A stretch of DNA of 64,000 nt from Rhodothermales bacterium (lineage in GTDB: Bacteria > Bacteroidota > Rhodothermia > Rhodothermales > Bin80), in the NCBI GenBank assembly GCA_965216255.1, contig OZ244148.1:838623-902622 (forward strand), in the 5' to 3' direction. The position numbers were made by a program, and so were the translations under genes. Shown here piece by piece: positions 1-64,000 of this stretch. A model generated the notes under the pieces. That model saw only the letters and a list, made by a program, of their open reading frames with translations, was not told where the DNA came from and did no database searches. Within the stretch, counting starts at the first letter, position 1. The number at the start of each line of letters is the position of its first letter.

Positions 1-413
1 ACGTCAGATTCTTGAAGGAGCGGCGCGAGGCGGCTCAAGAAAGAATTGATGAGGCACGGGAAGCAATTCACAGAGAGCTGAAGCTAGCATCTGCTAACGC
101 CCAGCTTCAGTCATACAGCCTTGCCCCACTGCAGCGCCTTAGCCAACGTGTTTCCTCATCAACGAGCCTTGCCCATATAGCCCAGATTGAGGCAGAAGCC
201 GAGCCGTGCAAGTCCGCCGCCTTTGAACAAATCGCCGAATTCGTTCAAACTATTGACGGACCGAAGCCCAAGCCGCGGCGCGTAGTTCGTCCGGCTACGC
301 TTGTGAAATCGGAGTTGCTAGAATCGCAGGCAGACGTTGACGCATTTCTGGGAGTACTGCGTGATAGGCTCATGGACGCCATTGCGTGTAATGAGCGAAT
401 CGAAATCGGTTAG
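1..413 (+). CDS. brxC: BREX ATPase BrxC, C-terminal fragment (5' end outside window)
   Basis: Open frame runs in from the window edge. It ends ...RRVVRPATLVKSELLESQADVDAFLGVLRDRLMDAI..ERIEI, typical of the BrxC C-terminus, and lies 6 bp upstream of pglX. Confidence 0.75.
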   Translation, partial: VRFLKERREAAQERIDEAREAIHRELKLASANAQLQSYSLAPLQRLSQRVSSSTSLAHIAQIEAEAEPCKSAAFEQIAEFVQTIDGPKPKPRRVVRPATLVKSELLESQADVDAFLGVLRDRLMDAIACNERIEIG

Positions 414-419
414 CGATCC

Positions 420-3400
420 ATGAACCTAAGCAGGCTTAAGTCTTACGCCCAAAAGGCACGGCGAGATTTCATTAGGGCTGTAACGGAAAGGGCGGCCGAG
501 TACGGCCTCACGGAGGTAGGAGTAGAGCCGCTGGTTCTGCGCGGAGACATTGCCCTTATAGGTGACCGAAAGTTCCCCGGCACTATTGTGCAACCCCGTA
601 GGCAGCTAGAGGATCTCATCCAGCGCAAGGGGTTTGGCCCAGTGATAGAAGAATTGGCCTACACGTGGTTCAACCGGATAGTTGCCATTCGCTACATGGA
701 GTTGCACGATTTCCTGGGCCACGAGATGCGGGTCCTTAGCCATCCCGATGGCCAGGAACACCCAGAAATCCTACAACGCGCCCATGAAGTAAACCTGCCG
801 GGTCTCGACAGGAATGAGGTGGTCGAACTCAAACTTTGCGGAACCCGGGATGAAAAGCTTTACCGTCTATTAATTCTTGCGCAGTGCAACGCGCTGCACA
901 GAGCGATGCCGTTCCTATTCGATCCGATCGGAAGCGGGACCGAGCTGCTTCTCCCCCGTAACCTTCTGCGCAAGGATTCTTTGGTTTACCAATTGGTGCA
1001 CGCCATTGATGAAAGCGCCTGGAATGAAATTGAAATAGTCGGCTGGCTTTACCAGTTCTATATATCGGAACGAAAGGATGAAGTGATCGGAAAGGTCGTG
1101 GCGTCAGAGGACATTCCTGCCGCCACGCAGCTTTTCACACCCAACTGGATTGTCAAGTACCTGGTGCAGAATTCGCTTGGCGCGGCATGGCTGGCTACCT
1201 ATCCTGAGTCTGGCATCGCCGAGGTAATGGACTATTATATAGCACCAGCCGCGCAGGATGAAGACGTACGGGCAGCGCTTGCTTCGATTACGCCAGAGAC
1301 GCTTGAGCCTGAAGAGCTTGCACTCTTAGATCCGGCCGCTGGCTCCGGGCACATCCTTGTCGAGGCCTATGACCTATTTAAGGTCATATATCTGGAGCGT
1401 GGCTACAGAAGGCAGGAAATACCGCGACTGATTCTCGAGAAAAATCTGTTTGGGCTGGACATCGATCAACGAGCCGCCCAGCTTGCCAGTTTTGCGCTAA
1501 TGATGAAGGCCCAATCTGACGACGAGGAATTGCTTTCACGTGGTGTTACGCCCAACATAGTGGGATTTGTCAATGGAACCGGCCTTGACGTGGGGCACCT
1601 GAGTCAAGGCTTGCCACTCTCCGACTATGGACTTGTCCAGCACGATCTACTAGTGCTCAAGGAGCTGTTTCTGCACGCAACAACGTTCGGCTCGCTCATC
1701 CAGGTGCCCAAGGAACTGGCAGCCAAGCTGCCTTCACTACGACGGCTCTGCGAGGCAACTAGCCGCGATTCCTTTGTGTCGAATGCCCTTCGGCTGCTAG
1801 GTCATCTGGTTCGGCAGACAGAATTGCTTGCCCGGCGGTACGACGTAATCGCAGCCAATCCGCCGTATATGGCGAGCAAATACCATGGACGTCACCTAAG
1901 GCCATTCCTGAAAAAGCATTACAAGGGCTACGACAGGGATCTTTTTTCTGCATTCATAGACAGAAGTCTCGCACTAAGCAGACCGCACGGCCGGCTGGGT
2001 TTCATGTCTCCGTTTGTGTGGATGTTTATTTCTACGCACGAACATCTTCGTACGCGACTGATCGATTTGGAGACCTTAACGTCTCTGGTGCAGCTCGAAT
2101 ACTCTGGATTCGACGGCGCAACTGTGCCTATCTGTACCTTCATTCTATCGAAGGGACATATAGCCAGACACAAAGGCTGCTTCATCCGGCTTACGGACTT
2201 TCGAGGTTCTAAGAATCAAGGGCCGAAAACACTTGAAGCAATTCGTAATCGCGATTGTGGTTGGTTCTTTGAAGCCGTGCCAGACTCATTCCATACGATC
2301 CCTGGTAGCCCGATTGCATACTGGGTCAGCGAGAGATTTCGGGACGTATTTGCGATTGGCACGCCTCTGGGAGAGCTGGTGGAAGCCCGCCAAGGACTGG
2401 GTACCGCCAACAATGATCTCTTCTTGCGCCGCTGGTGGGAAGTGGATATCGAAAAATGCGGATTCGGCATGAGTAGCCGGGAAGAGGCACTGCAATCTGG
2501 CAAGAAATGGTTTCCATGCAACAAAGGGGGACCATTCAGAAAATGGTATGGTAATCAGGAATACTTGATAAACTGGCAACAGGACGGACGCGCCATTCGG
2601 GCCTTTGGAACGGAGGACGGTGGTCGGCCACGGTCGGTAGTGCGCAACCCGGATTACTATTTTAGAGAAGCTTTGACCTGGTCTCTCGTCACCTCTGGAC
2701 CGACATCGTTTCGGTTAATAGATAGGGGTAGCATACATGACACCGCTGGGCATTCAGCGTTTAGTTTTTCCATAGTAGCACGCTCTTTACTTGCAGGCTA
2801 TTGCAATACACCAATTGTGAAGCCCATTGTAGGCACACTGAATCCGACACTAAACTTTCAAATCGGTGACTTTGTCAAACTTCCGTTTATCCAAAATACG
2901 AATGACCAGCTTGCCCACGCCGTTATTCGAAATGTTGATGTACTTTCTAAGATCGCGCGTAGAGACTGGAATGCCTCCGAACATTCATGGGACTTCCAGT
3001 CTAATTCGATATTGGGCCCGTCGTCCAACCATCACTCCACCATTGAATCAAGTTACCATGTGTGGATCGCGGAGAACAAAGACACCGTAGCCGAAACAAA
3101 ACGCCTTGAAGAGGAAAACAACCGACTCTTCATTGAAACGTACGGCCTTACCGCTGAGCTCTCACCCGAGGTACCAATTGAGGAAATCACCCTTACGGTA
3201 AACCCCGCCTACAGATATCGAAGAGATAGAGGCCTGACCGAATCGGAGAGATGGGCCCGTTTCCGCCGGGACACTACGGCTGAGATTGTCTCCTACGCGG
3301 TCGGTTGCATGATGGGACGCTACAGCCTGGACGAGCCGGGCCTCGCATACACAAGAAGTGATGGCACGGGCTTCGACCCGCACCTGTATTCCAGTTTCCC

Positions 3401-4025
3401 GGCAGACGACGATGGCATAGTCCCGATAACAGACGACGCGTGGTTTGAAGATGACGCGGCAAATCGCTTCATCAAATTCGTTGCAACTGCGTGGGACCCG
3501 GCGCATCTGGAAGAAAATCTCTCCTTCGTGGCAAAAAGCTTGTCGTCTACAAGAGCCGATTCCAGCCGCGATACACTCCGGCGCTACTTCGCCACTGGTT
3601 TCTACAAGGACCATCTCGCGACCTATAAGAAGCGCCCGATCTACTGGCTCTTTACCTGCGGCAGAGGAAGAGCCTTCCAATGTCTTGTTTACCTGCACCG
3701 CTATAACGAAGGCACGCTGGCGCGCATGCGCACCGAGTACGTAATTCCGCTGCAGGGCTTGATCGCATCCCGGATTCACCAATTGGGGCAAGACGTGAAC
3801 GCCACTACAATCAGGGCGCGCCGCCGGAGGCTGGATAAGGAGCGAGAGAAACTGTCGAGACAACAGGAAGAGCTTCGGACCTTTGACGAGAAGCTCCGCT
3901 ACTTCGCCGACATGCGCATTCGGCTTGACCTGGATGACGGCGTGAAGGTCAATTACGGAAAGTTCGGCGATTTGCTGTCTGACGTGAAGAGCGTAACAGG
4001 CAAGCGGCCAGAATCATGGAAGTAG
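420..4025 (+). CDS. pglX: BREX-1 adenine-specific DNA methyltransferase PglX
   Basis: 1201 aa. IPAATQLFTPNWIVKYLVQNSLG, SAM motif LDPAAGSGH, catalytic NPPY, C-terminal DLDDGVKVNYGKFGDLL. Confidence 0.95.
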   Translation: MNLSRLKSYAQKARRDFIRAVTERAAEYGLTEVGVEPLVLRGDIALIGDRKFPGTIVQPRRQLEDLIQRKGFGPVIEELAYTWFNRIVAIRYMELHDFLGHEMRVLSHPDGQEHPEILQRAHEVNLPGLDRNEVVELKLCGTRDEKLYRLLILAQCNALHRAMPFLFDPIGSGTELLLPRNLLRKDSLVYQLVHAIDESAWNEIEIVGWLYQFYISERKDEVIGKVVASEDIPAATQLFTPNWIVKYLVQNSLGAAWLATYPESGIAEVMDYYIAPAAQDEDVRAALASITPETLEPEELALLDPAAGSGHILVEAYDLFKVIYLERGYRRQEIPRLILEKNLFGLDIDQRAAQLASFALMMKAQSDDEELLSRGVTPNIVGFVNGTGLDVGHLSQGLPLSDYGLVQHDLLVLKELFLHATTFGSLIQVPKELAAKLPSLRRLCEATSRDSFVSNALRLLGHLVRQTELLARRYDVIAANPPYMASKYHGRHLRPFLKKHYKGYDRDLFSAFIDRSLALSRPHGRLGFMSPFVWMFISTHEHLRTRLIDLETLTSLVQLEYSGFDGATVPICTFILSKGHIARHKGCFIRLTDFRGSKNQGPKTLEAIRNRDCGWFFEAVPDSFHTIPGSPIAYWVSERFRDVFAIGTPLGELVEARQGLGTANNDLFLRRWWEVDIEKCGFGMSSREEALQSGKKWFPCNKGGPFRKWYGNQEYLINWQQDGRAIRAFGTEDGGRPRSVVRNPDYYFREALTWSLVTSGPTSFRLIDRGSIHDTAGHSAFSFSIVARSLLAGYCNTPIVKPIVGTLNPTLNFQIGDFVKLPFIQNTNDQLAHAVIRNVDVLSKIARRDWNASEHSWDFQSNSILGPSSNHHSTIESSYHVWIAENKDTVAETKRLEEENNRLFIETYGLTAELSPEVPIEEITLTVNPAYRYRRDRGLTESERWARFRRDTTAEIVSYAVGCMMGRYSLDEPGLAYTRSDGTGFDPHLYSSFPADDDGIVPITDDAWFEDDAANRFIKFVATAWDPAHLEENLSFVAKSLSSTRADSSRDTLRRYFATGFYKDHLATYKKRPIYWLFTCGRGRAFQCLVYLHRYNEGTLARMRTEYVIPLQGLIASRIHQLGQDVNATTIRARRRRLDKEREKLSRQQEELRTFDEKLRYFADMRIRLDLDDGVKVNYGKFGDLLSDVKSVTGKRPESWK

Positions 4026-6610
4026 CGCAAATCGCCTCCGACCTGAGGCGGGTCTTCGAACGGGAGTGCTGCCGGATTGTCTTCTGGGATGACCCGGAGG
4101 CGGACTTTAAGGAAGCCTGGCCGGATTTGGCGCTTGAAGGCGTGCAGATCATTAACCTGTGCGACATAAGTGCCTTGGAAGTCAAAGTGCATCTAGAACT
4201 GGAAGACGCTGCTAGCAAGTACCTCCTGTATTCGGCAGCAGAAGTGTCACGACATAGCGAAGACTGGCTGCGGGACATAAGGCTGTACAGCCAGAGCTTT
4301 CGGGCCGATCGGGCATCCATGATCCTGCGCGACCTTGGTCTTAGCGGGCCGAATGTACGCGAGCATATCAAACGATGCTTCAAGTTCTGCGCCAGCAAGG
4401 ACCGTCGCGCAAGGCTGAAACATTTCGTCGAGAGCAGTGACACCGAGAGCGACCTGGACAGAAAGATGCTCGCGGTGGCCTGCAAATCCGACCGAGCAGA
4501 AGCTTTCAGCATCGTTCGCATGCTAATGCACTCGATGGCCTCAGTCGAAGGCCTGGACCTGGTAGGCGTGCCCCCGGCATGGGAGCAAATAGAGCGATTC
4601 GGGCTGGATTCTGCGTTCTGGGAATTAATGCGGCGGCATTTCGGGTATGCAGCGGAAGAGCCCCGGTTCGCGGACCTCGTCTCCCGCATGCTAGTCTCCG
4701 ACTTTGGCCATCACCTAACGGGTACGCTGCCGGTGGAGCTGCATGGCCTACAGCTTCCGCCATCCGGCACCCAGAATGCGGTTGTGTTTCTAGCCCAGTG
4801 GAGAGACAGAAGTAGCAAGGCAAGCAGCTATAACTGGTGGGCTGAACAAGTATGTGGCCTCTTGCAAATGAACGACCGCTTGCGAGGCTACGAATTAGAA
4901 GACGTCCTCGGCATCACCACATTCGCGGGCGTGGACACGTTTGTCGTCGAGGAATTAGTTCAGCGTCTGCGAGCCGGCTCTTCAGCCGACGCTGTTGAAC
5001 GCATTATCGACCACCGGCGGCCCTGCCACTGGGTGTCTTCCGACTCGGTGCCGGACGAGCGACGGAAAGCCCGCTCGTCCGTGTACGAGGCACTCGCGGC
5101 GGCAGCACACCTGCTCGAACTGCGACGCACATACGAAAGCGGATTTGAATCTGGAGATGCAACATCGCTGTACAAGCAGTACGAGACCGAGCTGTTCCGT
5201 TTCGATCAGTTGTACCGACACTTTTGCGTGCATGCCGATGTGGCGGCCGCACGTGGCATCGATCTGCTCAAGCCTCTCCGCACGGAGATCGAGCAGTGCT
5301 ACGCCAACTGGTATCTCACAAACATCGCCCTTGCATGGAACCAACATGTGGACACTTGTCTTCCCGAGAGATGGGAATGCGGCCGGGCGCCACATCAGTA
5401 CCGCTTCTTCTTAGACAACGTTCAACCGTGGCTACGCAGCAGTCCCAACCGGCGCGCGTTCGTCATTGTCAGCGATGCACTGCGCTACGAAGTGGCCGAA
5501 GAATTGATGCGCGCGTTGAATCTGGCGCCAAGCCTCAATGCCGAATTGACATCCCAACTTGGCGTACTGCCGTCCTACACGGCGCTCGGCATGGCAAGTC
5601 TGCTTCCACACCGCAAGCTTTCCTATACCGCCAACGGCGAGGTCTTGCTTGATGGCAAGCCGTCGGCTTCGCTGGTACAGCGAAGCGAAATCCTAGGCTG
5701 CGTGGACGGCTTGGCAATTAGAGCCGAAGAGCTTCTTGCGCTTGGTCGGGAGCCGGCACGAAAGCGCGTCTCCGATGTACGCATACTTTACGTCTATCAC
5801 AACGAAATAGACGCCACGGGCGATTCGGCAAATACCGAATCGCATGCATTCGAGGCCGCAGGACGTGCCATTGAGGATCTGGAAAGATTGGTCAAGTATC
5901 TCGTTAACACGCTGAATGCCAACTATGTGGTTATAACGGCCGATCACGGGTTTCTGTTTACGTATTCCGCGCCCGAGCTACCGGACAAGAGCAGGATCGA
6001 TCGTAGGCCTGACGGCACCGTGGTCGCAAAGAAGCGGTATCTCCTAGGACAGGACCTTCCCGAATTCGAGCATGCCTGGCGCGGTGAAACGAAGGTAACG
6101 GCAAGGGCGTCAGGTGGCATGAAGTTTTGGATTCCGAAAGGCAACAACCGCTTTCATTTTTCCGGGGGCGCACGCTTCGTCCACGGCGGTGCCATGCTGC
6201 AGGAAGTCGTGGTGCCGATCATCAAGGTGAGGCGGAAGGCAGGGAAAAAGAATGGAGGAAAGGCCCATAGGCAGGTCGAGGTGCAGGTCATGGGCACCCG
6301 GCACCGCATCACCACGCCCCGGCACCGCTTCAATCTGCTCCAGATGGAACCGGTCAACCAGAGCACGCGGGAAGTTACGCTCAAGATCGCCGTGTACGAG
6401 GAAGAGCAGCCCGTCACGGATATTCAGACTGTGACATTTTCCAGTACGTCCCGCAACATGGAAGAGCGCCAGAAATCCGTTGTCCTGACGCTCCGCGATC
6501 AGCCCTACAGCAAGCGCACCTCGTACCGACTGGTGCTTCGCAATGCGCTGACGGGAATAAGACACGAGATACCGGTAATTGTTGACCGAGCCTTTAGCGA
6601 TGACTTCTGA
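4016..6610 (+). CDS. pglZ: BREX-1 PglZ alkaline-phosphatase-fold protein
   Basis: 864 aa. IVSDALRYE, LPSYTALGMASLLP, TADHGF and FVHGGAMLQEVVVP motifs; overlaps the pglX stop. Confidence 0.93.
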   Translation: MEVAQIASDLRRVFERECCRIVFWDDPEADFKEAWPDLALEGVQIINLCDISALEVKVHLELEDAASKYLLYSAAEVSRHSEDWLRDIRLYSQSFRADRASMILRDLGLSGPNVREHIKRCFKFCASKDRRARLKHFVESSDTESDLDRKMLAVACKSDRAEAFSIVRMLMHSMASVEGLDLVGVPPAWEQIERFGLDSAFWELMRRHFGYAAEEPRFADLVSRMLVSDFGHHLTGTLPVELHGLQLPPSGTQNAVVFLAQWRDRSSKASSYNWWAEQVCGLLQMNDRLRGYELEDVLGITTFAGVDTFVVEELVQRLRAGSSADAVERIIDHRRPCHWVSSDSVPDERRKARSSVYEALAAAAHLLELRRTYESGFESGDATSLYKQYETELFRFDQLYRHFCVHADVAAARGIDLLKPLRTEIEQCYANWYLTNIALAWNQHVDTCLPERWECGRAPHQYRFFLDNVQPWLRSSPNRRAFVIVSDALRYEVAEELMRALNLAPSLNAELTSQLGVLPSYTALGMASLLPHRKLSYTANGEVLLDGKPSASLVQRSEILGCVDGLAIRAEELLALGREPARKRVSDVRILYVYHNEIDATGDSANTESHAFEAAGRAIEDLERLVKYLVNTLNANYVVITADHGFLFTYSAPELPDKSRIDRRPDGTVVAKKRYLLGQDLPEFEHAWRGETKVTARASGGMKFWIPKGNNRFHFSGGARFVHGGAMLQEVVVPIIKVRRKAGKKNGGKAHRQVEVQVMGTRHRITTPRHRFNLLQMEPVNQSTREVTLKIAVYEEEQPVTDIQTVTFSSTSRNMEERQKSVVLTLRDQPYSKRTSYRLVLRNALTGIRHEIPVIVDRAFSDDF

Positions 6611-8648
6611 CGTGGCCACCACTGATGCTGGCCTGGACCTACTCTTGAACGCGCATTTCCCGGGCCGCGTCGTTCGCAAAGACCTGACCAAGCTGGTAAA
6701 GGAAGGCGCAAACGTGCCGATCTATGTGCTGGAGTATCTCCTGGGCAGCTACTGCGCAACAGATGATACCACCCTGATAGAGGATGGCATTTCCGCAGTA
6801 AAGCGCATTCTGGCTGATAATTACGTGCGACCGGACGAAGCGGAAAAGATGAAGTCTGTGATCCGCGAGCGCGGCAGCCTTAGGGTAATTGACAAGGTGA
6901 CGGTCAAGCTGAACGAAAAGCGGGATGCATACGAGGCCCATCTCCTCAATCTTGGCACGAAGGGCATCGATGTGGGCGCCGCCACGGTCCGAAAGTACGA
7001 GAAATTGCTGGCAGGCGGGATCTGGTCGATCATCACCATGCGGTACTATTACGAATCCGGCCAAAAGGGATCGCCTTTTCTTATCGAGAAGCTCAAGCCC
7101 ATCCAGATGGCCAGTATGGACATGGATGAGTTGCTGGACGCCCGGGCGCAGTTTACCGAGTCCGCATGGATAGACGTACTGCTCCGCTCCAGCGGCTATG
7201 AGCCCACCCAGTTTGAGAATCGTGTAAAGTGGCACTTGCTCTGCCGACTCGTACCGCTTGTCGAGAACAACTTCAATGTTTGCGAACTGGGCCCTCGCGG
7301 CACGGGCAAGAGTCACATTTACAAGGAAGTCAGTCCCTACAGCATTCTGGTTTCGGGCGGACAGACCACCGTGGCTAATCTGTTTTACAACCTGTCCACG
7401 CGCCGGTTGGGGCTTGTCGGCGTATGGGACGTTGTTGCATTTGATGAAGTGGCCGGAATTCGATTCAAGGATCAGGGCGGCGTCCAGATCATGAAGGACT
7501 ATATGGCGTCAGGATCCTTTGCGCGGGGGCGTGACCAGATCAATGCCAATGCGTCCATGGTATTCATTGGCAACATCAATCAGCCAGTGGAAGAGCTGGT
7601 CAAGACCAGTCATCTGTTGGCACCCTTCCCGGAGGCCATGATTGACGCGGCATTCTTTGACCGCTTACATGCCTACATCCCGGGATGGGAAATCCCGAAA
7701 ATGCGTCCGGAATTCTTCACAAATCAATACGGACTCATAGTAGACTACTTGGCTGAGTTCTTGCGCGAGATGCGCAAACGCACGTTCGGCGATGCCATAA
7801 ATAAGTACTTCAGCCTGGGGCGGGACCTGAACCAGCGCGATACCATCGCCGTCAAGCATACGGTATCCGGCCTCCTGAAGCTGCTCTATCCGAACGAGAC
7901 CTACGACAAGGAGGCGGTTCGGCGCTGTCTGGAGTACGCCCTGGAAAGCCGACGAAGGGTGAAGGAGCAGCTCAAGAAGATTGGTGGCATGGAGTTCTAC
8001 GATGTCCACTTTTCGTACCTGGATTCAGAAACACTGGAGGAGCACCATGTTACCGTGCCCGAGCAGGGAAGCGGCGGGCTCATTCCTGAAGATCCCCTGG
8101 GGCCGGGCGTCCTGCACGTCGTGGCGCCCGGCACCGGCGGCCGCCCGGGCATCTACCGCTTGGAAACACAGATCACATCCGGCAATGGCAAACTCACCAT
8201 TACAGGCCTCGGACTAAGTGCACCGGCAAAGGAAGGCATCAAGGTAGGCTTCGATTTCTTCAAGGCAAATGCCACGTCTGTCAGCGCGGCGGCTAAGGCG
8301 AGTGAATTTAACTTTCACCTCCAGGTCGCCGACTTACTGAACACGGGCCCCTCACCTGGCCTCACACTTGCCACATTCCTCGGCCTGAGCTCGGGTCTTC
8401 TAGATAGGCCAGTTCGGTCGCAAATGGTGGTGCTCGGTTCCATGAGCATCGGGGGCACCATTACACGTGTCGACAGCTTGGCAGGATCACTGCAGGTTGC
8501 CGCGGACGCCGGAGCAAGCAAGGTGCTGCTGCCGATGGCCAGTGTCGGCGATCTTCCCACCGTTCCAGGAGAACTGTTCGCACGCTTTCAGACCAGTTTC
8601 TATTCGGATCCCAGAGATGCCGCGTTCAAGAGTCTTGGCAAGCGTTGA
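6600..8648 (+). CDS. brxL: BREX Lon-like protease/AAA+ protein BrxL
   Basis: VVRKDLTKLVKEGANVPIYVLEYLLG, Walker A GPRGTGKS, VAFDEVAG, C-terminal Lon-like domain. The ATG at 6600 overlaps the pglZ end. Confidence 0.93.
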   Translation: MTSDVATTDAGLDLLLNAHFPGRVVRKDLTKLVKEGANVPIYVLEYLLGSYCATDDTTLIEDGISAVKRILADNYVRPDEAEKMKSVIRERGSLRVIDKVTVKLNEKRDAYEAHLLNLGTKGIDVGAATVRKYEKLLAGGIWSIITMRYYYESGQKGSPFLIEKLKPIQMASMDMDELLDARAQFTESAWIDVLLRSSGYEPTQFENRVKWHLLCRLVPLVENNFNVCELGPRGTGKSHIYKEVSPYSILVSGGQTTVANLFYNLSTRRLGLVGVWDVVAFDEVAGIRFKDQGGVQIMKDYMASGSFARGRDQINANASMVFIGNINQPVEELVKTSHLLAPFPEAMIDAAFFDRLHAYIPGWEIPKMRPEFFTNQYGLIVDYLAEFLREMRKRTFGDAINKYFSLGRDLNQRDTIAVKHTVSGLLKLLYPNETYDKEAVRRCLEYALESRRRVKEQLKKIGGMEFYDVHFSYLDSETLEEHHVTVPEQGSGGLIPEDPLGPGVLHVVAPGTGGRPGIYRLETQITSGNGKLTITGLGLSAPAKEGIKVGFDFFKANATSVSAAAKASEFNFHLQVADLLNTGPSPGLTLATFLGLSSGLLDRPVRSQMVVLGSMSIGGTITRVDSLAGSLQVAADAGASKVLLPMASVGDLPTVPGELFARFQTSFYSDPRDAAFKSLGKR

Positions 8649-8944
8649 ATTTAAACTAATAATCGTGTCTTCTTACGATTCACATTGGCTGCTTTCAGAT
8701 TCACATGTGATCCCTCCAGAGCTGTGCGACCTCCTGCTATCAAGACTGCGATATAACACCGTAGAAAGAACTCAACGAGCTGAATGAGCCTTTGTCCGCT
8801 CCAATCCACGATGTATCACCGCCTGATCTATTGGCATCAGATACGACTCGAATGACCTGATTGCCCAATTATCATATTCAAAATCCCCTTCTTGACGCAC
8901 GGGAATTCAAGCTAGAGTTCACGACGACGGGAACCTGCCCACCA

Positions 8945-10423
8945 TCAGAACTTCCTGCTCCACGCGTCCGGCCAACGTTCCACCACCACCTTCGTCTGCG
9001 TGTAGAACTCAACCGCGTGCCGCCCCTGTGCGTGAAGCGTGCCATAAAAACTGTCCTTCCAGCCGCTGAAGGGAAAGAATGCCATGGGTGCGGCAACTCC
9101 AAGGTTGATCCCAATGTTGCCCGCATCTACCTCGTATCGAAACTGCCGGGCAGCTGCTCCGCTTCGGGTGAATAAGCAGGCCATGTTTCCGAACGGCTTC
9201 CTGTTAACCAGATCAATGGCCTCCTGAAGCGTTGACGTGTGCAGCAGGCCGAATACGGGGCCGAAGGCTTCCGTCCTGGCGAGCTCGCCGTCCACTTTAA
9301 GTCCATCCAAAAGCGTTGGAAAAACCCAGTTACCCTGGCCAAGGCCTTCGACCGACGCTCCACGGCCGTCCACGATGACGCGCGCCCCGTCCTTTTCGGC
9401 CGCCGCGACCAGCCCTTCTATCCGGCTCCTGCTTTCGCGCGTAATTACAGGCCCCATTTGCACGCCCTCCTCCAATCCGTATCCCACACGCCTGCTGGCG
9501 GCCGCTTCACGCATTGCCTCGGTAAAGGGCTCCCTGGCCTCTGCCACCGTGATGGCCAGCGAATTCGCGAGGCAGCGCTGCCCAGCACAGCCGTAGGCCG
9601 AGTCAGCTACAATCTTCGTGGTCATGTCCATGGCAGCATCCGGCAGTATAACAGCCGTATTCTTGGCGCCACCCTGGCACTGCGCGCGCTTGCCGTGGGC
9701 TGCCGCCTGCGCATACACATAGCGCGCCACCGGCGTGGAGCCCACAAAGCTTATGGCCCGGACAGCCTCGTGCTCAAGCAGGGCGTCTACGGTTGGCTTG
9801 CTACCGTGGAGCAACTGTACGACGCCATCCGGCAGTCCCGTTTGTGCAAGAAGTTCGACCAGACGGTGACTCGTCACCGGCACCTTTTCACTGGGCTTGA
9901 GAATAAAGCAGTTGCCGCACGCAATGGCATATGGCAGGAACCAGAGCGGTATCATGCCCGGGAAATTGAACGGTGTAATGGCCGCTACCACGCCCAGCGG
10001 CTGCCGAATCATATGCTCGTCAATGCCCCGTGCAATGTCTTCATTGTTATTGCCCTGCATCAGCATGGGGATGCCGCAGGCTACTTCAACGTTCTCGATG
10101 CCTCGTCTCAATTCGCCGCGACTTTCGGCAAGCGTCTTGCCACATTCTTCCGTTATCGTTCGGGCAAGACTGTCCAGATGCTCTTCCAGCAACCGCTTGT
10201 AGGCAAACAGAAATTGGATGCGTTCAGTCGCCGGCGTGCGGCGCCACGTTGCAAAGGCGCGGGATGCGGCCTGCGCCGCAGATGCTACCTCTTCTGCAGG
10301 TGACAGCGGCACGCGTGCCAGCATGGCGCCGGTGGCAGGGTTCGTCGCCTCAACAAAGCCGGATGCACGCGACTGCGTCCAGCTCCCGTTGATATAATTC
10401 GGCAGTATTGCAGCGTCAGTCAT
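8945..10423 (-). CDS. iolA: CoA-acylating methylmalonate/malonate-semialdehyde dehydrogenase
   Basis: ALDH motifs ITPFNFP, KPSE, SFVGST and catalytic GCAGQRC; located in an iol cluster. Confidence 0.88.
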
Positions 10424-10455
10424 GGGGGGGGGGCGTTTGGAGACGTTTCAATGCC

Positions 10456-11208
10456 TTAGGCGGCAGCCATCATTTCTAACACCTGTTCGCGGGTGATCTC
10501 ATCTTTGCGAAACGTGCCGAAGAGCCGTCCATGGCGCAGTATGGTAAATGTATCGGATGCCGGGTAGGCATGATGCACATTGTGGGTGATGAAGATAACA
10601 CCGACGCCGCGATTGCGGGCGGCGTCTATATCCTCCAGCACGGCAGCAGCCTCGGAGACGCCGAGCGCGGACGTGGGCTCATCTAAAATCAAGACGCGTG
10701 CGCCCAGATGCACGGCCCGCGCAATGGCGACAGACTGGCGCTCGCCGCCGGAGAGTGTGCCAACCGGCTGCGTGGTCGTGCGGAGCTTTATTCCGAGGCG
10801 GGCGAGTCCTTCACGGGTCATTCGGTCCGCTTCCCGGATATCGAGACGCCGTAGCGGCCCCCACCCCAGCTTCGGCTCCGCTCCGAGCACGAAGTTGCGG
10901 GCCACACTGAGATGCGGGATCATGGCCAGATCCTGGTACACGGTCGCGATGCCGTGGCGGATGGCGTCCCGCGGCGACCGGAAGACCACGGGGGCACCCT
11001 CCATCAGAATACCCCCGGCATCGGGGGCATAAAAGCCTGAAAGGCATTTTATCAGCGTGGACTTCCCGGCCCCATTGTCGCCCAGGAGTGCGGTTACTTC
11101 GCCGGCGCGCACCCCCATGTCAATGCCTTCCAGCGCCATCACGCGGCCGAAGTGCTTGGATAGCGACCTTATTTCCAGCAGGGGCTGCTCCATTTTGGCC
11201 TTGTTCAT
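10456..11208 (-). CDS. Sugar (inositol) ABC transporter ATP-binding protein
   Basis: Walker A GDNGAGKS, signature LSGGERQ, Walker B ILDEPT. Confidence 0.92.
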
Positions 11209-12230
11209 ATTCGCAGGGTCCGCTGACGCACCACGTGATTAACCAGGACGGCGGCAAGCAGCATGCTTCCCAGACACACCTGGAACCAGTCTGCGTCCAC
11301 ACCGGAGAACACGATCCCCTGGCGCACCATGCCAAATATAAGTGCACCGAATACGGCGCCGACGGCTGAGCCGTACCCCCCGGTAAGCAGCGTGCCTCCG
11401 ATTACCACGACGATGATGGCATGAAACTCTCGCAATTCACCACGCAGGACATCCGCCCCGCTAAATGCCACGGCCTGCATCACACCCACGAACGCTGCAG
11501 CCAAAGCCGTGGTCACAAAAAGCGTGACCTTCACGCGTCCCGTAGGAACACCGACGCTGCGTGCAGCCATGGCATCGCCCCCGGTACCGAAAGCCCAATT
11601 GCCAAAGGGAGTCCTCAGCAGCACCCAGGTGGCCAGCGCAGCCAGCGCCAGCCACCAAAGGATGGAAATCGGAAAGTCTACCCCTGCAACCGGAATTTCC
11701 CCGGCGAAAATATGCCGCGCAGCATCGTATCCGGCTGCATCCTGCAAACCGCCAAGCTGCGTCCTCCCCGTGATAAGACGCGTCCCTCCGATGGTTGCGC
11801 CGCGGAAGATAAAGAGGGTTGCCAGTGTCACAATGAAGGAGGGCAGACCCGTCCGGATGACCAGATAGCCATTGAATAATCCCGCAATCACCGCAAACAG
11901 GATCACGGCGAGAAGGGATGCCCAGAGATTCCACCCAAACTGTACGCATAGAACGGTTAGCAGCATGCTCGCGGCCCCGATGATGGAACCCACCGACAGA
12001 TCGAATTCCCCGGCTATCATGAGCAGCGCCACCGCAATGGCAATAATGCCCAGCTCCGCAGATACTTCCAGGTAGGTAGCCGTCCCTCGTAGCGTCAGGA
12101 AACCCGTGTCGCCGGCAACCGCCGCGAAAAAGACCCACACACCAGCGGCGCCGGCCACGGAAGCAAGCTCTGGCCGAGCCAGAATCCGTCGGAGAAAAAA
12201 AATACGTCGCAGGTGCTGGTACAGGATCAT
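11205..12230 (-). CDS. Sugar ABC transporter permease (RbsC-like)
   Basis: Multi-TM protein with [17 protein letters not shown] and [13 protein letters not shown] motifs. Confidence 0.92.
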
Positions 12231-12296
12231 GGGTTACGTAGGCAGCCCACACTACGGCCGCGTAAGGCGGTGGCTATCCCGTCACCGCTTGCCGCC

Positions 12297-13352
12297 TTAC
12301 CGCGTCCCCTGGCGCGAAAGCTCGCGAAGGCGAGCGACATTATCCGCCGTAATGAACCCCGGACCGGTGCGAATGACATCGTGCGCGAGGAGGTTTTCAT
12401 TGCGTCTGTACAGCGCGAGCAGCACGACAGGAAGATATCCCTGCATATACTGTTGCTGATCAATGGCAAAAAGCATGGCTCCGTCCTCAATGGCCTGCAA
12501 AATCTCTGGACTTGCATCAAAGGTAGCCAGGCGAATGCGGCCATCACGACCGGTTTCGCGCAGCGCACGCAGTGCAGGCATGGCACCGGTGGGGCCCAGG
12601 GTCAGCAAGCCGTCAACGAGGGGATCTGCTCCGAGGGCGGCCTCTATGCGATGCTGGCTTTCCGTCGGGTCGGCAAGCTCTACCGCCAGTATTTTCATTT
12701 CGCCCGCCGCAGCGCGCAGCGCGGCCCCGAAGCCGTCGCAACGACGATCCAGAGCGAGATTGCCCACTTCCTGGTTAACGCACAGTGCCCTCCGTACTCC
12801 GGCTGCAGCCATGCGCTCACCACCGCCGTAGCCCGCTTCGTATTCGGTTTGGCCCACATGCAACAGGCTTCCGAGACGCTCCGCGGCGCCACTACCGGAG
12901 TTGATGCTGATCATGGGGATGCCTGCCTCCCGTGCCGCGTGAAGCGATGGAGCAAGGGCATCCGCATCCGGGAGGCTGACCACCAATCCATCCGGCCTGG
13001 ACGCCACAGCCGCATCAATCAGTTGCGCCATCGTCACCATATCGAATGACTCCGGAGCCTGATATTCAATGCGCGCTCCAACCTCGCCGCCAGCCACATT
13101 GGCCCCATTTTGCACGACCGACCAAAACGGATCGGAAGCCTGCCCATGTGTTACGAAAACGAATCGAAGCCGGGGCGCTTCGAGTGCGGAATCACTAGGC
13201 CGGCATGCGGAAAGTCCGGCCAAATTCAGCGCGGCCCACAAGATTAGCACGGGGGCCCCAAGCCGCCCGTAATCCCAGCACGTGCCCGTCAAAGAGATCC
13301 TCCGCATAACAGCTCTTACGCCCCGCCGCATTGAAGCACACCCATCTGCCAT
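12297..13352 (-). CDS. Sugar ABC substrate-binding lipoprotein (probably inositol)
   Basis: Peripla_BP-type fold features ([28 protein letters not shown]), lipobox LSAC, iol context. True start may be downstream. Confidence 0.85.
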
Positions 13353-13567
13353 TTGTTATCTCGCTAGTTCCTGATTATCCTCTCGGGAGAGCAGCAAGCT
13401 GACCCGGACCAAGGCTGGCACAACCCACATCGGAGGTACGTTTCGATGATGACCGATCAGGCCGTAAAATACGCCGAAAAATTACGGTACCCGAACGCCT
13501 GGATATCCATGCTGTTGCCGCGCATGACGGCTGCATTCCATCGGTGCCCGGTCACCCATCCGAATGT

Positions 13568-15442
13568 CTACAAGAAATACCGTTCCTGCGAGCGGCTAGC
13601 CTCCCACGCCCTACGTGCGGCGTTCACCTTGGCCATTTTGCTTGTCTCGGCCACGGGCACGTCCCACCAGCTCTCATATCCCGGCACATCCTCATACCGG
13701 TCGGTCTCCACACAAATAACGGTCGTCTTGTTGACAGACCTGGAAGCCTTCAGTGCGCTGGCAACTTCCTCGTAGCCGGCGCACCGGATTACGTGGGCGC
13801 CCAGCGATTCCGCGTTGGCTGCCAGATCGACGGGCAGTGGTCGCACACGGGCCTCCCCGTCCCCCGGCAGGCAGCCTGCCTGCGGGTAGGCGTACCGCGT
13901 TCCAAAGCCGTCCTGGCCAAGAGATCTGCTCAATGCGCCGATGCTCTTGAAACCCTGGTTGTCCATCAATACGACCGTTAGCTTGTAGCCTTCCTGAATA
14001 GACGTCACGAGATCGGAAGAGAGCATGAGGTAACTGCCGTCCCCGACCAGGACATACACTTCCCTGTCCGGATCCGCCATCTTGATTCCCAGGCCTCCAG
14101 CTATTTCGTAGCCCATCGTACTGTATCCATACTCCATGTGATATTGCTTGGGATGCCGCGTCCGCCAAAGCTTGTGGAGATCTCCCGGCAGGCTGCCCGC
14201 TGCACACACCACGACCCCGTCCGCATCGCCCTGTTCGTTGACGATCCCAATGATTTCCCCCTGGCTTGGCAGCGGTGCATGGCGAATACCGTAGATGCGC
14301 TCAACCTCTCGGTCCCACTCCGCGCTGAGCTCCATGCAGTGCGTGCAATAGGCATCGTCAATCCTGTAGTCCCCTAGCTGCGCATTCAGCTCGTGCAGCG
14401 TGGCCCTGGCGTCGCCAACTAACGGCACGGCAGCATGTTTGTGCGCGTCGAAATCCGCCACGTTGATATTAATGAAGCGGACATCCGGATGTCGAAATTG
14501 TGTCTTGCTCGCGGTGGTAAAGTCGCTGTAGCGGGTTCCTATGCCGACAACGAGGTCGGCATCTCTTGCCACGCGGTTCGCCGCGAAGGTCCCCGTAACC
14601 CCTACGGCGCCGAGGCAGAGCGGGTCGTCGTAGCCCAGGCTACCCTTCCCGGCATGGGTTTCACAAACAGGGATGCCGCGGCGCAGCGCGAAGCGCCGCA
14701 GATCATCGGTCGCCTCGCTGTAGTGCACGCCGCCTCCTGCCACTATAAGCGGCCGGCGGCTCTGCCGAATCCATTCGGCCGCACGCGCCAGCGCTGCCGC
14801 ATCCGGCCGGCTACGCGCCACGTGCCAGGTTCGCTTTTCAAAAAGCGACTCGGGATAGTCATAGGCTTCCGTCTGCACATCCTGCGGCAGCGCCAGGGTC
14901 ACCGTGCCGGTATCCGCCGGGCTCGTGAGCACCCGCATCGCCTCCGGGAGCGCAGTGATGGCCTGGTCCGGCCGGTTAATGCGGTCCCAGTACCGACTCA
15001 CGGCACGAAAGCAGTCATTTACGGAAATATCCTGGGTGTGCTCGCTTTCGAGCTGCTGGAGTACGGGGGCAACATTGCGCCGTGCGAACAGATCACCCGG
15101 CAGAAGCAGCACGGGTAGCCGGTTAATGGTGGCCACGGCGGCGCCCGTGACCATATTCGTTGCTCCGGGCCCAATCGAAGAGGTACACACCAGGGTCTGC
15201 AGACGGTTCTTCATCTTTGCATAGGCTGCCGCCGCATGCACCATCGCCTGCTCATTGCGGCACTGGTAGTAGCGAAAATCGAGATGCTCCTGGAGCGCCT
15301 GCCCTATGCCGGCAACGTTGCCGTGTCCGAATATGCCGAAGCATCCTCCGAAGAACGGCTGCTCATGGCCGTCGCGCTCAACAAACTGGTTTTTCAGAAA
15401 CGCGATAATGGCCTGCGCCATCGTCATCCTTACCGTTGCCAT
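13568..15442 (-). CDS. iolD: 3D-(3,5/4)-trihydroxycyclohexane-1,2-dione acylhydrolase (decyclizing), ThDP-dependent
   Basis: GIFGHGNVAGIGQAL, SSIGPGATNMVT, EYGYSTMGYE, GDGSYLM and ESWWDVPVAE. Confidence 0.95.
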   Translation of the reverse strand: MATVRMTMAQAIIAFLKNQFVERDGHEQPFFGGCFGIFGHGNVAGIGQALQEHLDFRYYQCRNEQAMVHAAAAYAKMKNRLQTLVCTSSIGPGATNMVTGAAVATINRLPVLLLPGDLFARRNVAPVLQQLESEHTQDISVNDCFRAVSRYWDRINRPDQAITALPEAMRVLTSPADTGTVTLALPQDVQTEAYDYPESLFEKRTWHVARSRPDAAALARAAEWIRQSRRPLIVAGGGVHYSEATDDLRRFALRRGIPVCETHAGKGSLGYDDPLCLGAVGVTGTFAANRVARDADLVVGIGTRYSDFTTASKTQFRHPDVRFININVADFDAHKHAAVPLVGDARATLHELNAQLGDYRIDDAYCTHCMELSAEWDREVERIYGIRHAPLPSQGEIIGIVNEQGDADGVVVCAAGSLPGDLHKLWRTRHPKQYHMEYGYSTMGYEIAGGLGIKMADPDREVYVLVGDGSYLMLSSDLVTSIQEGYKLTVVLMDNQGFKSIGALSRSLGQDGFGTRYAYPQAGCLPGDGEARVRPLPVDLAANAESLGAHVIRCAGYEEVASALKASRSVNKTTVICVETDRYEDVPGYESWWDVPVAETSKMAKVNAARRAWEASRSQERYFL

Positions 15443-15460
15443 GGTATCCCCTTAATAGTG

Positions 15461-16471
15461 CTAGAGCCCACCCCTTGGCGCCACAAACCGCTCTACTTCC
15501 TCCATGGTGGGCATGAAGTTGGCGCACCCGTGGCGCGTAACCACGATGGCGCCGCACGCGTTTCCCAGGCGCGCAGCCGCATACCACGGCCATTCGTTCA
15601 CGTAGCCGTAGATAAAGCCTGCCGCAAAGGCGTCGCCGGCACCCAGAATATTATAGACTTCGACGGGGAACCCTGCAACATCAAGGCAGGCGCCGTCTTT
15701 CTGGTGGATGCAGGCGCCGCGCGCTCCCTGCTTTTCCACGAGCGCCGTGGAGCCCGCAGCAAGCAGCATGGCTATGGCCGCCGCCAGATCGCCGCTCACG
15801 CGGGCATCGGATACCTGCTGATGGGTGAGGCTTACCTTGGCGGCATCGTCCAGTGCTGCCGCCTTGATTTCGTCCTGCGTCCCGATGACAATGTCTACAA
15901 GAGGCAGGGCTGCACGGATCGCTATACCAAATGCACGCGGATCATGCCACTGATCCGGCCTGAAATCCAAGTCCAGAATGACGGGGACGCCCGCGGCGCG
16001 AGCAACTTCTGCCGCAAACAGGGTTGCGCTGCGGCTGGATTCCTTGCTCAGATTCGTACCCGCAAACTCGAACGCGCGGCTGTTTGCAATGGGCGTTCCC
16101 TGGACATCCTCTATGCTAAGCGCGTTGTCTGCGCAATGGTCGCGATAGTAGACCAGGGGGAAGCGGTCCGGGGGCTCAATACCGAGGATAACCGCGCTGG
16201 TCCTGCGACCCGGCTTGCGGGCTATGAAGCCGGTCTCTACACCCTCCCGCTCCAGGAATTGTGTTACAAAGTCTCCAACGGGATCCTCCCCGACGGCCGT
16301 CAGCAGTGCCGTTTGCAGCCCCAGCCGCTGGGCCCCGACGCTGATATTTGTCGGCGATCCCCCTACGTACGCGGCAAAGCTCTTGATGTCCGGAAAGGGC
16401 GCACCAACATCGTTGGCGTAGAGGTCGATGGAGGAGCGCCCCATCGTTATCAGATCAAACGTCGTTCGCAA
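15461..16471 (-). CDS. iolC: 5-dehydro-2-deoxygluconokinase (PfkB family)
   Basis: GRSSIDLY, VGGSPTNISVG, DLDFRPDQW and GAGDAF; directly upstream of iolD. Confidence 0.92.
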   Translation of the reverse strand: MRTTFDLITMGRSSIDLYANDVGAPFPDIKSFAAYVGGSPTNISVGAQRLGLQTALLTAVGEDPVGDFVTQFLEREGVETGFIARKPGRRTSAVILGIEPPDRFPLVYYRDHCADNALSIEDVQGTPIANSRAFEFAGTNLSKESSRSATLFAAEVARAAGVPVILDLDFRPDQWHDPRAFGIAIRAALPLVDIVIGTQDEIKAAALDDAAKVSLTHQQVSDARVSGDLAAAIAMLLAAGSTALVEKQGARGACIHQKDGACLDVAGFPVEVYNILGAGDAFAAGFIYGYVNEWPWYAAARLGNACGAIVVTRHGCANFMPTMEEVERFVAPRGGL

Positions 16472-16510
16472 TGTGCTAACTCAGTGGATTCAAGGATGCC
16501 GTGCAGACCG

Positions 16511-17212
16511 CTAGTCTCGCGTCTGGATAAAGAAGGTCAGCACGTACCAGAACAGCAGTGCTACCGAGGCAAATAGCTGCAGTGCGGCGCCGACATGCCG
16601 GTCCTGCGGAAAATGATTCATGACGTTCGAAGTGTCGTAGAGTATTGCGCCTCCGGCAAGCGCAATCATACCCACGGAAAAGAAAGTACCCAGATTGAAC
16701 CCGAATATCACCGAGGCCACAATCAGGACGATAGCCATAATGAAGCCCCAGCGCAGCGCCCCAGCCAGAAACGAGAAGTCACGCCTCATCACGTGCACGA
16801 CGCCGGTAAGGGCCGCGAAACCGAGGATGGTTACGGACGCGGCGCTTTCTATGGCCCCGGGCGCCACCGCCGTGGCCAGAAAGAGCAGCGGCACGAAGAT
16901 GATGGCCTCCGCAAGAACAAACGCTCCGAGCGCGGCATACTGCGCCCCCACGGACCGAGAACGTAGCGCAGTCTTGCTCGCGAACCAGCCGACCACCATG
17001 AACCCACCAAGGACCACCAGCCAGGATACGCCGAGTAGGACCCCGGCAATCTGTTCGGCAAGTCCGCTGGAGAAAAGCCACATCTCGAGGAGAACAAAAA
17101 GCAATATGGCACCCAGAAGGTGCATGTAGGTCCGCGTAATGAACGTGGCGCGGGTGCTGACATCCTGCCAGGCCACCGGCTCTTCACGCGTCATGTTATA
17201 GGACGGGCTCAT
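16511..17212 (-). CDS. Bax inhibitor-1/YccA family membrane protein
   Basis: About 7 TM segments; FITRTYMHL, ILYDTSNV and AALQLFASVALLFWYVL. Confidence 0.85.
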   Translation of the reverse strand: MSPSYNMTREEPVAWQDVSTRATFITRTYMHLLGAILLFVLLEMWLFSSGLAEQIAGVLLGVSWLVVLGGFMVVGWFASKTALRSRSVGAQYAALGAFVLAEAIIFVPLLFLATAVAPGAIESAASVTILGFAALTGVVHVMRRDFSFLAGALRWGFIMAIVLIVASVIFGFNLGTFFSVGMIALAGGAILYDTSNVMNHFPQDRHVGAALQLFASVALLFWYVLTFFIQTRD

Positions 17213-17251
17213 GCGTTGTAATTGGTGATATGTCGGAAGGACCGCGCGCCG

Positions 17252-18262
17252 TCACTCGACGGCAATCATCGCCTTGACTAGCCCCGGCGTCGTGGCCAGG
17301 GCGGCGAAGCGCCCCGGAAGCTCCTCCAACGCGTAGCGGTGGGTAATGAGTTTCGCCGCCTCCGGCATGCCTCTTTCAAGGCGCGCAAGAACATGCCGGA
17401 AGTCTTCGCTGCGACCGTTGCGGCTTGCGAGTACCGTTAATTCGCGGCGGTGAAAATCGGGGTCTGGAAACGCAAAGTCCCCGGGGATGATGCCCACGCA
17501 CACCATTCTGCCTCCAGGCCCCGTAAGGCGGTAGCTTTCTTGCATGCCTTGCTCGTTTCCCGTCGCATCCACTACCACGCGGGGCAAGTCGCCGCCAAAA
17601 TACGTGCGCAGTTGCCGCTCCAACGCGCGCCCTGGCGCCAAGACCCGGGCCTGCTCCAGTACTTTTCCGGCAGCCCGACGGCGATCAGCGCGGGCATCTA
17701 CCAGTGCCAGCGTGGCACCGATATCCCGGGCAAAGAACGCAGCGGCCAGCCCGATCGGGCCAAGCCCCGTGACCAGGGTGGGCTCCCCTTTTACCACCCG
17801 CGAGCGCACAATGGCATGCCGGCCCACAACCAGAGGCTCTACCAGGGCCAATATTTCGGCAGAGAGGACAGGACTCGGATATAGCTGGGTGGCCGGAACG
17901 GTAAAGAACGGGGCACAGCCGCCGTCGCGATGGATACCCAGCACCACGAGCTCTTCGCAGCAGTTGGTAAAGCCCCGCCGGCAGGCTGCACACCTCCTGC
18001 AACACAAGTACGGATCGACGGCGCAGAGCGTGCCTGCTGCCAGTGAATCCGCTTCCACAATCCGCACGGCCAGCTCATGCCCGAGGCGCCTCGGGTAGGT
18101 AAAAACTGGCTGCTGCCCCGCGAACGCGTGCAGGTCGCTGCCACAAATGCCGACGCACACCGAGGACACGAGGGCTTCGCCCACAAGTGGCACAGGCACC
18201 GTGTCTTTTCGCCAGACAAGTCGTCCCGGCGCCTCAAGCACAAGGGATTGCATGTCTGCCAT
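17252..18262 (-). CDS. Zinc-binding MDR-family alcohol/sugar-acid dehydrogenase
   Basis: GICGSDLH, GHE and CCRRCAACRRGFTNCC Zn cluster, GLGPIG. The start ATG overlaps the DAHP synthase stop (TGATG). Confidence 0.85.
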   Translation of the reverse strand: MADMQSLVLEAPGRLVWRKDTVPVPLVGEALVSSVCVGICGSDLHAFAGQQPVFTYPRRLGHELAVRIVEADSLAAGTLCAVDPYLCCRRCAACRRGFTNCCEELVVLGIHRDGGCAPFFTVPATQLYPSPVLSAEILALVEPLVVGRHAIVRSRVVKGEPTLVTGLGPIGLAAAFFARDIGATLALVDARADRRRAAGKVLEQARVLAPGRALERQLRTYFGGDLPRVVVDATGNEQGMQESYRLTGPGGRMVCVGIIPGDFAFPDPDFHRRELTVLASRNGRSEDFRHVLARLERGMPEAAKLITHRYALEELPGRFAALATTPGLVKAMIAVE

Positions 18263-19623
18263 CACACCTGCACGTCCATTTGCTGACACTTCTGTACAAT
18301 GCGCAGCGCCATCTCAAGCGACTGCTCCGCATTGAGCCGGGGATCAATGCGAGAATGGTAGGCCCGGTCCAGGTCGGCCTCGGCGATGCCACTGGCGCCG
18401 CCGAGGCATTCCGTCACGTCCTCTCCCGTTAGCTCAAAATGTACTCCGCCCAGCGCGGTCCCGGTGCGCGCATGTATGTCAAAAGCCAGTTCCAGCTCTG
18501 CAAGGATATTCTCAAAGCGGCGTGTCTTGCGTCCGTTTTCCGCGCGCTCCGTATTGCCATGCATAGGATCGCAGCACCAAAGCACGGCGCTCCCGGACGA
18601 CCTGACAGCCTGCGCCAGGCGCGGCAGGCTGCGCTCAATGTGCTGTGCTCCGAATCGGGTAATTAGCGTAAGTCGTCCCGGTTCATTGGCAGGATCCAAA
18701 ATTCGTATCAGCCTCCTCAACTCGCCGGGGTCCATGTCAGGTCCGACCTTTACGGCAATGGGATTGCGGATGCCGCGCATGTATTCCACGTGGGCTCCCG
18801 AATGAGATGCCGTCCGTTTGCCGATCCACGGAAAATGCGTGGACAGGTTGTAATGCCCGGCCCCGTGCCGCATGAAGCGGGTCAGAGCCTGTTCAAACGG
18901 AAGATGCAGCGCCTCATGACTGGTATAAAAATCCACCCGGCTCAGCCCGCTGATCGGCCCTTCCGCTACCGTATCTGCAAACTGCAGGGCGTCACGGACA
19001 GTGCGGACAATCGACTGATACTCGTGGATCAGCGGGGAGCGGGCCGCGAAATCCAAATTCCAATAGCCTACGTTTTGCAGGTCCGCGAATCCGCCGACGG
19101 AGAGCGCACGCACGTAGTTGAGTATCATCGCCGAACAGTGATAAGCCCTAAGAAGTCTCTTCGGATCCGGGCGGCGTGCCTGCTGTGTGAAGGCGTCTCC
19201 GTTTACGTTGTCGCCCCGATAGCTTGGAAGCGTAGTGGCACCACGTGTTTCGTCGGCCTCACTGCGCGGCTTGGCGTACTGCCCAGCGAAGCGTCCAACG
19301 CGTGCCACCGGTTTCCTGAGGCCGTAGATGAGAACAACGCTCATCTGCAGCAGGATCTTGAGGCGATTCTCTATGACATTTTCCCGGCAGTCTCCAAAAC
19401 TCTCTGCGCAGTCTCCACCTTGCAACAAAAACCTCTGGCCGACAGCGGCCTCGCCAAGCTGCACGCGCAGGGCCTCGATTTCCCAGGACGTAACGAGCGG
19501 CGGTAGCAGCCGGATTTCATCCAGCACCGCCCGCAGTGCAGCGGCTTCGGGGTATGCGATAGGCTGGACCACTTCCCTATCCTGCCACGACCCCGGGTGC
19601 CAATCCGGCCTTTGAATCTCCAT
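18262..19623 (-). CDS. Class II 3-deoxy-7-phosphoheptulonate (DAHP) synthase
   Basis: LLQGGDCAESF, RFAGQYAKPRS, SYRGDNVNG, CDPMHGNT and DPRLNAEQSLE. Confidence 0.93.
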   Translation of the reverse strand: MEIQRPDWHPGSWQDREVVQPIAYPEAAALRAVLDEIRLLPPLVTSWEIEALRVQLGEAAVGQRFLLQGGDCAESFGDCRENVIENRLKILLQMSVVLIYGLRKPVARVGRFAGQYAKPRSEADETRGATTLPSYRGDNVNGDAFTQQARRPDPKRLLRAYHCSAMILNYVRALSVGGFADLQNVGYWNLDFAARSPLIHEYQSIVRTVRDALQFADTVAEGPISGLSRVDFYTSHEALHLPFEQALTRFMRHGAGHYNLSTHFPWIGKRTASHSGAHVEYMRGIRNPIAVKVGPDMDPGELRRLIRILDPANEPGRLTLITRFGAQHIERSLPRLAQAVRSSGSAVLWCCDPMHGNTERAENGRKTRRFENILAELELAFDIHARTGTALGGVHFELTGEDVTECLGGASGIAEADLDRAYHSRIDPRLNAEQSLEMALRIVQKCQQMDVQV

Positions 19624-19764
19624 GCTGGATCATTCTTGCCAAGGGGCTGCATTACGCCAGGCCTGACGGGGCGTTTCTTCCGGGACCGTGATTATGCCTC
19701 GCTGCAGGCAACGAAACGCGAAGGCTTGCGTTGGACAATCGTCAAATGCTAATGCGTTGGAATC

Positions 19765-20670
19765 ATGCCTACCCGCGCTTATCTCGTGCTCCTGCCGCTT
19801 GTAGCCGCCGCTTGTGACAGCACTTCGGCAGAGACCGAGGAAGTCGGTCTTTATTCTGTGCACCTCGTCCTGTACGATCTAATGCCGCTGCCAGATGGCT
19901 ATCACTACGAGGGCTGGACGGCCAGTGCAGGCGGTGAGGAGTTTTCCACGGGCAAGTTTACCGCAGACCTCGACGGAAATATCTTGGACTTGGGTGGAAG
20001 CCCTGTTCTGGGAGGTAAATTCACCGGTTCCGTGGACCTGACCGAATCGGCGCAGTTTTTCATAACCATAGAGCCGGGAGGAGACGCAGACCATGCGCCG
20101 AGCAGAACACGGCTCGTAGCCGGCACATTTGCAGAGCTACGCGCCGACCTAACGGTCTTAGAAGGCATCCACGCATCCATTGGTGCGGCCACCGGCACTT
20201 TCATTCTGTCAACCCCGACGAATGGCCCAGACAGCAACGAAGACAGTGGCCTCTGGTTTATCAACATTACGGGGGGCATACCCGCGCGCGGCCTGATGGT
20301 CCCTTTTCCCCTAACGGGATGGAATTACCATGGATGGGTGTCCATTGACGGGATAACGGTCACCACCGGCCCCATCCTCGGACCCTCCACAGCCGATGGT
20401 GCGGCTCCCCATAGCGGCTCCCTGCCAGGATTTTCCTATCCCGGAGAGGACTTTCTGGAGAAAGCCCCGGATGGGCTGACATTCCCCACATCTGTAGGTG
20501 CTGCCCGGGTCTTCGTGTCGCTCGAGCCCGATCCTGATCCGAGTCCGGATCCGTCGTACTTGGTGCTCTTCGATGGCCGCGTGCCCGGCACGCCCCTCGT
20601 GGCCAACAATTACACGCTCGCAAATCAGGTAAGTACGTTTCCGAGCGGTCGGGTGCGGATCAGCGACTAG
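19765..20670 (+). CDS. Uncharacterised lipoprotein with an internal duplication
   Basis: Lipobox AAAC at Cys17; repeated GYHYEGW..STGKF / GWNYHGW..TTGPI units. Confidence 0.7.
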   Translation: MPTRAYLVLLPLVAAACDSTSAETEEVGLYSVHLVLYDLMPLPDGYHYEGWTASAGGEEFSTGKFTADLDGNILDLGGSPVLGGKFTGSVDLTESAQFFITIEPGGDADHAPSRTRLVAGTFAELRADLTVLEGIHASIGAATGTFILSTPTNGPDSNEDSGLWFINITGGIPARGLMVPFPLTGWNYHGWVSIDGITVTTGPILGPSTADGAAPHSGSLPGFSYPGEDFLEKAPDGLTFPTSVGAARVFVSLEPDPDPSPDPSYLVLFDGRVPGTPLVANNYTLANQVSTFPSGRVRISD

Positions 20671-21010
20671 CGTCGGGCCTCCGGGCACGGTTTTTTTTAC
20701 GGCTCCGCTCCCTCTGCTCGCGGACCTGCCGTTCAACAGCATCCAACGCTTCCAGCACCGGATGCGACACCGTGTCGGCTACGCGTACCGCAGCGACATT
20801 TCCCAACTTATGGTAGATAACGATCCGCACTCGATATTCCGTGTGCCGGTTGGTGCCGCCTACCGGGTTGACCGCCACACTCGCCCCCGAGATGCCGCGG
20901 TGACCACCGGCCAGCCTCTGTAGCCTATTCTCGACCTTGTTGCGGAGGAGGTCTGTAAACTCCTCGGTCTCGGTATGAAACTCGATGCCTATGTCCGTCC
21001 TGGTAACCAT
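20660..21010 (-). CDS. HPF/RaiA-family ribosome-associated protein
   Basis: 116 aa with an S30AE-like pattern (IEFHTE..LRNKVENRL..L..H..I..ASV...YRVRIVI...VLEALDAVERQV). Confidence 0.6.
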   Translation of the reverse strand: MVTRTDIGIEFHTETEEFTDLLRNKVENRLQRLAGGHRGISGASVAVNPVGGTNRHTEYRVRIVIYHKLGNVAAVRVADTVSHPVLEALDAVERQVREQRERSRKKNRARRPDASR

Positions 21011-21051
21011 TCTTTCTCCTCCTTGTTGTTTTCGCCGCTTAAGTTAAGTAC

Positions 21052-22560
<1,509 letters not shown>

Positions 22561-22782
22561 CTGGGGCAGGTGGTCAGATCCTAGCGCCCGGTGCCGGCGC
22601 CTTCGGGGCTTCTCCAGGAAGAATGGCCACAAGAATTACGGCTCGCCACATTGGTTCCGGAGACAAACGAACTTGATTTGATCCGCGTAGAGATTTGATA
22701 GCGCTAGACAATCCAGCATGCCGCTCTCACAAAGCGCGCCGGCTGGATCAAAATGCCCAAATCTGCGTGGAACCGGCCACTT

Positions 22783-22855
22783 GCCAATGTAGCTCAGTTG
22801 GTAGAGCAGCTCACTCGTAATGAGCAGGTCAGCGGTTCGAGTCCGCTCATTGGCT
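22783..22855 (+). tRNA. tRNA-Thr(CGT)
   Basis: Acceptor GCCAATG/CATTGGC, D-arm GCTC-AGTTGGTA-GAGC, anticodon stem GCTCA/TGAGC with loop CTCGTAA, T-arm AGCGG-TTCGAGT-CCGCT. CCA is not encoded. Confidence 0.97.
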
Positions 22856-23039
22856 CCTCCATTTACGGCCGATAAATAGCGCTGCACGGCCATGCCTGGC
22901 CTTACTTCTTTCCTAAGGCGGACGTGGCGGGCCGCTAGAGACCGTTTCGTCTGGTGTGGCCCCGACCATAATCCGCGCCGACGCGGCACCGGAGTTGAGC
23001 CACAAGGCCTTGGTGACGGCCGAGGCCACCCGCCTCCTA

Positions 23040-23683
23040 ACCAGCGGCTGAGAAAGATAATGGCTCGGTACCGCGTGGCGGTCAATACATCGGCGAGCCC
23101 GTCCTTGTTAAGATCAGCTACCGCCAGATCGATTCCGACGCCGCTGTGGTTGTTTATGAGTTCCGCTACATACTGCACCCTCTTACCATTGCGGACGAGC
23201 CGGAACCAGTAGATAACCGGAGGCCCGAAGGGGTCGGGATCCGATGGATTTCCCCCGAAATGCGCCCACCAGCGCTTCCCTGCTACGATGTCCTTTAAGC
23301 CGTCACCGTCGGCTAGCGCCAACGCGTGCAGCGCCGCGAACACCACACCCTCATTCGGATGCACGAAATCGTCCATGATCGTGTGCTGTTCGAACGAGAT
23401 ACTGCCGTCCGGTGCACGCTTTTGCTCAAACCAGGCAAGGCCGAAACCGTGCGCTTCGAGACTGGTGACGACATCATTCAATCCGTCACCGTTCACATCG
23501 TAGGCAAAGGTCCTGCCTCCACCGGGTCCGCCTTGCTGCGCTCCTCAGCGTCCTAAGGATTCCGCGTGGTAAATCCACGGCGGGCCGGTTAGGACCTCCG
23601 GTTGTTCCCACCAGCCGTAGGCCTGTATGATATCCATTCGAGAGTCGCCGCTGATGTGACCCGCTCCGAGACCGTGGGCAAAC
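23040..23683 (-). pseudogene. C-terminal half of a split FG-GAP/VCBS-repeat (plus DUF1080-like) gene
   Basis: Reads FAHGLGAGHISGDSRMDIIQAYGWWEQP..*..AYDVNGDGLNDVVTSLEAHGFGLAWFEQ..DLNKDGLADVL, with an in-frame TGA at 23545-23547. The 3' limit is approximate. Confidence 0.8.
23677..23683. repeat. Left target-site duplication GGCAAAC of the IS66-bounded block
   Basis: Identical to 40256-40262; abuts GTAAGCG. Confidence 0.85.
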
Positions 23684-24049
23684 GTAAGCGTCCGGTGAAG
23701 TACAGGTCAGCGGCAGCTACAGGTGTGCCGATGGGTACAGGACGGCTGGAAGGCGGAGAGCAGGTGGGCTTGCCGGATCCGGCACACTCGGTGCTTGGCA
23801 GCTATGCCGCCTTGTTTTTGTCAGCTTGCCGTGCCTTCTGCCAATGATGAGGCAAGAGGTCAGCTACGCGCCTGGCCGGATGCGTCGGGATGCGCTCGAA
23901 CACGTCCGTGAGCCACTCCTGGGGATTGACACCGTGTAGCTTGCACGTGCCAAGTAGTGCTTGTACGAAAATACTTTAAATCTTCAATAAACAATCGGTT
24001 ATATCTTGCAATTGGCGGTGAATCTGAGGGACGTATAGCCGATTTGGGC

Positions 24050-25453
24050 CGCCAATTAAAGTCCGAAGTGCAACAACTGTAGACAAGGTGGTATGCCCCT
24101 GAGTAGAGACAGAAGATAGCACAGGCAACGCGGAAAACGAGCTTCTTCGGAGGGCGGGCGGAGCCCGACCGGAGAAGAAGCTGCTTGCTGGCCGAAGAAA
24201 TTCGCGCTCCTTGACCTTTGAGGCAGCCAATGCCGACGGGCGAGCATGGCTCTTCCCCTGCGTGTAGGCACGCATGATGTCACCCGAACATGGTACAATG
24301 GTCTATGGGTCTTTCTGGCGACGACCCGACTCAGACCATGGACGCGGAGGCTGCCACGCCCTCTAGTGCAGGAAGGAAAACCTCCGCCGGCGTGCGGTAG
24401 GCCAAGCATCGGCGCGGACGGTTGTTCAATTGCGCTTGCACCCGCCTCACCGCTGCCGGTTCAACCGTGTGAAAGTTGGTTGCCTTCGGGAAGTACTCTC
24501 GCACCAGGCCGTTGGTGTGCTCGTTCAGACCACGCTCCCAGGAGTGGTATGGCCTCGCAAAGTAAAACGATGCGGAAAGCGCGCTGGCGATCTGCCGATG
24601 ATGAGCGAACTCCTTGCCATTGTCCGCCGTGATAGTAAGTACCCGGTCCTTTACCGGACTGAGACAACCTATGATCGCATGGCGGACCCCGATCGCAGCC
24701 TTTGACGCAACGTGCTCAAGAAACGTGAATTTCGAGGCGCGATCGACCATGGATACCAGTGCTCCCTGTTGTTTCGCCCCGATGATCGTATCAACCTCCC
24801 AGTCGCCTATCCGCGTCTTCTGCTCTACAATGGGATCACGTTCGCTGATGTCTACACGGTGCGGTATCAGGCCGCGCCCAGCACCGCTCTTGTTACGCCT
24901 GTTGTACCGCTTACCACGGCGACGCAGCAGCTTGTACAACGATCCGCCAGCCGCTCGGTCCACCCAGCTATGCCTGTAAATCCATGTGGTGCTTACCGAA
25001 ACGACACCATCACGACGAAGTCGACCCGAGACCTGCTCTGGACTCCAGTGCAGGGCGAGCTTCTCACGCACAAGAGACCACATCGCTTCAGTCATCTTCC
25101 GTGGACGCAACGATGCCTTCCTCCGCCGCCCGCTGGCCAAGCGGGTAGCCTGTTGATACCGGTAGCCCCTACCTCCGCTGTTGCGATGCAACTCCCGGCT
25201 GATCGTCGATGGCGAGCGACCCAACTGTCGCGCAATCTCGCGCAGCGAATCAGCTCGCTTCCTCAATGCGTGAATCTGGCACCTTTCCTCATAGGAAAGA
25301 TGATGATAGCCCGTCGCCATTTGATACCCTCCAATGATGTCTTAACGGAGCGTACCGGCATCATCTCGCTCACATGTAATCAGCGTGATGAATACGCGCT
25401 TGCTAGCGCGCTGTCATCCAAATCAAGTGTTGCACTTCGTTGTTAAATGGGCC
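24050..25453 (-). mobile_element. IS30-family element
   Basis: 26-bp imperfect IRs ending CGAAGTGCAACA; 3-bp TSD GGC at 24047-24049 and 25454-25456. Confidence 0.88.
24331..25320 (-). CDS. IS30-family transposase
   Basis: YHHLSYEER HTH, GRSPSTISREL, GDWEVDTIIG, TITADNGKEFA and PYHSWERGLNEHTNGLVREYFPK. Confidence 0.95.
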   Translation of the reverse strand: MATGYHHLSYEERCQIHALRKRADSLREIARQLGRSPSTISRELHRNSGGRGYRYQQATRLASGRRRKASLRPRKMTEAMWSLVREKLALHWSPEQVSGRLRRDGVVSVSTTWIYRHSWVDRAAGGSLYKLLRRRGKRYNRRNKSGAGRGLIPHRVDISERDPIVEQKTRIGDWEVDTIIGAKQQGALVSMVDRASKFTFLEHVASKAAIGVRHAIIGCLSPVKDRVLTITADNGKEFAHHRQIASALSASFYFARPYHSWERGLNEHTNGLVREYFPKATNFHTVEPAAVRRVQAQLNNRPRRCLAYRTPAEVFLPALEGVAASASMV

Positions 25454-25496
25454 GGCGTTTAAGAGCGCAAAACAGCTCACATTCGCCAGGGAAACC

Positions 25497-26930
25497 ATGC
25501 GCAAGATTGTCCCAGAGTGCCGTGCACTCGATAGTACGCCGATGGAGGAGATTGCCATAGACCCGAGAATGCGCGACGACATGAGTGCGGTGCTCAAGGG
25601 TCTGCAGTGCGTCTACTGCACGGCGGAATCTCGTGCGGCCTTGTTCACGATTCTGGAGGCGCACTTTCAGCCGGGTAAACGTAAAGATGTCGGACGCCCG
25701 GGCATGGATCTATGGCGCGTCATCGTGTTTGCGATAGTCAAGCAGTGCCTGGATCTGGACTACGATGCTTTGTTGTACCGGGCCAACAACGATCTCTTGC
25801 TGCGGGAGCTCTTGGGGCACGGAGACGCCGGGTTTGACGAGGTGAAGTACAGCAGACAGCGGCTGGTGGACAACGTGCAGCTTTTGACGCCGAAGCTGGT
25901 CCAGAAGGTGACCCAATTGATAGTGCAGACGGGGCACAAGGTGGCTGGAAAAAAGTCTGGGGCCGCGCTAGCCGGTCGCTGCGATTCCAGGGTGGTTAAG
26001 ACGCATGTGCACTATCCCACCGATGTGGGTCTGTGCTGGGATGCGGTTCGTGGTCTAATACGTGTGAGTGCACGCTCGGCTGCGGCATTCGCTCTTCCGG
26101 GCTGGCGCAAGCATGCGTATCGCACGCGGAAGGTATACCAGGCCTTCAGCCGGGTGCGGACGGCCCCGCGCTACCGGCAGAATCCGAAAGGAGTGCAGGC
26201 GTACTTGCGCCAGTGCACACAGACTGCAGCACGTGCCCGTACGCTGTTAAATGCCTTGGCCACGGCGCAGAAATCGGAGGCGGCGCGAGCGGATATCGCG
26301 TATTACTTGCACTATGTGGACTTGTTGGTGGATCAAATCCGGCGTCGCATCCTCTTGGGCAAGCAGATTCCACATGCGCGGAAAGTGTTTTCCATCCACA
26401 AGCCACATACGCGTTGGATCAGCAAAGGCAAGGCGGGCGTGCTGGTGGAGCTGGGCCTTCCGGTCGCACTGGTAGAAGATGAGCACCGGTTCATTTTGGC
26501 TTATCACATCCTGTGGGACACATCAGATGTAGAGGTGGCGGTACCGATCATTGACGCGGTGCAGGCGGCTTTTCCAGAGTTTAATGCGTGCAGTTTTGAC
26601 CGGGGCTTTCATAGCTTGAAGAATCGAGAAGCATTGGATGCTCGGCTGGCGCTCAATGCGCTTCCGAAGAAGGGCAAGCTTTCTCTGACGGAGCGTGCGC
26701 GGGAGCACGCGCCTGCGTTCAAGGCAGCGCGGCGGCAGCACCCGGCCGTCGAGTCGTGTCTGGCCAATTTCGGACTTCGGGGCGGTGCGCTGGTGCGGGA
26801 GAAGAGTCCGGAGAACTTCGCGCTGATGGTGAGCCTGTCGGTGTTGGCGGTCGACGTGCACCGGCTGGGTTGCCTGGTGCGCGCCCAGGAACGGGCACGA
26901 ATGAGGCGTCGGCGAAAGCGCGCGGCGTAG
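25497..26930 (+). CDS. ISNCY-family transposase
   Basis: GRPGMDLWRVIVF, RCDSRVVKTHVHYPTDVGL, VFSIHKPHTRWISKGKAG..VELG, SFDRGF and HPAVES. Confidence 0.85.
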   Translation: MRKIVPECRALDSTPMEEIAIDPRMRDDMSAVLKGLQCVYCTAESRAALFTILEAHFQPGKRKDVGRPGMDLWRVIVFAIVKQCLDLDYDALLYRANNDLLLRELLGHGDAGFDEVKYSRQRLVDNVQLLTPKLVQKVTQLIVQTGHKVAGKKSGAALAGRCDSRVVKTHVHYPTDVGLCWDAVRGLIRVSARSAAAFALPGWRKHAYRTRKVYQAFSRVRTAPRYRQNPKGVQAYLRQCTQTAARARTLLNALATAQKSEAARADIAYYLHYVDLLVDQIRRRILLGKQIPHARKVFSIHKPHTRWISKGKAGVLVELGLPVALVEDEHRFILAYHILWDTSDVEVAVPIIDAVQAAFPEFNACSFDRGFHSLKNREALDARLALNALPKKGKLSLTERAREHAPAFKAARRQHPAVESCLANFGLRGGALVREKSPENFALMVSLSVLAVDVHRLGCLVRAQERARMRRRRKRAA

Positions 26931-28485
26931 GCCCGCTACCACCTCGTAGAAAGGTCCCAATCGCAGTCCCCAAGGGACACGTATGCCCTCCCGATAGGAA
27001 CACAACGCCCTTCGAGTCGCAAACTGTCCGTGCGCGCACGCAAGAGACGCCAGCATGGCCGAAACACTCGAAGCGGACCGTCAACGAACTCAAAAAACAA
27101 CCGTGCCTGTGCATTCGAGGCCGAAAAAAGAGAGTATTCGGTCAATCACCAAGTAGCGAATAGACCACGGCTGCCCGCTGGGCCGCATCATGTGATCCCG
27201 CGAACAGGTAATTCTTGCGGCCGATAACCAACGGCCGCAGGGCATTTTCAATGAGGTTATTGTCCAGCTCCACGCGGCCCTCATCCAGGTATCGGGTCAG
27301 CCTTTTCCAAAGGCCGAGCGTATAGTTGATCGCCTGGCCCCAAGGACTCTTGGGCAACCCCCCGTTCGCCTCCAGCCAGGGCTTCAGCGCTTCCAGTACA
27401 GGCCGGGCCTCTTCCTGACGTACCTCGCGCCGACGATCCGCACTGGCTCCCTCCTCTCGCAGCCTGCGCTCTATGGCGTAGAGTCGCCTGATCTTTGTCA
27501 ACACGTGCTCGGCCTTCTCCGGTTCGTAGCTACGACAGTCGTAGAACTTGCGACGGGCATGCGCCATGCATCCGTAGACCGTCATAGACGGATGCGCATC
27601 GAAGACGTTGTAGGCCACATACCCGTCCGTCTGCAACGCTCCCGCATACCCACCCAAGAACGCCACCGGACCTGCACGGGCACGGCTCTTGCGATACTCC
27701 ATCACAAACAGCTTCTGCTCCGGAGTGTGGTACGCCCAGTAAAAACCCCGATGGGTCTTGCCCTTCTTCTTTCGATCCTGGACCTGGATACGTGTCTCAT
27801 CCGCCTGCAGATACCCGCTTAAGAGCGCCTCCTGCTTGAGTGCATCATACAGCGGCCCAAGGTGCCACGCTGACTGCGCTATCCAGCCTCCCAGCGTGGA
27901 CTTGGCAATTTCAATGCCTTCCCGCCGGAAACGCTGCTGCTGCCGGTACAGGGGCAAGTGGTCACAGTACTTGTTAACCACCACATCGGCCAACAATCCC
28001 GGTCCGGCCATGCCCTTGTCCACCAGCCGCGGAGGCAACTCGGCGATGATGACGCCGCTGTCCTCATCGGTCGGGTCCACATACTTGGGACGATGAATCT
28101 CGACCACCTTTATCATGCTGGGCACGCTCTCCAGGTACTGCGTCTTCTCCATGCCGATGCAAATGAGACCTGTCGTGTCCTCTTCAGGCTGGATTACGAT
28201 CGTCTCGCGGGGCAGGTGATCCGGCAGATCCTCGAAGTCCGGACGCCGCTTGGCCTTGCGCCGCTTCCGCTTCGGCTGATCCGTCTCGGGCTCGGGCGGC
28301 AGGGGCACCTCGACCTCCATGTCGTCAAACAAGAGGCCCTGCTGCGCCTCCGGCCCCAGTACATACCTTTCGCTCCTGGAGCCAAAGAGCAGGCGGAGGG
28401 CTTCAGCCAACTGTTTGTCCTTGCTCTCCAATTTCGCCTGCAGCCGGCTTATCTCTTCGCTCTGCTGATTGTTCTCCTCGGACAG

Positions 28486-30420
28486 GTAGAGTCGACGGGC
28501 GGCGCGTTACTCCCATTAGGAGCACGTTTCCGCCCGCCGCTCATCAAACCGGACGTGCAGAATTACCGCATCCGGCTTTCAGACAAGATCATGTTTTCGC
28601 CCACGGAAGGCCCTTGGTCGTTGGCTCAAGGCATATCAAGCCATACTTCTTGTATAGCTCTTCGTGTGGGAAGCGCGCCCACCCCCCCGGACTGAACCTT
28701 GTGCTTGCGACAGAGCCACTGGCGAATCCGCTTCTTCATGTGTGCATCTATGCCTGCATAGGCGGGATTGACTTGTCCAAGTCGGAAGTAGTTGGCCCAT
28801 CCGGTCGATAACCAGTTAAGGCGTGTTACCATCTCCTCTATGGACAGCAGTCCGTGCCTTGCCGCCGTTTGCTCACTGATCCTGCGGCATATGCTCTGGA
28901 CACTCTTCTTGCTCGGGCGAGTCCCTATATAGGATCCTCTGCCGCCCGGACGAAAGTTGCGCCCAATCCGGTACCCAAGGAACTCAAACGGTTCTTCGGG
29001 GCACCGGACGCATCGGGTCTTCCTTGCGTTGACCGGGAGTTTCAGCCGTTGCATTATGGTCTCCACCGCTTCCAGCATCGCTGTACCATCGGCCTTTCCG
29101 AGTACCACAAAATCATCGGCGTAGTTCACGATCGACGCTTGGAAGCGCCGGGCATAGCCCAGCAGCTTCCAGGCAAGGAGAAAACGGCGCATGTAGATGT
29201 TGCTCAGCAAGGGAGAGATTGGCGCGCCTTGCGGCGTACCCTTTCCTTCCTTCCGAGCCCGGTTCGTCAGGCGTTTGCCTGCCTTACCGTCATCTTCCAC
29301 TACCGGCATCACCAGCCATGACTTGATGAGTTCGAGCATCCGACCATCGCTGATACGACGCGCCAGAGACTTCATCATCTTGTCATGCGGTATCTCACCA
29401 AAGTAGTTCGACAGGTCTGCATCAACCACTTCCCGACAGCCCGTATTTACGAGCCTGTGGACGCGATTGACCGCTTCCTGTGCGCCACGTCCCTTCCGAT
29501 AGGCATATTGCTCCTCTTGTAAATCCGCTTCAAAGATCGGCCCCAGCACCAGCATTGCCGATGTCTGCGCGACCCTGTCACGAATACAGGGAATGCCTAA
29601 CGGTCGGAACTTGCCTGGCTGCTTCTTCGGGATCAGTACCTGACGTACCGCACGCGGTTTGTACGTACCCTCCCTTAGATCCCGCGCCAGTTCCCCCAAC
29701 CATCGATTTATGCCGTGCGCTTCAATGTCTCGAAACGTCTCTCCATCCACACCGGCACTGCCGCCGTTACGGCGTACTTGTTGCCAGGCTGCGAACAAGA
29801 AATCCTTCCTCCACACTTTGTCACACAATGCATGGAAGCGACGCTTGGGGTCTTCCTTCGCTTTGACATGTAATACGCGCTGGAGGTCCCGAACCGATTC
29901 TGATCCTGTTAGACCTGCGTCAGTAACCATTGCCTTTCCCCCTTTGCGTATTGCTCTTGAATGAGGGTCCCTTTCCTCGACGAGCATTACCCCGCGTCAC
30001 AGGTACTACGGACCCATCCGCCACCCTGACGGCCCAATCTGTCCCTTGCGGGAAATCGGTTGGCTTACGTGTGCCTCCGGCAGGGCTTCCCGTGTTGCTA
30101 CTTTTCCCATCTTGCATGCATGCCAGTGCCACTACCCCGGCGGAAGTAATCTGGTGCTTGTGTCGTTCTCTTCCCAGACTACCGGCGGCCTTCCCCTTAC
30201 CAACGGAGGGTCGGCTTCCGCATTGCATGTTTCGAGGCCTGCTCGGCATTCACTACGCGTTCCGGCCTGCATGCTCGCTGAATCGCCTAAGCGACCCTTT
30301 ACCAAAGTGCTTCAGCTCATGTTGTTACCTCCATAAACCGCTTTGGCCGCTACTAGCTGGAGCGACAGTTACTAGGTGGGATTCGCACCCACTAGGGAAA
30401 AGCGCCTTATCACGGCGCAC
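28486..30420 (-). ncRNA. Group II intron (1935 nt), same sense as tnpC
   Basis: 5' end GTGCG at 30420. Domain V GAAAGCCGGATGCGGTAATTCTGCACGTCCGGTTTGATGAG; 3' end ...CGACTCTAC. Removal restores the tnpC frame ...QQNAS|LSEE.... Confidence 0.95.
28626..29930 (-). CDS. ltrA: Group II intron reverse transcriptase/maturase (no En domain); apparent +1 frameshift near the C-terminus
   Basis: GGSAGVDG, IPKKQPGKFRPLGIPCIRDRVAQ, GTPQGAPISPLLSNIY, YADD and FLGY motifs. Confidence 0.93.
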   Translation of the reverse strand: MVTDAGLTGSESVRDLQRVLHVKAKEDPKRRFHALCDKVWRKDFLFAAWQQVRRNGGSAGVDGETFRDIEAHGINRWLGELARDLREGTYKPRAVRQVLIPKKQPGKFRPLGIPCIRDRVAQTSAMLVLGPIFEADLQEEQYAYRKGRGAQEAVNRVHRLVNTGCREVVDADLSNYFGEIPHDKMMKSLARRISDGRMLELIKSWLVMPVVEDDGKAGKRLTNRARKEGKGTPQGAPISPLLSNIYMRRFLLAWKLLGYARRFQASIVNYADDFVVLGKADGTAMLEAVETIMQRLKLPVNARKTRCVRCPEEPFEFLGYRIGRNFRPGGRGSYIGTRPSKKSVQSICRRISEQTAARHGLLSIEEMVTRLNWLSTGWANYFRLGQVNPAYAGIDAHMKKRIRQWLCRKHKVQSGGVGALPTRRAIQEVWLDMP

Positions 30421-30573
30421 GCTGGCGTTCTGCTGAAGCACCGCGGCAAGCTGCGCACGGAAGGTCTCAACATCCGCAGAAGAGAGGGAGGAATGTGCTT
30501 CGGGCTGCATGACTGTTCAACAACGCCTGCACATGTATTGTTCCCCGTTTCCACATACTATCTATCCCGATTT

Positions 30574-30909
30574 TCAGCTCTTAACCGCATACCGGCGCCG
30601 GTATTTTACGGACTTCAGCGACACTCCCTCCAGTAACATCACCATCTGCGTCCACGTCGGCATATCCTCTTTCGGCAGCTCAAACGTACCCGCTTCAAGC
30701 CTTTTGTAAAACAAGGCGAAGCCGTTTCGGTCCCACGAAAGCGCCTTCAGATGGCTCCGCCTCCTGTTGACGAACACAAAGACGTCCCCCGACATGGGAT
30801 CCCGCTTCATGCCGCTTTTCACCAAGGCGCACAGACCGTCAAAGCTCTTGCGCATGTCGGCCGGCGGCCGGTAAAAGAAATACCGGTGCGAAGGCCCCAG
30901 TCCGATCAT
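30574..30909 (-). CDS. tnpB: IS66 accessory protein TnpB
   Basis: DMRKSFDGL, GDVFVFVNRRR and WDRNGFALFYKRLEAGTF. Confidence 0.93.
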   Translation of the reverse strand: MIGLGPSHRYFFYRPPADMRKSFDGLCALVKSGMKRDPMSGDVFVFVNRRRSHLKALSWDRNGFALFYKRLEAGTFELPKEDMPTWTQMVMLLEGVSLKSVKYRRRYAVKS

Positions 30910-31205
30910 GACTGCACCAGCTGCGCCAGGTACGAGGCAGATACCGGCGCCAAGAGGCGCACGCGTATCCCGCCCGGGTACATGATCTCCACTTGCGCCT
31001 CTTCACCTGCCGTGGGTCTGCCAATCTCCACAAAGGCGCCGCTGTCCACTGCCGCAGCCTCCAGGCGATACTTCCGACGCCAGTAAAACAGCTGCCCATA
31101 CGAGATGCCGCGCTCGGCACAGAACGCTGCAGCGGTCTGGCTGCTTTCTTCATACTGTTCCATGAGCGGAAATATTTCTTCCGCCGTACGTCTGGGCTGT
31201 CTCAT
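30906..31205 (-). CDS. tnpA: IS66 accessory protein TnpA
   Basis: HTH FCAERGISYGQLFYWRRK and VEIMYPGGIRVR; ATGA overlap with tnpB. Confidence 0.88.
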   Translation of the reverse strand: MRQPRRTAEEIFPLMEQYEESSQTAAAFCAERGISYGQLFYWRRKYRLEAAAVDSGAFVEIGRPTAGEEAQVEIMYPGGIRVRLLAPVSASYLAQLVQS

Positions 31206-31612
31206 GCCATCCAGGCTTTGAGTCCTCGGGTCTATGAGTAATCTCCCGAGAAATCGTCACCTTATCCAGATGGGTTTCACCGCACGCTTACGATTTACCG
31301 TCCCGGTAACAAGGTCGCCTTACATGTAAGCACCCAGCCATTTCGCGAAGCGAAACCAGGGCGAATGCCCGTGAGGCGCGGCGAAAGGCCTTTGTCTTGT
31401 TTGCTGGTACCTGGTACTACCTGGTACCCATTCTCCCAAGTGACAGCAAGCGCGGCAAGAGTGCGATCACGCACAAATCCACATACGTCGGGCGGCGAGT
31501 GATACGTAGTCCGAATAAACCGGCGAGAGCACCCTCGCGAAGGCTCATTCAGGGTATCACACAAGTCTACAACCGACGCACCCCGCTGGCAGCGTTTGCA
31601 CTTTCGCTCGGC

Positions 31613-32206
31613 CTATATTGACTCAAGAGGCGTTGGTACTGACGGCGGATTCCATGACGGTGCCCGGCCATTGACAAGAAACCGGCCGATCCACGACACC
31701 CAACCGGCCGCATTGTAAAACTTGATACGTACTTCCTTAGGCGAGAATTGCGCCTCATCTGCGATCTGACTGCTGTGGGCCAATGCGTTCCTCTCCGCGA
31801 CAAGTGCCATAAAATCGAGGGAGGCACTTAACACATCTCCGTTTTCCTCGCTAGCCTCTTGAACTCTATCCCGGAAGTCCGTACCGAACTTCCTCAAGAA
31901 ACTGTTGACCTTGCCAGATTTCCAATCAAACAGCGTGTGGAATCTTCGATCAAGAACTCCCGCTCTTACGAACAATACAAGCGTCTCTTCACTAGAGGCT
32001 CTGTTCGCGAAGTCCAGCAAAGCACACACGGTCCGGCGCTCAAGCCAGTTCCCCGCCGCAAGAACCATCGCCTTCGCGAAAGCTGATCGTGTGCTGACTA
32101 AGATCGTAGCGTCGCACCCAGACATGTACTGTTCCAAGTCGACGAGGTTGTCCCACAAACGTTCGACGTACGATTCCGCTGGCTCGGGAGGCGCCTGCAT
32201 ATGCAC
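31613..32206 (-). CDS. HEPN-domain protein (RiboL-PSP/MAE_28990-like), putative RNase effector
   Basis: Rx4H motif RNALAH in a helical protein with AKAMVLAAGNWLE and RRFHTLFDW; starts immediately after the DUF262 gene stop. Confidence 0.75.
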   Translation of the reverse strand: MHMQAPPEPAESYVERLWDNLVDLEQYMSGCDATILVSTRSAFAKAMVLAAGNWLERRTVCALLDFANRASSEETLVLFVRAGVLDRRFHTLFDWKSGKVNSFLRKFGTDFRDRVQEASEENGDVLSASLDFMALVAERNALAHSSQIADEAQFSPKEVRIKFYNAAGWVSWIGRFLVNGRAPSWNPPSVPTPLESI

Positions 32207-33400
32207 TTATCTCCTGGACAGGACACTCTTCGCACTGCGAAGTCTGGCCTTGACTTTGTCCGGCTTGGTCGTACCTTCCTTCAACGCCTCTCGAAACGCT
32301 GGGTCTTGGTCAATAGCAGAAATGTCCTCAGCACGCAATGGCTTGACAGCCGCGGAGCCGTCAGCGAGTCGCGGCCGCAGTGCTTCCGCGAACACAACCT
32401 CGAAGAGGGGCACATTGAATCGGGAACGACCTTTCACCATGAAGACATCATCTGGCAAATCCGAACAGGCTTCCAAAAAATCAGAAAAGAGGCACTTCAC
32501 CTTATCGATCATATCAGGGCCGAAGTTGCGCTTGCAGTTTCCGGAAAACCGATTGAGAAACTTCACCATTGAGGGCCGATACTCATTGAGCCAGAGCAAA
32601 AGCGCGAATGAGCGGAGAAGAATTTCTACGTCCTTGAAGCGAACGTCAGGTTCTGGCCGGGGTAGCAGGCGGCGCCAACATGACCGCATGTTCAGCTTGA
32701 GCAGTAAGTCCAAGAACTCGGAGTTGTACAGACTCATCCTCAGTTCTTGAGCCGACAGATTTAAGCCCCCCGAGTTCAAACGGTTGAAAATTTCAAACAT
32801 CGAAGAGTGATCGTCTGTTGGCCTAACCTGCTTGATCACGACATTCCGTACGGTCCGAAGGTCCAGGGTTCGTTTCTCCTCCCCTAGTGTCGCGTACTTT
32901 TTCCCGTGGAACGGGCTTTGCGCGTTCGGTTCTCCGCCTAGTCCCTTTAGTGACAGCCGGAAATCAGAGAATAGGTCATCATTCTCGAGTATCGATTCAG
33001 CAAGTGAGCCACTTTCGTCGAACAGAGCCCTGATCTTGGCGCGCGCATTGCGATTTGGGAAACGCCCCTTAACAAAGTAATAGAGCGTCATGAGTCTCTG
33101 CTGACCATCAATCAGTAGTAGGGGATCTTTGTTGTGCTGGTAGAGAAACACTTGGGGAACGGGCAATCCGAGAAGTAGGGACTCAATTAGACGTGAGGAT
33201 CGAGCTAGATCCCAGACGAAGTTTCTCTGGAATCCAGGTATGCGAATAGAACCTGCGTCGATGAACGAGACGATGACAGCGACGTTGAAATCGTTAGGGA
33301 CTGCCGTGATGTCGTATTCGGGAATATAGCTGTCAGGCGCTGGTTCCTCCCCGTGGTCGCGCCATTCCTCTTCCGTGATTTCAGGATTTCTGCCAGCCAT
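32207..33400 (-). CDS. DUF262 (ParB-like/GmrSD N-terminal) domain protein
   Basis: IPGFQRNFVW, LIESLLLGLPVP, IDGQQRL and FNRLNSGG motifs. Confidence 0.9.
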   Translation of the reverse strand: MAGRNPEITEEEWRDHGEEPAPDSYIPEYDITAVPNDFNVAVIVSFIDAGSIRIPGFQRNFVWDLARSSRLIESLLLGLPVPQVFLYQHNKDPLLLIDGQQRLMTLYYFVKGRFPNRNARAKIRALFDESGSLAESILENDDLFSDFRLSLKGLGGEPNAQSPFHGKKYATLGEEKRTLDLRTVRNVVIKQVRPTDDHSSMFEIFNRLNSGGLNLSAQELRMSLYNSEFLDLLLKLNMRSCWRRLLPRPEPDVRFKDVEILLRSFALLLWLNEYRPSMVKFLNRFSGNCKRNFGPDMIDKVKCLFSDFLEACSDLPDDVFMVKGRSRFNVPLFEVVFAEALRPRLADGSAAVKPLRAEDISAIDQDPAFREALKEGTTKPDKVKARLRSAKSVLSRR

Positions 33401-33749
33401 CCCGAGGGTAGGTTTGTGAGAGCCGAAAGATAGTTACAGTATCTACCAGAAGCGAGTGTCGAGTGTTCCTGCAAGGGGGATGGCCGTGACGGTTGTTGCA
33501 GGCATGGATTGTGGGTTCTCGGTGAGCGCAACATACTGCCTCGTTTGGGAAAGGGGTGGATGGGCGTGCGGCGTGGGGCGCCGATCCCATCCACCCCTAC
33601 TCTTACTCCGCCGACAATAAACACCCCGACGACGACAACGACCTGCTTTCCGTCGTGCCCGCTGAATGGGCTGCGGGACGTGATAATAGGTTACGCCTGA
33701 ACGCAAGCCGATCTTGGCGCCACACCACCGTCTGCTAACTGGCCGGCAG

Positions 33750-34085
33750 TCACCGTCGATTCCGAAACCAGAGAAGGGTTCTCCTGATCACATACGTGAA
33801 CCAGAAAATGTAAAATAGGAAACTCAGGATTACCGTTAAAGCCACGTGCCAATCTTCTGTGTACAAGTAGTCGGCGAAGGATACCAGTAGCATGGGACCT
33901 ATGGTCAGCAGCAGAAACAGGACGATCCGCCAAGCTATCCCAATGGCAGCTGACACGCTCTGTGTTGGTGTTTCGGGCCTGTTCCCGGGTCTCTGTTTCC
34001 GGGAGGTTGGTGCGCCTTCGTCGTTTCCTTCAATAAGTCGCCATCTGGCGTCTTTGATATCCGGATTGCGCATGGGACGAGTCAT
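33750..34085 (-). CDS. Small 2-TM hypothetical membrane protein
   Basis: 111 aa from MTRPM with two clear hydrophobic segments (IGIAWRIVLFLLLTIGPMLLVSF; VALTVILSFLFYIFWFTYVI). Confidence 0.5.
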   Translation of the reverse strand: MTRPMRNPDIKDARWRLIEGNDEGAPTSRKQRPGNRPETPTQSVSAAIGIAWRIVLFLLLTIGPMLLVSFADYLYTEDWHVALTVILSFLFYIFWFTYVIRRTLLWFRNRR

Positions 34086-34607
34086 GGTCACATGATATGG
34101 CAGGCCTGTTAGACAGGTGACGAAACGCAAGGTTCTGCGTTACATAAGCGCTCATTATGTGAGAAACTGTCATATCTTGGGTCTGTAGAATGCCGCGGCG
34201 TATCTTTGTGGAGTACCCATCAATCGCCCTAGACGGGCATATCCGGACTACATCGTATGACAGATCCAACAGAATCCAACGTACACTCACTCCTTACCCG
34301 TGAGGAGGCACTCAGCACTCTGGATGATCTGGTGCGCAGCTCCGCCCGGCGCATGCTTCAGGCAGCGCTCGAGCGGGAAGCCGACGACTACGTGAAGGCC
34401 CATGCACACCTGCGGAATGAGAACGGCCACCGAATGGTCAAACGCAATGGCCACCATCCGCAGAGAGAAATCCTCACGGGTGCGGGCCCGCTAGCGATCC
34501 AGCGGCCCCATATCCGTAACCCTCGAACAGATCTTATAGTAGGACTGCTCCGGCTGGGCGAGCTACATTAGCTCGTTCACCACATTCACCCAAACCGGAA
34601 CAGCCTC

Positions 34608-35747
34608 ATGCAAAGATACACTCCAACATTCACTTCGGCCTCCTCGCTGGTTGTCGGCATGGACGTGCACAAGAAGACCATTGCGCTTTGCGTGTACGAC
34701 GACAGCACGGGCGAGGTAATTGACGAGCGGCAGTTGCCGCACGACATGCCGAGAATCCGCAAGTATGTGCAGAAGTTACAGAGGCGCTACGGCGAGGTTC
34801 GTTGCTGCTACGAAGCGTCGTCCTGCGGATTCGGCCTGCAGCGTGCGCTGCAGGTGCAGGGCGTGCACTGCGACGTGATCGCCCCCTCATCCATTCCGCG
34901 TCGACCGGGCGAGCGTATCAAGACTGATCGACGGGATGCGATGAAGCTGGCCACGTTGTATGCCAAAGGGCTGCTGACGCCGGTGTGCGTACCGGAAGAG
35001 GAGCAGGAAGCAGCCCGGTCCCTTTTGCGCTGCCGCGCTGACTTGGTGGAGTCTATCACGCGCACCAAGCAGCGGATCCTGTCTTTCATTCAGACCCGGG
35101 GCTTTCGGTACACCGGTGCCACAAACTGGACGAAGGCCCATTGGAAGTGGATTCGTGCCTTGCCGGCAAGGGCGGTGGACCAGGTCACGCTGCAGACGTA
35201 TCTGCACAAGCTGACGTATCTGGAGCAGGAAGTGCACAGACTGGAACAGCAACTGGCAGAGGAGGCCGAAAAGGACCGCTACAGAGAGCCCGTGGGGGTG
35301 CTGATGGCCTTCCGGGGCATAGGCTTTGTGACGGCCATGACGCTGGTGTGCGAATTGGGAGACATCCGTCGCTTCGCGCATCCGCGGCAGTTAATGGCGT
35401 ATCTCGGCCTGGTGCCGAGCGAGTACAGCTCGGGCGATCACACGCAGCGCGGCTCCATCACAAAGACGGGCAACACGCATGTTCGCAAGGCGCTGGTGTC
35501 AACGGCATGGAAGTATGCAGCCCAACCGCGGTGCAGTAAAGTGCTACGCGAACGGCAGCAGGGCGTCTCGGCCGAGGTCGTTCTACTGGCATGGAAGGCC
35601 CAGTGCCGGCTGTACAAGAGATTCCGCAAACTGAGTCAGACGAAGTCGCGATGCGTGGCCAACACGGCGGTGGCGCGTGAACTGGCGGGCTTTCTCTGGG
35701 AGGCGTTGCGTATGCACACGGGCTCGCCGTTGCCGAAGGCCGCCTGA
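34608..35747 (+). CDS. IS110/IS1111 DEDD recombinase (transposase)
   Basis: RuvC-like GMDVHK, CYEAS, KTDRRDA; Tnp domain RRFAHPRQLMAYLGLVPSEYSSG and GSITKTGN. Confidence 0.95.
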   Translation: MQRYTPTFTSASSLVVGMDVHKKTIALCVYDDSTGEVIDERQLPHDMPRIRKYVQKLQRRYGEVRCCYEASSCGFGLQRALQVQGVHCDVIAPSSIPRRPGERIKTDRRDAMKLATLYAKGLLTPVCVPEEEQEAARSLLRCRADLVESITRTKQRILSFIQTRGFRYTGATNWTKAHWKWIRALPARAVDQVTLQTYLHKLTYLEQEVHRLEQQLAEEAEKDRYREPVGVLMAFRGIGFVTAMTLVCELGDIRRFAHPRQLMAYLGLVPSEYSSGDHTQRGSITKTGNTHVRKALVSTAWKYAAQPRCSKVLRERQQGVSAEVVLLAWKAQCRLYKRFRKLSQTKSRCVANTAVARELAGFLWEALRMHTGSPLPKAA

Positions 35748-36018
35748 CTCGTATCTTGTAACCAAAGAGAAATGGCCTATGGAGAAGTGATCGGGCACGG
35801 TAAGGAGAACCCACGATATGCCCTTGCGATAGCCAGCTCTCTTGCTGGTGAGTGCGCGTCAACAGATAGTGGCAGCTCCCGTCGAAACCGAAATCATGCG
35901 TTATGGTCCTTCGGGGCTTAGCACGCGAATACCAGATTGATTAGCCGTCGAAGCCGCCCGGTCGCTTCTCCAGAGGTCAAGCCAAACACTCTTCATGTAA
36001 TCTTCACTTGACATAGTA
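35748..36018 (+). ncRNA. Predicted bridge RNA/seekRNA of the IS1111-type element
   Basis: Contains TATGCCCT (reverse complement of target AGGGCATA), AACAG (target left plus core) and ATACCAGAT (donor circle junction), with intervening hairpins. Transcript limits are unknown. Confidence 0.7.
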
Positions 36019-36343
36019 TCCTACTATACCAGGGCATACCTTCACCAGCGCCATACTGCCGCGCTATATGCGCCGCAGTCCGTCGATAGATGCACTCATT
36101 CCGGCTTTGTACCTGCGGGGAGTTTCGACCAACGACTTTCCTATGGCCCTGGAGGCCATACTCGGGCCGCAAGCTGGCAACCTATCGCCATCGTCGATCA
36201 GCCGACTCAAGGGGGCTTGGCTAGAGGAATACCGGCAATGGAACAAGCGGGACTTGACGGGCAAGCGGTATGTTTACCTCTGGGCTGACGGGCTGTACTT
36301 CAATGTCCGCATGGGAAACGAGCGCCCGTGTCTGCTGGTTATT

Positions 36344-37781
36344 CGGAAGTTCCCCCCAAAATCAAGGCGATACAGAGTGTTCTGCAGGTATTAATCTCGG
36401 CGTAAGTAGTGTATGAATAAGCAGTTGCAGATAAGTCCTGCGCCACATTCGTCCGTAATAGGTCCAAATTATGATTCCCATGTAATTGACTCTGTCTTCA
36501 TCCAGTCTTCACAGTTATTCCGGACTCATAGTTGACGTTATAACACCTATTTACCCATCTTTATATCTGCGGCTATTCCTAGATCATCTTTCTAATAAAG
36601 TACCCATGTATGTCGCCACCGTCCCCAACCGCGGTGCCCGCCCCACCTACCTCATCCGCCAAGGCAAACGCCATGGCCGCAAAGTCGTCAAAACCACCCT
36701 CGCCAATATCTCCAAACTCCCCGATGATATCATCGACTACATCCGCATCCTCCTGCGCGGGGGCATCGCCGTCGATAACCCACAGTACGCCTTCCAACAC
36801 TCCTTCCGCTTCACCAAAGGTATCCCCCATGGAAACGTCGCCGCCGTACTCGGCTGCCTCCGTGACCTGAAGCTCCACAGCATCATCGCAACCAAAGATT
36901 CCAAACAGCGACGCCTCGCCATCGCCCTTATCGCTGCCCGTATCCTTGATCCCAAAAGCAAACTCGCCACCAGCGCAGCCCTGCACCCGGACACCGCCAC
37001 CCATTCGCTCGGTACCGAACTCGGTCTCGAAAACATTGACGAGGACACCTCTACCAGACCATGGATTGGCTGCTGAAGCGCAAAAGCACCATCGAAGAGC
37101 GCCTCGCTCGCCAGCACCTCGAGGAGGGCTCTCTCGTCCTTTGCGATGTTACCTCCACTTACGTCGAAGGCGAAGCCCTCGAGCTGGCCGAGTATGGCTA
37201 CTCCCGGGACAAGAAAAAGGGCAAGAAACAGATCGTCTTCGGCCTACTCACCGGCAAAGACGGCTGCCCCGTGGCCGTGGAAGTCTTTGCAGGCAATACG
37301 GCCGATCCCAACACGCTGGCTCCGCAGATTGCCAAGATCCAGCAACAATTCGGCCTCCGGCGCATCGTGCTCGTAGGAGACCGCGGCCTGCTTACCGAGG
37401 CCCGCATACGCAAAGAGGTCAAACCCGCCAGGACTGGATATCCGCCCTCAGGAAGAGCGGCATCCGCAAAATAGTGGAAACGGAAGCCCTGCAACTGTCC
37501 CTGTTCGACGAACAAGGCTTCGCGGAGATCACCACCGCCGTCTACCCGGGGGAGCGGATCGTCCTGTGCCGCAACCCGCTACGGGCCAGGGCGTCGGCGT
37601 ATAACCGCGAAAGACGGCTGGCAAAGACCGAAGAGGCGCTGGAGAAGATCGTAGTGGCCACCCGGCGCGAGGTAATCCCCTGCGTAGCATGAAGGCGATC
37701 AGCTTTCGTGTAGGGAAGGTCATCGGCAAGTGGAAGATGGAAAAGCATTTTGATCTGGATATTAAGGAAGGCTTCTTTAGC
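36344..37781 (+). pseudogene. IS1634-family element remnant (transposase from 36606, at least 3 frameshifts, truncated by IS66)
   Basis: MYVATVPNRGARPTYLIRQGKR..TLANISKLP, LCDVTSTYVEG, YGYSRDKKKGKKQIVFGLL, VGDRGLLT and ERIVLCRNP. The left boundary is approximate. Confidence 0.85.
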
Positions 37782-37867
37782 GTAAGCGTGCGGTGAAACC
37801 CATCTGGATAAGGTGACGATTTCTCGGGAGATTACTCATAGCCCCGAGGACTCAAAGCCTGGATGGC

Positions 37868-38167
37868 ATGAGACAGCCCAGACGTACGGCGGAAGAAATG
37901 TTTCCGCTGGTGGAACAGTATGAAGAAAGCAGCCAGACCGCTGCAGCGTTCTGTGCCGAGCGCGGCATCTCGTATGGGCAGCTGTTTTACTGGCGTCGGA
38001 AGTATCGCCTGGAGGCTGCGGCAGTGGACAGCGGCGCCTTTGTGGAGATTGGCAGACCCACGGCAGGTGAAGAGGCGCAAGTGGAGATCATGTACCCGGG
38101 CGGGATACGCGTGCGCCTCTTGGCGCCGGTATCTGCCTCGTACCTGGCGCAGCTGGTGCAGTCATGA
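37868..38167 (+). CDS. tnpA: IS66 TnpA
   Basis: Near-identical to 30906-31205. Confidence 0.88.
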   Translation: MRQPRRTAEEMFPLVEQYEESSQTAAAFCAERGISYGQLFYWRRKYRLEAAAVDSGAFVEIGRPTAGEEAQVEIMYPGGIRVRLLAPVSASYLAQLVQS

Positions 38168-38511
38168 TCGGACTGGGGCCTTCGCACCGGTATTTCTTTT
38201 ACCGGCCGCCGGCCGACATGCGCAAGAGCTTTGACGGTCTGTGCGCCTTGGTGAAAAGCGGCATGAAGCGGGATCCCATGTCGGGGGACGTCTTTGTGTT
38301 CGTCAACAGGAGGCGGAGCCATCTGAAGGCGCTTTCGTGGGACCGAAACGGCTTCGCCTTGTTTTACAAAAGGCTTGAAGCGGGTACGTTTGAGCTGCCG
38401 AAAGAGGATATGCCGACGTGGACGCAGATGGTGATGTTACTGGAGGGAGTGTCGCTGAAGTCCGTAAAATACCGGCGCCGGTATGCGGTTAAGAGCCGGG
38501 AATCGGGATAA
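38164..38511 (+). CDS. tnpB: IS66 TnpB
   Basis: DMRKSFDGL motif. Confidence 0.93.
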   Translation: MIGLGPSHRYFFYRPPADMRKSFDGLCALVKSGMKRDPMSGDVFVFVNRRRSHLKALSWDRNGFALFYKRLEAGTFELPKEDMPTWTQMVMLLEGVSLKSVKYRRRYAVKSRESG

Positions 38512-38562
38512 ATAGTATGTGGAAACGTGGAACAATGCATGTGCAGACGTTGTTGAACAATC

Positions 38563-40137
38563 ATGCAGCCCGAAGCACATTCCTCCCTCTCTTCTGCGGA
38601 TGTTGAGACCTTCCCTGCGCAGCTTGCCGCGGTGCTTCAGCAGAACGCAAGCCAGTCCGAGGTAATCAATCAGCTGAGCGAGGAGATAAGCCGGCTGCAG
38701 GCGAAATTGGAGAGCAAGGACAAACAGCTGGCTGAAGCCCTCCGCCTGCTCTTTGGCTCCAGGAGCGAAAGGTATGTACTGGGGCCGGAGGCGCAGCAGG
38801 GCCTCTTGTTTGACGACATGGAGGTCGAGGTGCCCCTGCCGCCCGAGCCCGAGACGGATCAGCCGAAGCGGAAGCGGCGCAAGGCCAAGCGGCGTCCGGA
38901 CTTCGAGGATCTGCCGGATCACCTGCCCCGCGAGACGATCGTAATCCAGCCTGAAGAGGACACGACAGGTCTCATTTGCATCGGCATGGAGAAGACGCAG
39001 TACTTGGAGATCGTGCCCAGCATGATAAAGGTGGTCGAGATTCATCGCCCCAAGTACGTGGACCCGACCGATGAGGACAGCGGCGTCATCATCGCCGAGT
39101 TGCCTCCGCGGCTGGTGGACAAGGGCATGGCCGGACCGGGATTGTTGGCCGATGTGGTGGTTAACAAGTACTGTGACCACTTGCCCCTGTACCGGCAGCA
39201 GCAGCGTTTCCGGCGGGAAGGCATTGAAATTGCCCAGTCCACGCTGGGAGGCTGGATAGCGCAGTCGGCATGGCACCTTGGGCCGCTGTATGATGCACTC
39301 AAGCAGGAGGCGCTCTTAAGCGGGTATCTGCAGGCGGATGAGACGCGTATCCAGGTCCAGGATCGAAAGAAGAAGGGCAAGACCCATCGGGGTTTTTACT
39401 GGGCGTACCACACTCTGGAGCAGAAGCTGTTTGTGATGGAGTATCGCAAGAGCCGTGCCCGTGCAGGTCCGGTGGCGTTCTTGGGTGGGTATGCGGGAGC
39501 GTTGCAGACGGACGGGTATGTGGCCTACAACGTCTTCGAAGCGCATCCGTCTATGACGGTCTACGGATGCATGGCGCATGCTCGTCGCAAGTTCTACGAC
39601 TGTCGTAGCTACGAACCGGAGAAGGCCGAGCACGTGTTGACAAAGATCAGCCGACTCTACGCCATAGAGCGCAGGCTACAAGAGGAGGGTGCCAGTGCGG
39701 AACGTCGGCGCGAGGTACGTCAGGAAGAGGCCCGGCCTGTACTGGAAACGCTGAAGCCCTGGCTGGAGGCGAACGGGGGATTGCCCAAGAGCCCTTGGGG
39801 CCAGGCGACCAACTATACGCTCGGCCTTTGGAAAAGGCTGACCCGATACCTGGATGAGGGCCGCGTGGAGCTGGACAATAACCTCATTGAAAATGCCCTG
39901 CGGCCGTTGGTTATCGGCCGCAAGAATTACCTGTTCGCGGGATCACATGATGCGGCCCAGCGGGCAGCCGTGGTCTATTCGCTACTTGGCACGTGCAAGC
40001 TACACGGTGTTAATCCCCAGGAGTGGCTCACGGACGTGTTCGAGCGCATCCCGACGCATCCGGCCAGGCGCGTAGCTGACCTCTTGCCTCATCATTGGCA
40101 GAAGGCACGACAAGCTGACAAACACAAGGCGGCATAG
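38563..40137 (+). CDS. tnpC: IS66 TnpC DDE transposase, intact
   Basis: N-terminal coiled coil, LFGSRSER, KYCDHLPLYRQ, LQADET, LQTDGY, CMAHARRKF and DNNLIENALRPLVIGRKNYLFAGS. Confidence 0.96.
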   Translation: MQPEAHSSLSSADVETFPAQLAAVLQQNASQSEVINQLSEEISRLQAKLESKDKQLAEALRLLFGSRSERYVLGPEAQQGLLFDDMEVEVPLPPEPETDQPKRKRRKAKRRPDFEDLPDHLPRETIVIQPEEDTTGLICIGMEKTQYLEIVPSMIKVVEIHRPKYVDPTDEDSGVIIAELPPRLVDKGMAGPGLLADVVVNKYCDHLPLYRQQQRFRREGIEIAQSTLGGWIAQSAWHLGPLYDALKQEALLSGYLQADETRIQVQDRKKKGKTHRGFYWAYHTLEQKLFVMEYRKSRARAGPVAFLGGYAGALQTDGYVAYNVFEAHPSMTVYGCMAHARRKFYDCRSYEPEKAEHVLTKISRLYAIERRLQEEGASAERRREVRQEEARPVLETLKPWLEANGGLPKSPWGQATNYTLGLWKRLTRYLDEGRVELDNNLIENALRPLVIGRKNYLFAGSHDAAQRAAVVYSLLGTCKLHGVNPQEWLTDVFERIPTHPARRVADLLPHHWQKARQADKHKAA

Positions 40138-40255
40138 CTGCCAAGCGCCGAGTGTGCCGGATCCGGCAAGCCCACCTGCTCTCCGCCTTCCAGCCGTCCT
40201 GTACCCATCGGCACACCTGTAGCTGCCGCTGACCTGTACTTCACCGGACGCTTAC

Positions 40256-40262
40256 GGCAAAC
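40256..40262. repeat. Right target-site duplication GGCAAAC
   Basis: Identical to 23677-23683. Confidence 0.85.
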
Positions 40263-41380
40263 ATCGCCCCCCAAGGCCCCATCTCCGTAACCGCGTGAAA
40301 CATCCACTCCTTCGTCGGATTCGTCCCAGGATTCGCGTAGCCCCCATACCCACCGTCACCGTAGATATACTCCTCTATGCCATCGCCGTCGATGTCCTCC
40401 AGAAAGGCGGTCTTGTTGTTGACCGAGGGAATGACCATATACCGGGTCCAGCGACGCACCTCCCGGCCAGGGTTGATAAAGAGGAAGCCGGGGCGTCCTG
40501 GCTCGCCCGTATTCAAAAGGTCCGGATACCCGTCTCCCGTGACATCGCCTGCAGAGGATTGCAACGGATCGGGTTACGAGTCGGCCGAGAATGTGCGCGG
40601 CACAAAGATCTCCTGGCGCGCTACGAAGTTAGGTCCCAGGAAAATGTTCGGCCCCGCAATGACGTCCAAGTTGCCATCCAGACTCACGTCAGCCGCCGTC
40701 ACGGCTTCGCTGTAGAACATGGCCTCCAGCTGCTGCTTTCGGAACCGGAGTGCGGTTTCTTCCAGCGGTAGGGCATTCTTGCGATCCATCGGTTTGATTC
40801 CTATCTCCCGGAAGTGAATTTTCGTCCCGGGAGTCCCCTCAACAAACAGGCCAACCTCTCCGTTGTCTCTTGGCGCCACAGACCCTACACCCGCCTCCGG
40901 CGTCCCTGCTCCGTTGGGTCTCCAGCGGAGTGAGTTACCCACCATCTGGACCTAGACACGATTCCACCTTCCATTGACGTCCAGCGGCGTCAGATCGCGC
41001 CGGGCACCTATCTGGGCCGCCAAGAGCATGCCAAGGCCAGGGAATTCGCTTCGAAAATCCATCATTTCGGCAGGATAGGCAGAGGGGCTACTCTCAAGTC
41101 TTTCCCGTTCGGCGTCGTTATCCTCCGCACCAAGGGCAATCCTGTATGCCCCGGTCTCCTGTTCTCCGAATGAATACAGGACGCCGACCGCTTGTGCTGT
41201 GGAAGCAATTCCACAAAGCAGGATTCCAGGCCTGCAAGCCCCGCTGCACCGAAACGTTGCCGCAAGCGCCAAATCCTGATAATTGCCATCCACCAGCAGC
41301 AGGGCATTCCCGCCGGGACCGACCGTGCCGACGTAGGCGCGTTCGACAAGATTTAACCGAACTTTGGAAAGATCAGAAAT
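40256..41380 (-). pseudogene. N-terminal part of the split DUF1080-like/FG-GAP gene (5' end missing)
   Basis: One frame with in-frame stops at 40952 (TAG) and 40574 (TAA). FG-GAP motifs ADVSLDGNLDVIAGP, GDVTGDGYPDLL and EDIDGDGIEE; ends GPWGAMFA at the IS66 end. Confidence 0.75.
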
Positions 41381-41390
41381 GTAGCCACGT

Positions 41391-43556
41391 CTACAGTTGG
41401 GCTAGCGCCCACTCTGCCGCACGGCGCACCACATCCCGGGGAGAGACCACTGTCAGTGCGTCCCTAAGAAAGGCCTGCGTACTACCAACTGGGATGTTTC
41501 CCAGCGCCCGGAGCGCCTCGGCCTTAACCACATAGCTATCATCCTCTATGAAACGCTCCTTGAAATAGTCCGTTAGGCTGGCTTCCTTGAGCGCACCAAG
41601 CGACCGAAGTGCTTCGGCGCGTACATCCGAGTCTGCGTCAAGGCTTCTTTCCTTGAAAAAGGACGCAAGGGCAGCATTTTCCAATCGACCAAGCTGCCGT
41701 ATGCACGCCTCCCGTACATGCCAGAATACATCCTGCTCCGCCGACCGCCGAAGTTCGCTCACAACGTTGGCATCCTCCATTCGTTTGCCAAGCTGCTCGG
41801 CCGCCCAGCTGCGCCCAATAACGTCGTCGTGCGTGAGCTGATACATCAGGTCCTTCGTAGACTTCTCGAATGTCCACTCCTTGACGAGGTGATTGCCGGC
41901 ATCAAAGCGCACTAGAAGCGGAGCGTCCATATCCTCAAAATCAAACACTGCGGCGGCCTCCTCTATCCATATTGTCTCCACACGGTCTTCCGTTGCGGTC
42001 ACGATCCGCAGTGCAACAGGCATTCGAAATACCGGAACCCCCGCAGTCGTGTCCTGAACCTGGCGGACCGATAGGCGCAGGCTGCGGTCGCTGCCATTCC
42101 ACTCCTGTGCGATGTCAAGCACCGGGTGGCCGGGGCTGAATACCCATTGCTCGAAAAACCAGTCCAGATTCTGCCCGGTGGATTCCTTTATGGCCTTGGC
42201 AAAATCATGCGTATCGACAGGTTCGAAGGCATGCTTGTCGAGGAAGTAGGAAATTGCACGCAAGAAAGGCGCCTCCCCCATGACGGCTCGCAGCATCCCA
42301 AGCACAACTGCCCCTTTCTGATAGGTATGCCGATCAAAATTATCGTTTGGAACCTGCCACCTGTCAAATACGATGGGGCGCATATAGCGGGTTTGTGCCT
42401 CCTGCAAATAAGCATCCTTCTTGGCTAGCATATTGACGGCGCCTTCCTCCTCTCCATGGGCATGCCGCGCCCACAGGTACTCGCTGTAGGTGGCGAAACT
42501 CTCGCTCATCCATGTCTGCGGCCAGTCCCGATAGGAAACCAGGTTCCCCCACCACTGGTGCGCCGCCTCGTGCGCCACCAACCAATCACTCGGAAAATCC
42601 TGCTCAGCTGCCGCGTTATGAATCGTGGATTGGCCCAGCACCGTTGCCGTCGTACTCTCGGCTCCACCCCCTATGCCTGGTATCGTAATCTGGTCGTACT
42701 TTACCCACGGATATGGATACCCATATACGCTGCCAAGAAAGGAAACTATCTCGGGGGTCCGCTCAAAGGAGCGCATGGCATTGTCCACATCCTTGGGATA
42801 GACCCAGTAATTGATGGGCAGAGAGCCGAGTGAATCATGGAGCACTGCATACGGTCCGGCCACGGCAACATACAGGTACGTCGGATGCGGCAATTCCTGT
42901 AACCAGTGGTACGTATGCGTGCCGTCTTCGTGATCCGTTACCGACACCAGCCTTCCGTTCGAAAGAGCCTTATATGCAGATTGGACCGTAAGGAGCGTCT
43001 CGTTCGTGGCCCTGTCGTTCGGATGATCGTAGCAGGGCATCCAATGGCGCGCTCCTCGCGGAAACGACAGCGTATTGATGAGCTCGGGATTCCACTCGGT
43101 CTCCTCCTTGAAATCGATTCCCAGATCGTAGTCAGCAGACATTCCATAGGCTTCGGAATCAATGTCAACATTATCGGCGTGGTAGGCTACCGTAAAAATG
43201 AGGGTATCCCCGTAGCCATAAGCGCTCGGAAATTCAACGGCTAGCGTGCCCGGCTGCTGATCAAAGGCCAGTGCCGCTCCCGCCGCGTCCGTCACACCGT
43301 CAACGACGAATGTTTCGGCATCCAACACCGCATGCCGAAAGCCGTCGTGAAGCGGAGTAAGCCCAATGGTATTGGTTCCCCGAAACGAACGGGTCTTCTC
43401 ATTGAACGTGAGATGCACCCGGTAGTGCAAGGCATCGTATGTACGAGCCCGCTCGGCCCGCTTGGGCCGGGCATACGGATCTGTTTCCTGAGCCTGTAGC
43501 AGGCCGGGCGACTGAAGTAGCAGCGCCAACGTCAAGAAGCCAAATAGCGGTTTCAT
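41391..43556 (-). CDS. M1 family aminopeptidase with C-terminal HEAT repeats, secreted
   Basis: Signal peptide, GGAES (GAMEN-like), HEAAHQWWG (HEXXH), ESFATY and TYQKGA. Confidence 0.92.
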   Translation of the reverse strand: MKPLFGFLTLALLLQSPGLLQAQETDPYARPKRAERARTYDALHYRVHLTFNEKTRSFRGTNTIGLTPLHDGFRHAVLDAETFVVDGVTDAAGAALAFDQQPGTLAVEFPSAYGYGDTLIFTVAYHADNVDIDSEAYGMSADYDLGIDFKEETEWNPELINTLSFPRGARHWMPCYDHPNDRATNETLLTVQSAYKALSNGRLVSVTDHEDGTHTYHWLQELPHPTYLYVAVAGPYAVLHDSLGSLPINYWVYPKDVDNAMRSFERTPEIVSFLGSVYGYPYPWVKYDQITIPGIGGGAESTTATVLGQSTIHNAAAEQDFPSDWLVAHEAAHQWWGNLVSYRDWPQTWMSESFATYSEYLWARHAHGEEEGAVNMLAKKDAYLQEAQTRYMRPIVFDRWQVPNDNFDRHTYQKGAVVLGMLRAVMGEAPFLRAISYFLDKHAFEPVDTHDFAKAIKESTGQNLDWFFEQWVFSPGHPVLDIAQEWNGSDRSLRLSVRQVQDTTAGVPVFRMPVALRIVTATEDRVETIWIEEAAAVFDFEDMDAPLLVRFDAGNHLVKEWTFEKSTKDLMYQLTHDDVIGRSWAAEQLGKRMEDANVVSELRRSAEQDVFWHVREACIRQLGRLENAALASFFKERSLDADSDVRAEALRSLGALKEASLTDYFKERFIEDDSYVVKAEALRALGNIPVGSTQAFLRDALTVVSPRDVVRRAAEWALAQL

Positions 43557-43622
43557 CCTCGTGCGGGGTAGCGTACAAGCTCTTCACTGCGTATCCTTCA
43601 ACGCACTTTCTACATTCGGCTG

Positions 43623-44675
43623 ATGAGTTCGTTCTCCATACCCGAGGCCGTGACCGGTTGGCGCCCCCCTTCGGACTGGCCCACCTTTGTCGCTATTGAT
43701 GCCCACACCGAGGGCGAGCCGCTGCGCATCATCATTGGTGGATATCCGGAACTGGAAGGACCTACCATTCTGGACCGAAGACGCCAGGCCGCCTCCCGGT
43801 ACGACGAGCTACGCACGGCGCTGATGTGGGAACCGCGGGGACACGCAGATATGTACGGCTGCCTTATTGTACCGCCGGTCTCCCCGGAGGCAGACTTCGG
43901 CGTGCTGTTTCTGCACAATGAAGGCTACAGCACGATGTGCGGCCACGCCATCATTGCCGTGACGAAAGTAGCGCTTGAGACCGGATTGCTGCCAGGAGTA
44001 CCGCCTACAACGTGTGTACGTATCGATACCCCTGCGGGCCTGATCACGGCCTTCGCCGAACACGAAAACGGTACCGTACGCAATGTCAGGTTTCGCAACG
44101 TGCCTTCCTTCGTTCATAGTCTGGACCGCTGGGTGGATGTGCCTAGTCTCGGCCGAATTGCCTACGACATTGCGTTTGGCGGAGCATTCTACGCCTACGT
44201 GCGCGCAGAGGACGCAGGCGTGCGGTGCAGTCCAGAGCACCATGCGCTGCTTATTGAGCGAGGCATGGCCATAAAGCGGGCCATTACGGCCGGTGGCGAG
44301 ATCCGGCATCCTTTCGAGGCGGATCTTGGTTTTCTCTACGGCACCATCTTCATTGGAGAGCCGGAGGGGTCAGGCGCCCACAGCAGAAACGTATGCGTTT
44401 TTGCGGAAGGCGAAGTGGACCGCAGCCCCACAGGTACCGGTGTTAGCGGCCGAGTCGCACTGCACTATGCGCGTGGCGAAATAGACCTGGGCGAGCGGCT
44501 GGTGATCGAGAGTATCATAGGAAGCCGGTTTACCGTGCGTGCAGTCGAAGAGACCTCCTTCGGAACGTACCGCGCCATCATACCCGAGGTGGAAGGATGT
44601 GCCTACATCACGGGGCGCAACATGTTCTGCCTAGACCCTGCCGATCCGCTTCGGCACGGCTTTATCCTTCGCTGA
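43623..44675 (+). CDS. Proline racemase-family protein, predicted trans-3-hydroxy-L-proline dehydratase
   Basis: IDAHTEGEP, MCGH and DRSPTGTG, giving a Cys/Thr catalytic pair instead of Cys/Cys. Confidence 0.8.
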   Translation: MSSFSIPEAVTGWRPPSDWPTFVAIDAHTEGEPLRIIIGGYPELEGPTILDRRRQAASRYDELRTALMWEPRGHADMYGCLIVPPVSPEADFGVLFLHNEGYSTMCGHAIIAVTKVALETGLLPGVPPTTCVRIDTPAGLITAFAEHENGTVRNVRFRNVPSFVHSLDRWVDVPSLGRIAYDIAFGGAFYAYVRAEDAGVRCSPEHHALLIERGMAIKRAITAGGEIRHPFEADLGFLYGTIFIGEPEGSGAHSRNVCVFAEGEVDRSPTGTGVSGRVALHYARGEIDLGERLVIESIIGSRFTVRAVEETSFGTYRAIIPEVEGCAYITGRNMFCLDPADPLRHGFILR

Positions 44676-44688
44676 CGTTCGACCTACC

Positions 44689-45672
44689 ATGCCTTCCATT
44701 CGAGTGCTGTCCCGAGAGGTGGTGCAAAGAGCAGTCTCCATGAAGGAGGCCATTTACCTCATGCGTGATGCTTTTTCTTCCCTGTCCGCTGGAGACGTCA
44801 CTGTACCTATCCGTACTGGCGTGGCAATGCCGGAACACGAAGCACGTGCGCTGTTCATGCCCGTCTACGCTCCACGGGACGCCCGCCTGGGCCTTAAAGT
44901 AGTGGTGCTGAATCCCGGAAATCCCGGGCGCGGCCTCCCCTTCATTCACGCGCTGGTCATGGTGAGCGACGCCGCAAGTGGACGCCCCCTGGCTATCATG
45001 GACGGGGAATACCTTACGGCCCTGCGAACCGGGGCAGGTTCCGGACTGGCTACGCAGCTTCTTGCGCGCGAGGACGCAGAAGTTGCGGCCATATTCGGAG
45101 CAGGCGTGCAATCGCGCACGCAGCTTGAAGCGGTTTGCGCGGTGCGCCGCGTGCGCAAGGCTTACGTGTTTGGTCGCAGCAGAATGAACGCGGAGAACTT
45201 TGCCCGCGAAATGGCCGCGCGCCTGGACCTTGATATCGAACTGGCGCAGAGCCCGGAATGCCTGCGGGAGGCCGACATCGTATGTACCGCCACAACCTCG
45301 CTCAGCCCCGTGTTTGATGCCGAGCATCTAAAGGCTGGCTGCCATATCAATGGGGTGGGCTCCTACCGAGCGGACATGACCGAGATTCCACACGGCGCCG
45401 TCTTAAGAGCAAAGGTCGTTGTGGATCAGCGACAGGCCTGCCTTGCCGAGGCCGGCGACATAGTGGTGCCCATCCGGAAGGGGCTTATATCGGAGCATCA
45501 CATCCACGCCGAGCTCGGTGAAGTAATTTCCGGTGAAAAGTGCGGTCGCACCTCGACGGAGGAAATCACCTTGTTCAAGTCCGTTGGCAATGCCGTGCAG
45601 GACCTGGCCGTAGCCCAGCATCTGGCGGCGTTGGCAAAAGAGCAGGATCTGGGCGTGAGGGTCGAGCTATAG
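44689..45672 (+). CDS. Ornithine cyclodeaminase/mu-crystallin family, predicted delta1-pyrroline-2-carboxylate reductase
   Basis: [23 protein letters not shown] and [10 protein letters not shown]; 13 bp downstream of the dehydratase. Confidence 0.8.
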
Positions 45673-45685
45673 CCAAAGGTGTTAC

Positions 45686-45943
45686 CTACGCACCCTCCAT
45701 TGCCTCTATGGACACCAGCGTTACGGCAATCCCCCACATGCGGGCGGACATGACGCCTTCCCGGACCCGAGCCTCAAAGTGGACGCGGAGTCCCTCTTGC
45801 TGAAAGGCCGCGTCAAGGCGCCCCGGATCATAGCGAGCCCCGTCGTCCGCACAAATACCGTAAAATTTGTCGGCTAGCTCCACGAAGGTGATGCTACCCG
45901 CGCCCCTGACCATTCCTTCTGTCTCCCGGTTGGCTGGCGGCAT
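45686..45943 (-). CDS. Small hypothetical beta-rich protein
   Basis: [36 protein letters not shown] pattern; fills the gap downstream of mnmA. Confidence 0.5.
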
Positions 45944-46007
45944 GAGCGGTATGGTCTCTGGTGCGCCGCGCGGCGCCGTCGTCACAAGGTCCGCGAAGCC
46001 GTGCGGG

Positions 46008-47144
46008 CTACCTGCTGGTGGATGCAGACACCCCGTCCTCCACGTGGTGGATCCATCCGCCTGCCAGCACATCGGCACCTTCATACAAGACCACCGACTG
46101 TCCCGGCGCGATGGCCCGTCGGCTTTCAACGAAGGAAACGGTGATTTCGTCGTCCAGGGTCTGGGACACCAAACAAGGAGCACCGGCGTCTCTGTAGCGA
46201 ATCCTGCCCGTTGCAGGGCGCTCTTCCCGCATGGCGGGGTACTTGATCAGGTTTATGCCCCGAGCGGTGAGGGTCTGCTGCAAGAGCTCCTCCCGCGGGC
46301 CAATCGTGACGGTGTTGGTCGCAGGATCTATCGCCGTCACGTACACCGCGTGCCCAAGCGAGAGGTTCAGGCCATGCCGCTGCCCAATCGTGTAGAAGGG
46401 ATAGCCGGCATGCCGGCCGACGACCGTGCCGTCGGAAAGCTCAAAACGCCCGCCTTCAACCCTGGCTTCCAGGCCATCCACGCGCTCGCGGAGAAACCGC
46501 CTGTAATCGTTGTCAGGTATAAAGCATATTTCGTAGGAGTCCGGCTTTGCGGCTACCCTGTCGAGCCCGAATTCTTCCGCCATGCGGCGGATTTCGGGCT
46601 TGGAATAGCTGCCCAGCGGGAATGTGGTGCGCGCCAGGTGTTCCTGCGGCAGGCCCCAGAGCGCATAGCTCTGGTCCTTATTGGCGTCCAGTCCGCAGGA
46701 TAAAATATACCGGCCCGAGTCCCGGTCATGCCGCACGCACGCGTAATGCCCCGTCGCGATCCTCTCGCAGCCCAGATCATCCGCGCGCTTCAGGAGTGCG
46801 GCCCACTTTATATGTGTGTTGCACAGCACACACGGATTTGGTGTCCTTCCGGAGATGTATTCCTGCGTAAATCGCTCAATCACCCAGTCTCCAAACTCCT
46901 CCCGGATGTCTACCACGAAATGGGTAAACCCATACTTCAAGGCAACCGAGCGCGCATCATTCATGGAGTCGAGCGTGCAGCACCCGACCTCCTTTCCCGT
47001 AGGCCTTCCGCTGCCCGTATAGTCCCATGTCTTCATCGTAAGGCCTACGACCTCGTAACCCTGCCGGCTGAGCATGACGGCCGCCACCGAGGAGTCAACC
47101 CCTCCGCTCATTGCTACAAGAATTCTGCCGTTCATGCCATGCAC
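46008..47144 (-). CDS. mnmA: tRNA 2-thiouridine(34) synthase MnmA
   Basis: SGGVDSS, PNPCVLCN, ATGHY, KDQSY and FYTIGQR. Confidence 0.96.
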   Translation of the reverse strand: MHGMNGRILVAMSGGVDSSVAAVMLSRQGYEVVGLTMKTWDYTGSGRPTGKEVGCCTLDSMNDARSVALKYGFTHFVVDIREEFGDWVIERFTQEYISGRTPNPCVLCNTHIKWAALLKRADDLGCERIATGHYACVRHDRDSGRYILSCGLDANKDQSYALWGLPQEHLARTTFPLGSYSKPEIRRMAEEFGLDRVAAKPDSYEICFIPDNDYRRFLRERVDGLEARVEGGRFELSDGTVVGRHAGYPFYTIGQRHGLNLSLGHAVYVTAIDPATNTVTIGPREELLQQTLTARGINLIKYPAMREERPATGRIRYRDAGAPCLVSQTLDDEITVSFVESRRAIAPGQSVVLYEGADVLAGGWIHHVEDGVSASTSR

Positions 47145-47183
47145 AGTGTCGTGGCGCCGCCAGCTTCAAGGGCCCAACCAATG

Positions 47184-47996
47184 CTAGAAAACATGTTTTG
47201 AGTATCCTCCGTCAACCGGGATGGCGGCACCCGTCACAAAAGCTGCCTGGCGGCTCGCCAGGAAGGTCACTACGGCCGCAAATTCCTCCGGCGTGGCGAT
47301 GCGGCGCAGCGCGGCACTCCTGGCCCAGCCAGCCTCGATCTCCTGGGCGGTCTTGCCGGTTCTGGCCATCAGGTCATCCACAAGGTGCCGCAACCGCTCC
47401 GTACGCGTGAAGCCCGGAAGCACCGTATTGACCGTAATACCCAGGGGGCCTACTTCCTCGGACAGGGTTTTGGCGAAGCCCTGGACACCTGCCCTGGCCG
47501 TATTGGAAAGGTACAACGTGCCAATGGGCTGCTTGGCCGCAATGGATGTTACCATGATGATGCGCGCAAGGCCGTCCTGCGACGACGCCCGCTTCAACTG
47601 CGGCAGCGCGTGCCGGCATAGATTGATTGTGCTGACAAGATTGAGTTCCAGTCCCGCCCGCCACGCCGAGGCATCAAAGTCGTCCACCATGCCCGTGGGA
47701 GGCCCTCCCGCATTGGTCACCAGAATGTGAAGTGCACCGAATGCACTGGCAACCTCTGATAACGCCGCGGCGATCTGCTCCTCTTTTGTGACGTCACACG
47801 CATAGGCAAGCACATTTTTCTGGGCAACGCCTGCCTGCCCGGCAACAAGCTGCGCAGCCGCCTCGATTCGTCCGCTGTCACGTGAGCAAATGGCTACGCG
47901 GCAACCTTCCCGGGCCATGGCCACGGCGGCCGCGAAGCCGAGACCGCTACTGGCTCCAGCTACAAACGCCACCTTGTCTTCAAGGCCTAAATCCAT
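47184..47996 (-). CDS. SDR family oxidoreductase
   Basis: GASSGLG, NAGG, SNTAR (atypical YxxxK) and VNTVLPG. Confidence 0.88.
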   Translation of the reverse strand: MDLGLEDKVAFVAGASSGLGFAAAVAMAREGCRVAICSRDSGRIEAAAQLVAGQAGVAQKNVLAYACDVTKEEQIAAALSEVASAFGALHILVTNAGGPPTGMVDDFDASAWRAGLELNLVSTINLCRHALPQLKRASSQDGLARIIMVTSIAAKQPIGTLYLSNTARAGVQGFAKTLSEEVGPLGITVNTVLPGFTRTERLRHLVDDLMARTGKTAQEIEAGWARSAALRRIATPEEFAAVVTFLASRQAAFVTGAAIPVDGGYSKHVF

Positions 47997-48159
47997 CCGT
48001 CCAATGTCTTGGCCTAACTCGCTGCCGGCACTTCCAGGGTGCTACCGGGCAGCACCAGTCCGCGTACCCGAAGCACAGCAGACAAAATTGTGCTTGCATT
48101 ATCCTCTCGCATAACGCATGTTCCCTTTGTTAGAGCAGACCACATCTACCAACAAAGAG

Positions 48160-48558
48160 ATGCCACACGCTAACACGGTGAACCGCTCTGTTGTGCGGAC
48201 CAAGCAAGCGCCGGCCGCAATCGGCCCCTACAGCCAAGGCATTCTGGTAGAGCCTACCCTCTTCTGCTCTGGGCAGATCGCTCTTGAGCCCAAATCAGCG
48301 TGCCTGATCTCCGGAGGCATCACAGAGGAGACCGAGCAGGTGCTGGAAAACATCAGCGCCATTTTGGGTGCCGCGGGCATGGACTTTGCCCACATCGTGC
48401 AGTGCCGGGTATACCTTACCAGTATGGACGATTTCGCCCAGTTCAACGACGTATATGCCCGCTATTTCAGCAACGCGCCGCCGGCTCGCGAGACCATCCA
48501 GGTAAGTGGGCTACCCCGCGGTGCGCGGGTAGAGATATCCTGCACTGCCGTGCGTTAG
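48160..48558 (+). CDS. RidA/YjgF family reactive intermediate deaminase
   Basis: APAAIGPYSQ, LFCSGQI, PPAR and LPRGARVEI. Confidence 0.92.
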   Translation: MPHANTVNRSVVRTKQAPAAIGPYSQGILVEPTLFCSGQIALEPKSACLISGGITEETEQVLENISAILGAAGMDFAHIVQCRVYLTSMDDFAQFNDVYARYFSNAPPARETIQVSGLPRGARVEISCTAVR

Positions 48559-49082
48559 GCTGCCAGCACGGCATGGACGGGCACACCGCTGGGCAGTCGG
48601 CGGCGCCCGGCCAGAGACGTGATTTCCAGCAAGAAGGACAAACCCACGACCTGGGCACCGCTACGCCCGACAAGTTCGCAGCTTGCTGCCGCCGTCCCGC
48701 CTGTTGCAAGTACGTCGTCGTGTATGAGAACACGATCCGCAGGAGTAAGGGCATCCGTATGCATTTCCATGGTGTCGGAGCCGTACTCCAGGGCGTAGGT
48801 CACACTGAAGGTATCAAAGGGAAGTTTGCCCTCTTTGCGCAAGGGAATAAATCCCGCTCCCAGGCAACGCGCCAACGCCCCGCCTAGCATGAATCCCCGG
48901 GCCTCGATCCCCACGACCCTGGTTACGCGGCCATGTGCCCAGGGTGCTTGCAGCGCCAACATGGCCGTCTCCAGGCGAAGTGGATCCCTCAGGATGGGTG
49001 TAATGTCCTGAAACAGGATTCCCGGCTTTGGGAAATCCGATACCGTCCGCAGGCTCTGCGCCAACTCCTTTAACGGGTCCAT
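48555..49082 (-). CDS. apt: Adenine phosphoribosyltransferase
   Basis: DFPKPGILFQDIT, GIEARGF, LEYG and HDDVLATGGT. Confidence 0.95.
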   Translation of the reverse strand: MDPLKELAQSLRTVSDFPKPGILFQDITPILRDPLRLETAMLALQAPWAHGRVTRVVGIEARGFMLGGALARCLGAGFIPLRKEGKLPFDTFSVTYALEYGSDTMEMHTDALTPADRVLIHDDVLATGGTAAASCELVGRSGAQVVGLSFLLEITSLAGRRRLPSGVPVHAVLAA

Positions 49083-49119
49083 GTACTTGCTGTACTGATG
49101 GGCACCGAAATATAGCGCC

Positions 49120-49737
49120 TTACCAGTCGTACTTCGACTCTACCCCAAGGAGCTCGTTCAGACGACGCCGTATAATCTCTTCCCGGAGCTGCTGGCGTTC
49201 GCTGTGCACGCGCTCTGCCTCCACCAATTCTTCCCGCAATTCGGCAATCCTTTCTTCCTCTAGTTGTTGCTTGAGTGCGAATATTTCGTCCAGCTTGTCA
49301 CGCAGGTCAGATTCCAAACGCTCCTTCTTGTCGCCGTCGGCGCGGCGTGCCGCCTGAGAAAGGGACCGTGCTTCACTCTCAAGTTTGGCCAGTCCGGAGC
49401 GCCGCAAAGCGTCGGCCTGCCCTTTCATCGCCAAGTGCTCGACGTCAAAGACCAGTTCATCGACCAGTTCCCGACCAAAGTCGTAACGCCCGGTGCCCTT
49501 CAGTCGGCGGCGTTTGATCGAGCCATCATCAATTTCTTCCAACCAATAACTCAGCTTGCCATCCTTGTCCACTTCGGTAATTACATGGACGCGGTCACCA
49601 TCTTCTGCCAGAACCACCACCGTCTTCTCCGAGGATTTCACCACCAACGTGTCGGCAGGCTCCTCCTGTGCAGCCGCTGGTGACGCGGCCAAGAAAGCCG
49701 GTACTGCAATGCATAGAAACGTGTGCTTTAACTTCAT
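49120..49737 (-). CDS. Secreted hypothetical protein with a C-terminal helical domain
   Basis: Signal peptide; C-terminus LDEIFALKQQ..IIRRRLNELLG; last gene of the ECF cassette. Confidence 0.75.
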   Translation of the reverse strand: MKLKHTFLCIAVPAFLAASPAAAQEEPADTLVVKSSEKTVVVLAEDGDRVHVITEVDKDGKLSYWLEEIDDGSIKRRRLKGTGRYDFGRELVDELVFDVEHLAMKGQADALRRSGLAKLESEARSLSQAARRADGDKKERLESDLRDKLDEIFALKQQLEEERIAELREELVEAERVHSERQQLREEIIRRRLNELLGVESKYDW

Positions 49738-49749
49738 GGGTGTGTCGCG

Positions 49750-50601
49750 CTATTGTGATTCAGACAGTATCTGGCGAAGACGAGCCTCAATGATTCGTTC
49801 CCGCTGCTGTTCCCGCTGGCCCATGCGCAGGCGCAGGGCACTGAGTTCATCCTCAAGTTGGGCAACTTCGCGCCGCCGGTTCTCCTGGATCAATCTAAAG
49901 CTTTGCTCCAGCAGCGCCCGCAACTGCTGTAGCCGCATGTTTCTTTCATCCCCCTCCTGAAGGCTCCTTATTTCAAAGGCAAGCTGTATGGTCTCCTGCT
50001 CAGCATCTGATTCTTCGATAAGGCGCACATAAAGCTCACGATTGCCTGCCTGCACATCCTGGAAATAGCGCTCAACCATCGCCGAGTAGCGTTGCTGTGC
50101 CTCCTGGAAGGCTGCCTGCCATACGGCCATGGCTTCCTGCCATTCCTGCATGGATGCCTCTTGCAACTCAGCAACTTCGAAGGGCGACGCCGGATCTCCG
50201 CCCTGAACACTGGCAATTTCCTGGCGAATACCGGCGATCCGTTCATCCAATTTGACACGCTGCTCTTGCAACTTCGCGCTCTGCCTCTCGAGCTTGGCAT
50301 GGTGTTTTTCTAGCTCGGTATCGTTGGCAGGCCTAAAGCGCTGATTCGTAACGACGAAGAGCCTGCCGTTTTGCCCAAAATAGCCGACACCCCCGTCGGC
50401 GATGCTGATATCCACGCTTATATCATGCACGTCCAACCCTACCGGCCATTGCTCTTTGGGCAATACGTCCCCGTTTACGCGAACCACACCATTGCGTATA
50501 ACCAGCCTTGTGCGCTGTGCCTCCACGGACGGTGGCGCAGAGCACAACACGCATATTACTACCCAAAACACGCGCCAAGTAATTCGTCGCTGACTATTCA
50601 T
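49750..50601 (-). CDS. Secreted coiled-coil hypothetical protein
   Basis: Signal peptide; C-terminus LEQSFRLIQE..IIEARLRQIL, similar to the downstream gene. Confidence 0.75.
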   Translation of the reverse strand: MNSQRRITWRVFWVVICVLCSAPPSVEAQRTRLVIRNGVVRVNGDVLPKEQWPVGLDVHDISVDISIADGGVGYFGQNGRLFVVTNQRFRPANDTELEKHHAKLERQSAKLQEQRVKLDERIAGIRQEIASVQGGDPASPFEVAELQEASMQEWQEAMAVWQAAFQEAQQRYSAMVERYFQDVQAGNRELYVRLIEESDAEQETIQLAFEIRSLQEGDERNMRLQQLRALLEQSFRLIQENRRREVAQLEDELSALRLRMGQREQQRERIIEARLRQILSESQ

Positions 50602-50602
50602 A

Positions 50603-51109
50603 TTACCTTGAGCTTGCCGTTTCTAAGCCGTCCCTGGTGCTGGCAGCCGACAGGGAATCAAGAGACAGGACATCCTTGTCGTCCCATAGCGCAACATCGC
50701 TGCGCGCACTCAAGGCACTGATACGGCTGTGAATGTCGATTAGACTACTCGCCTCATCCCATGACAGATCTTCCTGTATCGCACTGTCAGTAAGTTGCTG
50801 TTGCTGTTCGGATTCATGTAGGACCTTGAGTACGATCACGCTGATAGTCACAGCCGCAGCCATTGCCGCAGCGTAGGTGGCTATGCGGCGCACCTTGCGG
50901 CGAGGCCGCCGGGAAGCCATGCGCGCAATGCGGTCCACAACGCGCACATCCGGCTTGGTGACAGGCCGGAGTCGCTCCAGCATACGCTTCGTTTCTCCGA
51001 GGGCAAGGTACTCGGCCTTGGTTTGCTCGTCCTCGAGAATACACTCAAGCTCGTCCGCACTGAGGATTTCACCATAGAGGTGCTGTATAAGCCGTAACCG
51101 CTTGTCCAT
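50603..51109 (-). CDS. Putative membrane-anchored anti-sigma factor
   Basis: Immediately after the ECF sigma gene; N-terminal HLYGE..LE segment and a single TM (IATYAAAMAAAVTISVIVL). Confidence 0.6.
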   Translation of the reverse strand: MDKRLRLIQHLYGEILSADELECILEDEQTKAEYLALGETKRMLERLRPVTKPDVRVVDRIARMASRRPRRKVRRIATYAAAMAAAVTISVIVLKVLHESEQQQQLTDSAIQEDLSWDEASSLIDIHSRISALSARSDVALWDDKDVLSLDSLSAASTRDGLETASSR

Positions 51110-51123
51110 ATTGCGCTGGTTTG

Positions 51124-51735
51124 TTATAGCAGGGCCGCCATTTCAGCGGGTCTCTTTTTTTTTACATCCGACCGGAGATTCGTCATCCGTCGCAGGTTTA
51201 ACAGCGCGTAGCGCATGCGCCCAAGTGCCGTATTTATCGACACGTCGGTAAGTTCGGCAATTTCACGAAACGTCAACTCTGAGTCCTGCCTGAGGAGCAG
51301 CACTTCACGCTGCTCCGTGGGCAATCGATCAATGCACTGAGTCAGCCAAACCCTCCGCTCTTTGGCAGCAAGGACTTCATCCGGGGCCGGTGCATCCGTG
51401 CTTAGCCTGTCCCAGAAACCGTCCGAACCGGCAACATCGTGCCATTTGCTGCGGCTTCGAAAATGGTCCAGCGTTGCATTGCGTGCAATCCGCATGACCC
51501 AGGCCAGGAAGCGGCCCTGCTGCGCGTACGAGCCGCGCCTCCGCTGCAGGGCATCCAGGACGCGCACGAACGTGTCCTGAAACAGGTCATCGGCCAGATC
51601 ACGGTCCCGCACCATACCCAGAAGGTAGCCGTATACGGGTTCCTGGTGCCGCTCCACAAGCCGCCGAAATGCTGCGTGGTCGCCCCGGTCAAGGTACTGC
51701 TGCACAAGTTGATCGTCCGGAGGCTGCATAGCCAT
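51124..51735 (-). CDS. ECF RNA polymerase sigma factor
   Basis: DDLFQDTF region 2, WVMRIARN..LDHFR and region 4 LTFREIAELTDVSINTALGRMRYAL. Confidence 0.93.
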   Translation of the reverse strand: MAMQPPDDQLVQQYLDRGDHAAFRRLVERHQEPVYGYLLGMVRDRDLADDLFQDTFVRVLDALQRRRGSYAQQGRFLAWVMRIARNATLDHFRSRSKWHDVAGSDGFWDRLSTDAPAPDEVLAAKERRVWLTQCIDRLPTEQREVLLLRQDSELTFREIAELTDVSINTALGRMRYALLNLRRMTNLRSDVKKKRPAEMAALL

Positions 51736-52078
51736 AGCTTGGCAATTTGGGAGCGGAAGAAGAACGCTTGGACCCATGAATTATTGTCTAGGAGCCTGTC
51801 GGACTATATGAAAACTGAATTAAATCAATCGTGACTAAGGGCTTTTTCAGTCCTAAAGGAGCTGATATTGGCTCGGAAAGTCCTTCTACAGGGTGATTCA
51901 GGATGCTTGGTAGTCTGGATTCCGGCAATACGGGCTCAATTCAGCCCCACATCTGTGAAAGCCCGACAGGCTCCTAGAGCCGGTCATACTAGCAAGGGGA
52001 ATTATAAAGAATAGTGAACCATGCATGTGATCATGCTGTATCAAGTACCCGATCAAACGGACAGGATCATGCCGAAAG

Positions 52079-53016
52079 ATGAACGTTGGAACTGCACCGG
52101 GCCGATACAGCCGTGAGGGTATCACGCTGATTCAACTCGCGCAGAAATTTCCAAGCGAAGAGGCCGCGCAAAAGTGGTTTGAGTTGGTAATGTGGCCGGA
52201 CGGCCCTACGTGTCCGCGCTGCGACGGACAGAACGTCTATGAGGGTACGCACAAGACGATGCCGTATCGTTGCCGCCCATGCAAGCGGTTCTTCAGCGTC
52301 CGCATCGGAACGCTGTTGGCCGCTTCTAACGTGCCCTTGTTGAAATGGGTATACGCCGTCTACATCGAAATGACGAGCCTGAAAGGCGTATCCAGCATGA
52401 AGTTGCACCGCGAACCTAGGTGTAAGCCAACCGACGGCGTGGTTCATGTTACAACGCATCCGCGAAGCGTTCCGGTTGGACGAACTACCAAAGTTTGAGG
52501 GCCCGATTGAAGTGTACGAGTCTTATTTCGGTGGACTTGAGCGCAACAAGCACGCGCACAAGAGAGCCAATCTGGGACGTGGGACAGTAGGCAAAACAGC
52601 CGTAGTAGGCGCTCGTGACCGCGCCACCGGCAACGTAGCGGCCAAGGTAGTGCAGCAAACGGACGGGTCTACGCTCAAGGGATTCGTGAGCGACGCTACC
52701 GCTGACGGCGCGAAGGTCTACACGGACGATGCACGTGCCTGCAAGGGGACTGCCTAACCACGAATCAGTAAAGTACTCCGTATCCGAGTACGTCAACGGA
52801 CAGGCTCACACAAACGGCGTGGAATCGTTCTGGGCCGTCCTGAAACGTGCTTATCATGGCGTGTATCACCAACTATCGCCTAAGCACCTGCAGCGCTATG
52901 TGAACCAGTTCGCCGGTAAGCACAACGTTCGGCACATGGACACCATCGACCAGATGGGACATGTGGCGGCGGCTATGGTCGACAAGCGGTTGTTGTGGCG
53001 CGAATTGACGGCGTAG
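52079..53016 (+). pseudogene. IS1595-family transposase, inactivated
   Basis: Zn ribbon CPRC..CRPC, GVSSMKLHR, KTAVVG, YTDD, HTNGVESFW and KHLQRYVNQF. +1 frameshifts near 52415 and 52745; catalytic EVDE reads EVYE. Confidence 0.9.
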
Positions 53017-53300
53017 ACGGATGCCGTTACGCAAGGAGGTTTTGTCAAGTGTCTCGTATACGGGAAAGTTGCAACCGCAATCCCGTATATTCACGTAACC
53101 AACCGCAACAAAGGTTGTTTGAGGCTATGTCCCGATCGGATGATCTCTAGGCTGGAATCAAGACGCGGTTCATGGAGCCACGTAAAGGGCGCGGCGCGAC
53201 GTGCGTAGATGATGGCATTGACTCGGATGTGACGAAGTCGTGAACTCTGATTCGTTCGCACGCCCCGTCATCGGAACTCTAGCAGCTGATTGCTGATTCC

Positions 53301-53633
53301 GTGGACGTTAGCTACTCCAATAACGACATTCGCCGGTTAGTATGTAGCGAGAGTCTCTTGAAGAAGGACTTCAATGTCCAAGTTGCCAAGAAGGTGGTGA
53401 GGTATGTAGCCATGCTGAAATCAGCACAGAGCTTGTCAGACCTTTCGCGCCAAGGCCGTTTCCATAAGCTCAATCATGATCTGAAAGACATGTTTTCGTT
53501 GAGTGTTGGGGGTGGGGTCCGTTTGATCTTCGAGCCAGACCACGATCCAATACCACGATAGCCTGACGGAGGGATTGACCGCAAGAGCGTAACGCGTGCT
53601 AGGATCGTGAAGACAGGCGACTACCATGATTGA
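53301..53633 (+). pseudogene. higB: HigB/RelE-family (killer-protein type) toxin with an in-frame amber stop at 53559-53561
   Basis: GRFHKL..D....FSLSV....RLIFEP, then *PDGGIDRKSVTRARIVKTGDYHD* in the same frame, overlapping the higA ATG. Confidence 0.75.
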
Positions 53634-54261
53634 GCTGCCATTCATAGCTGACTGGGCCGTGCGTCCTGGGGAAGTGTTGGAACTAATCATGGAAGACGAC
53701 GGCCTAACGATTCAGCAAGTGGCTGACTCAATGGACGTTAGCGATTCCGTTGTCGAACATTTGATATCGTCCGAAGAAGCGATCGTGGATCCGCCGTTAG
53801 CTGACAAGTTAGAGGTAGCAACAGGGTTCCCATCCCAATGTTGGATCAATCTTGAAAACCAGTATAGAATCGACGCAGCCAGACTAGTTTCCAAGAGAAT
53901 TGGGCTCTTTGACAACTTGGATTCATTTGTTCAAGCGGAAGGGAAATCAGCTGAATTCTTTAAGAGGGCCGCCATTGGAAGTCTAAAGCTACATGGGGAC
54001 AATGATCGTGTTCGCATGGCCGAGATATTAGCTAATGTGAAGGAGTACGTAATAATGATGGAAATCCGCGACGACAATTTGCACGTCGAGATCAGGTTCG
54101 GGCGATTCGGTGAGGCGTATGTGATTATGGGGCCAACGGTCGCTAAGCATGTAATGTCCATGACTCCTAAGAGAACCGAGAGAAAGCCAAAGACTAAGCC
54201 CGTAGACTTAACGCCAGCAATTATGGAAGCTGAGACAACCTACGCGTTTGTTTCGGTCTAG
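53626..54261 (+). CDS. higA: HigA-like HTH antitoxin with an unrecognised C-terminal extension
   Basis: RPGEVLE..MEDDGLTIQQVAD..LA.KLE..TGFPSQCWINLENQY; the last ~115 aa lack HEXXH. Confidence 0.7.
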   Translation: MIELPFIADWAVRPGEVLELIMEDDGLTIQQVADSMDVSDSVVEHLISSEEAIVDPPLADKLEVATGFPSQCWINLENQYRIDAARLVSKRIGLFDNLDSFVQAEGKSAEFFKRAAIGSLKLHGDNDRVRMAEILANVKEYVIMMEIRDDNLHVEIRFGRFGEAYVIMGPTVAKHVMSMTPKRTERKPKTKPVDLTPAIMEAETTYAFVSV

Positions 54262-54356
54262 CCCGTTAGGACTGTCGAGGCGCGGCACGTACAAGACCGG
54301 ATGAGGCTATTTGTCTCTCGATGGCGTTACCCGTCCACTCAGCGTATTCTATCCTA

Positions 54357-54887
54357 ATGGACAAAACGCGTATCCGCGCCGCGTTGGATTTCGCCCTAAC
54401 GGCCGTCACGGCATCTGCCGCCGGGATTACGATTCGGGAATCCGTCTCGGAGAGCGGAATCATGGGATCGGTCACATTACCGCCAGCCGCGTACGTGCTA
54501 GCATCCGTATTCTTGTGTTCGTTTCTGGCCTACCGTATCTGGATACCCGTAAGTGGATACGTTCGCAAACGAAAACCGTCAACGAGATTTCGTGCGTTGT
54601 ACTCGGAGCTTCAAGACGAGTGGCACAAAATCAAATTTGACCAACAAGACCGGGGATCCTCCGCCGGTCGCAACCCAGGCGATATCTACCAAGACCGTGT
54701 GTCGTTGACACGTGATTTGCTGTCATTGGGCATAGATGCGCCGCGGGATCCGGACGAAACGGTATGGTGCAATTTCGTCATTCATATTTCGACGCTTAGC
54801 AAAGCCGGAGATATCGCAAGTGCACGTAGCTCGCCCGGCGTACCGTCGTTGCTCGATATGCCGCAGGAATCGGACGACGGTTGCTAA
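54357..54887 (+). CDS. Hypothetical membrane protein (IS passenger)
   Basis: Hydrophobic N-terminal segments followed by a soluble domain; family not recognised. Confidence 0.55.
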   Translation: MDKTRIRAALDFALTAVTASAAGITIRESVSESGIMGSVTLPPAAYVLASVFLCSFLAYRIWIPVSGYVRKRKPSTRFRALYSELQDEWHKIKFDQQDRGSSAGRNPGDIYQDRVSLTRDLLSLGIDAPRDPDETVWCNFVIHISTLSKAGDIASARSSPGVPSLLDMPQESDDGC

Positions 54888-54902
54888 CGCGAGTCACTTC
54901 CG

Positions 54903-55349
54903 TTAGTATGAATGGTTATTCGTACTCCGAGACCGCAACCGTGGCGGTTTGGTCGGACGGATCGTAATCGCATACGTACGCCATGCGCCGAATCCGTTCT
55001 GGAATCGTATCTCCGAACCACCGTACGTGATCGTCCCGGTCACTTGATTCAGCCACCGCATCTGCGTCAATCGGCGTTCTTCGAATCCGGCAATCCATTC
55101 GTGTGCGAATCTCGCTTGGTCTTCATTGAGCGGCGAACACACGATACGGGGGCGCGATCGGTGACGATTGCCCCAACACGTTAGATCGCGTCGGCATTCT
55201 GCGTCAGAAGGCCCAGATGACGTTGAATCGAACTCCGATACAATCCAGGTGACAGCGGCACACGCCGCTACGACGCCTATAATCATTGCCGCAATCGCGA
55301 GACAACCGGTTTTGCGTTCTGTTTTAGTCGGCGGTTTTGGGTCGCTCAT
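54903..55349 (-). pseudogene. Single-TM hypothetical protein with a probable C-terminal frameshift
   Basis: ...ITYGGSEIRFQNGFGAW, then the protein-like tail YVCDYDPSDQTATVAVSEYE lies in another frame (ORF 54916-55098). Confidence 0.5.
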
Positions 55350-55700
55350 GTGTGATGCAAACGAAGTACACGGGTGCCGGGCCGTGAATCCGTTAGCTCA
55401 CAAAGTATTCGCGTTCGGACGAACGCCAGACGAAATGCCCTGCCTATTCGCCGACGCGGATGATCAGTCCACGTTCGAATCGGCTATCGTATTCGGCAGG
55501 TAACCCGACGTGGGCCGAAGCTTTGCTGCCAACGGATTTGACGACAATGTGCGGATTGTGAAGATTTGATGCAACTGCCCATTCGCACGCACGATTGAAC
55601 CTTACGCGACCGGGTCGCATAATGGATACGTGCCATACACTAATGTCTGATCATGTGTTCGAACAATCGGACAAAACACGAAGACAACCGCAACGAAGCC

Positions 55701-56117
55701 ATGGCGGCTTCCGGGGAAGAACGGATTCTCGCCAAGCTCGGACAGATTGAATCACGGATCGAAGAGCGTTTCGCCAAAATCGACCAACGGTTGGATGGTA
55801 TCGATCAACGGCTGGACAGCGAACTCAAAAAGATTAACGTCCGGATGGACGGTATCGACCAACAGTTGGACAAGCTAGATGCCAAGATGGACAAATCGCA
55901 CCGAATGTTGGCTGCGATATCGTTACGCGTATCCGACCACAAAGAACGGATCACGAAATTGGAGATGGCCGCACGAGACATGATGACAACGAGAAGACAC
56001 GGGACCGCGCCGAGAAACGATCGGACGTTACGGATTGGACGAAGCGTCCGGCCGCGAATCCGCGTTACGGCGGCAAGACGCCGGAAGAAGTCGTGCGGCG
56101 CATTCTACGCCCTATGA
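55701..56117 (+). CDS. Small heptad-repeat coiled-coil protein (IS passenger)
   Basis: IDQRLDG-IDQRLDS...MDGIDQQLDKLD; 21-bp DNA tandem repeat. Confidence 0.55.
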   Translation: MAASGEERILAKLGQIESRIEERFAKIDQRLDGIDQRLDSELKKINVRMDGIDQQLDKLDAKMDKSHRMLAAISLRVSDHKERITKLEMAARDMMTTRRHGTAPRNDRTLRIGRSVRPRIRVTAARRRKKSCGAFYAL

Positions 56118-56188
56118 TCCAATAGGAAATACGAGAGCTTAAATCCCGATGCCGCAAAAAGGCGTAAACAGTGGACGTTCACTATTCT

Positions 56189-57541
56189 TTATAAGTCCCC
56201 TAGCAAGTCCAGCGCCTCGCGCAAAAGATCAACACCCAGAATTTCCATGCCGTCGACCGTGAGGCCGCTCTGCAAATTGGTTCGCGGCACCACGGCCCGC
56301 TCGAACCCGAGCCTGGCGGCCTCCCGGAGCCGGGTATCCAGCTTGCTTACGCTGCGCACCTCGCCCCCCAATCCTACCTCACCGATCGCCACGCCGCAGG
56401 CATCGGCGGGCACGTCCCGCAAAGACGAACTCAGAGCCAAGGCCACCGCCAGATCGGAGGCCGGTTCGTCCAGCCGAACGCCGCCAGCCACGTTGAGAAA
56501 GACATCGTGGCCGGCAAAACCCAGGCCCTCCCGCCTTTCGAGGACAGCCAGCAGCAGCTGCAATCGCCGCAGATCAAATCCGCTCGTAGTGCGCTGCGAC
56601 GTTCCGTACGACGAGTCCGTAACCAGGGCCTGCACTTCAACCAGAACTGGCCGGGTACCCTCCATCGTGCAGGCGACGCTGGAACCGCTGCAACCGCGCC
56701 GGCGCTCTGCCAGAAAAATCTCACTTGGATTGGCGACCTCCGACAGGCCACTGCCCGTCATCTCGAATACGCCGATTTCGTTCGTGGAACCAAACCGGTT
56801 CTTGACCGCCCGCAGAATGCGGAAGCCGTGATGGCGATCGCCTTCGAAGTACAAAACCGTGTCGACAAGATGCTCCAGGAGGCGCGGACCTGCGATAGAG
56901 CCTGAGCGCGTGACGTGGCCTACTAGGAAGGTAGCCGCATCCAGCTCCCGCGCAAGGCGCAAGAGCGACGCGGCACTTTCCCGGATCTGGCTGACGCTCC
57001 CGGGCGCACTTTCCACGTCCGGCCGGTAAACCGTCTGCACCGAATCTACAATAATCACGTCCGGAGCTGCTTCTGCTGCGGCCTCCTGGATGGCCACCAC
57101 ATTGGTTTCTGCAAATAGGAGCACGTTGTTTGTGGCGCACCCCATGCGAGTGGCCCTCAGTTTCACCTGCCGGGCTGATTCCTCGCCCGTGACGTAGAGC
57201 ACGCGCAGCGGGGCCAGATAACGACCAAGCTCTGTCATCAGTGTGCTTTTTCCGATGCCGGGCTCTCCGGCCACGAGTGTCGTGGAGCCACGCATGATGC
57301 CACCGCCCATGAGCCGATCCAGTTCGCCCACACCGGTGGCAATGCGCGGCTCATCCGCCAGCTCCACCGCATCCATGGGACAGGGTAGGCCAACCCTGAT
57401 GCCGGTCCGTTGAGGCGCCGCGCTCGCTTCTTCCAGCAACGACTCCCACGTGCCGCATCCCGAGCAGCGACCTAGCCATTTGGGCGTCGCAAAGCCGCAT
57501 TCCTGACAAACGTAACGGGTTCTATTCTTTCCCATGGACAT
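56189..57541 (-). CDS. radA: DNA repair protein RadA/Sms
   Basis: Zn finger CQECG..CSGC, Walker A GEPGIGKS, KNRFG motif, Lon-like C-terminus. The last 3 codons and the stop come from the IS1595 IR. Confidence 0.96.
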   Translation of the reverse strand: MSMGKNRTRYVCQECGFATPKWLGRCSGCGTWESLLEEASAAPQRTGIRVGLPCPMDAVELADEPRIATGVGELDRLMGGGIMRGSTTLVAGEPGIGKSTLMTELGRYLAPLRVLYVTGEESARQVKLRATRMGCATNNVLLFAETNVVAIQEAAAEAAPDVIIVDSVQTVYRPDVESAPGSVSQIRESAASLLRLARELDAATFLVGHVTRSGSIAGPRLLEHLVDTVLYFEGDRHHGFRILRAVKNRFGSTNEIGVFEMTGSGLSEVANPSEIFLAERRRGCSGSSVACTMEGTRPVLVEVQALVTDSSYGTSQRTTSGFDLRRLQLLLAVLERREGLGFAGHDVFLNVAGGVRLDEPASDLAVALALSSSLRDVPADACGVAIGEVGLGGEVRSVSKLDTRLREAARLGFERAVVPRTNLQSGLTVDGMEILGVDLLREALDLLGDL

Positions 57542-57656
57542 GCCGGTAGCTCGCAGGCAACCTACGTCTTAGAATATGACACCAGTCTGTCACAGCCTGG
57601 ATTTCAGAAACATACAAGATGCACATTCATTAACTGCGCTTTTCCCGCCATCCCAT

Positions 57657-58427
57657 ATGCGAATGTTGGCCCTGCCCCAGCTGCACCTTACGCAGCCGCT
57701 TTTCAGTCTTGGTCGCTTCGCTCTTCTGTTGTCCAAGGCTTTCAGCTCGCTGGGACACTTTGGGCTTTATCGCCGAAATCTGTTCATTCAGATGGTGCGC
57801 ATCGGGATTGAATCGCTCCCGATTGTGGCCCTTGCCGCTGCCTTCTCCGGTGCCGTAACAACGGTACAGACGGCCTACCAAATCGTTAACCCCCTGATCC
57901 CGCCCGCCATCATCGGGGCGGTGGTAGTGCCCTCACTGGTGCTGGAACTGGGCGCCGTAGTGACAGCCTTTATTCTGGCCGGGCGTGTCGGGGCTCGCAT
58001 TGCGGCGGAACTCGGGACCATGCGCGTGACAGAACAGATTGATGCGCTGGAAGCCATGGGTCTAAATGCTGTCGCGTACCTGATTGTGCCCCGCGTGGTG
58101 GCCGGTATCATCATGTTCCCGGTCCTGTACATCGGGGCCGTAGTAGTGGGAATTTGCGGTGGGCTTGCGGCGGCCGACCTGACCGGGGTCGTTCCCGTCG
58201 GCGAATTCATAGAGGGTGCTCGTGAGCATTTCTTGCCTTTCGGCCCATACTTCGGACTCATCAAATCGCTCGTATTCGGCTTCGTGATCACGTCCATCTC
58301 CTGCTACATGGGATATTTTACGAGTGGCGGCGCCGAGGGCGTGGGACGCAGCACCACGTCCGCAGCGGTAACGAGCTGCGTGTACATACTCCTGGCAGAC
58401 CTAGTCCTGGCCATAGTGTTACTCTAG
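57657..58427 (+). CDS. mlaE: MlaE-family ABC permease
   Basis: IGIESLPIV, LAGRVGARIAAELGTMRVTEQIDALE and GGAEGVGRSTT. Start uncertain. Confidence 0.92.
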   Translation: MRMLALPQLHLTQPLFSLGRFALLLSKAFSSLGHFGLYRRNLFIQMVRIGIESLPIVALAAAFSGAVTTVQTAYQIVNPLIPPAIIGAVVVPSLVLELGAVVTAFILAGRVGARIAAELGTMRVTEQIDALEAMGLNAVAYLIVPRVVAGIIMFPVLYIGAVVVGICGGLAAADLTGVVPVGEFIEGAREHFLPFGPYFGLIKSLVFGFVITSISCYMGYFTSGGAEGVGRSTTSAAVTSCVYILLADLVLAIVLL

Positions 58428-58446
58428 CGCCGGTCGCCCCAGCTAA

Positions 58447-59199
58447 ATGATCAGGATCGAACACGTCTACAAGTCCTTCGACAACCACCCGGTGCTGCAG
58501 GATGTATCGCTTACCGTAGAGGAAGGCGAGACATTGGCCATCATAGGCCGTAGTGGCTCGGGCAAGAGTGTGCTCATGAAACACATCATCGGGCTCCTCA
58601 CCCCAGACCGGGGCCGGATTCTGGTGGACGGTATCGACATAAGCCTGATCACGTATGGCGAACTTCGGCGCGTGCGGCGCCAATTCGGGGTGCTGTTCCA
58701 GGGAGGGGCTCTGTTCGATTCCATGGATGCCTTTGACAACGTGGCATTCCCCCTCCGGACCTTTACGGACAAGAGCTCGGCCGAAATTCGCCATGAAGTC
58801 GAGCAATGCCTCGAAGTCGTCCAGCTTCCGGATGTCGGAAGGAAGCGGCCTTCCGAGCTGTCAGGGGGCATGCGCAAACGCGTAGCGCTGGCAAGGGCCA
58901 TTGCGCTGCGCCCACGCTACATCATCTATGACGAGCCAACCAGCGGCCTGGACCCGCAAACCTCTACCACCATCAACGACCTGATCCGCGGCCTGGCTAA
59001 CCAACTGGACATTACCAGCGTTGTAATTACACACGACATGCACTCTGTGCTCAGCATTGCCAACCGTGTGGCGTTCCTCCATGCCTCCCGCCTGCATTGG
59101 GTTGGATCGATAGGTGAGCTGCACCAGAGCGACAACGCAACCCTGCGAGCTTTTGTTAAGGCCAATGAGTACCGCATTGGCGAGCCCGCGCATTCCTGA
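58447..59199 (+). CDS. mlaF: MlaF-family ABC ATPase
   Basis: GRSGSGKS, LFQGGALFDS, LSGGMRKRVALARA and YDEPTSGLDP. Confidence 0.92.
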   Translation: MIRIEHVYKSFDNHPVLQDVSLTVEEGETLAIIGRSGSGKSVLMKHIIGLLTPDRGRILVDGIDISLITYGELRRVRRQFGVLFQGGALFDSMDAFDNVAFPLRTFTDKSSAEIRHEVEQCLEVVQLPDVGRKRPSELSGGMRKRVALARAIALRPRYIIYDEPTSGLDPQTSTTINDLIRGLANQLDITSVVITHDMHSVLSIANRVAFLHASRLHWVGSIGELHQSDNATLRAFVKANEYRIGEPAHS

Positions 59200-59211
59200 A
59201 GCATCAAACCT

Positions 59212-60126
59212 GTGAAATACGCCAACGAAGTTAAGGTAGGTCTTGTTATCGTCATCGCCGCGGTTGCCTTTTACGTAGGGACCCAGTTCTTTCGCGACCT
59301 GCCGATATTCTCCCGCAACGCCCAATACGGCACCATTGTACCCAGTGCAGCAGGACTTGTATCCGGCAATTCCGTGCTCGTTAACGGTGTCACGGTCGGT
59401 TCCGTAGACGGCGTGCAAGTTGTCGAGGGCGGCGCCAAGGTTGACTTCAACATGCGCCGTGGAATACCCCTCACGCACGGCACGAGCGTCGCCATCGAAG
59501 GATTTGGGGCCCTCGGCGACCTTCGCCTCGAAATAACGCTGGGACCGGCCGAGAGCGAACTCCACAGGGAGGGAGATACCATTCCCAATGCCGGTAACAA
59601 GATCGTGGACGAAGTCGCCGGTGGCTTGCCGGAAACGTTTGAGCGCGTCAATGCGCTTGTCGCAAGCTCGGACGGCGCCGTGGTCGCTGCGCGCGGCTTG
59701 ATGACGGACCCAACCAGCGACCTGCTTCTTGCCCTTAAGTCTGTAGGTGCAACCGCAGAGAGCCTCACCAGCCTGCTGGAGGAGCAGCGCAGCCACATCC
59801 GCAGCGTGCTCGCCGGATTCGATTCGCTCTCTCACTCCATGAATGCGCTGGTGCAGGACTCGCTGGCCGTCACGGTAACCAGACTGAACAGTGTTCTGGG
59901 TGACCTGGAAGATAGTCTGGCGTCCCTGGCCGGCGCCGCAGATGCCGTTAGTACTGTGCTCGGCATGATGGCAACAGGAGAAGGTACGCTCGGACGGCTG
60001 ATGCAGGACGACGCTCTCTACGTCGAGCTGCGCAGTGCGGTCTCTTCCATGAACAGCCTCCTCGAGGATTTCCAGGCGGATCCCAGGAAATACTTAAGGG
60101 AAATGAGACTGGTCGATATTTTCTAA
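59212..60126 (+). CDS. mlaD: MlaD/MCE-family protein
   Basis: N-terminal anchor EVKVGLV, MCE domain GLVSGNSVLVNGVTVGSV and GTLGRLMQDDALY. Confidence 0.88.
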   Translation: MKYANEVKVGLVIVIAAVAFYVGTQFFRDLPIFSRNAQYGTIVPSAAGLVSGNSVLVNGVTVGSVDGVQVVEGGAKVDFNMRRGIPLTHGTSVAIEGFGALGDLRLEITLGPAESELHREGDTIPNAGNKIVDEVAGGLPETFERVNALVASSDGAVVAARGLMTDPTSDLLLALKSVGATAESLTSLLEEQRSHIRSVLAGFDSLSHSMNALVQDSLAVTVTRLNSVLGDLEDSLASLAGAADAVSTVLGMMATGEGTLGRLMQDDALYVELRSAVSSMNSLLEDFQADPRKYLREMRLVDIF

Positions 60127-60137
60127 GGGATCCATCT

Positions 60138-60716
60138 ATGTGGCACCTGCCGCATTTCCCTGCCATGCCGACCTACGACGAAGCTCGAGACCTATTGCAC
60201 GAATGGACCGAATCGGAGAGCCTGCGGCGCCACGCCCACGCCGTGGAAGCGGCTATGGAGCACTATGCCGAGATTCTTGGCGAAGACGTTGCGCTCTGGC
60301 GCATTACGGGGTTGCTGCATGACATGGACTACGAAAAATACCCGGAGCAGCATCCGTACCGGGGAGCCAAAGAGCTGCGCGAGCGCGGCTTTCCTGCCGA
60401 GGTCATAGAGGCCATCCTCGGTCATGCGGACTATACAGGCGTCGTGCGCACGACGCTCCTGTCGAAGGCGTTGTTCGCGGTGGACGAGCTCGCCGGCTTC
60501 ATCACCGCCGTGGCCTACGTGCGACCCACGCGGCTGGTTGGCATGAAGGTGAAGTCCGTGCGCAAAAAGCTCCGGGACCGGGCATTTGCCGCCGCCGTCA
60601 GTCGCACCGACATCGAACAGGGCGCCGCAGAGCTTGGGATCGAATTGGGCGAACACATATCCAACGTCATTGTTGGCATGCAGGCGCGTGCTGCCCGCCT
60701 TGGCCTGGACGCGTAG
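60138..60716 (+). CDS. HD-domain (HDIG-type) phosphohydrolase
   Basis: LRRHAHAVE, GLLHDMDYE, ILGH and LFAVDELAG. Confidence 0.88.
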   Translation: MWHLPHFPAMPTYDEARDLLHEWTESESLRRHAHAVEAAMEHYAEILGEDVALWRITGLLHDMDYEKYPEQHPYRGAKELRERGFPAEVIEAILGHADYTGVVRTTLLSKALFAVDELAGFITAVAYVRPTRLVGMKVKSVRKKLRDRAFAAAVSRTDIEQGAAELGIELGEHISNVIVGMQARAARLGLDA

Positions 60717-60739
60717 CCCGGCCCCCTATCCGCCAGTTC

Positions 60740-61909
60740 ATGGCCAGAGACCCAGAGCAACCCTCCCATTCGAATTCTTCCGGGAGCGAGGCCGCCCTTC
60801 CTTTTTCGCCAAGCCCTAAGCGTGACCTGCGCTCACTGCTGCGCACGTACATCAACCGGCATTGGCCGAAAGAGGCGCTGGAACAAGAGCATCGCCTCGG
60901 GCCTGGGCCGAGTCCTGCGCCGACGGCCATGCGCCTCCTTCGCCTCGTGCCCTGGGGCCTGGGGCTGCTCTTTCTTTTCTCGTTTGTCTGGGACTTCAAC
61001 GACATGCACATAGAGCCTTTTGGCCACAGGCTTGTGCTGGACGGACTGCTTCTTACCATCTCCGTTAGCGGGCTTATCGGGTTTTTTACCAATTGGCTGG
61101 CGATCACGATGCTATTTCATCCGCGGCGGCGCCGGCCCATCCTTGGGCAAGGCGTTATTCCGGCACAGCGGGACCGCGTCATTCTGCGATTGGCAACAGC
61201 GGTCAGCGACCAGCTTATCAATGAGCAGACTATCAAGGAGCAGATCGAGAGCAGCGGCGTCGTCCCCAGGTACCGCGCTATCGTCCTCTCCGTCACTCAC
61301 AATGTCTTGACAGATCCCGAATTCCGCACAGAAATAAAGGCGGTCGCGGGTGAATACGTGGAAGGAATTCTGGGCTCAGAGCTGGTGCGCGGAAGAATCG
61401 TCGATCTGACCCTGCAAAAGCTTGAAGAGTTTTCGCAGTCGGGCCTTGGAGGACTCGCATTGAAGGCGTATCGCCTCTTTCAGGAGGACAAACTCAGGCG
61501 GCTTGTCGAGAACGCTGTGCAGGACCTGCCACGCTCCGTCGACGTCATGCTAGACCAGATTGACGAGCTGCTGGATGATCTGCCCGAAAGACTCGCGGAG
61601 CGATCAGCGGACATGGAAGAGTGGGCCACCAAGGCGATTCTCGGCTTTGTCCGCTCACTCGACATCTACGCCATGATTGTGGATAACATGCAGCGGTACG
61701 ACGAATATCAACTAGAAGCACTAATCAAGAATTCGTCCAATGACCAATTGAACTACATCAAGTACCTGGGAGGCGCAATCGGCACGGTGGGCGGTCTGGT
61801 GATATTCGACAAGTGGGTTGCTATCCCCATGCTCGCCGTGCTGATTGCGGGGCTTGTCCTGCTCGATTTCATGGTTTATCGCCTGCTCACCCCGGCCGCG
61901 GAGGCGTAA
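60740..61909 (+). CDS. DUF445 family membrane protein
   Basis: GLIGFFTNWLAITMLFHP, GVIPAQR and QLNYIKYLGGAIG. Confidence 0.88.
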   Translation: MARDPEQPSHSNSSGSEAALPFSPSPKRDLRSLLRTYINRHWPKEALEQEHRLGPGPSPAPTAMRLLRLVPWGLGLLFLFSFVWDFNDMHIEPFGHRLVLDGLLLTISVSGLIGFFTNWLAITMLFHPRRRRPILGQGVIPAQRDRVILRLATAVSDQLINEQTIKEQIESSGVVPRYRAIVLSVTHNVLTDPEFRTEIKAVAGEYVEGILGSELVRGRIVDLTLQKLEEFSQSGLGGLALKAYRLFQEDKLRRLVENAVQDLPRSVDVMLDQIDELLDDLPERLAERSADMEEWATKAILGFVRSLDIYAMIVDNMQRYDEYQLEALIKNSSNDQLNYIKYLGGAIGTVGGLVIFDKWVAIPMLAVLIAGLVLLDFMVYRLLTPAAEA

Positions 61910-62883
61910 GACGCGCCGGGCTCCGGCGCACTGCAAAGCACGTCCAGTACTTCGCCCTGCGATTCGGCCCCAGAAAGGCGCATGCGCAACTGGCTTGCGC
62001 ATCGGAAACCCTTGAAGTAGCCCCCGTACATACGCCGCATCTCGCGTACTCCCTTGCGCTCACCCAGCCACTGACACTTCATCCGCAGGTGTTCACATAC
62101 CACCGCCAGACGCTCCTGCCAGGACGGAGGCGGTGGAATCTGGCCGGTAGCCATGTAGGCCTTGGCGTCCCGGAAGATCCATGGATTGCCGATGGCGCCC
62201 CGACCAATCATGACCGCATCCACGCCCGTAGTTTCGAACATGCGTGCAATGGCCACCGGCGAGGTGGCATCCCCGTTGCCTAGAAGCGGCATGGTGCACA
62301 GACCATCCTCCTTTATGCGCCTGAGATAGTCCCAGCGGGCATCGCCCCGGTACATCTGCTTGCGTGTACGGGCATGCACAGCGAGCGCCTGGACACCACA
62401 CTCTTCCAGCATTTGCGCGACCCGCACTATCTCGATGCTCTCATCATCCCAGCCCAGGCGCGTTTTTACCGTAACCGGACGGGTGGCCACTTCCATTACC
62501 GCCCGCGTTATGGCCATCATCTTGGGCAAGTTGCGCAAAATGCCAGCGCCGCCATCCTTGCATACGACCTTTCTTACGGGACAGCCAAAATTGATGTCAA
62601 TGATGTCTGGCTCCCTGGCATCCACCATCTTGGCGGCGTCGCGGACCTGGCAGAGATTGCCACCAAATATCTGAATGCCCACAGGGCGCTCTTCTTCCGA
62701 GATATCGAGCTTCATGACGGAATCCGCCGCCTCATGAACAAGCCCGCCGGAAGAAATGAATTCCGTATAGACGACATCAGCGCCGTAGCGTTTGCAAAGC
62801 AAGCGGAACGGCGGGTCGGTTACATCTTCCATTGGTGCCAGCAATAGCGGCTTCGGCCCAAGGTCGATTGCACCTATCTTCAT
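61876..62883 (-). CDS. dusB: tRNA-dihydrouridine synthase
   Basis: LAPMEDVTD, DINFGCP, TVKTRLG, VHART and MIGRGAIGNPW. Confidence 0.93.
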   Translation of the reverse strand: MKIGAIDLGPKPLLLAPMEDVTDPPFRLLCKRYGADVVYTEFISSGGLVHEAADSVMKLDISEEERPVGIQIFGGNLCQVRDAAKMVDAREPDIIDINFGCPVRKVVCKDGGAGILRNLPKMMAITRAVMEVATRPVTVKTRLGWDDESIEIVRVAQMLEECGVQALAVHARTRKQMYRGDARWDYLRRIKEDGLCTMPLLGNGDATSPVAIARMFETTGVDAVMIGRGAIGNPWIFRDAKAYMATGQIPPPPSWQERLAVVCEHLRMKCQWLGERKGVREMRRMYGGYFKGFRCASQLRMRLSGAESQGEVLDVLCSAPEPGASYASAAGVSRR

Positions 62884-63000
62884 GGTACCAAGTAATTTGT
62901 GCCGCCCAACGCGCAGCCGGAAGGCACTGTTCCGGCAGGCGCATAACATTTGGCCGTCCCTTCGTATACTCAAGAGTCGATCCTTATTGCTGCCACCACC

Positions 63001-63264
63001 ATGCGAAGATTCTATTACGTCCTGCTACTCGCCTTCGCCGCGCCGTTCGTCTCGGGATGCGGAAGGAACCTCCTGGAAATGGCCACCGAATCCACGAGCC
63101 TGGGTTGCTTTGGGCTCATCATCCTCATACTCGATGTTATAGCCCTGATTGAGGTATTCGGCAGTGACCGAAACATTTCAGCCAAGGTACTCTGGGGCCT
63201 GTTTATCTTCCTTTGCCCCGTAGTTGGGGTCGTGGGCTACTATCTCTTCGGGCGCGGCCAATAG
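63001..63264 (+). CDS. Small lipoprotein with a PLDc_N-like membrane hairpin
   Basis: Lipobox VSGC; LDVIALIEV..KVLWGLFIFLCPVVGVVGYYLFGR. Confidence 0.7.
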   Translation: MRRFYYVLLLAFAAPFVSGCGRNLLEMATESTSLGCFGLIILILDVIALIEVFGSDRNISAKVLWGLFIFLCPVVGVVGYYLFGRGQ

Positions 63265-63270
63265 GACGAG

Positions 63271-64000
63271 ATGCGCTTAGGGATCCCGCTCCTTATTGCC
63301 CTGCTGGCCCCGGGCAGGTGCGACAAACCTCCCGAGACCCTGGCCCCGACCGTCGTGCTTGTATCGCTCGACGGATTCCGGGCGGACTATTTGGAACGGT
63401 TTGCGCCGCCTACGCTGCAGCGCTTGGCCGCACAAGGCGTGCGGGCCGACTTCCTCCGCGTAAGCTTCCCTTCCAAGACCTTCCCCAGCCACTATACCCT
63501 GGTGACAGGACTCTACCCCGCGCACCACGGCATAGTGAGCAATGCCATGTACGACCCCGCTACTAGCGAATCCTTCGGACTCTCGGACCGGGATGCCGTA
63601 ACGGATGCCCGTTGGTGGGGTGGGGAACCGATCTGGGTGACTCTGAGGAACGCAAAGAAGGTCGCGGCACCGTTCTTCTGGCCTGGGTCCGAGGCGCCGA
63701 TCGGAGGTAGGCTGCCGCGGTACTCCAAGCCATTTGCTTCAGACGTTCCTGCGGGCGAACGCATCGACTGGATCGTGGAGGCTCTGGCAGCGCCTGCCGC
63801 AGAGCGTCCCGTGTTCCTGACGTTGTATCTCTCCGACGTGGACGGCGCCGGCCACCGCCACGGACCGGATTCGGAAGAACTAGCGCGCGCCGTAGGGCGC
63901 GTCGACAGCCTGGTGCAGGTGCTGGCTGAGCGCCTGCGAGACTTCGGGTACGCAGACGCCGTGAACCTCATCATCACGAGCGACCACGGCATGGCCTCTA
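63271..64000 (+). CDS. Ectonucleotide pyrophosphatase/phosphodiesterase (NPP) family protein, 3'-partial
   Basis: Not in the ORF track because it has no stop. Reads MRLGIPLL..VVLVSLDGFRADY..FPSKTFPSHYTLVTGLYPAHHGIVSN..WWGGEPIW..SDHGM. Confidence 0.9.
   Translation, partial: MRLGIPLLIALLAPGRCDKPPETLAPTVVLVSLDGFRADYLERFAPPTLQRLAAQGVRADFLRVSFPSKTFPSHYTLVTGLYPAHHGIVSNAMYDPATSESFGLSDRDAVTDARWWGGEPIWVTLRNAKKVAAPFFWPGSEAPIGGRLPRYSKPFASDVPAGERIDWIVEALAAPAAERPVFLTLYLSDVDGAGHRHGPDSEELARAVGRVDSLVQVLAERLRDFGYADAVNLIITSDHGMAS

Follow-up and report, generated by a model that had tools for sequence, protein, structure and literature searches.

A gene of the FG-GAP/DUF1080 type in a Rhodothermales bacterium is split by a unit of two inverted IS66-family copies enclosing 6.5 kb of captured DNA, and this unit was very probably inserted into the gene as an IS66-based composite transposon. 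The locus lies in a 64,000-nt stretch of DNA (GCA_965216255.1 OZ244148.1:838623-902622), referred to as a whole as the window. It displays three features of a composite transposon: a pair of copies of the same IS encloses unrelated DNA, a direct repeat belongs to the unit only, and the target is restored when the unit is removed.

An inverted-repeat search recovered three pairs of arms at 98-99% identity (23683-23957/39982-40256, 27149-28486/38652-39989 and 30421-31292/37781-38652), from which the left copy, IS66-L, was placed on the minus strand at 23684..31291. With its insertions removed, the DNA proper to IS66-L (23684-23957, 27157-28486 and 30421-31291) reconstructs to 2474 bp, the length also measured for the right copy, IS66-R, recognized by Pfam and NCBIfam profiles on the plus strand at 37782..40255; the initial annotation, made from the sequence alone, had given both copies this length. 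The two differ by 45 substitutions and 0 indels over 2474 bp (98.2% identity). This 1.8% divergence counts against the composite reading to the extent that the copies are not a recent duplicate pair. The tnpC gene of IS66-R ends at 40137 and therefore both outer termini of the unit are IRR, as first proposed; the 23-nt IRR terminus has two exact occurrences in the window, at 23684-23706 (+) and 40233-40255 (-), for a chance expectation of 0. IRL (GTAAGCGTGCGGTGAA) and IRR (GTAAGCGTCCGGTGAA) are identical at 15 of their 16 terminal bases and both begin with 5'-GTAAGCG. Between the inner IRL ends, the inner junctions delimit a cargo of 6490 bp (31292..37781).

Transposition in the IS66 family requires TnpA, TnpB and TnpC, and its mechanism is poorly characterised. 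The present IS belongs to this family by its DDE_Tnp_IS66 domain, its tnpA-tnpB-tnpC layout and its GTAAGCG termini. In IS66-R, all three reading frames are open on the plus strand: tnpA (37868-38167; Pfam HTH_Tnp_1), tnpB (38164-38511; Pfam TnpB_IS66, 6.5e-33) and tnpC (38563-40137; Pfam DDE_Tnp_IS66 at 1.8e-90, DDE_Tnp_IS66_C and LZ_Tnp_IS66; NCBIfam transpos_IS66 at 1.4e-121, above the cut-off). IS66-L has a stop in tnpB and a tnpC broken at two points. Clustered at 90% identity, the TnpC of this IS belongs to a group of 65 distinct sequences. The same IS is found at 95-98% identity in related metagenome contigs, where the repeat around single copies is 8 bp long: exact in L121 (GTGCAAAT) and L123 (GTTTCAGC), and with one mismatch in L118. 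To judge from the size of the TnpC cluster and these fresh duplications, the IS appears to be active.

The heptamer GGCAAAC stands at both outer flanks of the unit (23677..23683 on the left and 40256..40262 on the right, read from the sequence), exact, in direct orientation and flush with GTAAGCG/CGCTTAC; by our own calculation, a flush 7-mer match would arise by chance with a probability of 4^-7, or about 6e-5. The flanks of the inner IRL ends, GATTTACC (31292-31299) and TCTTTAGC (37774-37781), are unlike each other and unlike the outer flanks. Neither IS66 copy has a repeat of its own at its flanks, and only the whole unit is flanked. On each of these points, the exact 7-bp outer repeat and the mismatched inner flanks, our reading coincides with the initial annotation.

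When the flanks are joined on the minus strand, a single frame reads ...GPWGAMFA/HGLGAGHISGD... (the slash marks the join), and the join sits within a conserved GPWGAM(Y/F)AHGLG motif. The restored frame had been proposed at the outset, and it is supported by ten homologues that align over the join without a gap (consensus GPWGAMYAHGLGTGDINGD); the joined protein spans 100% of the full-length homologues at 73-74% identity. In tblastn comparisons with the homologue P0001, the N-terminal and central part of the gene (40256..41335, minus strand), which has two in-frame stops and no frameshift, matches amino acids 65-424 on 41335-40256 at 64% identity, and the C-terminal part (23044..23683, minus strand), which comprises the left repeat and one in-frame stop, matches amino acids 423-637 on 23682-23044 at 69%; against the adjacent paralogue, the corresponding values are 29% and 51%. 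The prospect that the halves might belong to different paralogues, raised in the initial annotation, is thus answered by their common match to one orthologue, and also by the neighbours conserved in the window and the P0001 contig, Peptidase_M32 downstream and Pro_racemase upstream. The stops (TAG at 40952-40954, TAA at 40574-40576 and the one in the C-terminal half) are not mentioned in the initial annotation, and these three codons identify the split gene, at the level of its sequence, as a decayed pseudogene.

Homologous recombination, replicative inversion or cointegrate formation from one IS66 insertion might be considered, being common in IS-rich genomes and compatible with copies that have no flanking repeat of their own. 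However, homologous recombination within an IS never swaps the attachment of terminus to flank and hence produces no second IRR-target junction. Replicative inversion predicts one inverted, internal gene half and inverted repeats, whereas the halves lie outside the unit in collinear order and the repeats are direct; cointegration predicts direct IS copies, whereas the observed copies are inverted. The initial annotation had dismissed inversion and co-integration, and the same observations uphold that judgement. Because none of these processes can join IRR to both target flanks, we assign them a virtually nil probability and retain composite insertion as the best explanation. The earlier suggestion that the segment was captured elsewhere and transposed as an IRR-IRR unit agrees with an IRR at each outer flank and with a repeat on the unit only.

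The closest relative found, L119, is 97-98% identical over window positions 41243-45332. There, an IS66 IRR adjoins window position 41243 in the same gene and the other flank is unrelated, so this lineage has seen more than one rearrangement of the locus. Such recombination or rearrangement, together with the abundance of IS66 copies, lends something to a scheme in which IS66 inserted independently twice as a simple element, in opposite orientations and at positions one base apart, with 8-bp duplications of GGGCAAAC and then GGCAAACA, and the 9 bp between the two insertions were swapped for the cargo by double recombination with a further pair of inverted IS66 copies. A derivation by hand shows that this scheme gives both outer flanks from normal 8-bp duplications. 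Yet it demands both a second hit one base from the first and a double crossover involving an already composite donor, its second target GGCAAACA departs from the G...C tendency of the flanks, and it is much less parsimonious than a single insertion; we find it hardly credible.

An assembly chimera, in which cells with a simple IS66 insertion in opposite orientations were merged or a repeat induced a mis-join around IS-rich DNA, must also be weighed given the abundance of this IS, as reflected in its TnpC cluster. Irregularities do occur in related low-coverage long-read contigs: in L123, for instance, the final 273 bp of the IS are present a second time in tandem. Neither outer junction was found in an independent contig. 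However, a chimera demands that IS66 inserted independently twice, in opposite orientations, at exactly one and the same position, the 45 differences and the different nested insertions make the copies distinguishable and hence unlikely to be confused by a long-read assembler, and the entire 16.6 kb forms a coherent structure in which nested repeats and junctions agree. We therefore consider this origin very improbable. Searches of relatives returned neither a second copy of the unit nor an empty site, the closest intact homologue of the target being 74% identical. Exact look-ups of the TnpC, TnpB, DUF262 protein and IS110 transposase of the window gave no matches, and TnpC identity was at most 80% in the genome scan and 44% in the metagenome scan.

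Composite insertion being the preferred reading, the length of the repeat calls for comment. The initial annotation stated that IS66 usually gives 8 bp, and the related single copies in L121 and L123 conform to this. Duplications of 8 bp have likewise been described for ISPpa5a/ISPpa7 (PMC3281130), ISDge4 (PMC12898284), ISCro1/ISShdy2 (PMC13463583) and ISAlw32 (PMC12893667). The 7-bp repeat is atypical for this IS, and may reflect a genuine 7-bp stagger or else be GGGCAAAC minus one G, the 7/8-bp difference between the left flank GTGGGCAAAC and the right flank TTACGGCAAAC amounting to one G in the G-run of the right junction. In the second case, the same composite transposition would have produced a normal 8-bp duplication of GGGCAAAC and the right copy would later have lost one G via mutation, imprecise gap repair or a homopolymer error in assembly, leaving the 7 bp mechanistically uninformative. 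Besides the 8-bp habit of the same IS in L121, L123 and, with its mismatch, L118, this account draws on the fact that one more G on the right flank would yield an 8-bp repeat, and on the fit of GGGCAAAC to the tendency of flanks to have G first and C last (of 20 ends tabulated by hand, 15 have G adjacent to the IS). Removal of the unit rebuilds an identical target either way, and the restored frame, being the same under the 7-bp and 8-bp readings, cannot separate them. Conversely, there is no indel noise in the window, neither between the copies nor, as frameshifts, over the ~1.7 kb pseudogene, which makes a 1-bp loss right at the junction improbable a priori, and in L006, an unrelated genome, a lone IS66-family copy has the flush 7-bp repeat GACCGGC on either side. 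On balance, we give the loss of one G somewhat less than an even chance. The L006 genome is also a long-read metagenome bin, and its repeat borders a CC run. That a real 7-bp duplication was caused by IRR+IRR pairing, the transpososome then having a stagger one base shorter than with IRL-IRR, seems to us improbable; if true, it would offer the first structural handle on how TnpA/TnpB/TnpC measures its target.

IS66-L has itself been colonized by other elements. An ISNCY-family element with ~1787 bp of its own DNA (23958..27148, plus strand; NCBIfam transpos_ISNCY_1, 1.1e-109; transposase at 25440-26930, plus strand) is flanked by the 8-bp repeat CCAAGTAG at 23950-23957 and 27149-27156, and uninterrupted copies of it are present in L119 and L121. 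Nested within it is an IS30-family element of 1404 bp (24050..25453, minus strand; NCBIfam transpos_IS30, 1.5e-84; Pfam HTH_38 and rve; transposase at 24331-25320, minus strand), and free-standing IS30 copies in L121 are 99.5% identical to the nested one. A group II intron of 1934 bp (28487..30420, minus strand) occupies the 5' part of the tnpC of IS66-L in sense orientation; it encodes a reverse transcriptase/maturase (28626-29987, minus strand; Pfam RVT_1 and GIIM), includes an Rfam group-II-D1D4-4 match at 30255-30394, and its junction with IS66 recurs unchanged in L120 and L123. Disruption of IS66-L by the intron and by the ISNCY element, the latter in turn hit by IS30, may have preceded or followed the move of the unit.

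The cargo has a G+C content of 0.54-0.55 over 31-34 kb, as compared with ~0.59 in the flanks. It contains, on the minus strand, a gene for a DUF262/GmrSD_N protein (32207..33400; Pfam GmrSD_N, 1.2e-28; PADLOC NsnA, 1.6e-51, and PD-T4-2_A, 3.6e-37) and, directly downstream, a gene for a 197-aa protein (31613..32206) whose HEPN (RiboL-PSP) match is weak and falls short of the curated threshold (Pfam PF18735, E 3.3e-4). The DUF262 protein matches NsnA over nearly its full length and is followed by this small, weakly HEPN-like gene, but no PADLOC model matches the partner, whose HEPN match is sub-threshold only. From these profile matches, the two genes likely constitute a candidate anti-phage defence pair. 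The remainder is IS debris on the plus strand. An IS256-family (Mutator) transposase remnant (34257..36394; Pfam Transposase_mut), which keeps only model positions 8-176 of 379, is split into two pieces (34257-34571 and 36068-36394) by an IS110-family element of ~1510 bp (34529..36038; NCBIfam transpos_IS110, 4.6e-79; transposase at 34608-35747), the limits of which are defined by a 97.4% identical copy in L120. An IS1634-family transposase remnant (36486..37781; NCBIfam transpos_IS1634) matches its model at positions 11-91 and 233-309 of 483 and is cut at the IRL of IS66-R. The missing IS1634 part was sought beyond IS66-R and is absent there, which sustains the initial view that the right copy truncates IS1634. 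Both remnants, IS1634 and IS256, stop at the inner IRL, and what they have lost is absent beyond the IRR, as expected if they were left behind at a donor site.

These observations are consistent with the following course of events. At an earlier locus, two IS66 copies would have lain inverted, IRL inward, around the DUF262 and HEPN-like pair and the nest of dead ISs, one of them having landed within an IS1634 element. TnpA/TnpB/TnpC would then have paired the two outward IRR ends, interchangeable with IRL over the terminal 16 bp, and moved the whole segment into ...GTG/GGCAAAC/ATC..., a staggered cut leaving the short duplication. The split gene would afterwards have gathered its three nonsense codons.

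Inverted-IS composites such as Tn5/IS50, Tn10/IS10 and Tn903/IS903 move on two like outside ends, with one duplication around the unit, and a defective IS copy can be served by transposase from its partner. The initial annotation singled out movement on two right ends: the outward IRR on both sides stands, but it is standard for such composites rather than unusual. The present unit shares with Tn5, Tn10 and Tn903 the inverted copies of one IS, the like outside ends and the single duplication, and differs in being built on an IS66-family IS, in carrying a candidate defence pair and IS debris but no resistance gene, and in a repeat one base under the usual length of its IS. With IS66, IS679, ISCro1, ISPpa5a/ISPpa7 and ISAlw32, this IS has in common the tnpA-tnpB-tnpC organization, a DDE_Tnp_IS66 TnpC, GTAAGCG...CGCTTAC termini and a size of ~2.5 kb, whereas the mobile unit is here a pair of copies on IRR + IRR with a 7-bp repeat. 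A compound-transposon-like segment of about 10 kb on an IncC plasmid is similarly bounded by two IS66-family copies, but there every ISCro1 copy is flanked by an 8-bp duplication of its own, and independent insertion was the authors' conclusion (PMC13463583); here, the duplication belongs to the unit only, the signature of joint movement. In the literature searched, IS66-bounded segments are asserted without such evidence or shown to be independent insertions (PMC13463583).

The unit is thus an ordinary, known kind of mobile element, its sole oddity being the 7-bp rather than 8-bp repeat. Any lesson on mechanism would have to come from that repeat, for which a single base in a G-run is thin evidence, and the understanding of composite transposons is unchanged. 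The locus provides a clear natural IS66 composite, with a flanking repeat owned by the unit and a target that can be rebuilt, and indicates that IS66 can mobilise a few kb of host DNA, here likely an anti-phage pair, in an IS-saturated Rhodothermales-like genome.

A repeat search in the window returned three pairs of inverted arms (23683-23957 with 39982-40256, 27149-28486 with 38652-39989 and 30421-31292 with 37781-38652) that tile a single 2474-bp sequence, present as two IS66 copies. The right copy (37782-40255, plus strand) is free of interruptions and encodes an HTH protein (37868-38167), an IS66 Orf2-type TnpB (38164-38511) and a TnpC transposase of 524 amino acids (38563-40137), whose DDE_Tnp_IS66 domain is matched by Pfam (1.8e-90) and by the NCBIfam model transpos_IS66 (1.4e-121). 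The left copy, on the minus strand, is broken into three pieces that together again make up 2474 bp; compared with the right copy it shows 45 substitutions and 0 indels, and there is a stop inside its tnpB. The direction of tnpC, which points to 40255 (right copy) and to 23684 (left copy), makes both outer termini right inverted repeats (IRR) and both inner ones left inverted repeats (IRL). A search of the window for the 23-nt IRR terminus gives exactly two occurrences, one at each outer end. Of the first 16 bases, IRL and IRR share 15, leaving no grounds for supposing that one is told apart from the other. Assignment of the flanking C to the IS terminus was rejected, because in L121, a related contig bearing the same IS, the 8-bp repeat directly abuts GTAAGCG and has a T before it.

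The left copy is interrupted by an ISNCY-family element (23958-27148; transposase at 25440-26930, NCBIfam 1.1e-109) with its own 8-bp duplication CCAAGTAG, itself interrupted by an IS30 element of 1404 bp (24050-25453), and by a group II intron (28487-30420) in the sense orientation of tnpC, recognised by its RVT_1 and GIIM domains and by an Rfam match to D1-D4. The same IS66 position (~871, 5' part of tnpC, sense strand) holds the group II intron in the related contigs L120 (8331-9945) and L123 (about 4711-6643); either this IS is its homing site, or the IS carrying it has itself transposed. Seven positions within ~30 bp of the intron site (868-901) differ between the intron-free right copy and the left copy. 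In L123 (3840-8532), the final 273 bp of the IS are repeated in tandem after the intron-bearing copy, the extra piece starting at the IS position of the ISNCY insertion in the window's left copy, and the exact 8-bp repeat GTTTCAGC encloses both; with a contig coverage of only 2x, the extra piece may be an artefact.

At the outer ends, the left flank runs through ACCGTGGGCAAAC into GTAAGCG and the right flank follows CGCTTAC with GGCAAACATCG. A direct repeat GGCAAAC (23677-23683 and 40256-40262) is flush and exact at both, as the initial annotation had read it; by our calculation the chance of a flush 7-bp match is ~6e-5. The inner flanks, GATTTACC and TCTTTAGC, differ as annotated and match nothing, so the duplication belongs to the whole unit and to neither IS copy.

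Joining the flanks with one copy of the repeat yields, on the minus strand, a DUF1080 and FG-GAP protein (...GPWGAMFA/HGLGAGHISGD..., the slash marking the junction), which has full-length homologues in database searches at 73-74% identity and 100% coverage. The alignment is gap-free at the junction, which falls within a conserved motif (consensus GPWGAMYAHGLGTGDINGD), bearing out the proposal that a single frame is restored. In a tblastn search with P0001, the best intact homologue, residues 65-424 fell on 41335-40256 and residues 423-637 on 23682-23044, with 0 frameshifts. The possibility that the halves derive from different paralogues, named in the initial annotation as a refutation, does not hold: they are 64% and 69% identical to P0001, versus 29% and 51% to the paralogue adjoining the P0001 gene on its contig. 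On that contig, the P0001 gene has a Pro_racemase gene on its upstream side and is followed by a Peptidase_M32 gene; in the window, Peptidase_M32 is at 21052-22632 and Pro_racemase just past an M1 peptidase gene. A tRNA-Thr (CGT) gene (22783-22857), through which a spurious long reading frame (22636-23496) passes, separates the M32 carboxypeptidase gene from the 3' end of the split gene.

The split gene is a decayed pseudogene: three nonsense codons replace residues that are E, Y and W in homologues. Two of these codons are at 40574-40576 and 40952-40954, and the third is near 23540 in the C-terminal half. Recoding was dismissed as their explanation, since TAG and TAA are both present and homologues have E and Y there. 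Decay of this gene and of the IS66 copies is dominated by substitutions, with no frameshift and no indel, which argues against an indel-prone assembly. An assembly artefact behind the structure is a risk that we regard as very improbable.

Both target flanks being joined to IRR, we are confident that the segment was inserted as an IS66-based composite transposon with outward IRR ends, in line with the initial interpretation. The whole segment would have entered via these two ends after having been put together at another locus. Such prior assembly fits the IS1634/IS256 nest of the cargo (31292-37781), which stops at the inner IRL and whose remainder is missing past the IRR: an IS256 transposase remnant is interrupted by an IS110 element, and the model match of an IS1634 transposase remnant ends at 309/483, at the IRL of the right copy, confirming the annotated truncation. 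Recombination between the IS copies, inversion included, cannot have made the structure, because each terminus would stay on its original flank and no second IRR-target junction would arise. Intramolecular replicative inversion, already discarded in the initial annotation, does not fit either, as it would leave one gene half internal and inverted, with inverted duplications; nor does a cointegrate, likewise discarded there, or insertion of a translocatable unit, both of which would yield direct IS copies, or fold-back duplication, which would leave inverted flanks. Two insertions plus a gene replacement would be a contrived scheme, to which we give even less credence than to misassembly.

The duplication is atypical in length. 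Clustering at 90% identity places the window TnpC in a group of 65 distinct members, many of them on one 5.41-Mb contig (including the representative P0121 and the member P0246), with others coming from long-read metagenome contigs of low coverage. Among the five related contigs compared (L118-L121 and L123; 95-99% identical to the window DNA), the same IS is flanked by exact 8-bp repeats in L121 (GTGCAAAT) and L123 (GTTTCAGC), by ATATCAGC versus ATATCAGA in L118, and by no repeat in L119. Published IS66-family insertions also show 8-bp duplications (PMC3281130, PMC12898284, PMC13463583, PMC12893667), so the contrast drawn initially between the usual 8 bp and the 7 bp seen here stands. When 117 IS66-family loci were screened automatically for terminal repeats and duplications, the output was mostly noise, with five usable loci: 8 bp in L005, L012 and L037, 8 bp with one mismatch in L099, and 7 bp in L006. 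L006 and L012 (both 5137-7681) come from an Acidobacteriaceae bin and hold copies of the same distant IS66-family element, flanked by a flush 7-bp GACCGGC and an 8-bp AGACAAAC, respectively.

The left flank being GTGGGCAAAC, a single G added on the right would give an 8-bp repeat GGGCAAAC, and loss of that base is a reasonable possibility, though we put it slightly below even. Both readings rebuild an identical target, so frame restoration does not separate them. Against a lost base stand the 0 indels over 2474 bp between the IS copies and the 0 frameshifts in the pseudogene. The L006 repeat, from an unrelated bin, speaks for natural variation, though it too borders a homopolymer. By hand tabulation, a G adjoins the IS end at 15 of 20 ends, which points to a target preference; because of it, all four window ends look one base longer. 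In the sequence itself, the duplication is indeed one base short; mechanistically, it may reflect a 7-bp stagger or a lost base.

The initial annotation had suggested searching for the empty site or for the unit elsewhere. Exact look-ups with four window proteins (TnpC, TnpB, the DUF262 protein and the IS110 transposase) found nothing; neither the empty site (ATGTTTGCCCACGGT) nor a second copy of the unit came to light. A TnpC scan of genomes found only 74-80% relatives, all in one Rhodothermales bin, flanking repeats being absent from both copies there; a metagenome scan reached 44% identity at best, and querying a relative's left junction via the left neighbour, the M32 carboxypeptidase, gave nothing above 71%. 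In these nearest reference-genome relatives (L001, 5226-7666 and 8633-9634; L003, 5226-7671 and 12953-13451), a truncated inverted IRR-end fragment lies near each IS66 copy, a pattern that suggests frequent IS66-mediated rearrangement.

L119 is collinear with window positions 41243-45332 at 97-98% identity. To the left of this stretch it has an IS66 copy (4311-7427) whose IRR meets the window sequence at 41243, within the same FG-GAP gene, at a distance of 987 bp from the window junction; that strain therefore has its own, different IS66-associated break in this gene. On its IRL side the copy adjoins an unrelated Sel1-like gene, and it has no duplication. L119 also has an ISNCY copy near the equivalent of window 41526-41538, which the window lacks. 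L119 supplies no empty site and does not independently support the window junctions; it shows that this locus and this IS are dynamic. Elsewhere in the window (51988-56208), 32-nt imperfect inverted repeats 4157 nt apart surround a low-G+C segment in which an IS1595-type zinc-ribbon frame (52079-52498) lies together with several unannotated reading frames, possibly another transposon with passenger genes; a radA-like gene (56189-57541) adjoins it.

The cargo encodes a DUF262/GmrSD_N protein (32207-33400) matching the PADLOC models NsnA (1.6e-51) and PD-T4-2_A (3.6e-37), followed by a 197-amino-acid gene product (31613-32206) with a sub-threshold HEPN match. The two are a probable defence pair; G+C is 0.54-0.55 over the candidate genes and ~0.59 outside. 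Tn5 moves on a pair of IS50 outside ends and Tn10 on a pair of IS10 outside ends. Two like outward ends are standard for composites with inverted IS copies, and while both outer ends are indeed IRR, the initial emphasis on movement via two right ends holds nothing unusual or novel. The window element joins a known kind, the IS66-based composite transposon, here with a probable defence pair.

Follow-up and report, generated by a model that had tools for sequence, protein, structure and literature searches.

An endonuclease-less group II intron with IIE/IIF hallmarks in the tnpC gene of an IS66 copy carried by a composite transposon

The window analysed here is a 64,000-nt stretch of the genome of a Rhodothermales bacterium. 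It contains two inverted IS66 copies; the left copy bears a group II intron and a second insertion, and the right copy is intact (Table 1). Both were assigned to IS66 from the gene order tnpA-tnpB-tnpC and GTAAGCG terminal repeats, with Pfam matches to TnpB_IS66, DDE_Tnp_IS66 and LZ_Tnp_IS66. The ends and the 8-bp duplications of the family were read in ∼15 genome copies.

Table 1. Features of the IS66 composite transposon and of the group II intron in its left arm (positions are those of the window)
Feature	Position	Strand	Basis or remark
Composite transposon, inverted IS66 copies around 6.5 kb of cargo	23684..40255	.	7-bp repeats; empty site in a relative
7-bp direct repeats GGCAAAC	23677-23683 and 40256-40262		abut both outer ends
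Left IS66 copy (GTAAGCG...CGCTTAC), bearing intron and second insertion	23684..31291	-	Pfam; ends
tnpA	30906-31205	-	upstream of tnpC
tnpB	30574-30909	-	Pfam; upstream of tnpC
tnpC exon 1, 90 nt (30 codons), 3' end is IBS1 GCCAGC	30421..30510	-	
Group II intron, 1935 nt, GUGCG...CUCUAC	28486..30420	-	Rfam matches; same ends in nine full-length genome copies at 97-100% identity
Alpha motif UGUCGCUC, intron nt 54-61	30360..30367	-	pairing with nt 253-260
Putative EBS2 AUGC, intron nt 193-196	30225..30228	-	pairs with exon around -14..-10
Putative EBS1 GUUGGU, intron nt 217-222	30199..30204	-	covariation with 5' exon end
Alpha' motif GAACGACA in terminal hairpin loop, intron nt 253-260	30161..30168	-	IIE/IIF hallmark (PMC3753933)
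Putative EBS3, G289	30132	-	pairs with first 3'-exon base C
ACUGGC, earlier EBS1 candidate, rejected as exon-binding site	30122..30127	-	invariant in intron families F1, F2 and F3
Reverse transcriptase/maturase ORF, 453 aa, frameshifted C-terminus	28626..29987	-	Pfam RVT_1 and GIIM; correct tail in other frame to ∼28590
G7 run, one G more than in the eight other full-length copies, +1 frameshift	28682..28688	-	nine-copy alignment
Domain V: AGC triad, 2-nt bulge, 5-nt loop UAAUU	28546..28578	-	Rfam and folding
Domain VI: long helix, bulged A at 28492, 7 nt from 3' splice site	28489..28542	-	folding
tnpC exon 2, shortened at 27149 by second insertion	27149..28485	-	Pfam DDE_Tnp_IS66
3.2-kb high-copy insertion, 3' part of tnpC; 8-bp duplication CTACTTGG	23958..27148	.	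HTH_38 and rve ORF, IS30-like
Right IS66 copy, 2474 bp, intact, tnpA/tnpB/tnpC (524 aa); empty GCAAGC site 38647-38652	37782..40255	+	

The intron interrupts tnpC of the left copy after codon 30, in sense. The open reading frame downstream of it matches LZ_Tnp_IS66 and DDE_Tnp_IS66. When joined, the two exons form one frame that is residue-for-residue collinear with the uninterrupted copy at 38563-40137, and unspliced tnpC RNA runs into a stop after 61 codons. Lying in sense, the intron would be transcribed together with tnpA-tnpB-tnpC and may be removed by splicing; the predicted exon junction is GCCAGC|CUGUCC. The position, the orientation and the restored frame are as the earlier note had read them. 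The exons do join in one frame, but a full TnpC is blocked by the second insertion at 27148/27149, so splicing alone would not restore it. A full IS66 measures 2474 bp, and the last 275 bp of the left copy are found at 23957-23683, beyond the 3.2-kb element. The left host copy is judged to be dead, with the second insertion as the cause. In the 3.2-kb element, 24331-25320 encodes an IS30-like transposase with HTH_38 and rve, and 25440-26930 is an open reading frame of 496 aa without a Pfam match; the terminal 250 bp of the element occur >50 times in the genome.

Because the two IS66 copies are inverted, both outer ends of the composite are right-hand IS66 ends. IS66 duplications elsewhere in the genome are 8 bp, once 9 bp, and the 7 bp of the composite is unusual. 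Neither window copy has a duplication of its own, and the inner flanks are unrelated. Inversion between the two copies was considered as the cause of the missing duplications and was dropped, being at odds with the flank pattern. Genome G010, from a relative in the same family, joins the sequence that precedes 23684 directly to that which follows 40255, with a single GGCGUAC in place of the duplicated GGCAAAC. Contiguous flanks in the relative and the 7-bp duplication together indicate that the 16.6-kb block was a single insertion, and the intron is therefore aboard a composite transposon as had been proposed. The target was an FG-GAP-like gene with DVDGDG-type repeats (window 22636-23683 and 40256 onwards), which is intact in the relative. 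The cargo comprises a HEPN-like gene, a GmrSD_N/DUF262 gene and an IS110/IS1111 element, and is single-copy in the genome apart from the IS1111 element and a 370-bp repeat, which leaves no further composite for comparison. This repeat of ∼370 bp (34160-34530) has ∼35 genome copies and ends where the IS110/IS1111 element (34529-36038) has inserted.

Within the intron, Rfam group-II-D1D4-4 (RF02003) was matched with 80.5 bits at 30394-30255 on the minus strand, and domains V-VI (RF00029) were matched with 39.5 bits at 28580-28486 using relaxed thresholds, just below the 40-bit cutoff. The folding of domains V and VI far surpasses that of shuffled sequences (z = -6.7). The 5' GUGYG, the AGC triad and 2-nt bulge of domain V and the bulged A of domain VI are all in place. 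In the alignment of the nine full-length copies, the ribozyme parts of the window copy agree with the family consensus except for one base, in the domain V bulge. The copy carries ∼17 private substitutions overall and looks old.

The intron protein contains RVT_1 (5.9e-33) and GIIM (5e-15) in the Pfam search, which returned no HNH/endonuclease domain and nothing beyond these two. The reverse transcriptase and maturase (X) domain lie in domain IV, with the window copy frameshifted near the C-terminus because of the extra G in the run at 28682-28688; the extra G sits in a homopolymer, where an assembly error is possible. The protein is also altered by 7 substitutions, one of which, E149G, falls in the conserved LEPI motif. 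Three of the nine full-length copies, among them the one at genome 10411-12344, encode an intact protein of 465 aa that ends in LPWAKT. Five others, at genome positions 1856802, 2251439, 4488286, 4846938 and 5402762, share an insertion of 17 nt at intron nt 1223, by which the reverse transcriptase is cut to 292 aa. Since the window reverse transcriptase is frameshifted, splicing or further mobility of this copy would depend on protein supplied by an intact copy, of which the rest of the genome has three. The ends GTGCG...CTCTAC, the sense orientation and the lack of an endonuclease given in the earlier note were all recovered on the minus strand at 28486-30420. Its description of the intron as complete holds for the ribozyme, which is intact, but not for the protein, whose last ∼30 residues are shifted by the extra G. 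The window copy looks like a working ribozyme with a decaying protein gene.

The nine full-length copies in the genome are 97-100% identical, with shared ends and differing flanks, and are accompanied by many fragments. Dense fragment arrays of three related intron families were found, for example at 1.63-1.66, 1.70-1.72, 1.80-1.82, 2.45-2.46 and 3.46-3.48 Mb of G000:C1. These arrays include head-to-tail junctions in which CUCUAC is followed directly by GUGCG, and one target (…GGACAACCCAACACACACC) has been reused at least 15 times. In several members another GUGCGCCAGGC… element begins inside domain I, which suggests nested introns.

Introns of types IIE and IIF are distinguished by a 5-nt domain V loop, an alpha' motif at the tip of the DId3 hairpin and a ribozyme of 450-700 nt (PMC3753933). 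All were found here. The domain V loop is UAAUU, the ribozyme without the open reading frame measures 1935 - 1398 = 537 nt, and no D/En domain is present. The alpha' motif (nt 253-260) is located in the loop of hairpin 236-279, and its pairing with nt 54-61, which shows compensatory changes, is kept by at least 92% of the 64 distinct sequences. The ribozyme thus has the hallmarks of the IIE/IIF type. It is similar to the IIE/IIF ribozymes Cl.be.I2, Pe.th.I2 and Ge.ur.I1 (PMC3753933) in its small size, 5-nt domain V loop, terminal-loop alpha' and location of EBS1 and EBS2 in DId, and its long structured domain VI is as in IIF. It differs from them in that IBS2 lies ∼4 nt from IBS1, whereas theirs is immediately upstream.

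For placement between E and F by protein, the comparison was with one named anchor only, Ni.ha.I1 (class F/g3), an intron in an IS4 transposase on plasmid 1 of Nitrobacter hamburgensis (PMC3552965 Table S2). The two proteins are 43% identical over 99% of their length and both are without an endonuclease domain; both introns have an IS transposase target. Domain I of Ni.ha.I1 aligns to the profile of the window clade with E = 1.4e-41. Plasmid introns of Xenorhabdus, Buttiauxella and Planctomyces (50-52%) and introns of sponge-symbiont MAGs (∼70%) are nearer, so that placement in g3 is not established. The YADD motif of the reverse transcriptase excludes g2 (FADD). Of the solved structures, IIC reverse transcriptases match the protein best (E = 7e-47), followed by the chloroplast-like T.el4h (1.5e-35).

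Group IIC introns have no EBS2 and an EBS1 of 3-4 bp, and insert after a terminator or attC hairpin. A IIC reading was prompted by inverted repeats in the 5' exons of several relatives. It was dropped for this clade because covariation for EBS2 was found; in addition EBS1 is 6 bp and there is no hairpin in the IS66 target.

Group II introns that target insertion sequences are known, as the earlier note had stated: Sr.md.I1 of Sinorhizobium medicae WSM419, of class D, lies in an IS66 transposase ORF, and RmInt1 in ISRm2011-2 (PMC4615759). The window intron resembles both in being endonuclease-less and homing in sense into a multicopy IS transposase gene, in recognition through EBS1, EBS2 and EBS3, and in a lagging-strand-template bias. 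It belongs to another lineage, with its 5-nt domain V loop, terminal-loop alpha' and 465-aa protein, has an IBS2-IBS1 linker of ∼4 nt against 1-2 nt, and resides in another host phylum.

The exon-binding sites were assigned by covariation over ∼60 lineages. The 80 loci collected, mostly from sponge-associated MAGs, encode proteins ∼70% identical, and their domain I was aligned. A blind scan of exon positions -30..-1 against every domain I column for antiparallel complementarity gave one clear signal. In 83 sequences, exon positions -1..-5 and nt 217-221 are 94-95% paired, and the pair types number 23-24 across four columns; nt 217-222 covary with exon -1..-6. These nucleotides are taken as EBS1; GUUGGU forms 4 Watson-Crick and 2 G-U pairs with IBS1 GCCAGC (exon -6..-1). 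Two sister families in the genome, F2 and F3, are ∼84% identical in domain I to the family of the window intron (F1) and have other targets. The loop tracks the target across the three, with GUUGGU facing CCAGC or CCAAC, GGUGU facing ACACC and GGUGAC facing GUCACC.

EBS2 was missed by the blind scan and emerged after variable-loop inspection and with an allowed shift of ±1 nt. On these terms, of 77 distinct lineage/target pairs, 23 show perfect pairing between the loop at nt 193-196 and exon -14..-11, against 3.3 ± 1.7 (max 10) with permuted exons (2000 permutations). In the IS66 target 3 of the 4 positions pair (GCA, around -13). For EBS3, nt 289 is the column that best covaries with exon +1 (91% paired, 6 pair types); the 3' ends of relatives were taken by regular expression, and some false ends inside domain VI were filtered before this test. 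GUUGGU, AUGC and G289 are thus the inferred EBS1, EBS2 and EBS3.

In many of the sponge-MAG relatives (L005, L036, L058, L067, L022, L055, L069 and others) the 5' exon contains a short inverted repeat whose 3' arm is IBS1, as in TGTAA…TTACA. A TA[G/A] at ∼-16..-14 is conserved in the sponge-MAG 5' exons, and CA[G/A] is found in the window genome. These observations suggest a hairpin or protein-recognised element upstream of IBS2.

The target is multicopy, as had been noted: 31 IS66 copies in the genome bear the homing site, and 5 of them are occupied at the identical position. Occupied sites read GCCAGC in 4 cases and GCCATC in 1 (a mismatch at -2). Empty sites read GCCAGC (12), GCAAGC (8), GUCAGC (4), GCGAGC (1) and GCCACT (1), and the GCAAGC reported for the intron-free right copy was confirmed. 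The C-to-A change at -4 breaks a pair with GUUGGU too. C-5 and C-4 are retained in all 5 occupied copies, so that occupancy is 5/17 where they are kept and 0/14 where they are changed (one-sided p = 0.036). The link between occupancy and allele predicted by the earlier note was thus favoured genome-wide; GCCATC was grouped with GCCAGC post hoc, and when only strict GCCAGC is counted the allele does not reach significance by itself. The occupied copies stand in at least 4 separate parts of the IS66 tree, beside empty copies, and no two are mutual closest relatives. This scatter indicates that homing was repeated, with at least 4 independent events, and supports the sense-orientation retrohoming into IS66 tnpC that had been suggested.

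Replication orientation was read from the cumulative GC skew, which has its minimum at 2.83 Mb and its maximum at ∼0.01 Mb; dnaA lies at 2.878 Mb. By skew and dnaA the replication origin is placed at about 2.83-2.88 Mb. The sense strand is the leading strand in all 9 full-length introns, 6 of them outside IS66 (p = 0.004), and at 16 of 19 intron 5' ends. With sense on the leading strand, insertion would have been into the lagging-strand template, a bias that was shown experimentally for RmInt1 and relatives (PMC4615759). Among IS66 sites with sense leading, 4 are occupied and 0 empty where C-5C-4 is kept, and 0 are occupied and 9 empty with another allele. With sense lagging the corresponding counts are 1 and 12, and 0 and 5. 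Occupancy is therefore 4/4 for copies permissive in both orientation and C-5C-4, and 1/27 for all remaining copies; 6 of the 31 copies (2 occupied) lie within ∼0.12 Mb of the predicted terminus, where the strand is uncertain, and without them the counts are 2/2 and 1/23. The IS66 copies are mutually related and few in number, and the tests overstate their independence. In the window, the left copy is permissive in allele and orientation and the right copy is non-permissive in both. One occupied IS66, at genome 1.43 Mb (G000:C1:1429298-1434545), is in the non-permissive orientation. This copy has a 9-bp duplication to itself, its intron contains further insertions, and it is a candidate for an intron carried by IS transposition.

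The earlier note had taken ACUGGC as EBS1, pairing with 5 of 6 nt of GCCAGC. The hexamer does sit at 30127-30122 and is complementary to exon -6..-2, but it is identical in F2 and F3 although their exons end in ACACC and GUCACC. In that scheme the invariant base at -1 has no partner. The hexamer also does not covary with exons, against 94-95% for nt 217-222, and EBS3 lies 5 nt upstream of it. A location of EBS1 elsewhere, as found here, had been named in the earlier note as refuting its reading. An EBS1 role for ACUGGC is accordingly regarded as refuted, with a negligible chance of being correct, and GUUGGU at 30204-30199 is retained. It is also improbable that the link of occupancy with allele and orientation is an artefact of shared IS66 ancestry and small numbers. 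GCAAGC copies do cluster on the IS66 tree, several copies are near the terminus, and allele alone reaches only the p value given above, weaker still with strict GCCAGC. Against this, the occupied copies are spread over the separate parts of the tree described above, orientation alone splits the copies with an intact allele 4/0 against 1/12, and the six non-IS66 insertions obey the same strand rule.

A further explanation, which is possible but less likely than local homing, is that the left IS66 already contained the intron when the composite was inserted, so that the window copy reflects movement of the IS or transposon. The block moved as a unit, as the 7-bp duplication and the empty site in the relative show, and the private substitutions give the intron copy its old appearance. 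The occupied, non-permissive IS66 at 1.43 Mb with its 9-bp duplication is what such hitch-hiking would give. However, the left copy is permissive in allele and orientation where it now stands, all such copies in the genome are occupied, and no two occupied copies are nearest neighbours on the IS66 tree. A single genome does not give the order of events.

The preferred reading is that an endonuclease-less intron of IIE/IIF type very probably entered IS66 tnpC by retrohoming, with the state of the copy and the arrival of the composite as set out here. The target would be recognised through EBS1 with exon -6..-1, EBS3 G289 with the +1 C, and a weak EBS2 contact at ∼-13, as the covariation suggests. 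As the protein has no endonuclease, insertion would most likely proceed into the single-stranded lagging-strand template at the replication fork with nascent DNA as primer, as in RmInt1; this fits the leading-strand sense of every full-length copy. The IS66-cargo-IS66 block reached its present site as one composite transposon.

The arrangement is of a known kind, and damage has already reached the intron copy as well as the IS copy that hosts it. Homing into insertion sequences is a textbook route by which a retroelement spreads without harm to the host. With the window intron, which leaves knowledge of the mechanism unchanged, the known cases gain one of IIE/IIF type, from a repeat-rich and apparently sponge-associated bacterium. 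The case is of value mainly for the survey within one genome, whose 31 near-identical targets vary at one or two bases of the homing site and in fork orientation, and occupancy follows both. The survey provides exon-binding site assignments and testable target rules for a lineage with little mobility data. In the permissive orientation every C-5C-4 copy is invaded and every empty copy is altered in IBS1, mostly through synonymous changes at Ala29 (GCC to GCA or GCG) that break one EBS1 pair. It is tentatively suggested that the IS66 population records saturating retrohoming and escape. If true, a single genome would naturally demonstrate the two determinants that govern endonuclease-less intron homing in a IIE/IIF lineage, and this would point to selection on an IS for intron-resistant alleles.

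What the first reader, a model, noticed from the sequence alone, without database searches (positions are those of the whole stretch)
31613..33400. DUF262 + HEPN two-gene module as the main intact cargo: candidate mobile anti-phage system
The only intact multi-gene non-transposase unit inside the composite transposon is a DUF262 gene (QRxxVW, DGQQR, FxRxN). It is followed with zero spacing by a HEPN gene with an intact Rx4H motif (RNALAH). Established: DUF262/ParB-like domains occur in GmrSD, SspE, Menshen and Dazbog defence proteins, and HEPN domains are RNase effectors. Inference: a nucleotide- or DNA-modification-sensing sensor-effector (abortive infection or toxin-antitoxin) being spread by IS66, 23 kb from a BREX locus. 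I cannot tell whether it matches an already named system.
Basis: partly seen in the sequence, partly recalled or inferred. Interest (0 to 1): 0.7.

Follow-up and report, generated by a model that had tools for sequence, protein, structure and literature searches.

The report
DUF262–HEPN defence pair on IS66 transposon
The two genes are real and intact, and they belong to a widespread, strictly paired DUF262 + HEPN operon that is a sister family of the validated E. coli anti-phage system PD-T4-2, so this is an ordinary new member of a known kind.

Summary
A 397-aa DUF262/GmrSD_N protein (32207-33400, minus) carries intact QRNFVW, DGQQR and FNRLNSGG motifs. A 195-aa HEPN protein follows 6 nt downstream (31613-32200), not at zero spacing, with RNALAH. 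The HEPN is a divergent member of Pfam RiboL-PSP-HEPN.

The pairing is obligate. In 78 of 80 genomes from many phyla found through the DUF262 protein, the HEPN gene lies directly downstream. In 73 of 75 metagenome loci found through the HEPN protein, DUF262 lies directly upstream. No third gene is conserved. Both genes are under purifying selection and co-evolve.

The architecture matches PD-T4-2 (DUF262 + RiboL-PSP HEPN, E. coli ECOR65, anti-T4), and the ParB/RiboL-PSP-HEPN operon was already noted in 2013. It is not Menshen, because NsnB and NsnC are absent. It is not GmrSD, because there is no DUF1524 nuclease. PADLOC's PD-T4-2_B model misses the window's HEPN, so this is a sister clade; the same clade occurs in E. 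coli prophage DNA.

The IS66 composite transposon is supported: neither IS copy has its own target duplication, but the 16.6-kb unit is flanked by a 7-bp direct repeat. IS66 is not the family's usual vehicle.

Likely mechanism, inferred only: a DUF262 NTPase/DNA sensor gates a HEPN RNase.

The parts
32207..33400 (-). Gene A: DUF262/GmrSD_N (ParB-like NTPase) protein, 397 aa, with a C-terminal all-helical domain (about aa 226-397) and no nuclease domain
   Evidence: ORF. Pfam PF03235 E 1.2e-28. PADLOC NsnA 1.6e-51 and PD-T4-2_A 3.6e-37. Motifs at nt 33212-33229, 33095-33109 and 32765-32788. AF2 model pLDDT 74.8, with the C-terminal half above 85 and helical. dN/dS 0.08-0.13.
31613..32200 (-). 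Gene B: RiboL-PSP-type HEPN protein, 195 aa, probable RNase effector. Rx4H = RNALAH at nt 31775-31792.
   Evidence: ORF. Start at ATG 32200 from the homologue alignment. PF18735 at 21 bits for this protein. 92 of 94 family representatives hit PF18735 and 27 of 94 hit PD-T4-2_B. R139, N140 and H144 are invariant in 94 distant relatives. AF2 model all-helical, pLDDT 86. dN/dS 0.18-0.19.
32201..32215 (-). Junction: AGGAGA Shine-Dalgarno inside the 3' end of gene A, TAA stop, and a 6-nt gap before the ATG of gene B (translational coupling)
   Evidence: Sequence AGGAGATAAGTGCATATG. The same 6-nt gap is seen in close relatives. Gaps range from -32 to +20 nt across 71 metagenome pairs.
31523..31538 (-). 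Terminator-like hairpin about 75 nt after the stop of gene B (weak evidence)
   Evidence: Pattern scan. The number of such sites is not above shuffled expectation.
37782..40255 (+). IS66 copy B, intact: tnpA 37868-38167, tnpB 38164-38511, tnpC 38563-40137. Termini GTAAGCG...CGCTTAC.
23684..31291 (-). IS66 copy A, 98% identical to copy B and inverted. It is broken by a 3.2-kb IS30/ISNCY insertion (23958-27148, 8-bp TSD CCAAGTAG) and by a group II intron (28487-30420).
23677..23683 (.). Left copy of the 7-bp direct repeat GGCAAAC abutting the outer end of IS66-A. The right copy is at 40256-40262, abutting IS66-B. Together they form the target-site duplication of the whole 16.6-kb composite.
   Evidence: Chance identity of two 7-mers in this window is about 9e-5. 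Neither IS copy has matching flanks of its own.
33401..37780 (.). Remainder of the cargo: 0.8 kb with no recognisable gene, IS256 remnants (34257-34571, 36068-36394) split by an IS110 element (tnp 34608-35747), and IS1634 remnants (36486-37692)
   Evidence: DNA homology to the nearest relatives stops at the ends of the two genes (window 33382-31635).

Best explanation
This is a self-contained two-gene anti-phage module of the PD-T4-2 type. Gene A encodes a ParB/DUF262 NTPase with a helical C-terminal domain, and I take it to be the sensor and regulator. By analogy with GmrSD, BrxU and SspE, it would bind DNA or a phage-derived cue and use NTP binding or hydrolysis at the DGQQR site to switch state. 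Gene B encodes a RiboL-PSP-family HEPN protein whose R-N-x3-H site is the only predicted catalytic effector. I infer that it is an RNase held in check by, or in complex with, protein A, and that it is released on infection to cut host and/or phage RNA and stop phage growth, probably by abortive infection or growth arrest. Shown here: both genes are intact with all motifs. They are an obligate, translationally coupled, co-evolving pair under purifying selection. The pair moves as a 1.8-kb unit between unrelated genomes, phages and plasmids. In this genome it arrived inside a 16.6-kb IS66 composite transposon. Inferred, not shown: physical complex formation, RNase activity, the trigger, and protection in this host.
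For: Domains: PF03235 E 1.2e-28. PADLOC NsnA 1.6e-51 and PD-T4-2_A 3.6e-37. HEPN family membership: 92 of 94 relatives hit PF18735 and 27 of 94 hit PD-T4-2_B. R139, N140 and H144 are invariant across relatives only 19-37% identical to the window protein. Pairing: 78 of 80 genome loci from more than 10 phyla. Reciprocal test: 73 of 75 metagenome loci, and the other 2 have the DUF262 gene nearby, separated by an insertion or frameshift. 23 of 26 testable viral contigs. No conserved third gene. DNA homology to the nearest relatives ends at the gene ends. Distance matrices of A and B correlate, r = 0.70, Mantel p = 0.001. dN/dS is 0.08-0.19. More distant DUF262 clades are followed by 160-180-aa RHxxAH proteins that are homologous to this HEPN (hhalign probability 94%, E 1.5e-7). 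Literature: PD-T4-2 = DUF262 + HEPN_RiboL-PSP (HHpred 99.7% and 97.8%). It protects K-12 against T4, and its deletion sensitises native ECOR65 (PMC9519451). RiboL-PSP-HEPN 'operon with ParB' (PMC3710099). Mobile and defence contexts: E. coli prophage, Akkermansia phage with a methyltransferase, an integrase/IS island, and restriction-modification, PARIS and mad neighbours in some loci.
Against: There is no functional data for this clade. The window HEPN gets no PADLOC PD-T4-2_B hit even at E<=1, and it is below Pfam's cut-off on its own. Foldseek found no significant HEPN match in PDB or BFVD for the good-quality model, so the fold assignment rests on sequence profiles. Protein A scores better against the Menshen NsnA model than against PD-T4-2_A. 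Many relatives sit among housekeeping genes rather than in defence islands. I could not retrieve the real PD-T4-2 sequences to measure identity directly. Whether PD-T4-2 acts by abortive infection is shown only in a figure I could not read.
Confidence: 0.72

Rival explanations
1. It is a toxin-antitoxin or addiction module whose main role is to stabilise the mobile element that carries it. HEPN would be the toxin and the DUF262 protein its neutraliser, with no dedicated anti-phage role.
For: It is a tightly coupled two-gene operon with the putative regulator first and the putative toxin second. It is carried on a transposon, on plasmids next to ccdAB and pemIK, and in prophages. Among the loci fetched, disrupted or missing HEPN genes are commoner (L002, L012, L031, L066, L033, L036) than disrupted DUF262 genes (L013). 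HEPN toxins are known in HEPN-MNT toxin-antitoxin systems (cited).
Against: The HEPN/DUF262 disruption asymmetry is biased, because those loci were found through DUF262. A 397-aa NTPase with invariant catalytic motifs is unlike a simple antitoxin. The sister system PD-T4-2 protects against T4 in its native strain. Toxin-antitoxin function and abortive-infection defence are not mutually exclusive.
Confidence: 0.15
2. It is a modification-dependent (type IV-like) or methylation-linked DNA restriction system. DUF262 would recognise modified or unmodified phage DNA, and the partner would act on DNA rather than RNA.
For: DUF262 is the sensor/NTPase of GmrSD, BrxU and SspE. The top, non-significant, Foldseek hits are BrxU, DndI and ParB. 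PD-T4-2 acts on T-even phages, which have modified DNA. Some relatives are adjacent to DNA methyltransferases (Akkermansia phage; 4 of 144 neighbours).
Against: There is no DUF1524, HNH or PD-(D/E)xK domain in either protein. HEPN domains are, as far as is known, RNases or inactive binders. A methyltransferase is absent in the window and in most loci.
Confidence: 0.08
3. It is inert cargo: genes that hitch-hiked into a decaying IS cluster and are silent or non-functional in this host.
For: The surroundings are a graveyard of nested and truncated IS elements. No convincing promoter was found upstream. The 0.8 kb upstream is not conserved in relatives.
Against: Both ORFs are full length with every family-invariant residue. 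dN/dS is 0.08-0.19 against relatives. The promoter scan covers only the sigma-70 consensus.
Confidence: 0.05

Closest known systems
PD-T4-2 (Vassallo et al. 2022; E. coli ECOR65, contig QOYX01000002 338334-339873)
   Same: Two genes in the same order and on the same strand. A is a DUF262 protein without a nuclease domain. B is a small HEPN of the RiboL-PSP type with Rx4H. Protein A hits the PADLOC PD-T4-2_A model over its whole length (3.6e-37). Relatives of B hit PD-T4-2_B (27 of 94). The partner HEPNs of neighbouring clades are profile-homologous.
   Different: It is a sequence-divergent sister clade. The window B protein gets no PD-T4-2_B hit, and A scores higher against NsnA. The pair is longer (1788 bp against 1540 bp). 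The motif is RNxLxH in this clade and RHxxAH in the shorter clades. No experiment exists for this clade. Direct identity to PD-T4-2 was not measured.
Menshen (NsnA-NsnB-NsnC; Millman 2022; PMC12065111)
   Same: Protein A is NsnA-like: ParB-DUF262 plus a helical C-terminal domain. It is the best PADLOC hit, 1.6e-51, covering model positions 41-380 of 385. The predicted logic of a DUF262 sensor with an RNase effector is shared.
   Different: There is no NsnB ABC-ATPase/DUF3696 and no NsnC inPIN-effector, either in the window or as a conserved neighbour in 80 loci. The effector here is a stand-alone HEPN directly coupled to the sensor, with no transducer.
GmrSD / BrxU / SspE (type IV restriction and phosphorothioate-sensing nucleases)
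   Same: An N-terminal DUF262 NTPase domain with the DGQQR motif. The weak top structural matches are BrxU 7p9m and DndI 9jfl.
   Different: There is no DUF1524/HNH nuclease domain. The protein is 397 aa, against about 550-790. The effector is a separate HEPN protein.
RiboL-PSP-HEPN and MAE_28990 HEPN families 'in operon with ParB' (Anantharaman et al. 2013, PMC3710099)
   Same: This is exactly the association seen here. The family carries a conserved Rx4-6H and lies in an operon with a ParB-like gene. 92 of 94 relatives hit PF18735.
   Different: That work was purely comparative and gave no function. The window protein is a divergent member, below Pfam's gathering score.

Membership tests
PD-T4-2 | Component A: DUF262/GmrSD_N protein of about 350-400 aa with no fused nuclease domain | tested here: met
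   PF03235 E 1.2e-28 and no other Pfam domain. PADLOC PD-T4-2_A 3.6e-37 in two stretches, the better one over residues 197-394 (model positions 166-361 of 363), although NsnA scores higher.
PD-T4-2 | Component B: small HEPN of the RiboL-PSP type with Rx4H | tested here: met
   RNALAH is present. PF18735 is sub-threshold for the window protein (21.1 bits) but is hit by 92 of 94 family representatives. R, N and H are invariant.
PD-T4-2 | B matches the PD-T4-2_B profile used by PADLOC | tested here: not met
   No hit at E<=1 for the window protein. Only 27 of 94 relatives hit, best E 1.6e-9. The E. coli NRG857C orthologue scores 2e-4. This is the reason to call it a sister clade rather than a PD-T4-2 orthologue.
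PD-T4-2 | A then B, adjacent, same strand, with no further obligatory gene | tested here: met
   6-nt gap. 78 of 80 and 73 of 75 loci are paired. No conserved third gene.
PD-T4-2 | Protects against phage (T-even phages in E. coli) | not testable with these tools
   Known only for the ECOR65 system itself.
Menshen | NsnA-like DUF262 + ParBDB protein | tested here: met
   PADLOC NsnA 1.6e-51, residues 28-395.
Menshen | Adjacent NsnB ABC-ATPase (DUF3696) and NsnC inPIN-effector | tested here: not met
   In the window, gene B is followed by the IS66 end at 31292. No recurrent third gene in 80 loci. Pfam and PADLOC scans of 144 neighbours show no recurrent family of the NsnB/NsnC kind among the 25 commonest.
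GmrSD/BrxU/SspE | DUF262 fused to a DUF1524/HNH nuclease domain | tested here: not met
   Only GmrSD_N was found. Hits to the SspE, HEC-05 and HEC-06 models cover only the N-terminal motif region.
Dazbog | DzbA/DzbB proteins | tested here: not met
   No Dazbog model is among the PADLOC hits at E<=1 for either protein.
HEPN superfamily | All-alpha domain with a conserved Rx4-6H | tested here: met
   The AF2 model is entirely helical, pLDDT 86. Rx4H is invariant.
HEPN superfamily | Structural similarity to a solved HEPN domain | tested here: inconclusive
   Foldseek against PDB gave no hit with E<=0.001, and BFVD gave none. The PDB profile search found nothing. No structure of this HEPN family appears to be solved.
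HEPN-MNT toxin-antitoxin | Minimal nucleotidyltransferase partner | tested here: not met
   The partner is a DUF262 protein.
IS66 composite transposon | Two IS66 copies bracketing the cargo | tested here: met
   Inverted arms are 98% identical. IS66 TnpC, TnpB and HTH_Tnp_1 domains are present.
IS66 composite transposon | Target-site duplication flanking the whole unit and not the single IS copies | tested here: met
   GGCAAAC at 23677-23683 and 40256-40262. The inner flanks do not match. The repeat is 7 bp exact, or 8 bp with one mismatch; the usual 8 bp for IS66 is from my own knowledge.
IS66 composite transposon | Still able to move (both ends and a transposase intact) | tested here: inconclusive
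   Copy B is intact and all four termini are present. Copy A's tnpC is split by a group II intron and its end is separated by a 3.2-kb insertion.

The most novel reading that the evidence does not exclude
The RNxLxH clade found here has about 620 clusters at 50% identity, occurs in many phyla, and is also present in 31 complete E. coli genomes. It could be a functionally distinct defence family that current PADLOC models do not call. In it, a ParB-like NTPase would gate a HEPN RNase directly, without the ABC-ATPase transducer that Menshen uses, and its trigger or phage range could differ from that of PD-T4-2.
Probability: 0.35. Interest if true: 0.45.

Novelty: new member of a known kind. Interest (0 to 1): 0.3.

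Why it matters
The value is mostly for annotation. A widespread, strictly paired DUF262-HEPN clade is only half recognised by a standard defence-finder library: A is called NsnA-like and B is missed. Such loci will therefore be left unannotated or read as orphan Menshen genes. The mechanism of PD-T4-2-type systems is still unknown in the literature I could search. A minimal sensor-effector pair with an orthologue in E. coli (WP_001182199 / WP_000389900) would be a convenient model for how a ParB-fold NTPase controls an RNase. The transposon context is a clean example of a defence module moved by a composite IS66 element, but that is not new in kind.

Tried and rejected
Searches that found nothing useful:
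- Foldseek of the HEPN model against PDB and BFVD gave no significant hit, so there is no structural confirmation.
- Foldseek of the DUF262 model ranked BrxU, DndI and ParB on top, but with E >= 0.01.
- PDB sequence-profile searches gave nothing for HEPN and only a marginal BrxU hit for DUF262.
- An exact-sequence look-up of the window's DUF262 protein found no record, so the source organism was not identified.
I repeated it with A5.

Attempt to obtain the real PD-T4-2 sequences:
- ECOR65 is not in the searchable collections.
- The E. coli chromosomal pair, an IncF plasmid pair, a P2-like phage pair and the Akkermansia phage pair all turned out to be NsnA-like/PD-T4-2-like relatives, not PD-T4-2 itself.

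Readings considered and rejected:
- Menshen, because there is no NsnB or NsnC.
- GmrSD/BrxU/SspE, because there is no nuclease domain.
- HEPN-MNT toxin-antitoxin, because there is no MNT partner.
- Linkage to the BREX locus, because 15 kb of metabolic genes lie between them.
- Two independent IS66 insertions, or an inversion between them, because the outer flanks match each other and the inner ones do not.

Not achieved:
- Defence-island enrichment could not be quantified. The neighbour scan returns only family counts.
Full report
**1. What is in the sequence**

Two ORFs lie on the minus strand.

- Gene A (32207-33400, 397 aa) matches Pfam GmrSD_N/DUF262 at E 1.2e-28 over residues 43-225, and no other Pfam family.
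All are invariant in an alignment of 33 homologues that go down to 48% identity.
- Gene B as a mechanical ORF is 31613-32206, starting at a GTG directly after the TAA stop of gene A.
- All 29 close homologues start at the residue matching the ATG at 32200. The window's own called protein, P0001, is 195 aa. An AGGAGA box sits 10 nt upstream of that ATG, inside the end of gene A.
- The real arrangement is therefore stop, 6 nt, start. This is a translationally coupled operon, not 'zero spacing'. The same 6-nt gap is found in close relatives.
- RNALAH is at nt 31775-31792.

**2. Is gene B really a HEPN?**

- On its own, the protein hits PF18735 (HEPN_RiboL-PSP) at only 21.1 bits, below the 28.4-bit cut-off. 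It has no PADLOC or NCBIfam defence hit.
- A profile of 30 close homologues, searched against 1.84 billion representative proteins, found 620 clusters (441 at E<=1e-10). Nearly all are 170-190 aa.
- Of 94 members of this family, most only 19-37% identical to the window protein, 92 hit PF18735 (best E 1.2e-23) and 27 hit PADLOC PD-T4-2_B (best 1.6e-9).
- G108, R139, N140 and H144 are invariant across all 94.
- The AlphaFold model is confident (pLDDT 86, pTM 0.86) and entirely helical.
- Foldseek found no significant match in PDB or BFVD, and profile searches of PDB sequences found nothing.
- The HEPN assignment is therefore well supported by sequence profiles and motif conservation, but it is not confirmed by structure. 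No member of this HEPN family appears to have a solved structure.

**3. Gene A beyond the DUF262 domain**

- The C-terminal 170 residues are predicted helical with high confidence. They carry no nuclease signature.
- PADLOC's best hits are NsnA of Menshen (1.6e-51, nearly full length) and PD-T4-2_A (3.6e-37). The SspE, HEC-05/06 and Orf5 models match only the N-terminal motifs.
- Foldseek's top hits are BrxU, DndI and ParB-CDP, in the expected family but not significant.

**4. The pair is obligate and self-contained**

- A scan of one genome per species found 441 relatives of gene A. In the best 80 (45-80% identity), 78 have a member of the HEPN family immediately downstream on the same strand. 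These 80 span Proteobacteria, Acidobacteriota, Spirochaetia, Binatia, Actinomycetota, Cyanobacteria, Chlamydiota, Parcubacteria and others. A few of the HEPN genes are frameshifted or interrupted.
- The reciprocal test started from the HEPN protein in metagenomes. In 73 of 75 testable loci, DUF262 lies directly upstream. The other two have it nearby, separated by an insertion or frameshift. Gaps run from -32 to +20 nt.
- No third gene is conserved. After clustering 579 flanking ORFs, the largest neighbour family occurs in 4 of 80 loci.
- DNA homology between the window and its nearest relatives (81% to a Rhodothermaceae MAG, 74% to a Bryobacterales MAG) starts and stops at the ends of the two genes (window 33382-31635).
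- Pairwise distances of A and B across 71 intact pairs correlate (r = 0.70, Mantel p = 0.001). B evolves faster than A.
- Against three close relatives, dN/dS is 0.08-0.13 for A and 0.18-0.19 for B. dS is near saturation.
- More distant DUF262 proteins (about 33% identity) in viral contigs and on an E. coli IncF plasmid are also followed, at 0-10 nt, by 160-180-aa proteins with an RHxxAH motif. A profile of these aligns to the window's HEPN family with 94% probability and E 1.5e-7, with the Rx4H motifs superposed.
- The DUF262-HEPN operon is therefore a superfamily with several HEPN sub-clades.

**5. Genomic contexts of relatives**

- Contexts are heterogeneous. Some relatives lie among restriction-modification, PARIS (AriA), mad and Mza genes, and next to integrases or IS elements. 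Others are solitary insertions between housekeeping genes such as ligA, polA, recG or rpoD.
- The pair also occurs on phage or prophage DNA: 23 of 26 testable IMG/VR contigs with a DUF262 protein at 41% identity or more, and Akkermansia phage Chambord, where a DNA methyltransferase overlaps the start of gene A.
- 31 of 5,426 complete E. coli genomes matched a relative's pair at the DNA level. In the one I inspected, strain NRG 857C, it is annotated 'DUF262 domain-containing protein' + 'HEPN domain-containing protein' (43% and 30% identical to the window proteins) and sits inside prophage-type DNA.

**6. Comparison with known systems**

- PD-T4-2 (Vassallo et al. 2022) is listed as 'DUF262, HEPN'. 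HHpred gives DUF262 at 99.7% for A and HEPN_RiboL-PSP at 97.8% for B. It protects K-12 against T4, and its deletion from ECOR65 restores T4 plaquing. A 2023 review files PD-T4-2 under both DUF262 and PF18735.
- Anantharaman et al. 2013 had already recorded RiboL-PSP-HEPN 'in operon with ParB', and MAE_28990 HEPN with ParB and methylase genes.
- The 2025 Menshen study lists PD-T4-2 among the DUF262-centred systems. It defines Menshen by NsnA + NsnB (ABC ATPase/DUF3696) + NsnC.
- The window pair has the PD-T4-2 architecture. It lacks the Menshen transducer and effector, and it lacks the DUF1524 nuclease of GmrSD, BrxU and SspE.
- It is not a close orthologue of PD-T4-2. The window's B protein is missed by the PD-T4-2_B model, and A scores better with NsnA. 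The same holds for the E. coli, Erwinia, Akkermansia-phage and plasmid relatives.
- I could not retrieve the ECOR65 sequences to measure identity directly.
- I found no mechanistic paper on PD-T4-2 or on RiboL-PSP HEPNs in the searchable library.

**7. The transposon**

- Two IS66 copies, 98% identical and inverted, bracket the cargo.
- Copy B (37782-40255) has intact tnpA, tnpB and tnpC.
- Copy A (23684-31291) is split by a 3.2-kb insertion (23958-27148, 8-bp duplication CCAAGTAG, IS30- and ISNCY-family transposases) and by a group II intron (28487-30420, intact RT/maturase, Rfam RF02003).
- Neither copy has matching flanks of its own. The outer ends of the 16.6-kb unit are abutted by the same 7-mer GGCAAAC (23677-23683 and 40256-40262). 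The chance rate for two 7-mers in this window to match is about 9e-5.
- This supports a single transposition of the composite, followed by later decay of copy A.
- The rest of the cargo is IS debris (IS256 split by IS110, and IS1634), so the DUF262-HEPN pair is indeed the only non-transposase cargo.
- IS66 is not a recurrent neighbour of relatives. 'Spread by IS66' therefore describes this locus, not the family.
- The BREX genes (420-8648) are separated from the transposon by 15 kb of metabolic genes.

**8. Mechanism**

- Best-supported reading (confidence about 0.7): a two-component sensor-effector defence. A ParB-fold NTPase and DNA-binding protein controls a HEPN RNase, probably within a complex. 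Infection releases RNase activity and stops phage growth.
- Shown here: gene integrity, motif invariance, obligate linkage, coupling, co-evolution, purifying selection and mobility.
- Inferred from homology: NTPase activity, RNase activity, complex formation, the trigger (possibly modified phage DNA, since PD-T4-2 acts on T-even phages), and an abortive-infection outcome.
- Rivals: an addiction or toxin-antitoxin role, a DNA-targeting restriction role, and silent cargo.

**9. Verdict**

- This is a real, intact and probably functional defence module. It is an ordinary one: a new member, in a divergent sister clade, of the known DUF262 + RiboL-PSP-HEPN (PD-T4-2-type) kind.
- Its modest value lies in the annotation gap and in offering a minimal, E. 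coli-tractable model for an unsolved mechanism.
- Interest 0.3.

Noticed in passing
window 28487-30420: A group II intron sits inside the tnpC gene of IS66 copy A. Its RT/maturase ORF is intact (28626-29987, minus), and Rfam RF02003 matches at 30255-30394. The insertion point corresponds exactly to position 38652 of the intact copy.
   Followed up: partly
window 23958-27148: A 3.2-kb insertion in the end of IS66 copy A has an 8-bp duplication, CCAAGTAG. It carries both an IS30-family (24331-25320, minus) and an ISNCY-family (25440-26930, plus) transposase, so it may itself be nested.
   Followed up: partly
window 34257-37692: IS256 transposase remnants (34257-34571 and 36068-36394) are split by an IS110-family element (tnp 34608-35747). 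IS1634-family remnants follow (36486-37692).
   Followed up: partly
window 420-8648: This is the 3' half of a type 1 BREX locus (pglX, pglZ, brxL). The upstream genes would lie left of the window.
   Followed up: partly
window 22783-22857: tRNA-Thr(CGT) lies 0.8 kb left of the transposon end. It overlaps a 286-aa minus-strand ORF with weak FG-GAP hits, so one of the two calls may be spurious.
   Followed up: no
window 33750-34130: A 126-aa minus-strand ORF upstream of the DUF262 gene has no family hit and is not conserved in the nearest relatives. Together with 33401-34256 it forms about 0.8 kb of unexplained sequence.
   Followed up: partly
L002 9533-10975; L145 2429-4064: In a Bryobacterales MAG, the HEPN gene is interrupted by about 1.4 kb. 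In one metagenome contig, about 1.6 kb separates DUF262 from HEPN. HEPN is frameshifted in L012, L031 and L066 and absent in L033 and L036. DUF262 is frameshifted only in L013. This may hint at HEPN toxicity, but the sampling is biased.
   Followed up: no
L083 2902-5712 (Akkermansia phage Chambord): A DNA methyltransferase gene overlaps the start of the DUF262 gene, and the HEPN gene follows. This is a three-gene variant carried by a temperate phage.
   Followed up: no
L081 5928-7644 (E. coli NRG 857C): The E. coli pair of the same clade sits between a truncated lambdoid capsid gene and a satellite-like block (HTH regulator, head decoration, capsid, SSB, primase). This may be a defence cargo site of a capsid-forming satellite.
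   Followed up: no
L084 140-2015 (Peduovirus P2_4B2): An NsnA-like DUF262 protein (381 aa) is followed by a 239-aa protein with no PADLOC hit, next to a methyltransferase in a P2 accessory region. This could be another partner type for this DUF262 family.
   Followed up: no
L217 and L218: The closest homologue (83% identity) occurs on at least two large contigs of one assembly. In both it is embedded in the same block of two tyrosine integrases and IS3-type transposase genes, so there it travels on a different, multi-copy mobile element.
   Followed up: no

What the first reader, a model, noticed from the sequence alone, without database searches (positions are those of the whole stretch)
34528..36032. 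IS1111-type element with a readable bridge/seekRNA whose guides match its own target and donor
The element inserted without a TSD at a CAG core. The empty target is CCCTCGAA-CAG-GGCATACC (in frame in the IS256 gene) and the circle junction would be CTACTATAC-CAG-ATCTTATAG. The 270-nt region downstream of the DEDD recombinase contains, in order: TATGCCCT (35817-35824, exact reverse complement of target AGGGCATA); hairpin GCCAGC-TCTCTT-GCTGGT; TCAACAG (35859-35865; AACAG equals target left plus core); a UUCG hairpin (35905-35918); and ATACCAGAT (35929-35937, exact 9-nt donor junction). This is the guide-hairpin-guide layout described for IS110 bridge RNAs and IS1111 seekRNAs, on the 3' side as expected for IS1111. 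It is a naturally programmed, apparently intact RNA-guided recombinase with a 3-nt core. The imperfect left guide predicts a preferred target near GTCAACAGGGCATA, with this site being a tolerated near-match. I could not identify the second donor guide.
Basis: partly seen in the sequence, partly recalled or inferred. Interest (0 to 1): 0.85.

Follow-up and report, generated by a model that had tools for sequence, protein, structure and literature searches.

The report
RNA-guided IS110/IS1111-type insertion sequence
This is an apparently intact 1.5-kb insertion sequence of the already known bridge-RNA/seekRNA kind, whose own non-coding RNA spells out both the site it landed in and its own ends; it is a well-documented but ordinary new member of that family.

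Summary
The element (34531-36032) is an IS110-family insertion sequence with the IS1111 layout. It has a 379-aa DEDD/Ser recombinase, a 285-nt 3' non-coding region, 10-bp subterminal inverted repeats and no target duplication, and it sits precisely inside an IS256-family transposase gene.

A covariance model built from relatives finds the same ~200-nt Y-shaped RNA 3' of the recombinase gene in about 130 loci. 45 of its 60 base pairs show compensatory changes. Across 43 distinct guide pairs the flanks match the two target guides far above permutation (4.93/6 vs 1.99; 3.26/5 vs 2.01; 0 of 10,000 permutations each).

Close copies show natural retargeting. A 96.7%-identical copy differs at three bases of the left guide, and two of those changes match its different left flank. 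An 88.6%-identical copy keeps the window's left guide, sits at CAAC-AG, and has a new right guide matching its new right flank.

- The core is AG, the reverse complement of the IS621 CT core, not CAG.
- The AU after AACAG matches the IS left end, like a handshake guide.
- The missing second donor guide is GAAAUC (35890-35895).

Verdict: interpretation supported; new member of a known kind; modest interest.

The parts
34257..34530 (+). 5' part of the interrupted IS256-family (Transposase_mut) gene. It includes the left target half CGAAC (34524-34528) and the AG core copy (34529-34530).
   Evidence: Joining 34257-34530 to 36033-36394 gives one open frame that matches PF00872 across the junction.
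34531..36032 (+). The insertion sequence, 1502 bp counting one AG core copy (equivalently 34529-36030).
   Evidence: Homology to relatives begins at 34531 and ends at ...CTATACC-AG.
34531..34534 (+). Left terminal extension ATCT. AT (34531-34532) is the partner of the target-loop handshake dinucleotide. G34530 plus ATCTT is the partner of the 5' donor guide.
34535..34544 (+). Left subterminal inverted repeat TATAGTAGGA.
   Evidence: Exact 10-bp inverted repeat with 36019-36028; 12 bp in relatives L001-L003.
34608..35747 (+). Recombinase gene, 379 aa. Carries D19, E69, D107, D110 and S275-G276 within the motif GLVPSEYSSG.
   Evidence: PF01548 and PF02371. NCBIfam NF033542 'IS110 family RNA-guided transposase', 266 bits against a cutoff of 140. 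The Ser motif aligns to the IS621 segment ..GLTPRRYESG... Motif positions.
35775..35977 (+). Bridge/seek RNA core. A long closing helix (35775-35801 with 35944-35977) encloses two arms.
   Evidence: MFE fold z = -2.5. Consensus fold. Covariance-model hit of 198.7 bits. 45 of 60 pairs show double changes and 87.7% of cells are paired, against about 40% for slid controls.
35817..35824 (+). Target loop, 5' strand: guide UAUGCCCU. It pairs with the top strand AG|GGCATA (core plus right flank 36033-36038).
   Evidence: 8/8 complementary. This position varies among relatives and tracks their right flanks.
35825..35858 (+). Apical stem-loop of the target arm: UGCG/CGCG stem plus hairpin GCCAGC-UCUCUU-GCUGGU.
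   Evidence: Helices 5 and 6 have compensatory changes in 3/4 and 5/5 pairs.
35859..35865 (+). Target loop, 3' strand: guide UCAACAG. AAC-AG pairs with the bottom strand of the left flank gAAC plus the core. C35860 is mismatched here. U35859 could form a wobble.
   Evidence: L073 carries UUCAGAG with flank gCAG-AG. L168 carries the same guide as the window with flank gCAAC-AG.
35866..35867 (+). AU, a handshake-guide-like dinucleotide. It equals the first two bases of the IS left end and does not match the cognate target.
   Evidence: Same position and logic as IS621 positions 81-82 (PMC11208158). These positions are unpaired in the wider family (pairs 46-110 and 47-109). The second base tracks the left end in most lineages.
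35890..35896 (+). Donor loop, 5' strand: GAAAUC(A). It pairs with the top strand G|ATCTT of the left end as C-G, U-A, A-T, A·C mismatch, A-T, G·T wobble. A35896 faces the core A.
   Evidence: Position-by-position covariation with left ends across families (ATCTTA, ACATAA, ACCGTA, ATATCA and others).
35897..35927 (+). Apical stem-loop of the donor arm: UGCG/CGCG stem plus the UUCG-capped hairpin 35905-35918.
   Evidence: Helices 9 and 10.
35928..35937 (+). Donor loop, 3' strand: AAUACCAGAU. AUACC-AG equals the right end plus the core. AU equals the left-end start, so the 9-nt match spans the circle junction.
   Evidence: The loop reads ...ACC-AG...ATC-AG or ...AAG-AG in step with the right ends of three families.
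36019..36028 (+). Right subterminal inverted repeat TCCTACTATA.
36029..36032 (+). Right terminal CC plus the AG core copy.
36033..36345 (+). 3' continuation of the interrupted IS256-family gene. The right target half GGCATA is at 36033-36038. The gene is truncated after about 36345.
   Evidence: only profile positions 10-176 of 379 are present.

Best explanation
The region is a 1,502-bp IS110-family insertion sequence with the IS1111 layout. It inserted by RNA-guided site-specific recombination into an IS256-family transposase gene.

It encodes a 379-aa DEDD/Ser recombinase. Downstream lies a ~200-nt non-coding RNA that folds as a Y: one long closing helix and two arms, each with an internal loop.

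Target loop:
- The 5' strand UAUGCCCU pairs with the top strand of AG|GGCATA.
- The 3' strand (UC)AACAG pairs with the bottom strand of (cg)AAC|AG.
- The next two bases, AU, can pair with the incoming IS left end after strand exchange (handshake).

Donor loop:
- The 3' strand AAUACC-AG(-AU) pairs with the bottom strand of the right end across the circle junction.
- The 5' strand GAAAUC pairs imperfectly with the top strand G|ATCTT of the left end.

Recombination between the circularised element and the target takes place at a shared AG (CT on the other strand) dinucleotide, so no bases are duplicated.

What is shown here: the anatomy, the complementarities, the conservation and covariation of the RNA structure, guide-flank covariation, and natural retargeting among near-identical copies.

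What is inferred from IS621 and ISEc11: expression and processing of the RNA, RNP formation, the circular intermediate, and the order of strand exchange.
For: Protein: PF01548 and PF02371; NF033542 'IS110 family RNA-guided transposase' at 266 bits; the Ser motif aligns to IS621; DEDD motifs are present.

Precise insertion: it restores an IS256-family reading frame.

RNA: covariance model R1 finds one hit 3' of the recombinase gene in about 130 loci from Rhodothermales, Desulfobacterales-type and Alphaproteobacteria contigs. 45 of 60 pairs have compensatory changes, with 0 of 500 shuffles reaching the observed values. Slid controls are about 40% paired against 87.7% observed.

Guide-flank covariation used boundaries set from the donor-loop match plus the inverted repeats, not from the target guides. 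Over 43 distinct guide pairs the right flank scores 4.93/6 (null 1.99) and the left flank 3.26/5 (null 2.01). None of 10,000 permutations reached either value. The same holds inside the single ACATAA family, n = 31.

Natural retargeting:
- L073-type copies are 96.7% identical in DNA. They differ in the RNA at only 5 positions, 3 of them in the left guide (35860, 35861, 35863). Two of these match the changed flank: AAC-AG becomes CAG-AG.
- L168 keeps the window's left guide, sits at CAAC-AG, and has a new right guide AACUAC-CU at AG-GTAGT.
- L166 has both guides changed and both flanks follow.

Donor guides covary with the ends across families.

The layout (top-strand match 5' of bottom-strand match, with overlap at the core) is the one reported for IS1111 seekRNAs (PMC11187229).
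Against: There is no expression or activity data for this copy.

No sigma-70-type promoter is formed at the predicted circle junction, and no intrinsic terminator follows the RNA. How the RNA is made is therefore unknown.

The left target guide makes only 3 bp plus the core with this site.

The 5' donor guide is weak (4 Watson-Crick pairs plus 1 wobble), and it can alternatively pair within the RNA (helix 8, AAUCA/UGAUU, which itself has compensatory changes).

By IS621 rules the donor-loop dinucleotide AU, which pairs with its own donor, should hinder insertion (PMC11208158).

Rfam has no matching family. Model R1 does not detect the IS5075 non-coding region.

Many of the L073-type copies share at least 340 bp of left flank and at least 180 bp of right flank. 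They may be copies of one nested insertion rather than independent events.
Confidence: 0.85

Rival explanations
1. Only the target loop acts as a guide (the minimal seekRNA model). The ends of the element are recognised by the protein through the subterminal inverted repeats. The donor-loop complementarity would then be structural or regulatory rather than a donor guide.
For: For ISEc11 the 82-nt short seekRNA alone supported transposition, and better than the 154-nt long form (PMC11187229). The 5' donor strand here is only weakly complementary to the left end, and it can pair within the RNA in helix 8.
Against: The donor-loop 3' strand changes in step with the right end in three families (ACC, ATC, AAG before AG). 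The 5' strand changes in step with the left end at positions +2 to +4. The two-loop arrangement mirrors IS621, where both loops are guides (PMC11208158).
Confidence: 0.12
2. The copy is a structurally intact but inactive relic. The anatomy is that of an RNA-guided IS, but this particular copy no longer moves.
For: It is the only copy in the 64-kb window. It sits in a cluster of broken IS fragments. Its left guide mismatches its own flank at position -4. Its donor-loop AU pairs with its own donor. No junction promoter was found.
Against: The reading frame is full length with all catalytic motifs. The RNA differs from that of multicopy 96.7%-identical relatives at only 5 positions, 3 of them in a guide. 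The same right-end structure is shared with those multicopy relatives.
Confidence: 0.2
3. The complementarities are chance matches in a protein-guided IS, and the non-coding region is only an end-binding or terminator region.
For: In this sequence alone an 8-nt junction-touching target match arises in 5.6% of shuffles.
Against: The joint target-plus-donor match arises in 0.04% of shuffles. Guide-flank covariation over 43 guide pairs was reached by 0 of 10,000 permutations. Compensatory changes occur in near-identical copies. No terminator is present.
Confidence: 0.02
4. The core is the trinucleotide CAG.
For: In this copy CAG is present at both junctions. The same holds for L001, L044 and L065.
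Against: Left junctions of relatives read TAG (L002-L006 and others), GAG (L073 family) or TGAG (L166), while their right ends read ACC-AG. In the RNA only CU (5' guide) and AG (3' guide) are invariant. The base opposite position -3 in the 5' strand is U, which cannot pair with C.
Confidence: 0.05

Closest known systems
IS1111-group seekRNA elements (ISEc11, ISPa11, ISKpn4; Siddiquee et al. 2024, PMC11187229)
   Same: DEDD transposase followed by a long 3' non-coding region. Subterminal inverted repeats. No target duplication. A target loop whose 5' strand matches the top strand and whose 3' strand matches the bottom strand, with the two matches overlapping at the insertion point. Natural retargeting by guide replacement between close relatives, as for ISEc11 and ISXne4.
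   Different: The transposase is 379 aa, against 330-350 aa typical of IS1111 members, and is only 25% identical to IS5075. My covariance model does not detect the IS5075 non-coding region. Here a second, donor-matching loop is clearly present and covaries with the ends, whereas the seekRNA paper found the short target-only RNA sufficient.
IS621 bridge RNA (IS110 group; Durrant et al. 2024, PMC11208160; Hiraizumi et al. 2024, PMC11208158)
   Same: Two internal loops, each with two guides pairing to opposite strands. A dinucleotide core: AG here is CT on the other strand. A 2-nt AU handshake guide after the core-pairing bases of the target loop that matches the donor. The donor guide that stops one base short of the core. 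An imperfect natural donor guide.
   Different: The RNA lies 3' of the gene and is effectively inverted relative to the ends. The two arms are enclosed by one ~27-bp closing helix rather than arranged in series. The inverted repeats are long (10-12 bp). The donor-loop dinucleotide (AU) pairs with its own donor instead of the target. The proteins align only over the C-terminal domain (E 1e-11).
ISEc21 (targets a conserved codon block of IS3-family transposase genes) and IS4321/IS5075 (target the ends of Tn21-family transposons)
   Same: An IS110-family element found inserted in another mobile element.
   Different: There is no evidence here that IS256 genes are the preferred target. Relatives with the same guides sit in unrelated sequences. 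A near-cognate site in a carboxypeptidase gene in the window is unoccupied.

Membership tests
IS110 family (RNA-guided DEDD recombinase elements) | Transposase with an N-terminal DEDD RuvC-like domain and a C-terminal Transposase_20 domain | tested here: met
   PF01548 (E 1.9e-21) and PF02371 (E 7.7e-23). NF033542 at 266 bits against a cutoff of 140.
IS110 family (RNA-guided DEDD recombinase elements) | Catalytic D-E-D-D residues and the Ser of the G(L)-P----SG motif | tested here: met
   D19 (MDVHK), E69 (YEAS), D107 and D110 (KTDRRDA), S275-G276 (GLVPSEYSSG). The Ser motif aligns with the IS621 segment GLTPRRYESG. DEDD assignment rests on motif inspection, not on a structure.
IS110 family (RNA-guided DEDD recombinase elements) | Precise insertion without target-site duplication at a short core shared by donor and target | tested here: met
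   Removing 34531-36032 restores a continuous IS256-family frame. Only AG is shared at both junctions across relatives.
IS110 family (RNA-guided DEDD recombinase elements) | Structured non-coding RNA with a target loop and a donor loop whose guides covary with flanks and ends | tested here: met
   Structure covariation. Target guides against flanks, (0 of 10,000 permutations). Donor guides against ends. Compensatory changes in close copies.
IS110 family (RNA-guided DEDD recombinase elements) | RNA expressed, bound by the recombinase and required for transposition; circular intermediate | not testable with these tools
   No transcriptome or assay is available. No sigma-70 junction promoter was found.
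IS1111 group | Subterminal inverted repeats of about 7-17 bp | tested here: met
   TATAGTAGGA at 34535-34544 and TCCTACTATA at 36019-36028, 10 bp; 12 bp in L001-L003.
IS1111 group | The longer non-coding region and the guide RNA lie downstream of the transposase gene | tested here: met
   77 nt upstream against 285 nt downstream. The RNA hit is at 35775-35987.
IS1111 group | The top-strand target match lies 5' of the bottom-strand match in the RNA | tested here: met
   35817-35824 (complementary to the top strand) precedes 35861-35865 (identical to the top strand). Rule taken from PMC11187229.
IS1111 group | Transposase related over its full length to IS1111-type transposases, clustering with them, with a length of 330-350 aa | tested here: inconclusive
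   25% identity to IS5075 over residues 69-364, E 3e-17. The length is 379 aa. No tree against ISfinder references could be built.
IS1111 group | Terminal extension outside the left repeat (7 bp in ISEc11) | tested here: inconclusive
   Here 4 nt (ATCT) separate the core from the left repeat. That is 6 nt counting AG, and 7 only if the flank C is counted.
Rfam RNA families | Match to a curated covariance model | tested here: not met
   No relevant hit at E <= 10 over 34400-36200.

The most novel reading that the evidence does not exclude
This deep-branching clade spans Rhodothermales, Desulfobacterales-type and Alphaproteobacteria contigs, with transposases about 25% identical to IS5075. It may represent a distinct bridge-RNA architecture with different directionality rules.

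Three features support this reading:
- Both arms are enclosed by one long helix.
- The core A is always left unpaired (A·A) in the donor loop.
- In the window's sub-clade the donor-loop 'handshake' dinucleotide (AU) pairs with its own donor rather than with the target.

By the IS621 rule (pairs before against pairs after top-strand exchange) the count here is 2 before and 2 after. That would make insertion and excision balanced rather than biased toward insertion, i.e. a naturally more reversible bridge recombinase.
Probability: 0.15. Interest if true: 0.5.

Novelty: new member of a known kind. Interest (0 to 1): 0.3.

Why it matters
It gives a fully annotated natural example of an IS1111-layout bridge RNA with all four guides and a handshake dinucleotide assigned to the base.

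It also provides a comparative set of about 130 loci and 43 guide pairs, in which target specificity is visibly reprogrammed between copies 84-97% identical. One copy swaps only the left guide, one only the right, one both.

This is useful as a worked case for annotation pipelines and as a candidate compact recombinase from a thermophile-related lineage.

It does not change what is known about the mechanism. Bridge/seek RNAs were predicted in 93% of ISfinder IS1111 elements in 2024 (PMC11208160), and millions of such loci have since been mined (PMC13604230).

Tried and rejected
- Rfam scan of the element: only two chance-level hits inside the coding region.
- Search for a second copy or an empty IS256 site in the window: none.
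- Exact-protein look-ups of the window's transposase and of P0002 and P0127, which come from a 5.4-Mb genome that holds many copies: not on record. I could not collect more insertion sites of the exact window variant.
- Covariance model R1 on the IS5075 non-coding region: nothing. No direct RNA-level link to canonical IS1111 members.
- Sigma-70 promoter at the reconstructed circle junction: the best candidate is TTGACA-18-GATCTT, which lacks the key -10 bases. Nothing passed the tool's scan, and there is no intrinsic terminator. The host may use non-sigma-70-type promoters.
- First automatic inverted-repeat search for boundaries: too noisy. I replaced it with donor-loop-anchored boundaries.
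- CAG as a 3-nt core: rejected.
- Treating the 10+ L073-type copies as independent insertions: rejected, because they share long flanks.
Full report
OBSERVATION.
- TATGCCCT at 35817-35824.
- Hairpin GCCAGC/UCUCUU/GCUGGU at 35832-35849.
- TCAACAG at 35859-35865.
- A UUCG-capped hairpin at 35905-35918.
- ATACCAGAT at 35929-35937.

The left junction reads ...CCCTCGAAC-AG|ATCTTATAGTAGGA. The right junction reads TCCTACTATACC-AG|GGCATACC.

Deleting 34531-36032 gives one open frame that matches Pfam Transposase_mut (IS256 family) continuously across the joint. The insertion is therefore precise and has no duplication.

In this sequence alone, shuffling the non-coding region gives a junction-touching target match of at least 8 nt in 5.6% of trials. 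It gives a donor match of at least 9 nt in 1.2%, and both together in 0.04%.

WHAT IT ENCODES. ORF 34608-35747 (379 aa) has the DEDD_Tnp_IS110 and Transposase_20 domains. It scores 266 bits on NCBIfam NF033542 'IS110 family RNA-guided transposase'.

The motifs for D19, E69, D107/D110 and S275-G276 (GLVPSEYSSG) are present. The Ser motif aligns with the IS621 chain in the PDB.

Ten-bp subterminal inverted repeats lie at 34535-34544 and 36019-36028. The upstream non-coding part is 77 nt and the downstream part is 285 nt.

THE RNA. The downstream region folds with a long closing helix and two arms (z = -2.5). Relatives 65-69% identical in protein, from Rhodothermales MAGs, were found by scanning genomes. 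They align through this region, with the stems conserved and the loop strands variable.

A covariance model built from seven of them finds exactly one strong hit, always 3' of the recombinase gene. It does so in about 130 loci from genome and metagenome scans: Rhodothermales, a large Desulfobacterales-type group and Alphaproteobacteria.

On 65 distinct sequences, 87.7% of cells are paired, against 37-44% when partners are slid. 45 of 60 pairs show changes on both sides, and none of 500 shuffles reach the observed values. That alignment was fitted to the model, which favours the structure. The size of the effect and the slid controls still make the fold secure. Rfam has no matching family.

GUIDES AND FLANKS. 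I set element boundaries without using the target guides. The right end was located by the donor-loop hexamer. The left end was located by the inverted repeat at a fixed 4-nt offset. This worked for 96 loci.

The predicted right flank is the reverse complement of the 6 nt 5' of the invariant CU in the 5' strand of the target loop. The predicted left flank is the 5 nt 5' of the invariant AG in the 3' strand.

Over 43 distinct guide pairs, the right flank matches at 4.93 of 6 positions (permutation mean 1.99). The left flank matches at 3.26 of 5 (permutation mean 2.01). None of 10,000 permutations reached either value. The same holds within one family that shares identical ends (n = 31).

The window's element scores 6/6 on the right (8/8 with the core) and 3/5 on the left.

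NATURAL RETARGETING IN CLOSE COPIES. A metagenome (ERZ25067264) holds many copies whose element is 96.7% identical. Inside the RNA they differ from the window at only five positions. Three of these are 35860, 35861 and 35863, which lie in the left target guide: UCAACAG becomes UUCAGAG. Their left flank is gCAG-AG instead of gAAC-AG. Two of the three guide changes are therefore matched by the flank. The right guide and the right flank (AG-GGCATA) are unchanged.

L168 (88.6% identical) keeps the window's left guide and sits at gCAAC-AG, a 4/4 match. L168's right guide is AACUAC-CU and its right flank is AG-GTAGT.

L166 (83.9% identical) has both guides changed, and both flanks follow.

One caveat applies. 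Most of the 96.7% copies share at least 340 bp of left flank and at least 180 bp of right flank. They may descend from one nested insertion. L080 is an independent, imperfect site.

CORE. In relatives the base before AG at the left junction is T, C or G. The right end is always ...ACC-AG. In the RNA only CU and AG are invariant. The shared core is therefore AG, which is CT on the other strand, as in IS621 (PMC11208158). It is not CAG.

HANDSHAKE AND DONOR LOOP. If the element is read on the strand where the core is CT, the layout becomes that of IS621. The 5' strand of each loop pairs with the bottom strand of the left half. The 3' strand pairs with the top strand of the right half plus the core, followed by a 2-nt handshake guide.

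Here the two bases after AACAG are AU. They equal the first two bases of the IS left end (AT) and mismatch the cognate target. In the wider family these positions are not paired within the RNA. The second base follows the left end in most lineages.

The donor-loop 3' strand AAUACC-AG equals the right end plus the core. It reads ...AUC-AG and ...AAG-AG in families whose right ends are ...ATC and ...AAG.

It pairs with G|ATCTT as C-G, U-A, A-T, A·C, A-T, G·T. The same position reads CAUGAC, UACGGAC, AAUAUC and so on in families whose left ends are ACATAA, ACCGTA and ATATCA.

In all families the base facing the core A is A, which cannot pair. The strand can also pair within the RNA (helix 8), so a switch between RNA-RNA and RNA-DNA pairing is possible.

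In the window's sub-clade the donor-loop dinucleotide is AU, which pairs with its own donor. In IS621 such pairing lowers insertion and favours excision. Whether that rule transfers to this clade is unknown.

COMPARISON WITH KNOWN SYSTEMS. The order of matches (top-strand match 5' of bottom-strand match), the 3' position of the RNA, the subterminal repeats and the absence of a duplication are the features reported for IS1111-type seekRNA elements (PMC11187229).

The two-loop logic, the dinucleotide core and the handshake are those of the IS621 bridge RNA.

The transposase is only 25% identical to IS5075. It is longer than the 330-350 aa quoted for IS1111 members. My RNA model does not detect the IS5075 non-coding region. 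Membership by layout is therefore met, while phylogenetic membership in the IS1111 group remains untested.

UNRESOLVED. No sigma-70-type promoter is formed at the predicted circle junction, and no terminator follows the RNA. Expression, processing and activity of this copy are all inferred.

VERDICT. This is a new member of a known kind. The natural guide swaps are a neat illustration rather than a new principle. Interest 0.3.

Noticed in passing
L005:3931-5399 (- strand element; RNA hit 3987-4190) and L044:5594-5797 (-): A second, different IS of the same clade sits inside the right subterminal repeat of the first IS (GAGTCCTA|CT|ATACCAG). Its guides read GUCCUA-CU and GUAU-AG. They match AG-TAGGAC and GGTAT-AG, which is the end of its sister element. 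So this is an IS programmed to target the inverted repeats of a relative.
   Followed up: partly
L017-L043, L147-L163 (Alphaproteobacteria loci): Relatives with guides UCAUCCU and (A/U)CCUC-AG are all inserted at ...(A/T)CCTC-AG|GATGA(G/C)G... inside palindromic, REP-like repeats (TCGAAGGATG...CATCCTTCGAG). Many copies occur per genome.
   Followed up: partly
L073-L083, L164, L165 (metagenome ERZ25067264): The 96.7%-identical copies lie in a repeated unit of at least 2.1 kb, with the same flanks for at least 340 bp left and 180-370 bp right. They are next to recurrent 182-aa and 77-aa ORFs and sometimes group II intron reverse transcriptases. The target is probably another multicopy element.
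   Followed up: partly
window 21733-21744 (- strand): An unoccupied near-cognate site, GAAC-AG-GGCATT, lies within a 526-aa ORF (21052-22632, -) that carries an HEAGH motif (M32 carboxypeptidase-like by eye). It has the same left half as the occupied site and 5/6 of the right half.
   Followed up: no
window 36345-38200: The interrupted IS256-family gene is itself truncated near 36345; only profile positions 10-176 of 379 are present. It is followed by further transposase fragments: DDE_Tnp_1 at 37061-37471 and HTH_Tnp_1 at 37868-38164. The region is a pile-up of nested or broken insertion sequences.
   Followed up: partly
window 32207-33400 (- strand): A 397-aa ORF with a GmrSD_N domain (a DUF262-type restriction endonuclease N-terminal domain) lies just upstream of the IS cluster.
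   Followed up: no
window 36007-36018 vs L001:3870-3917: The window's sub-clade lacks about 30 nt that the 67-69% relatives carry between the RNA and the right inverted repeat. The repeat is 10 bp rather than 12 bp.
   Followed up: no
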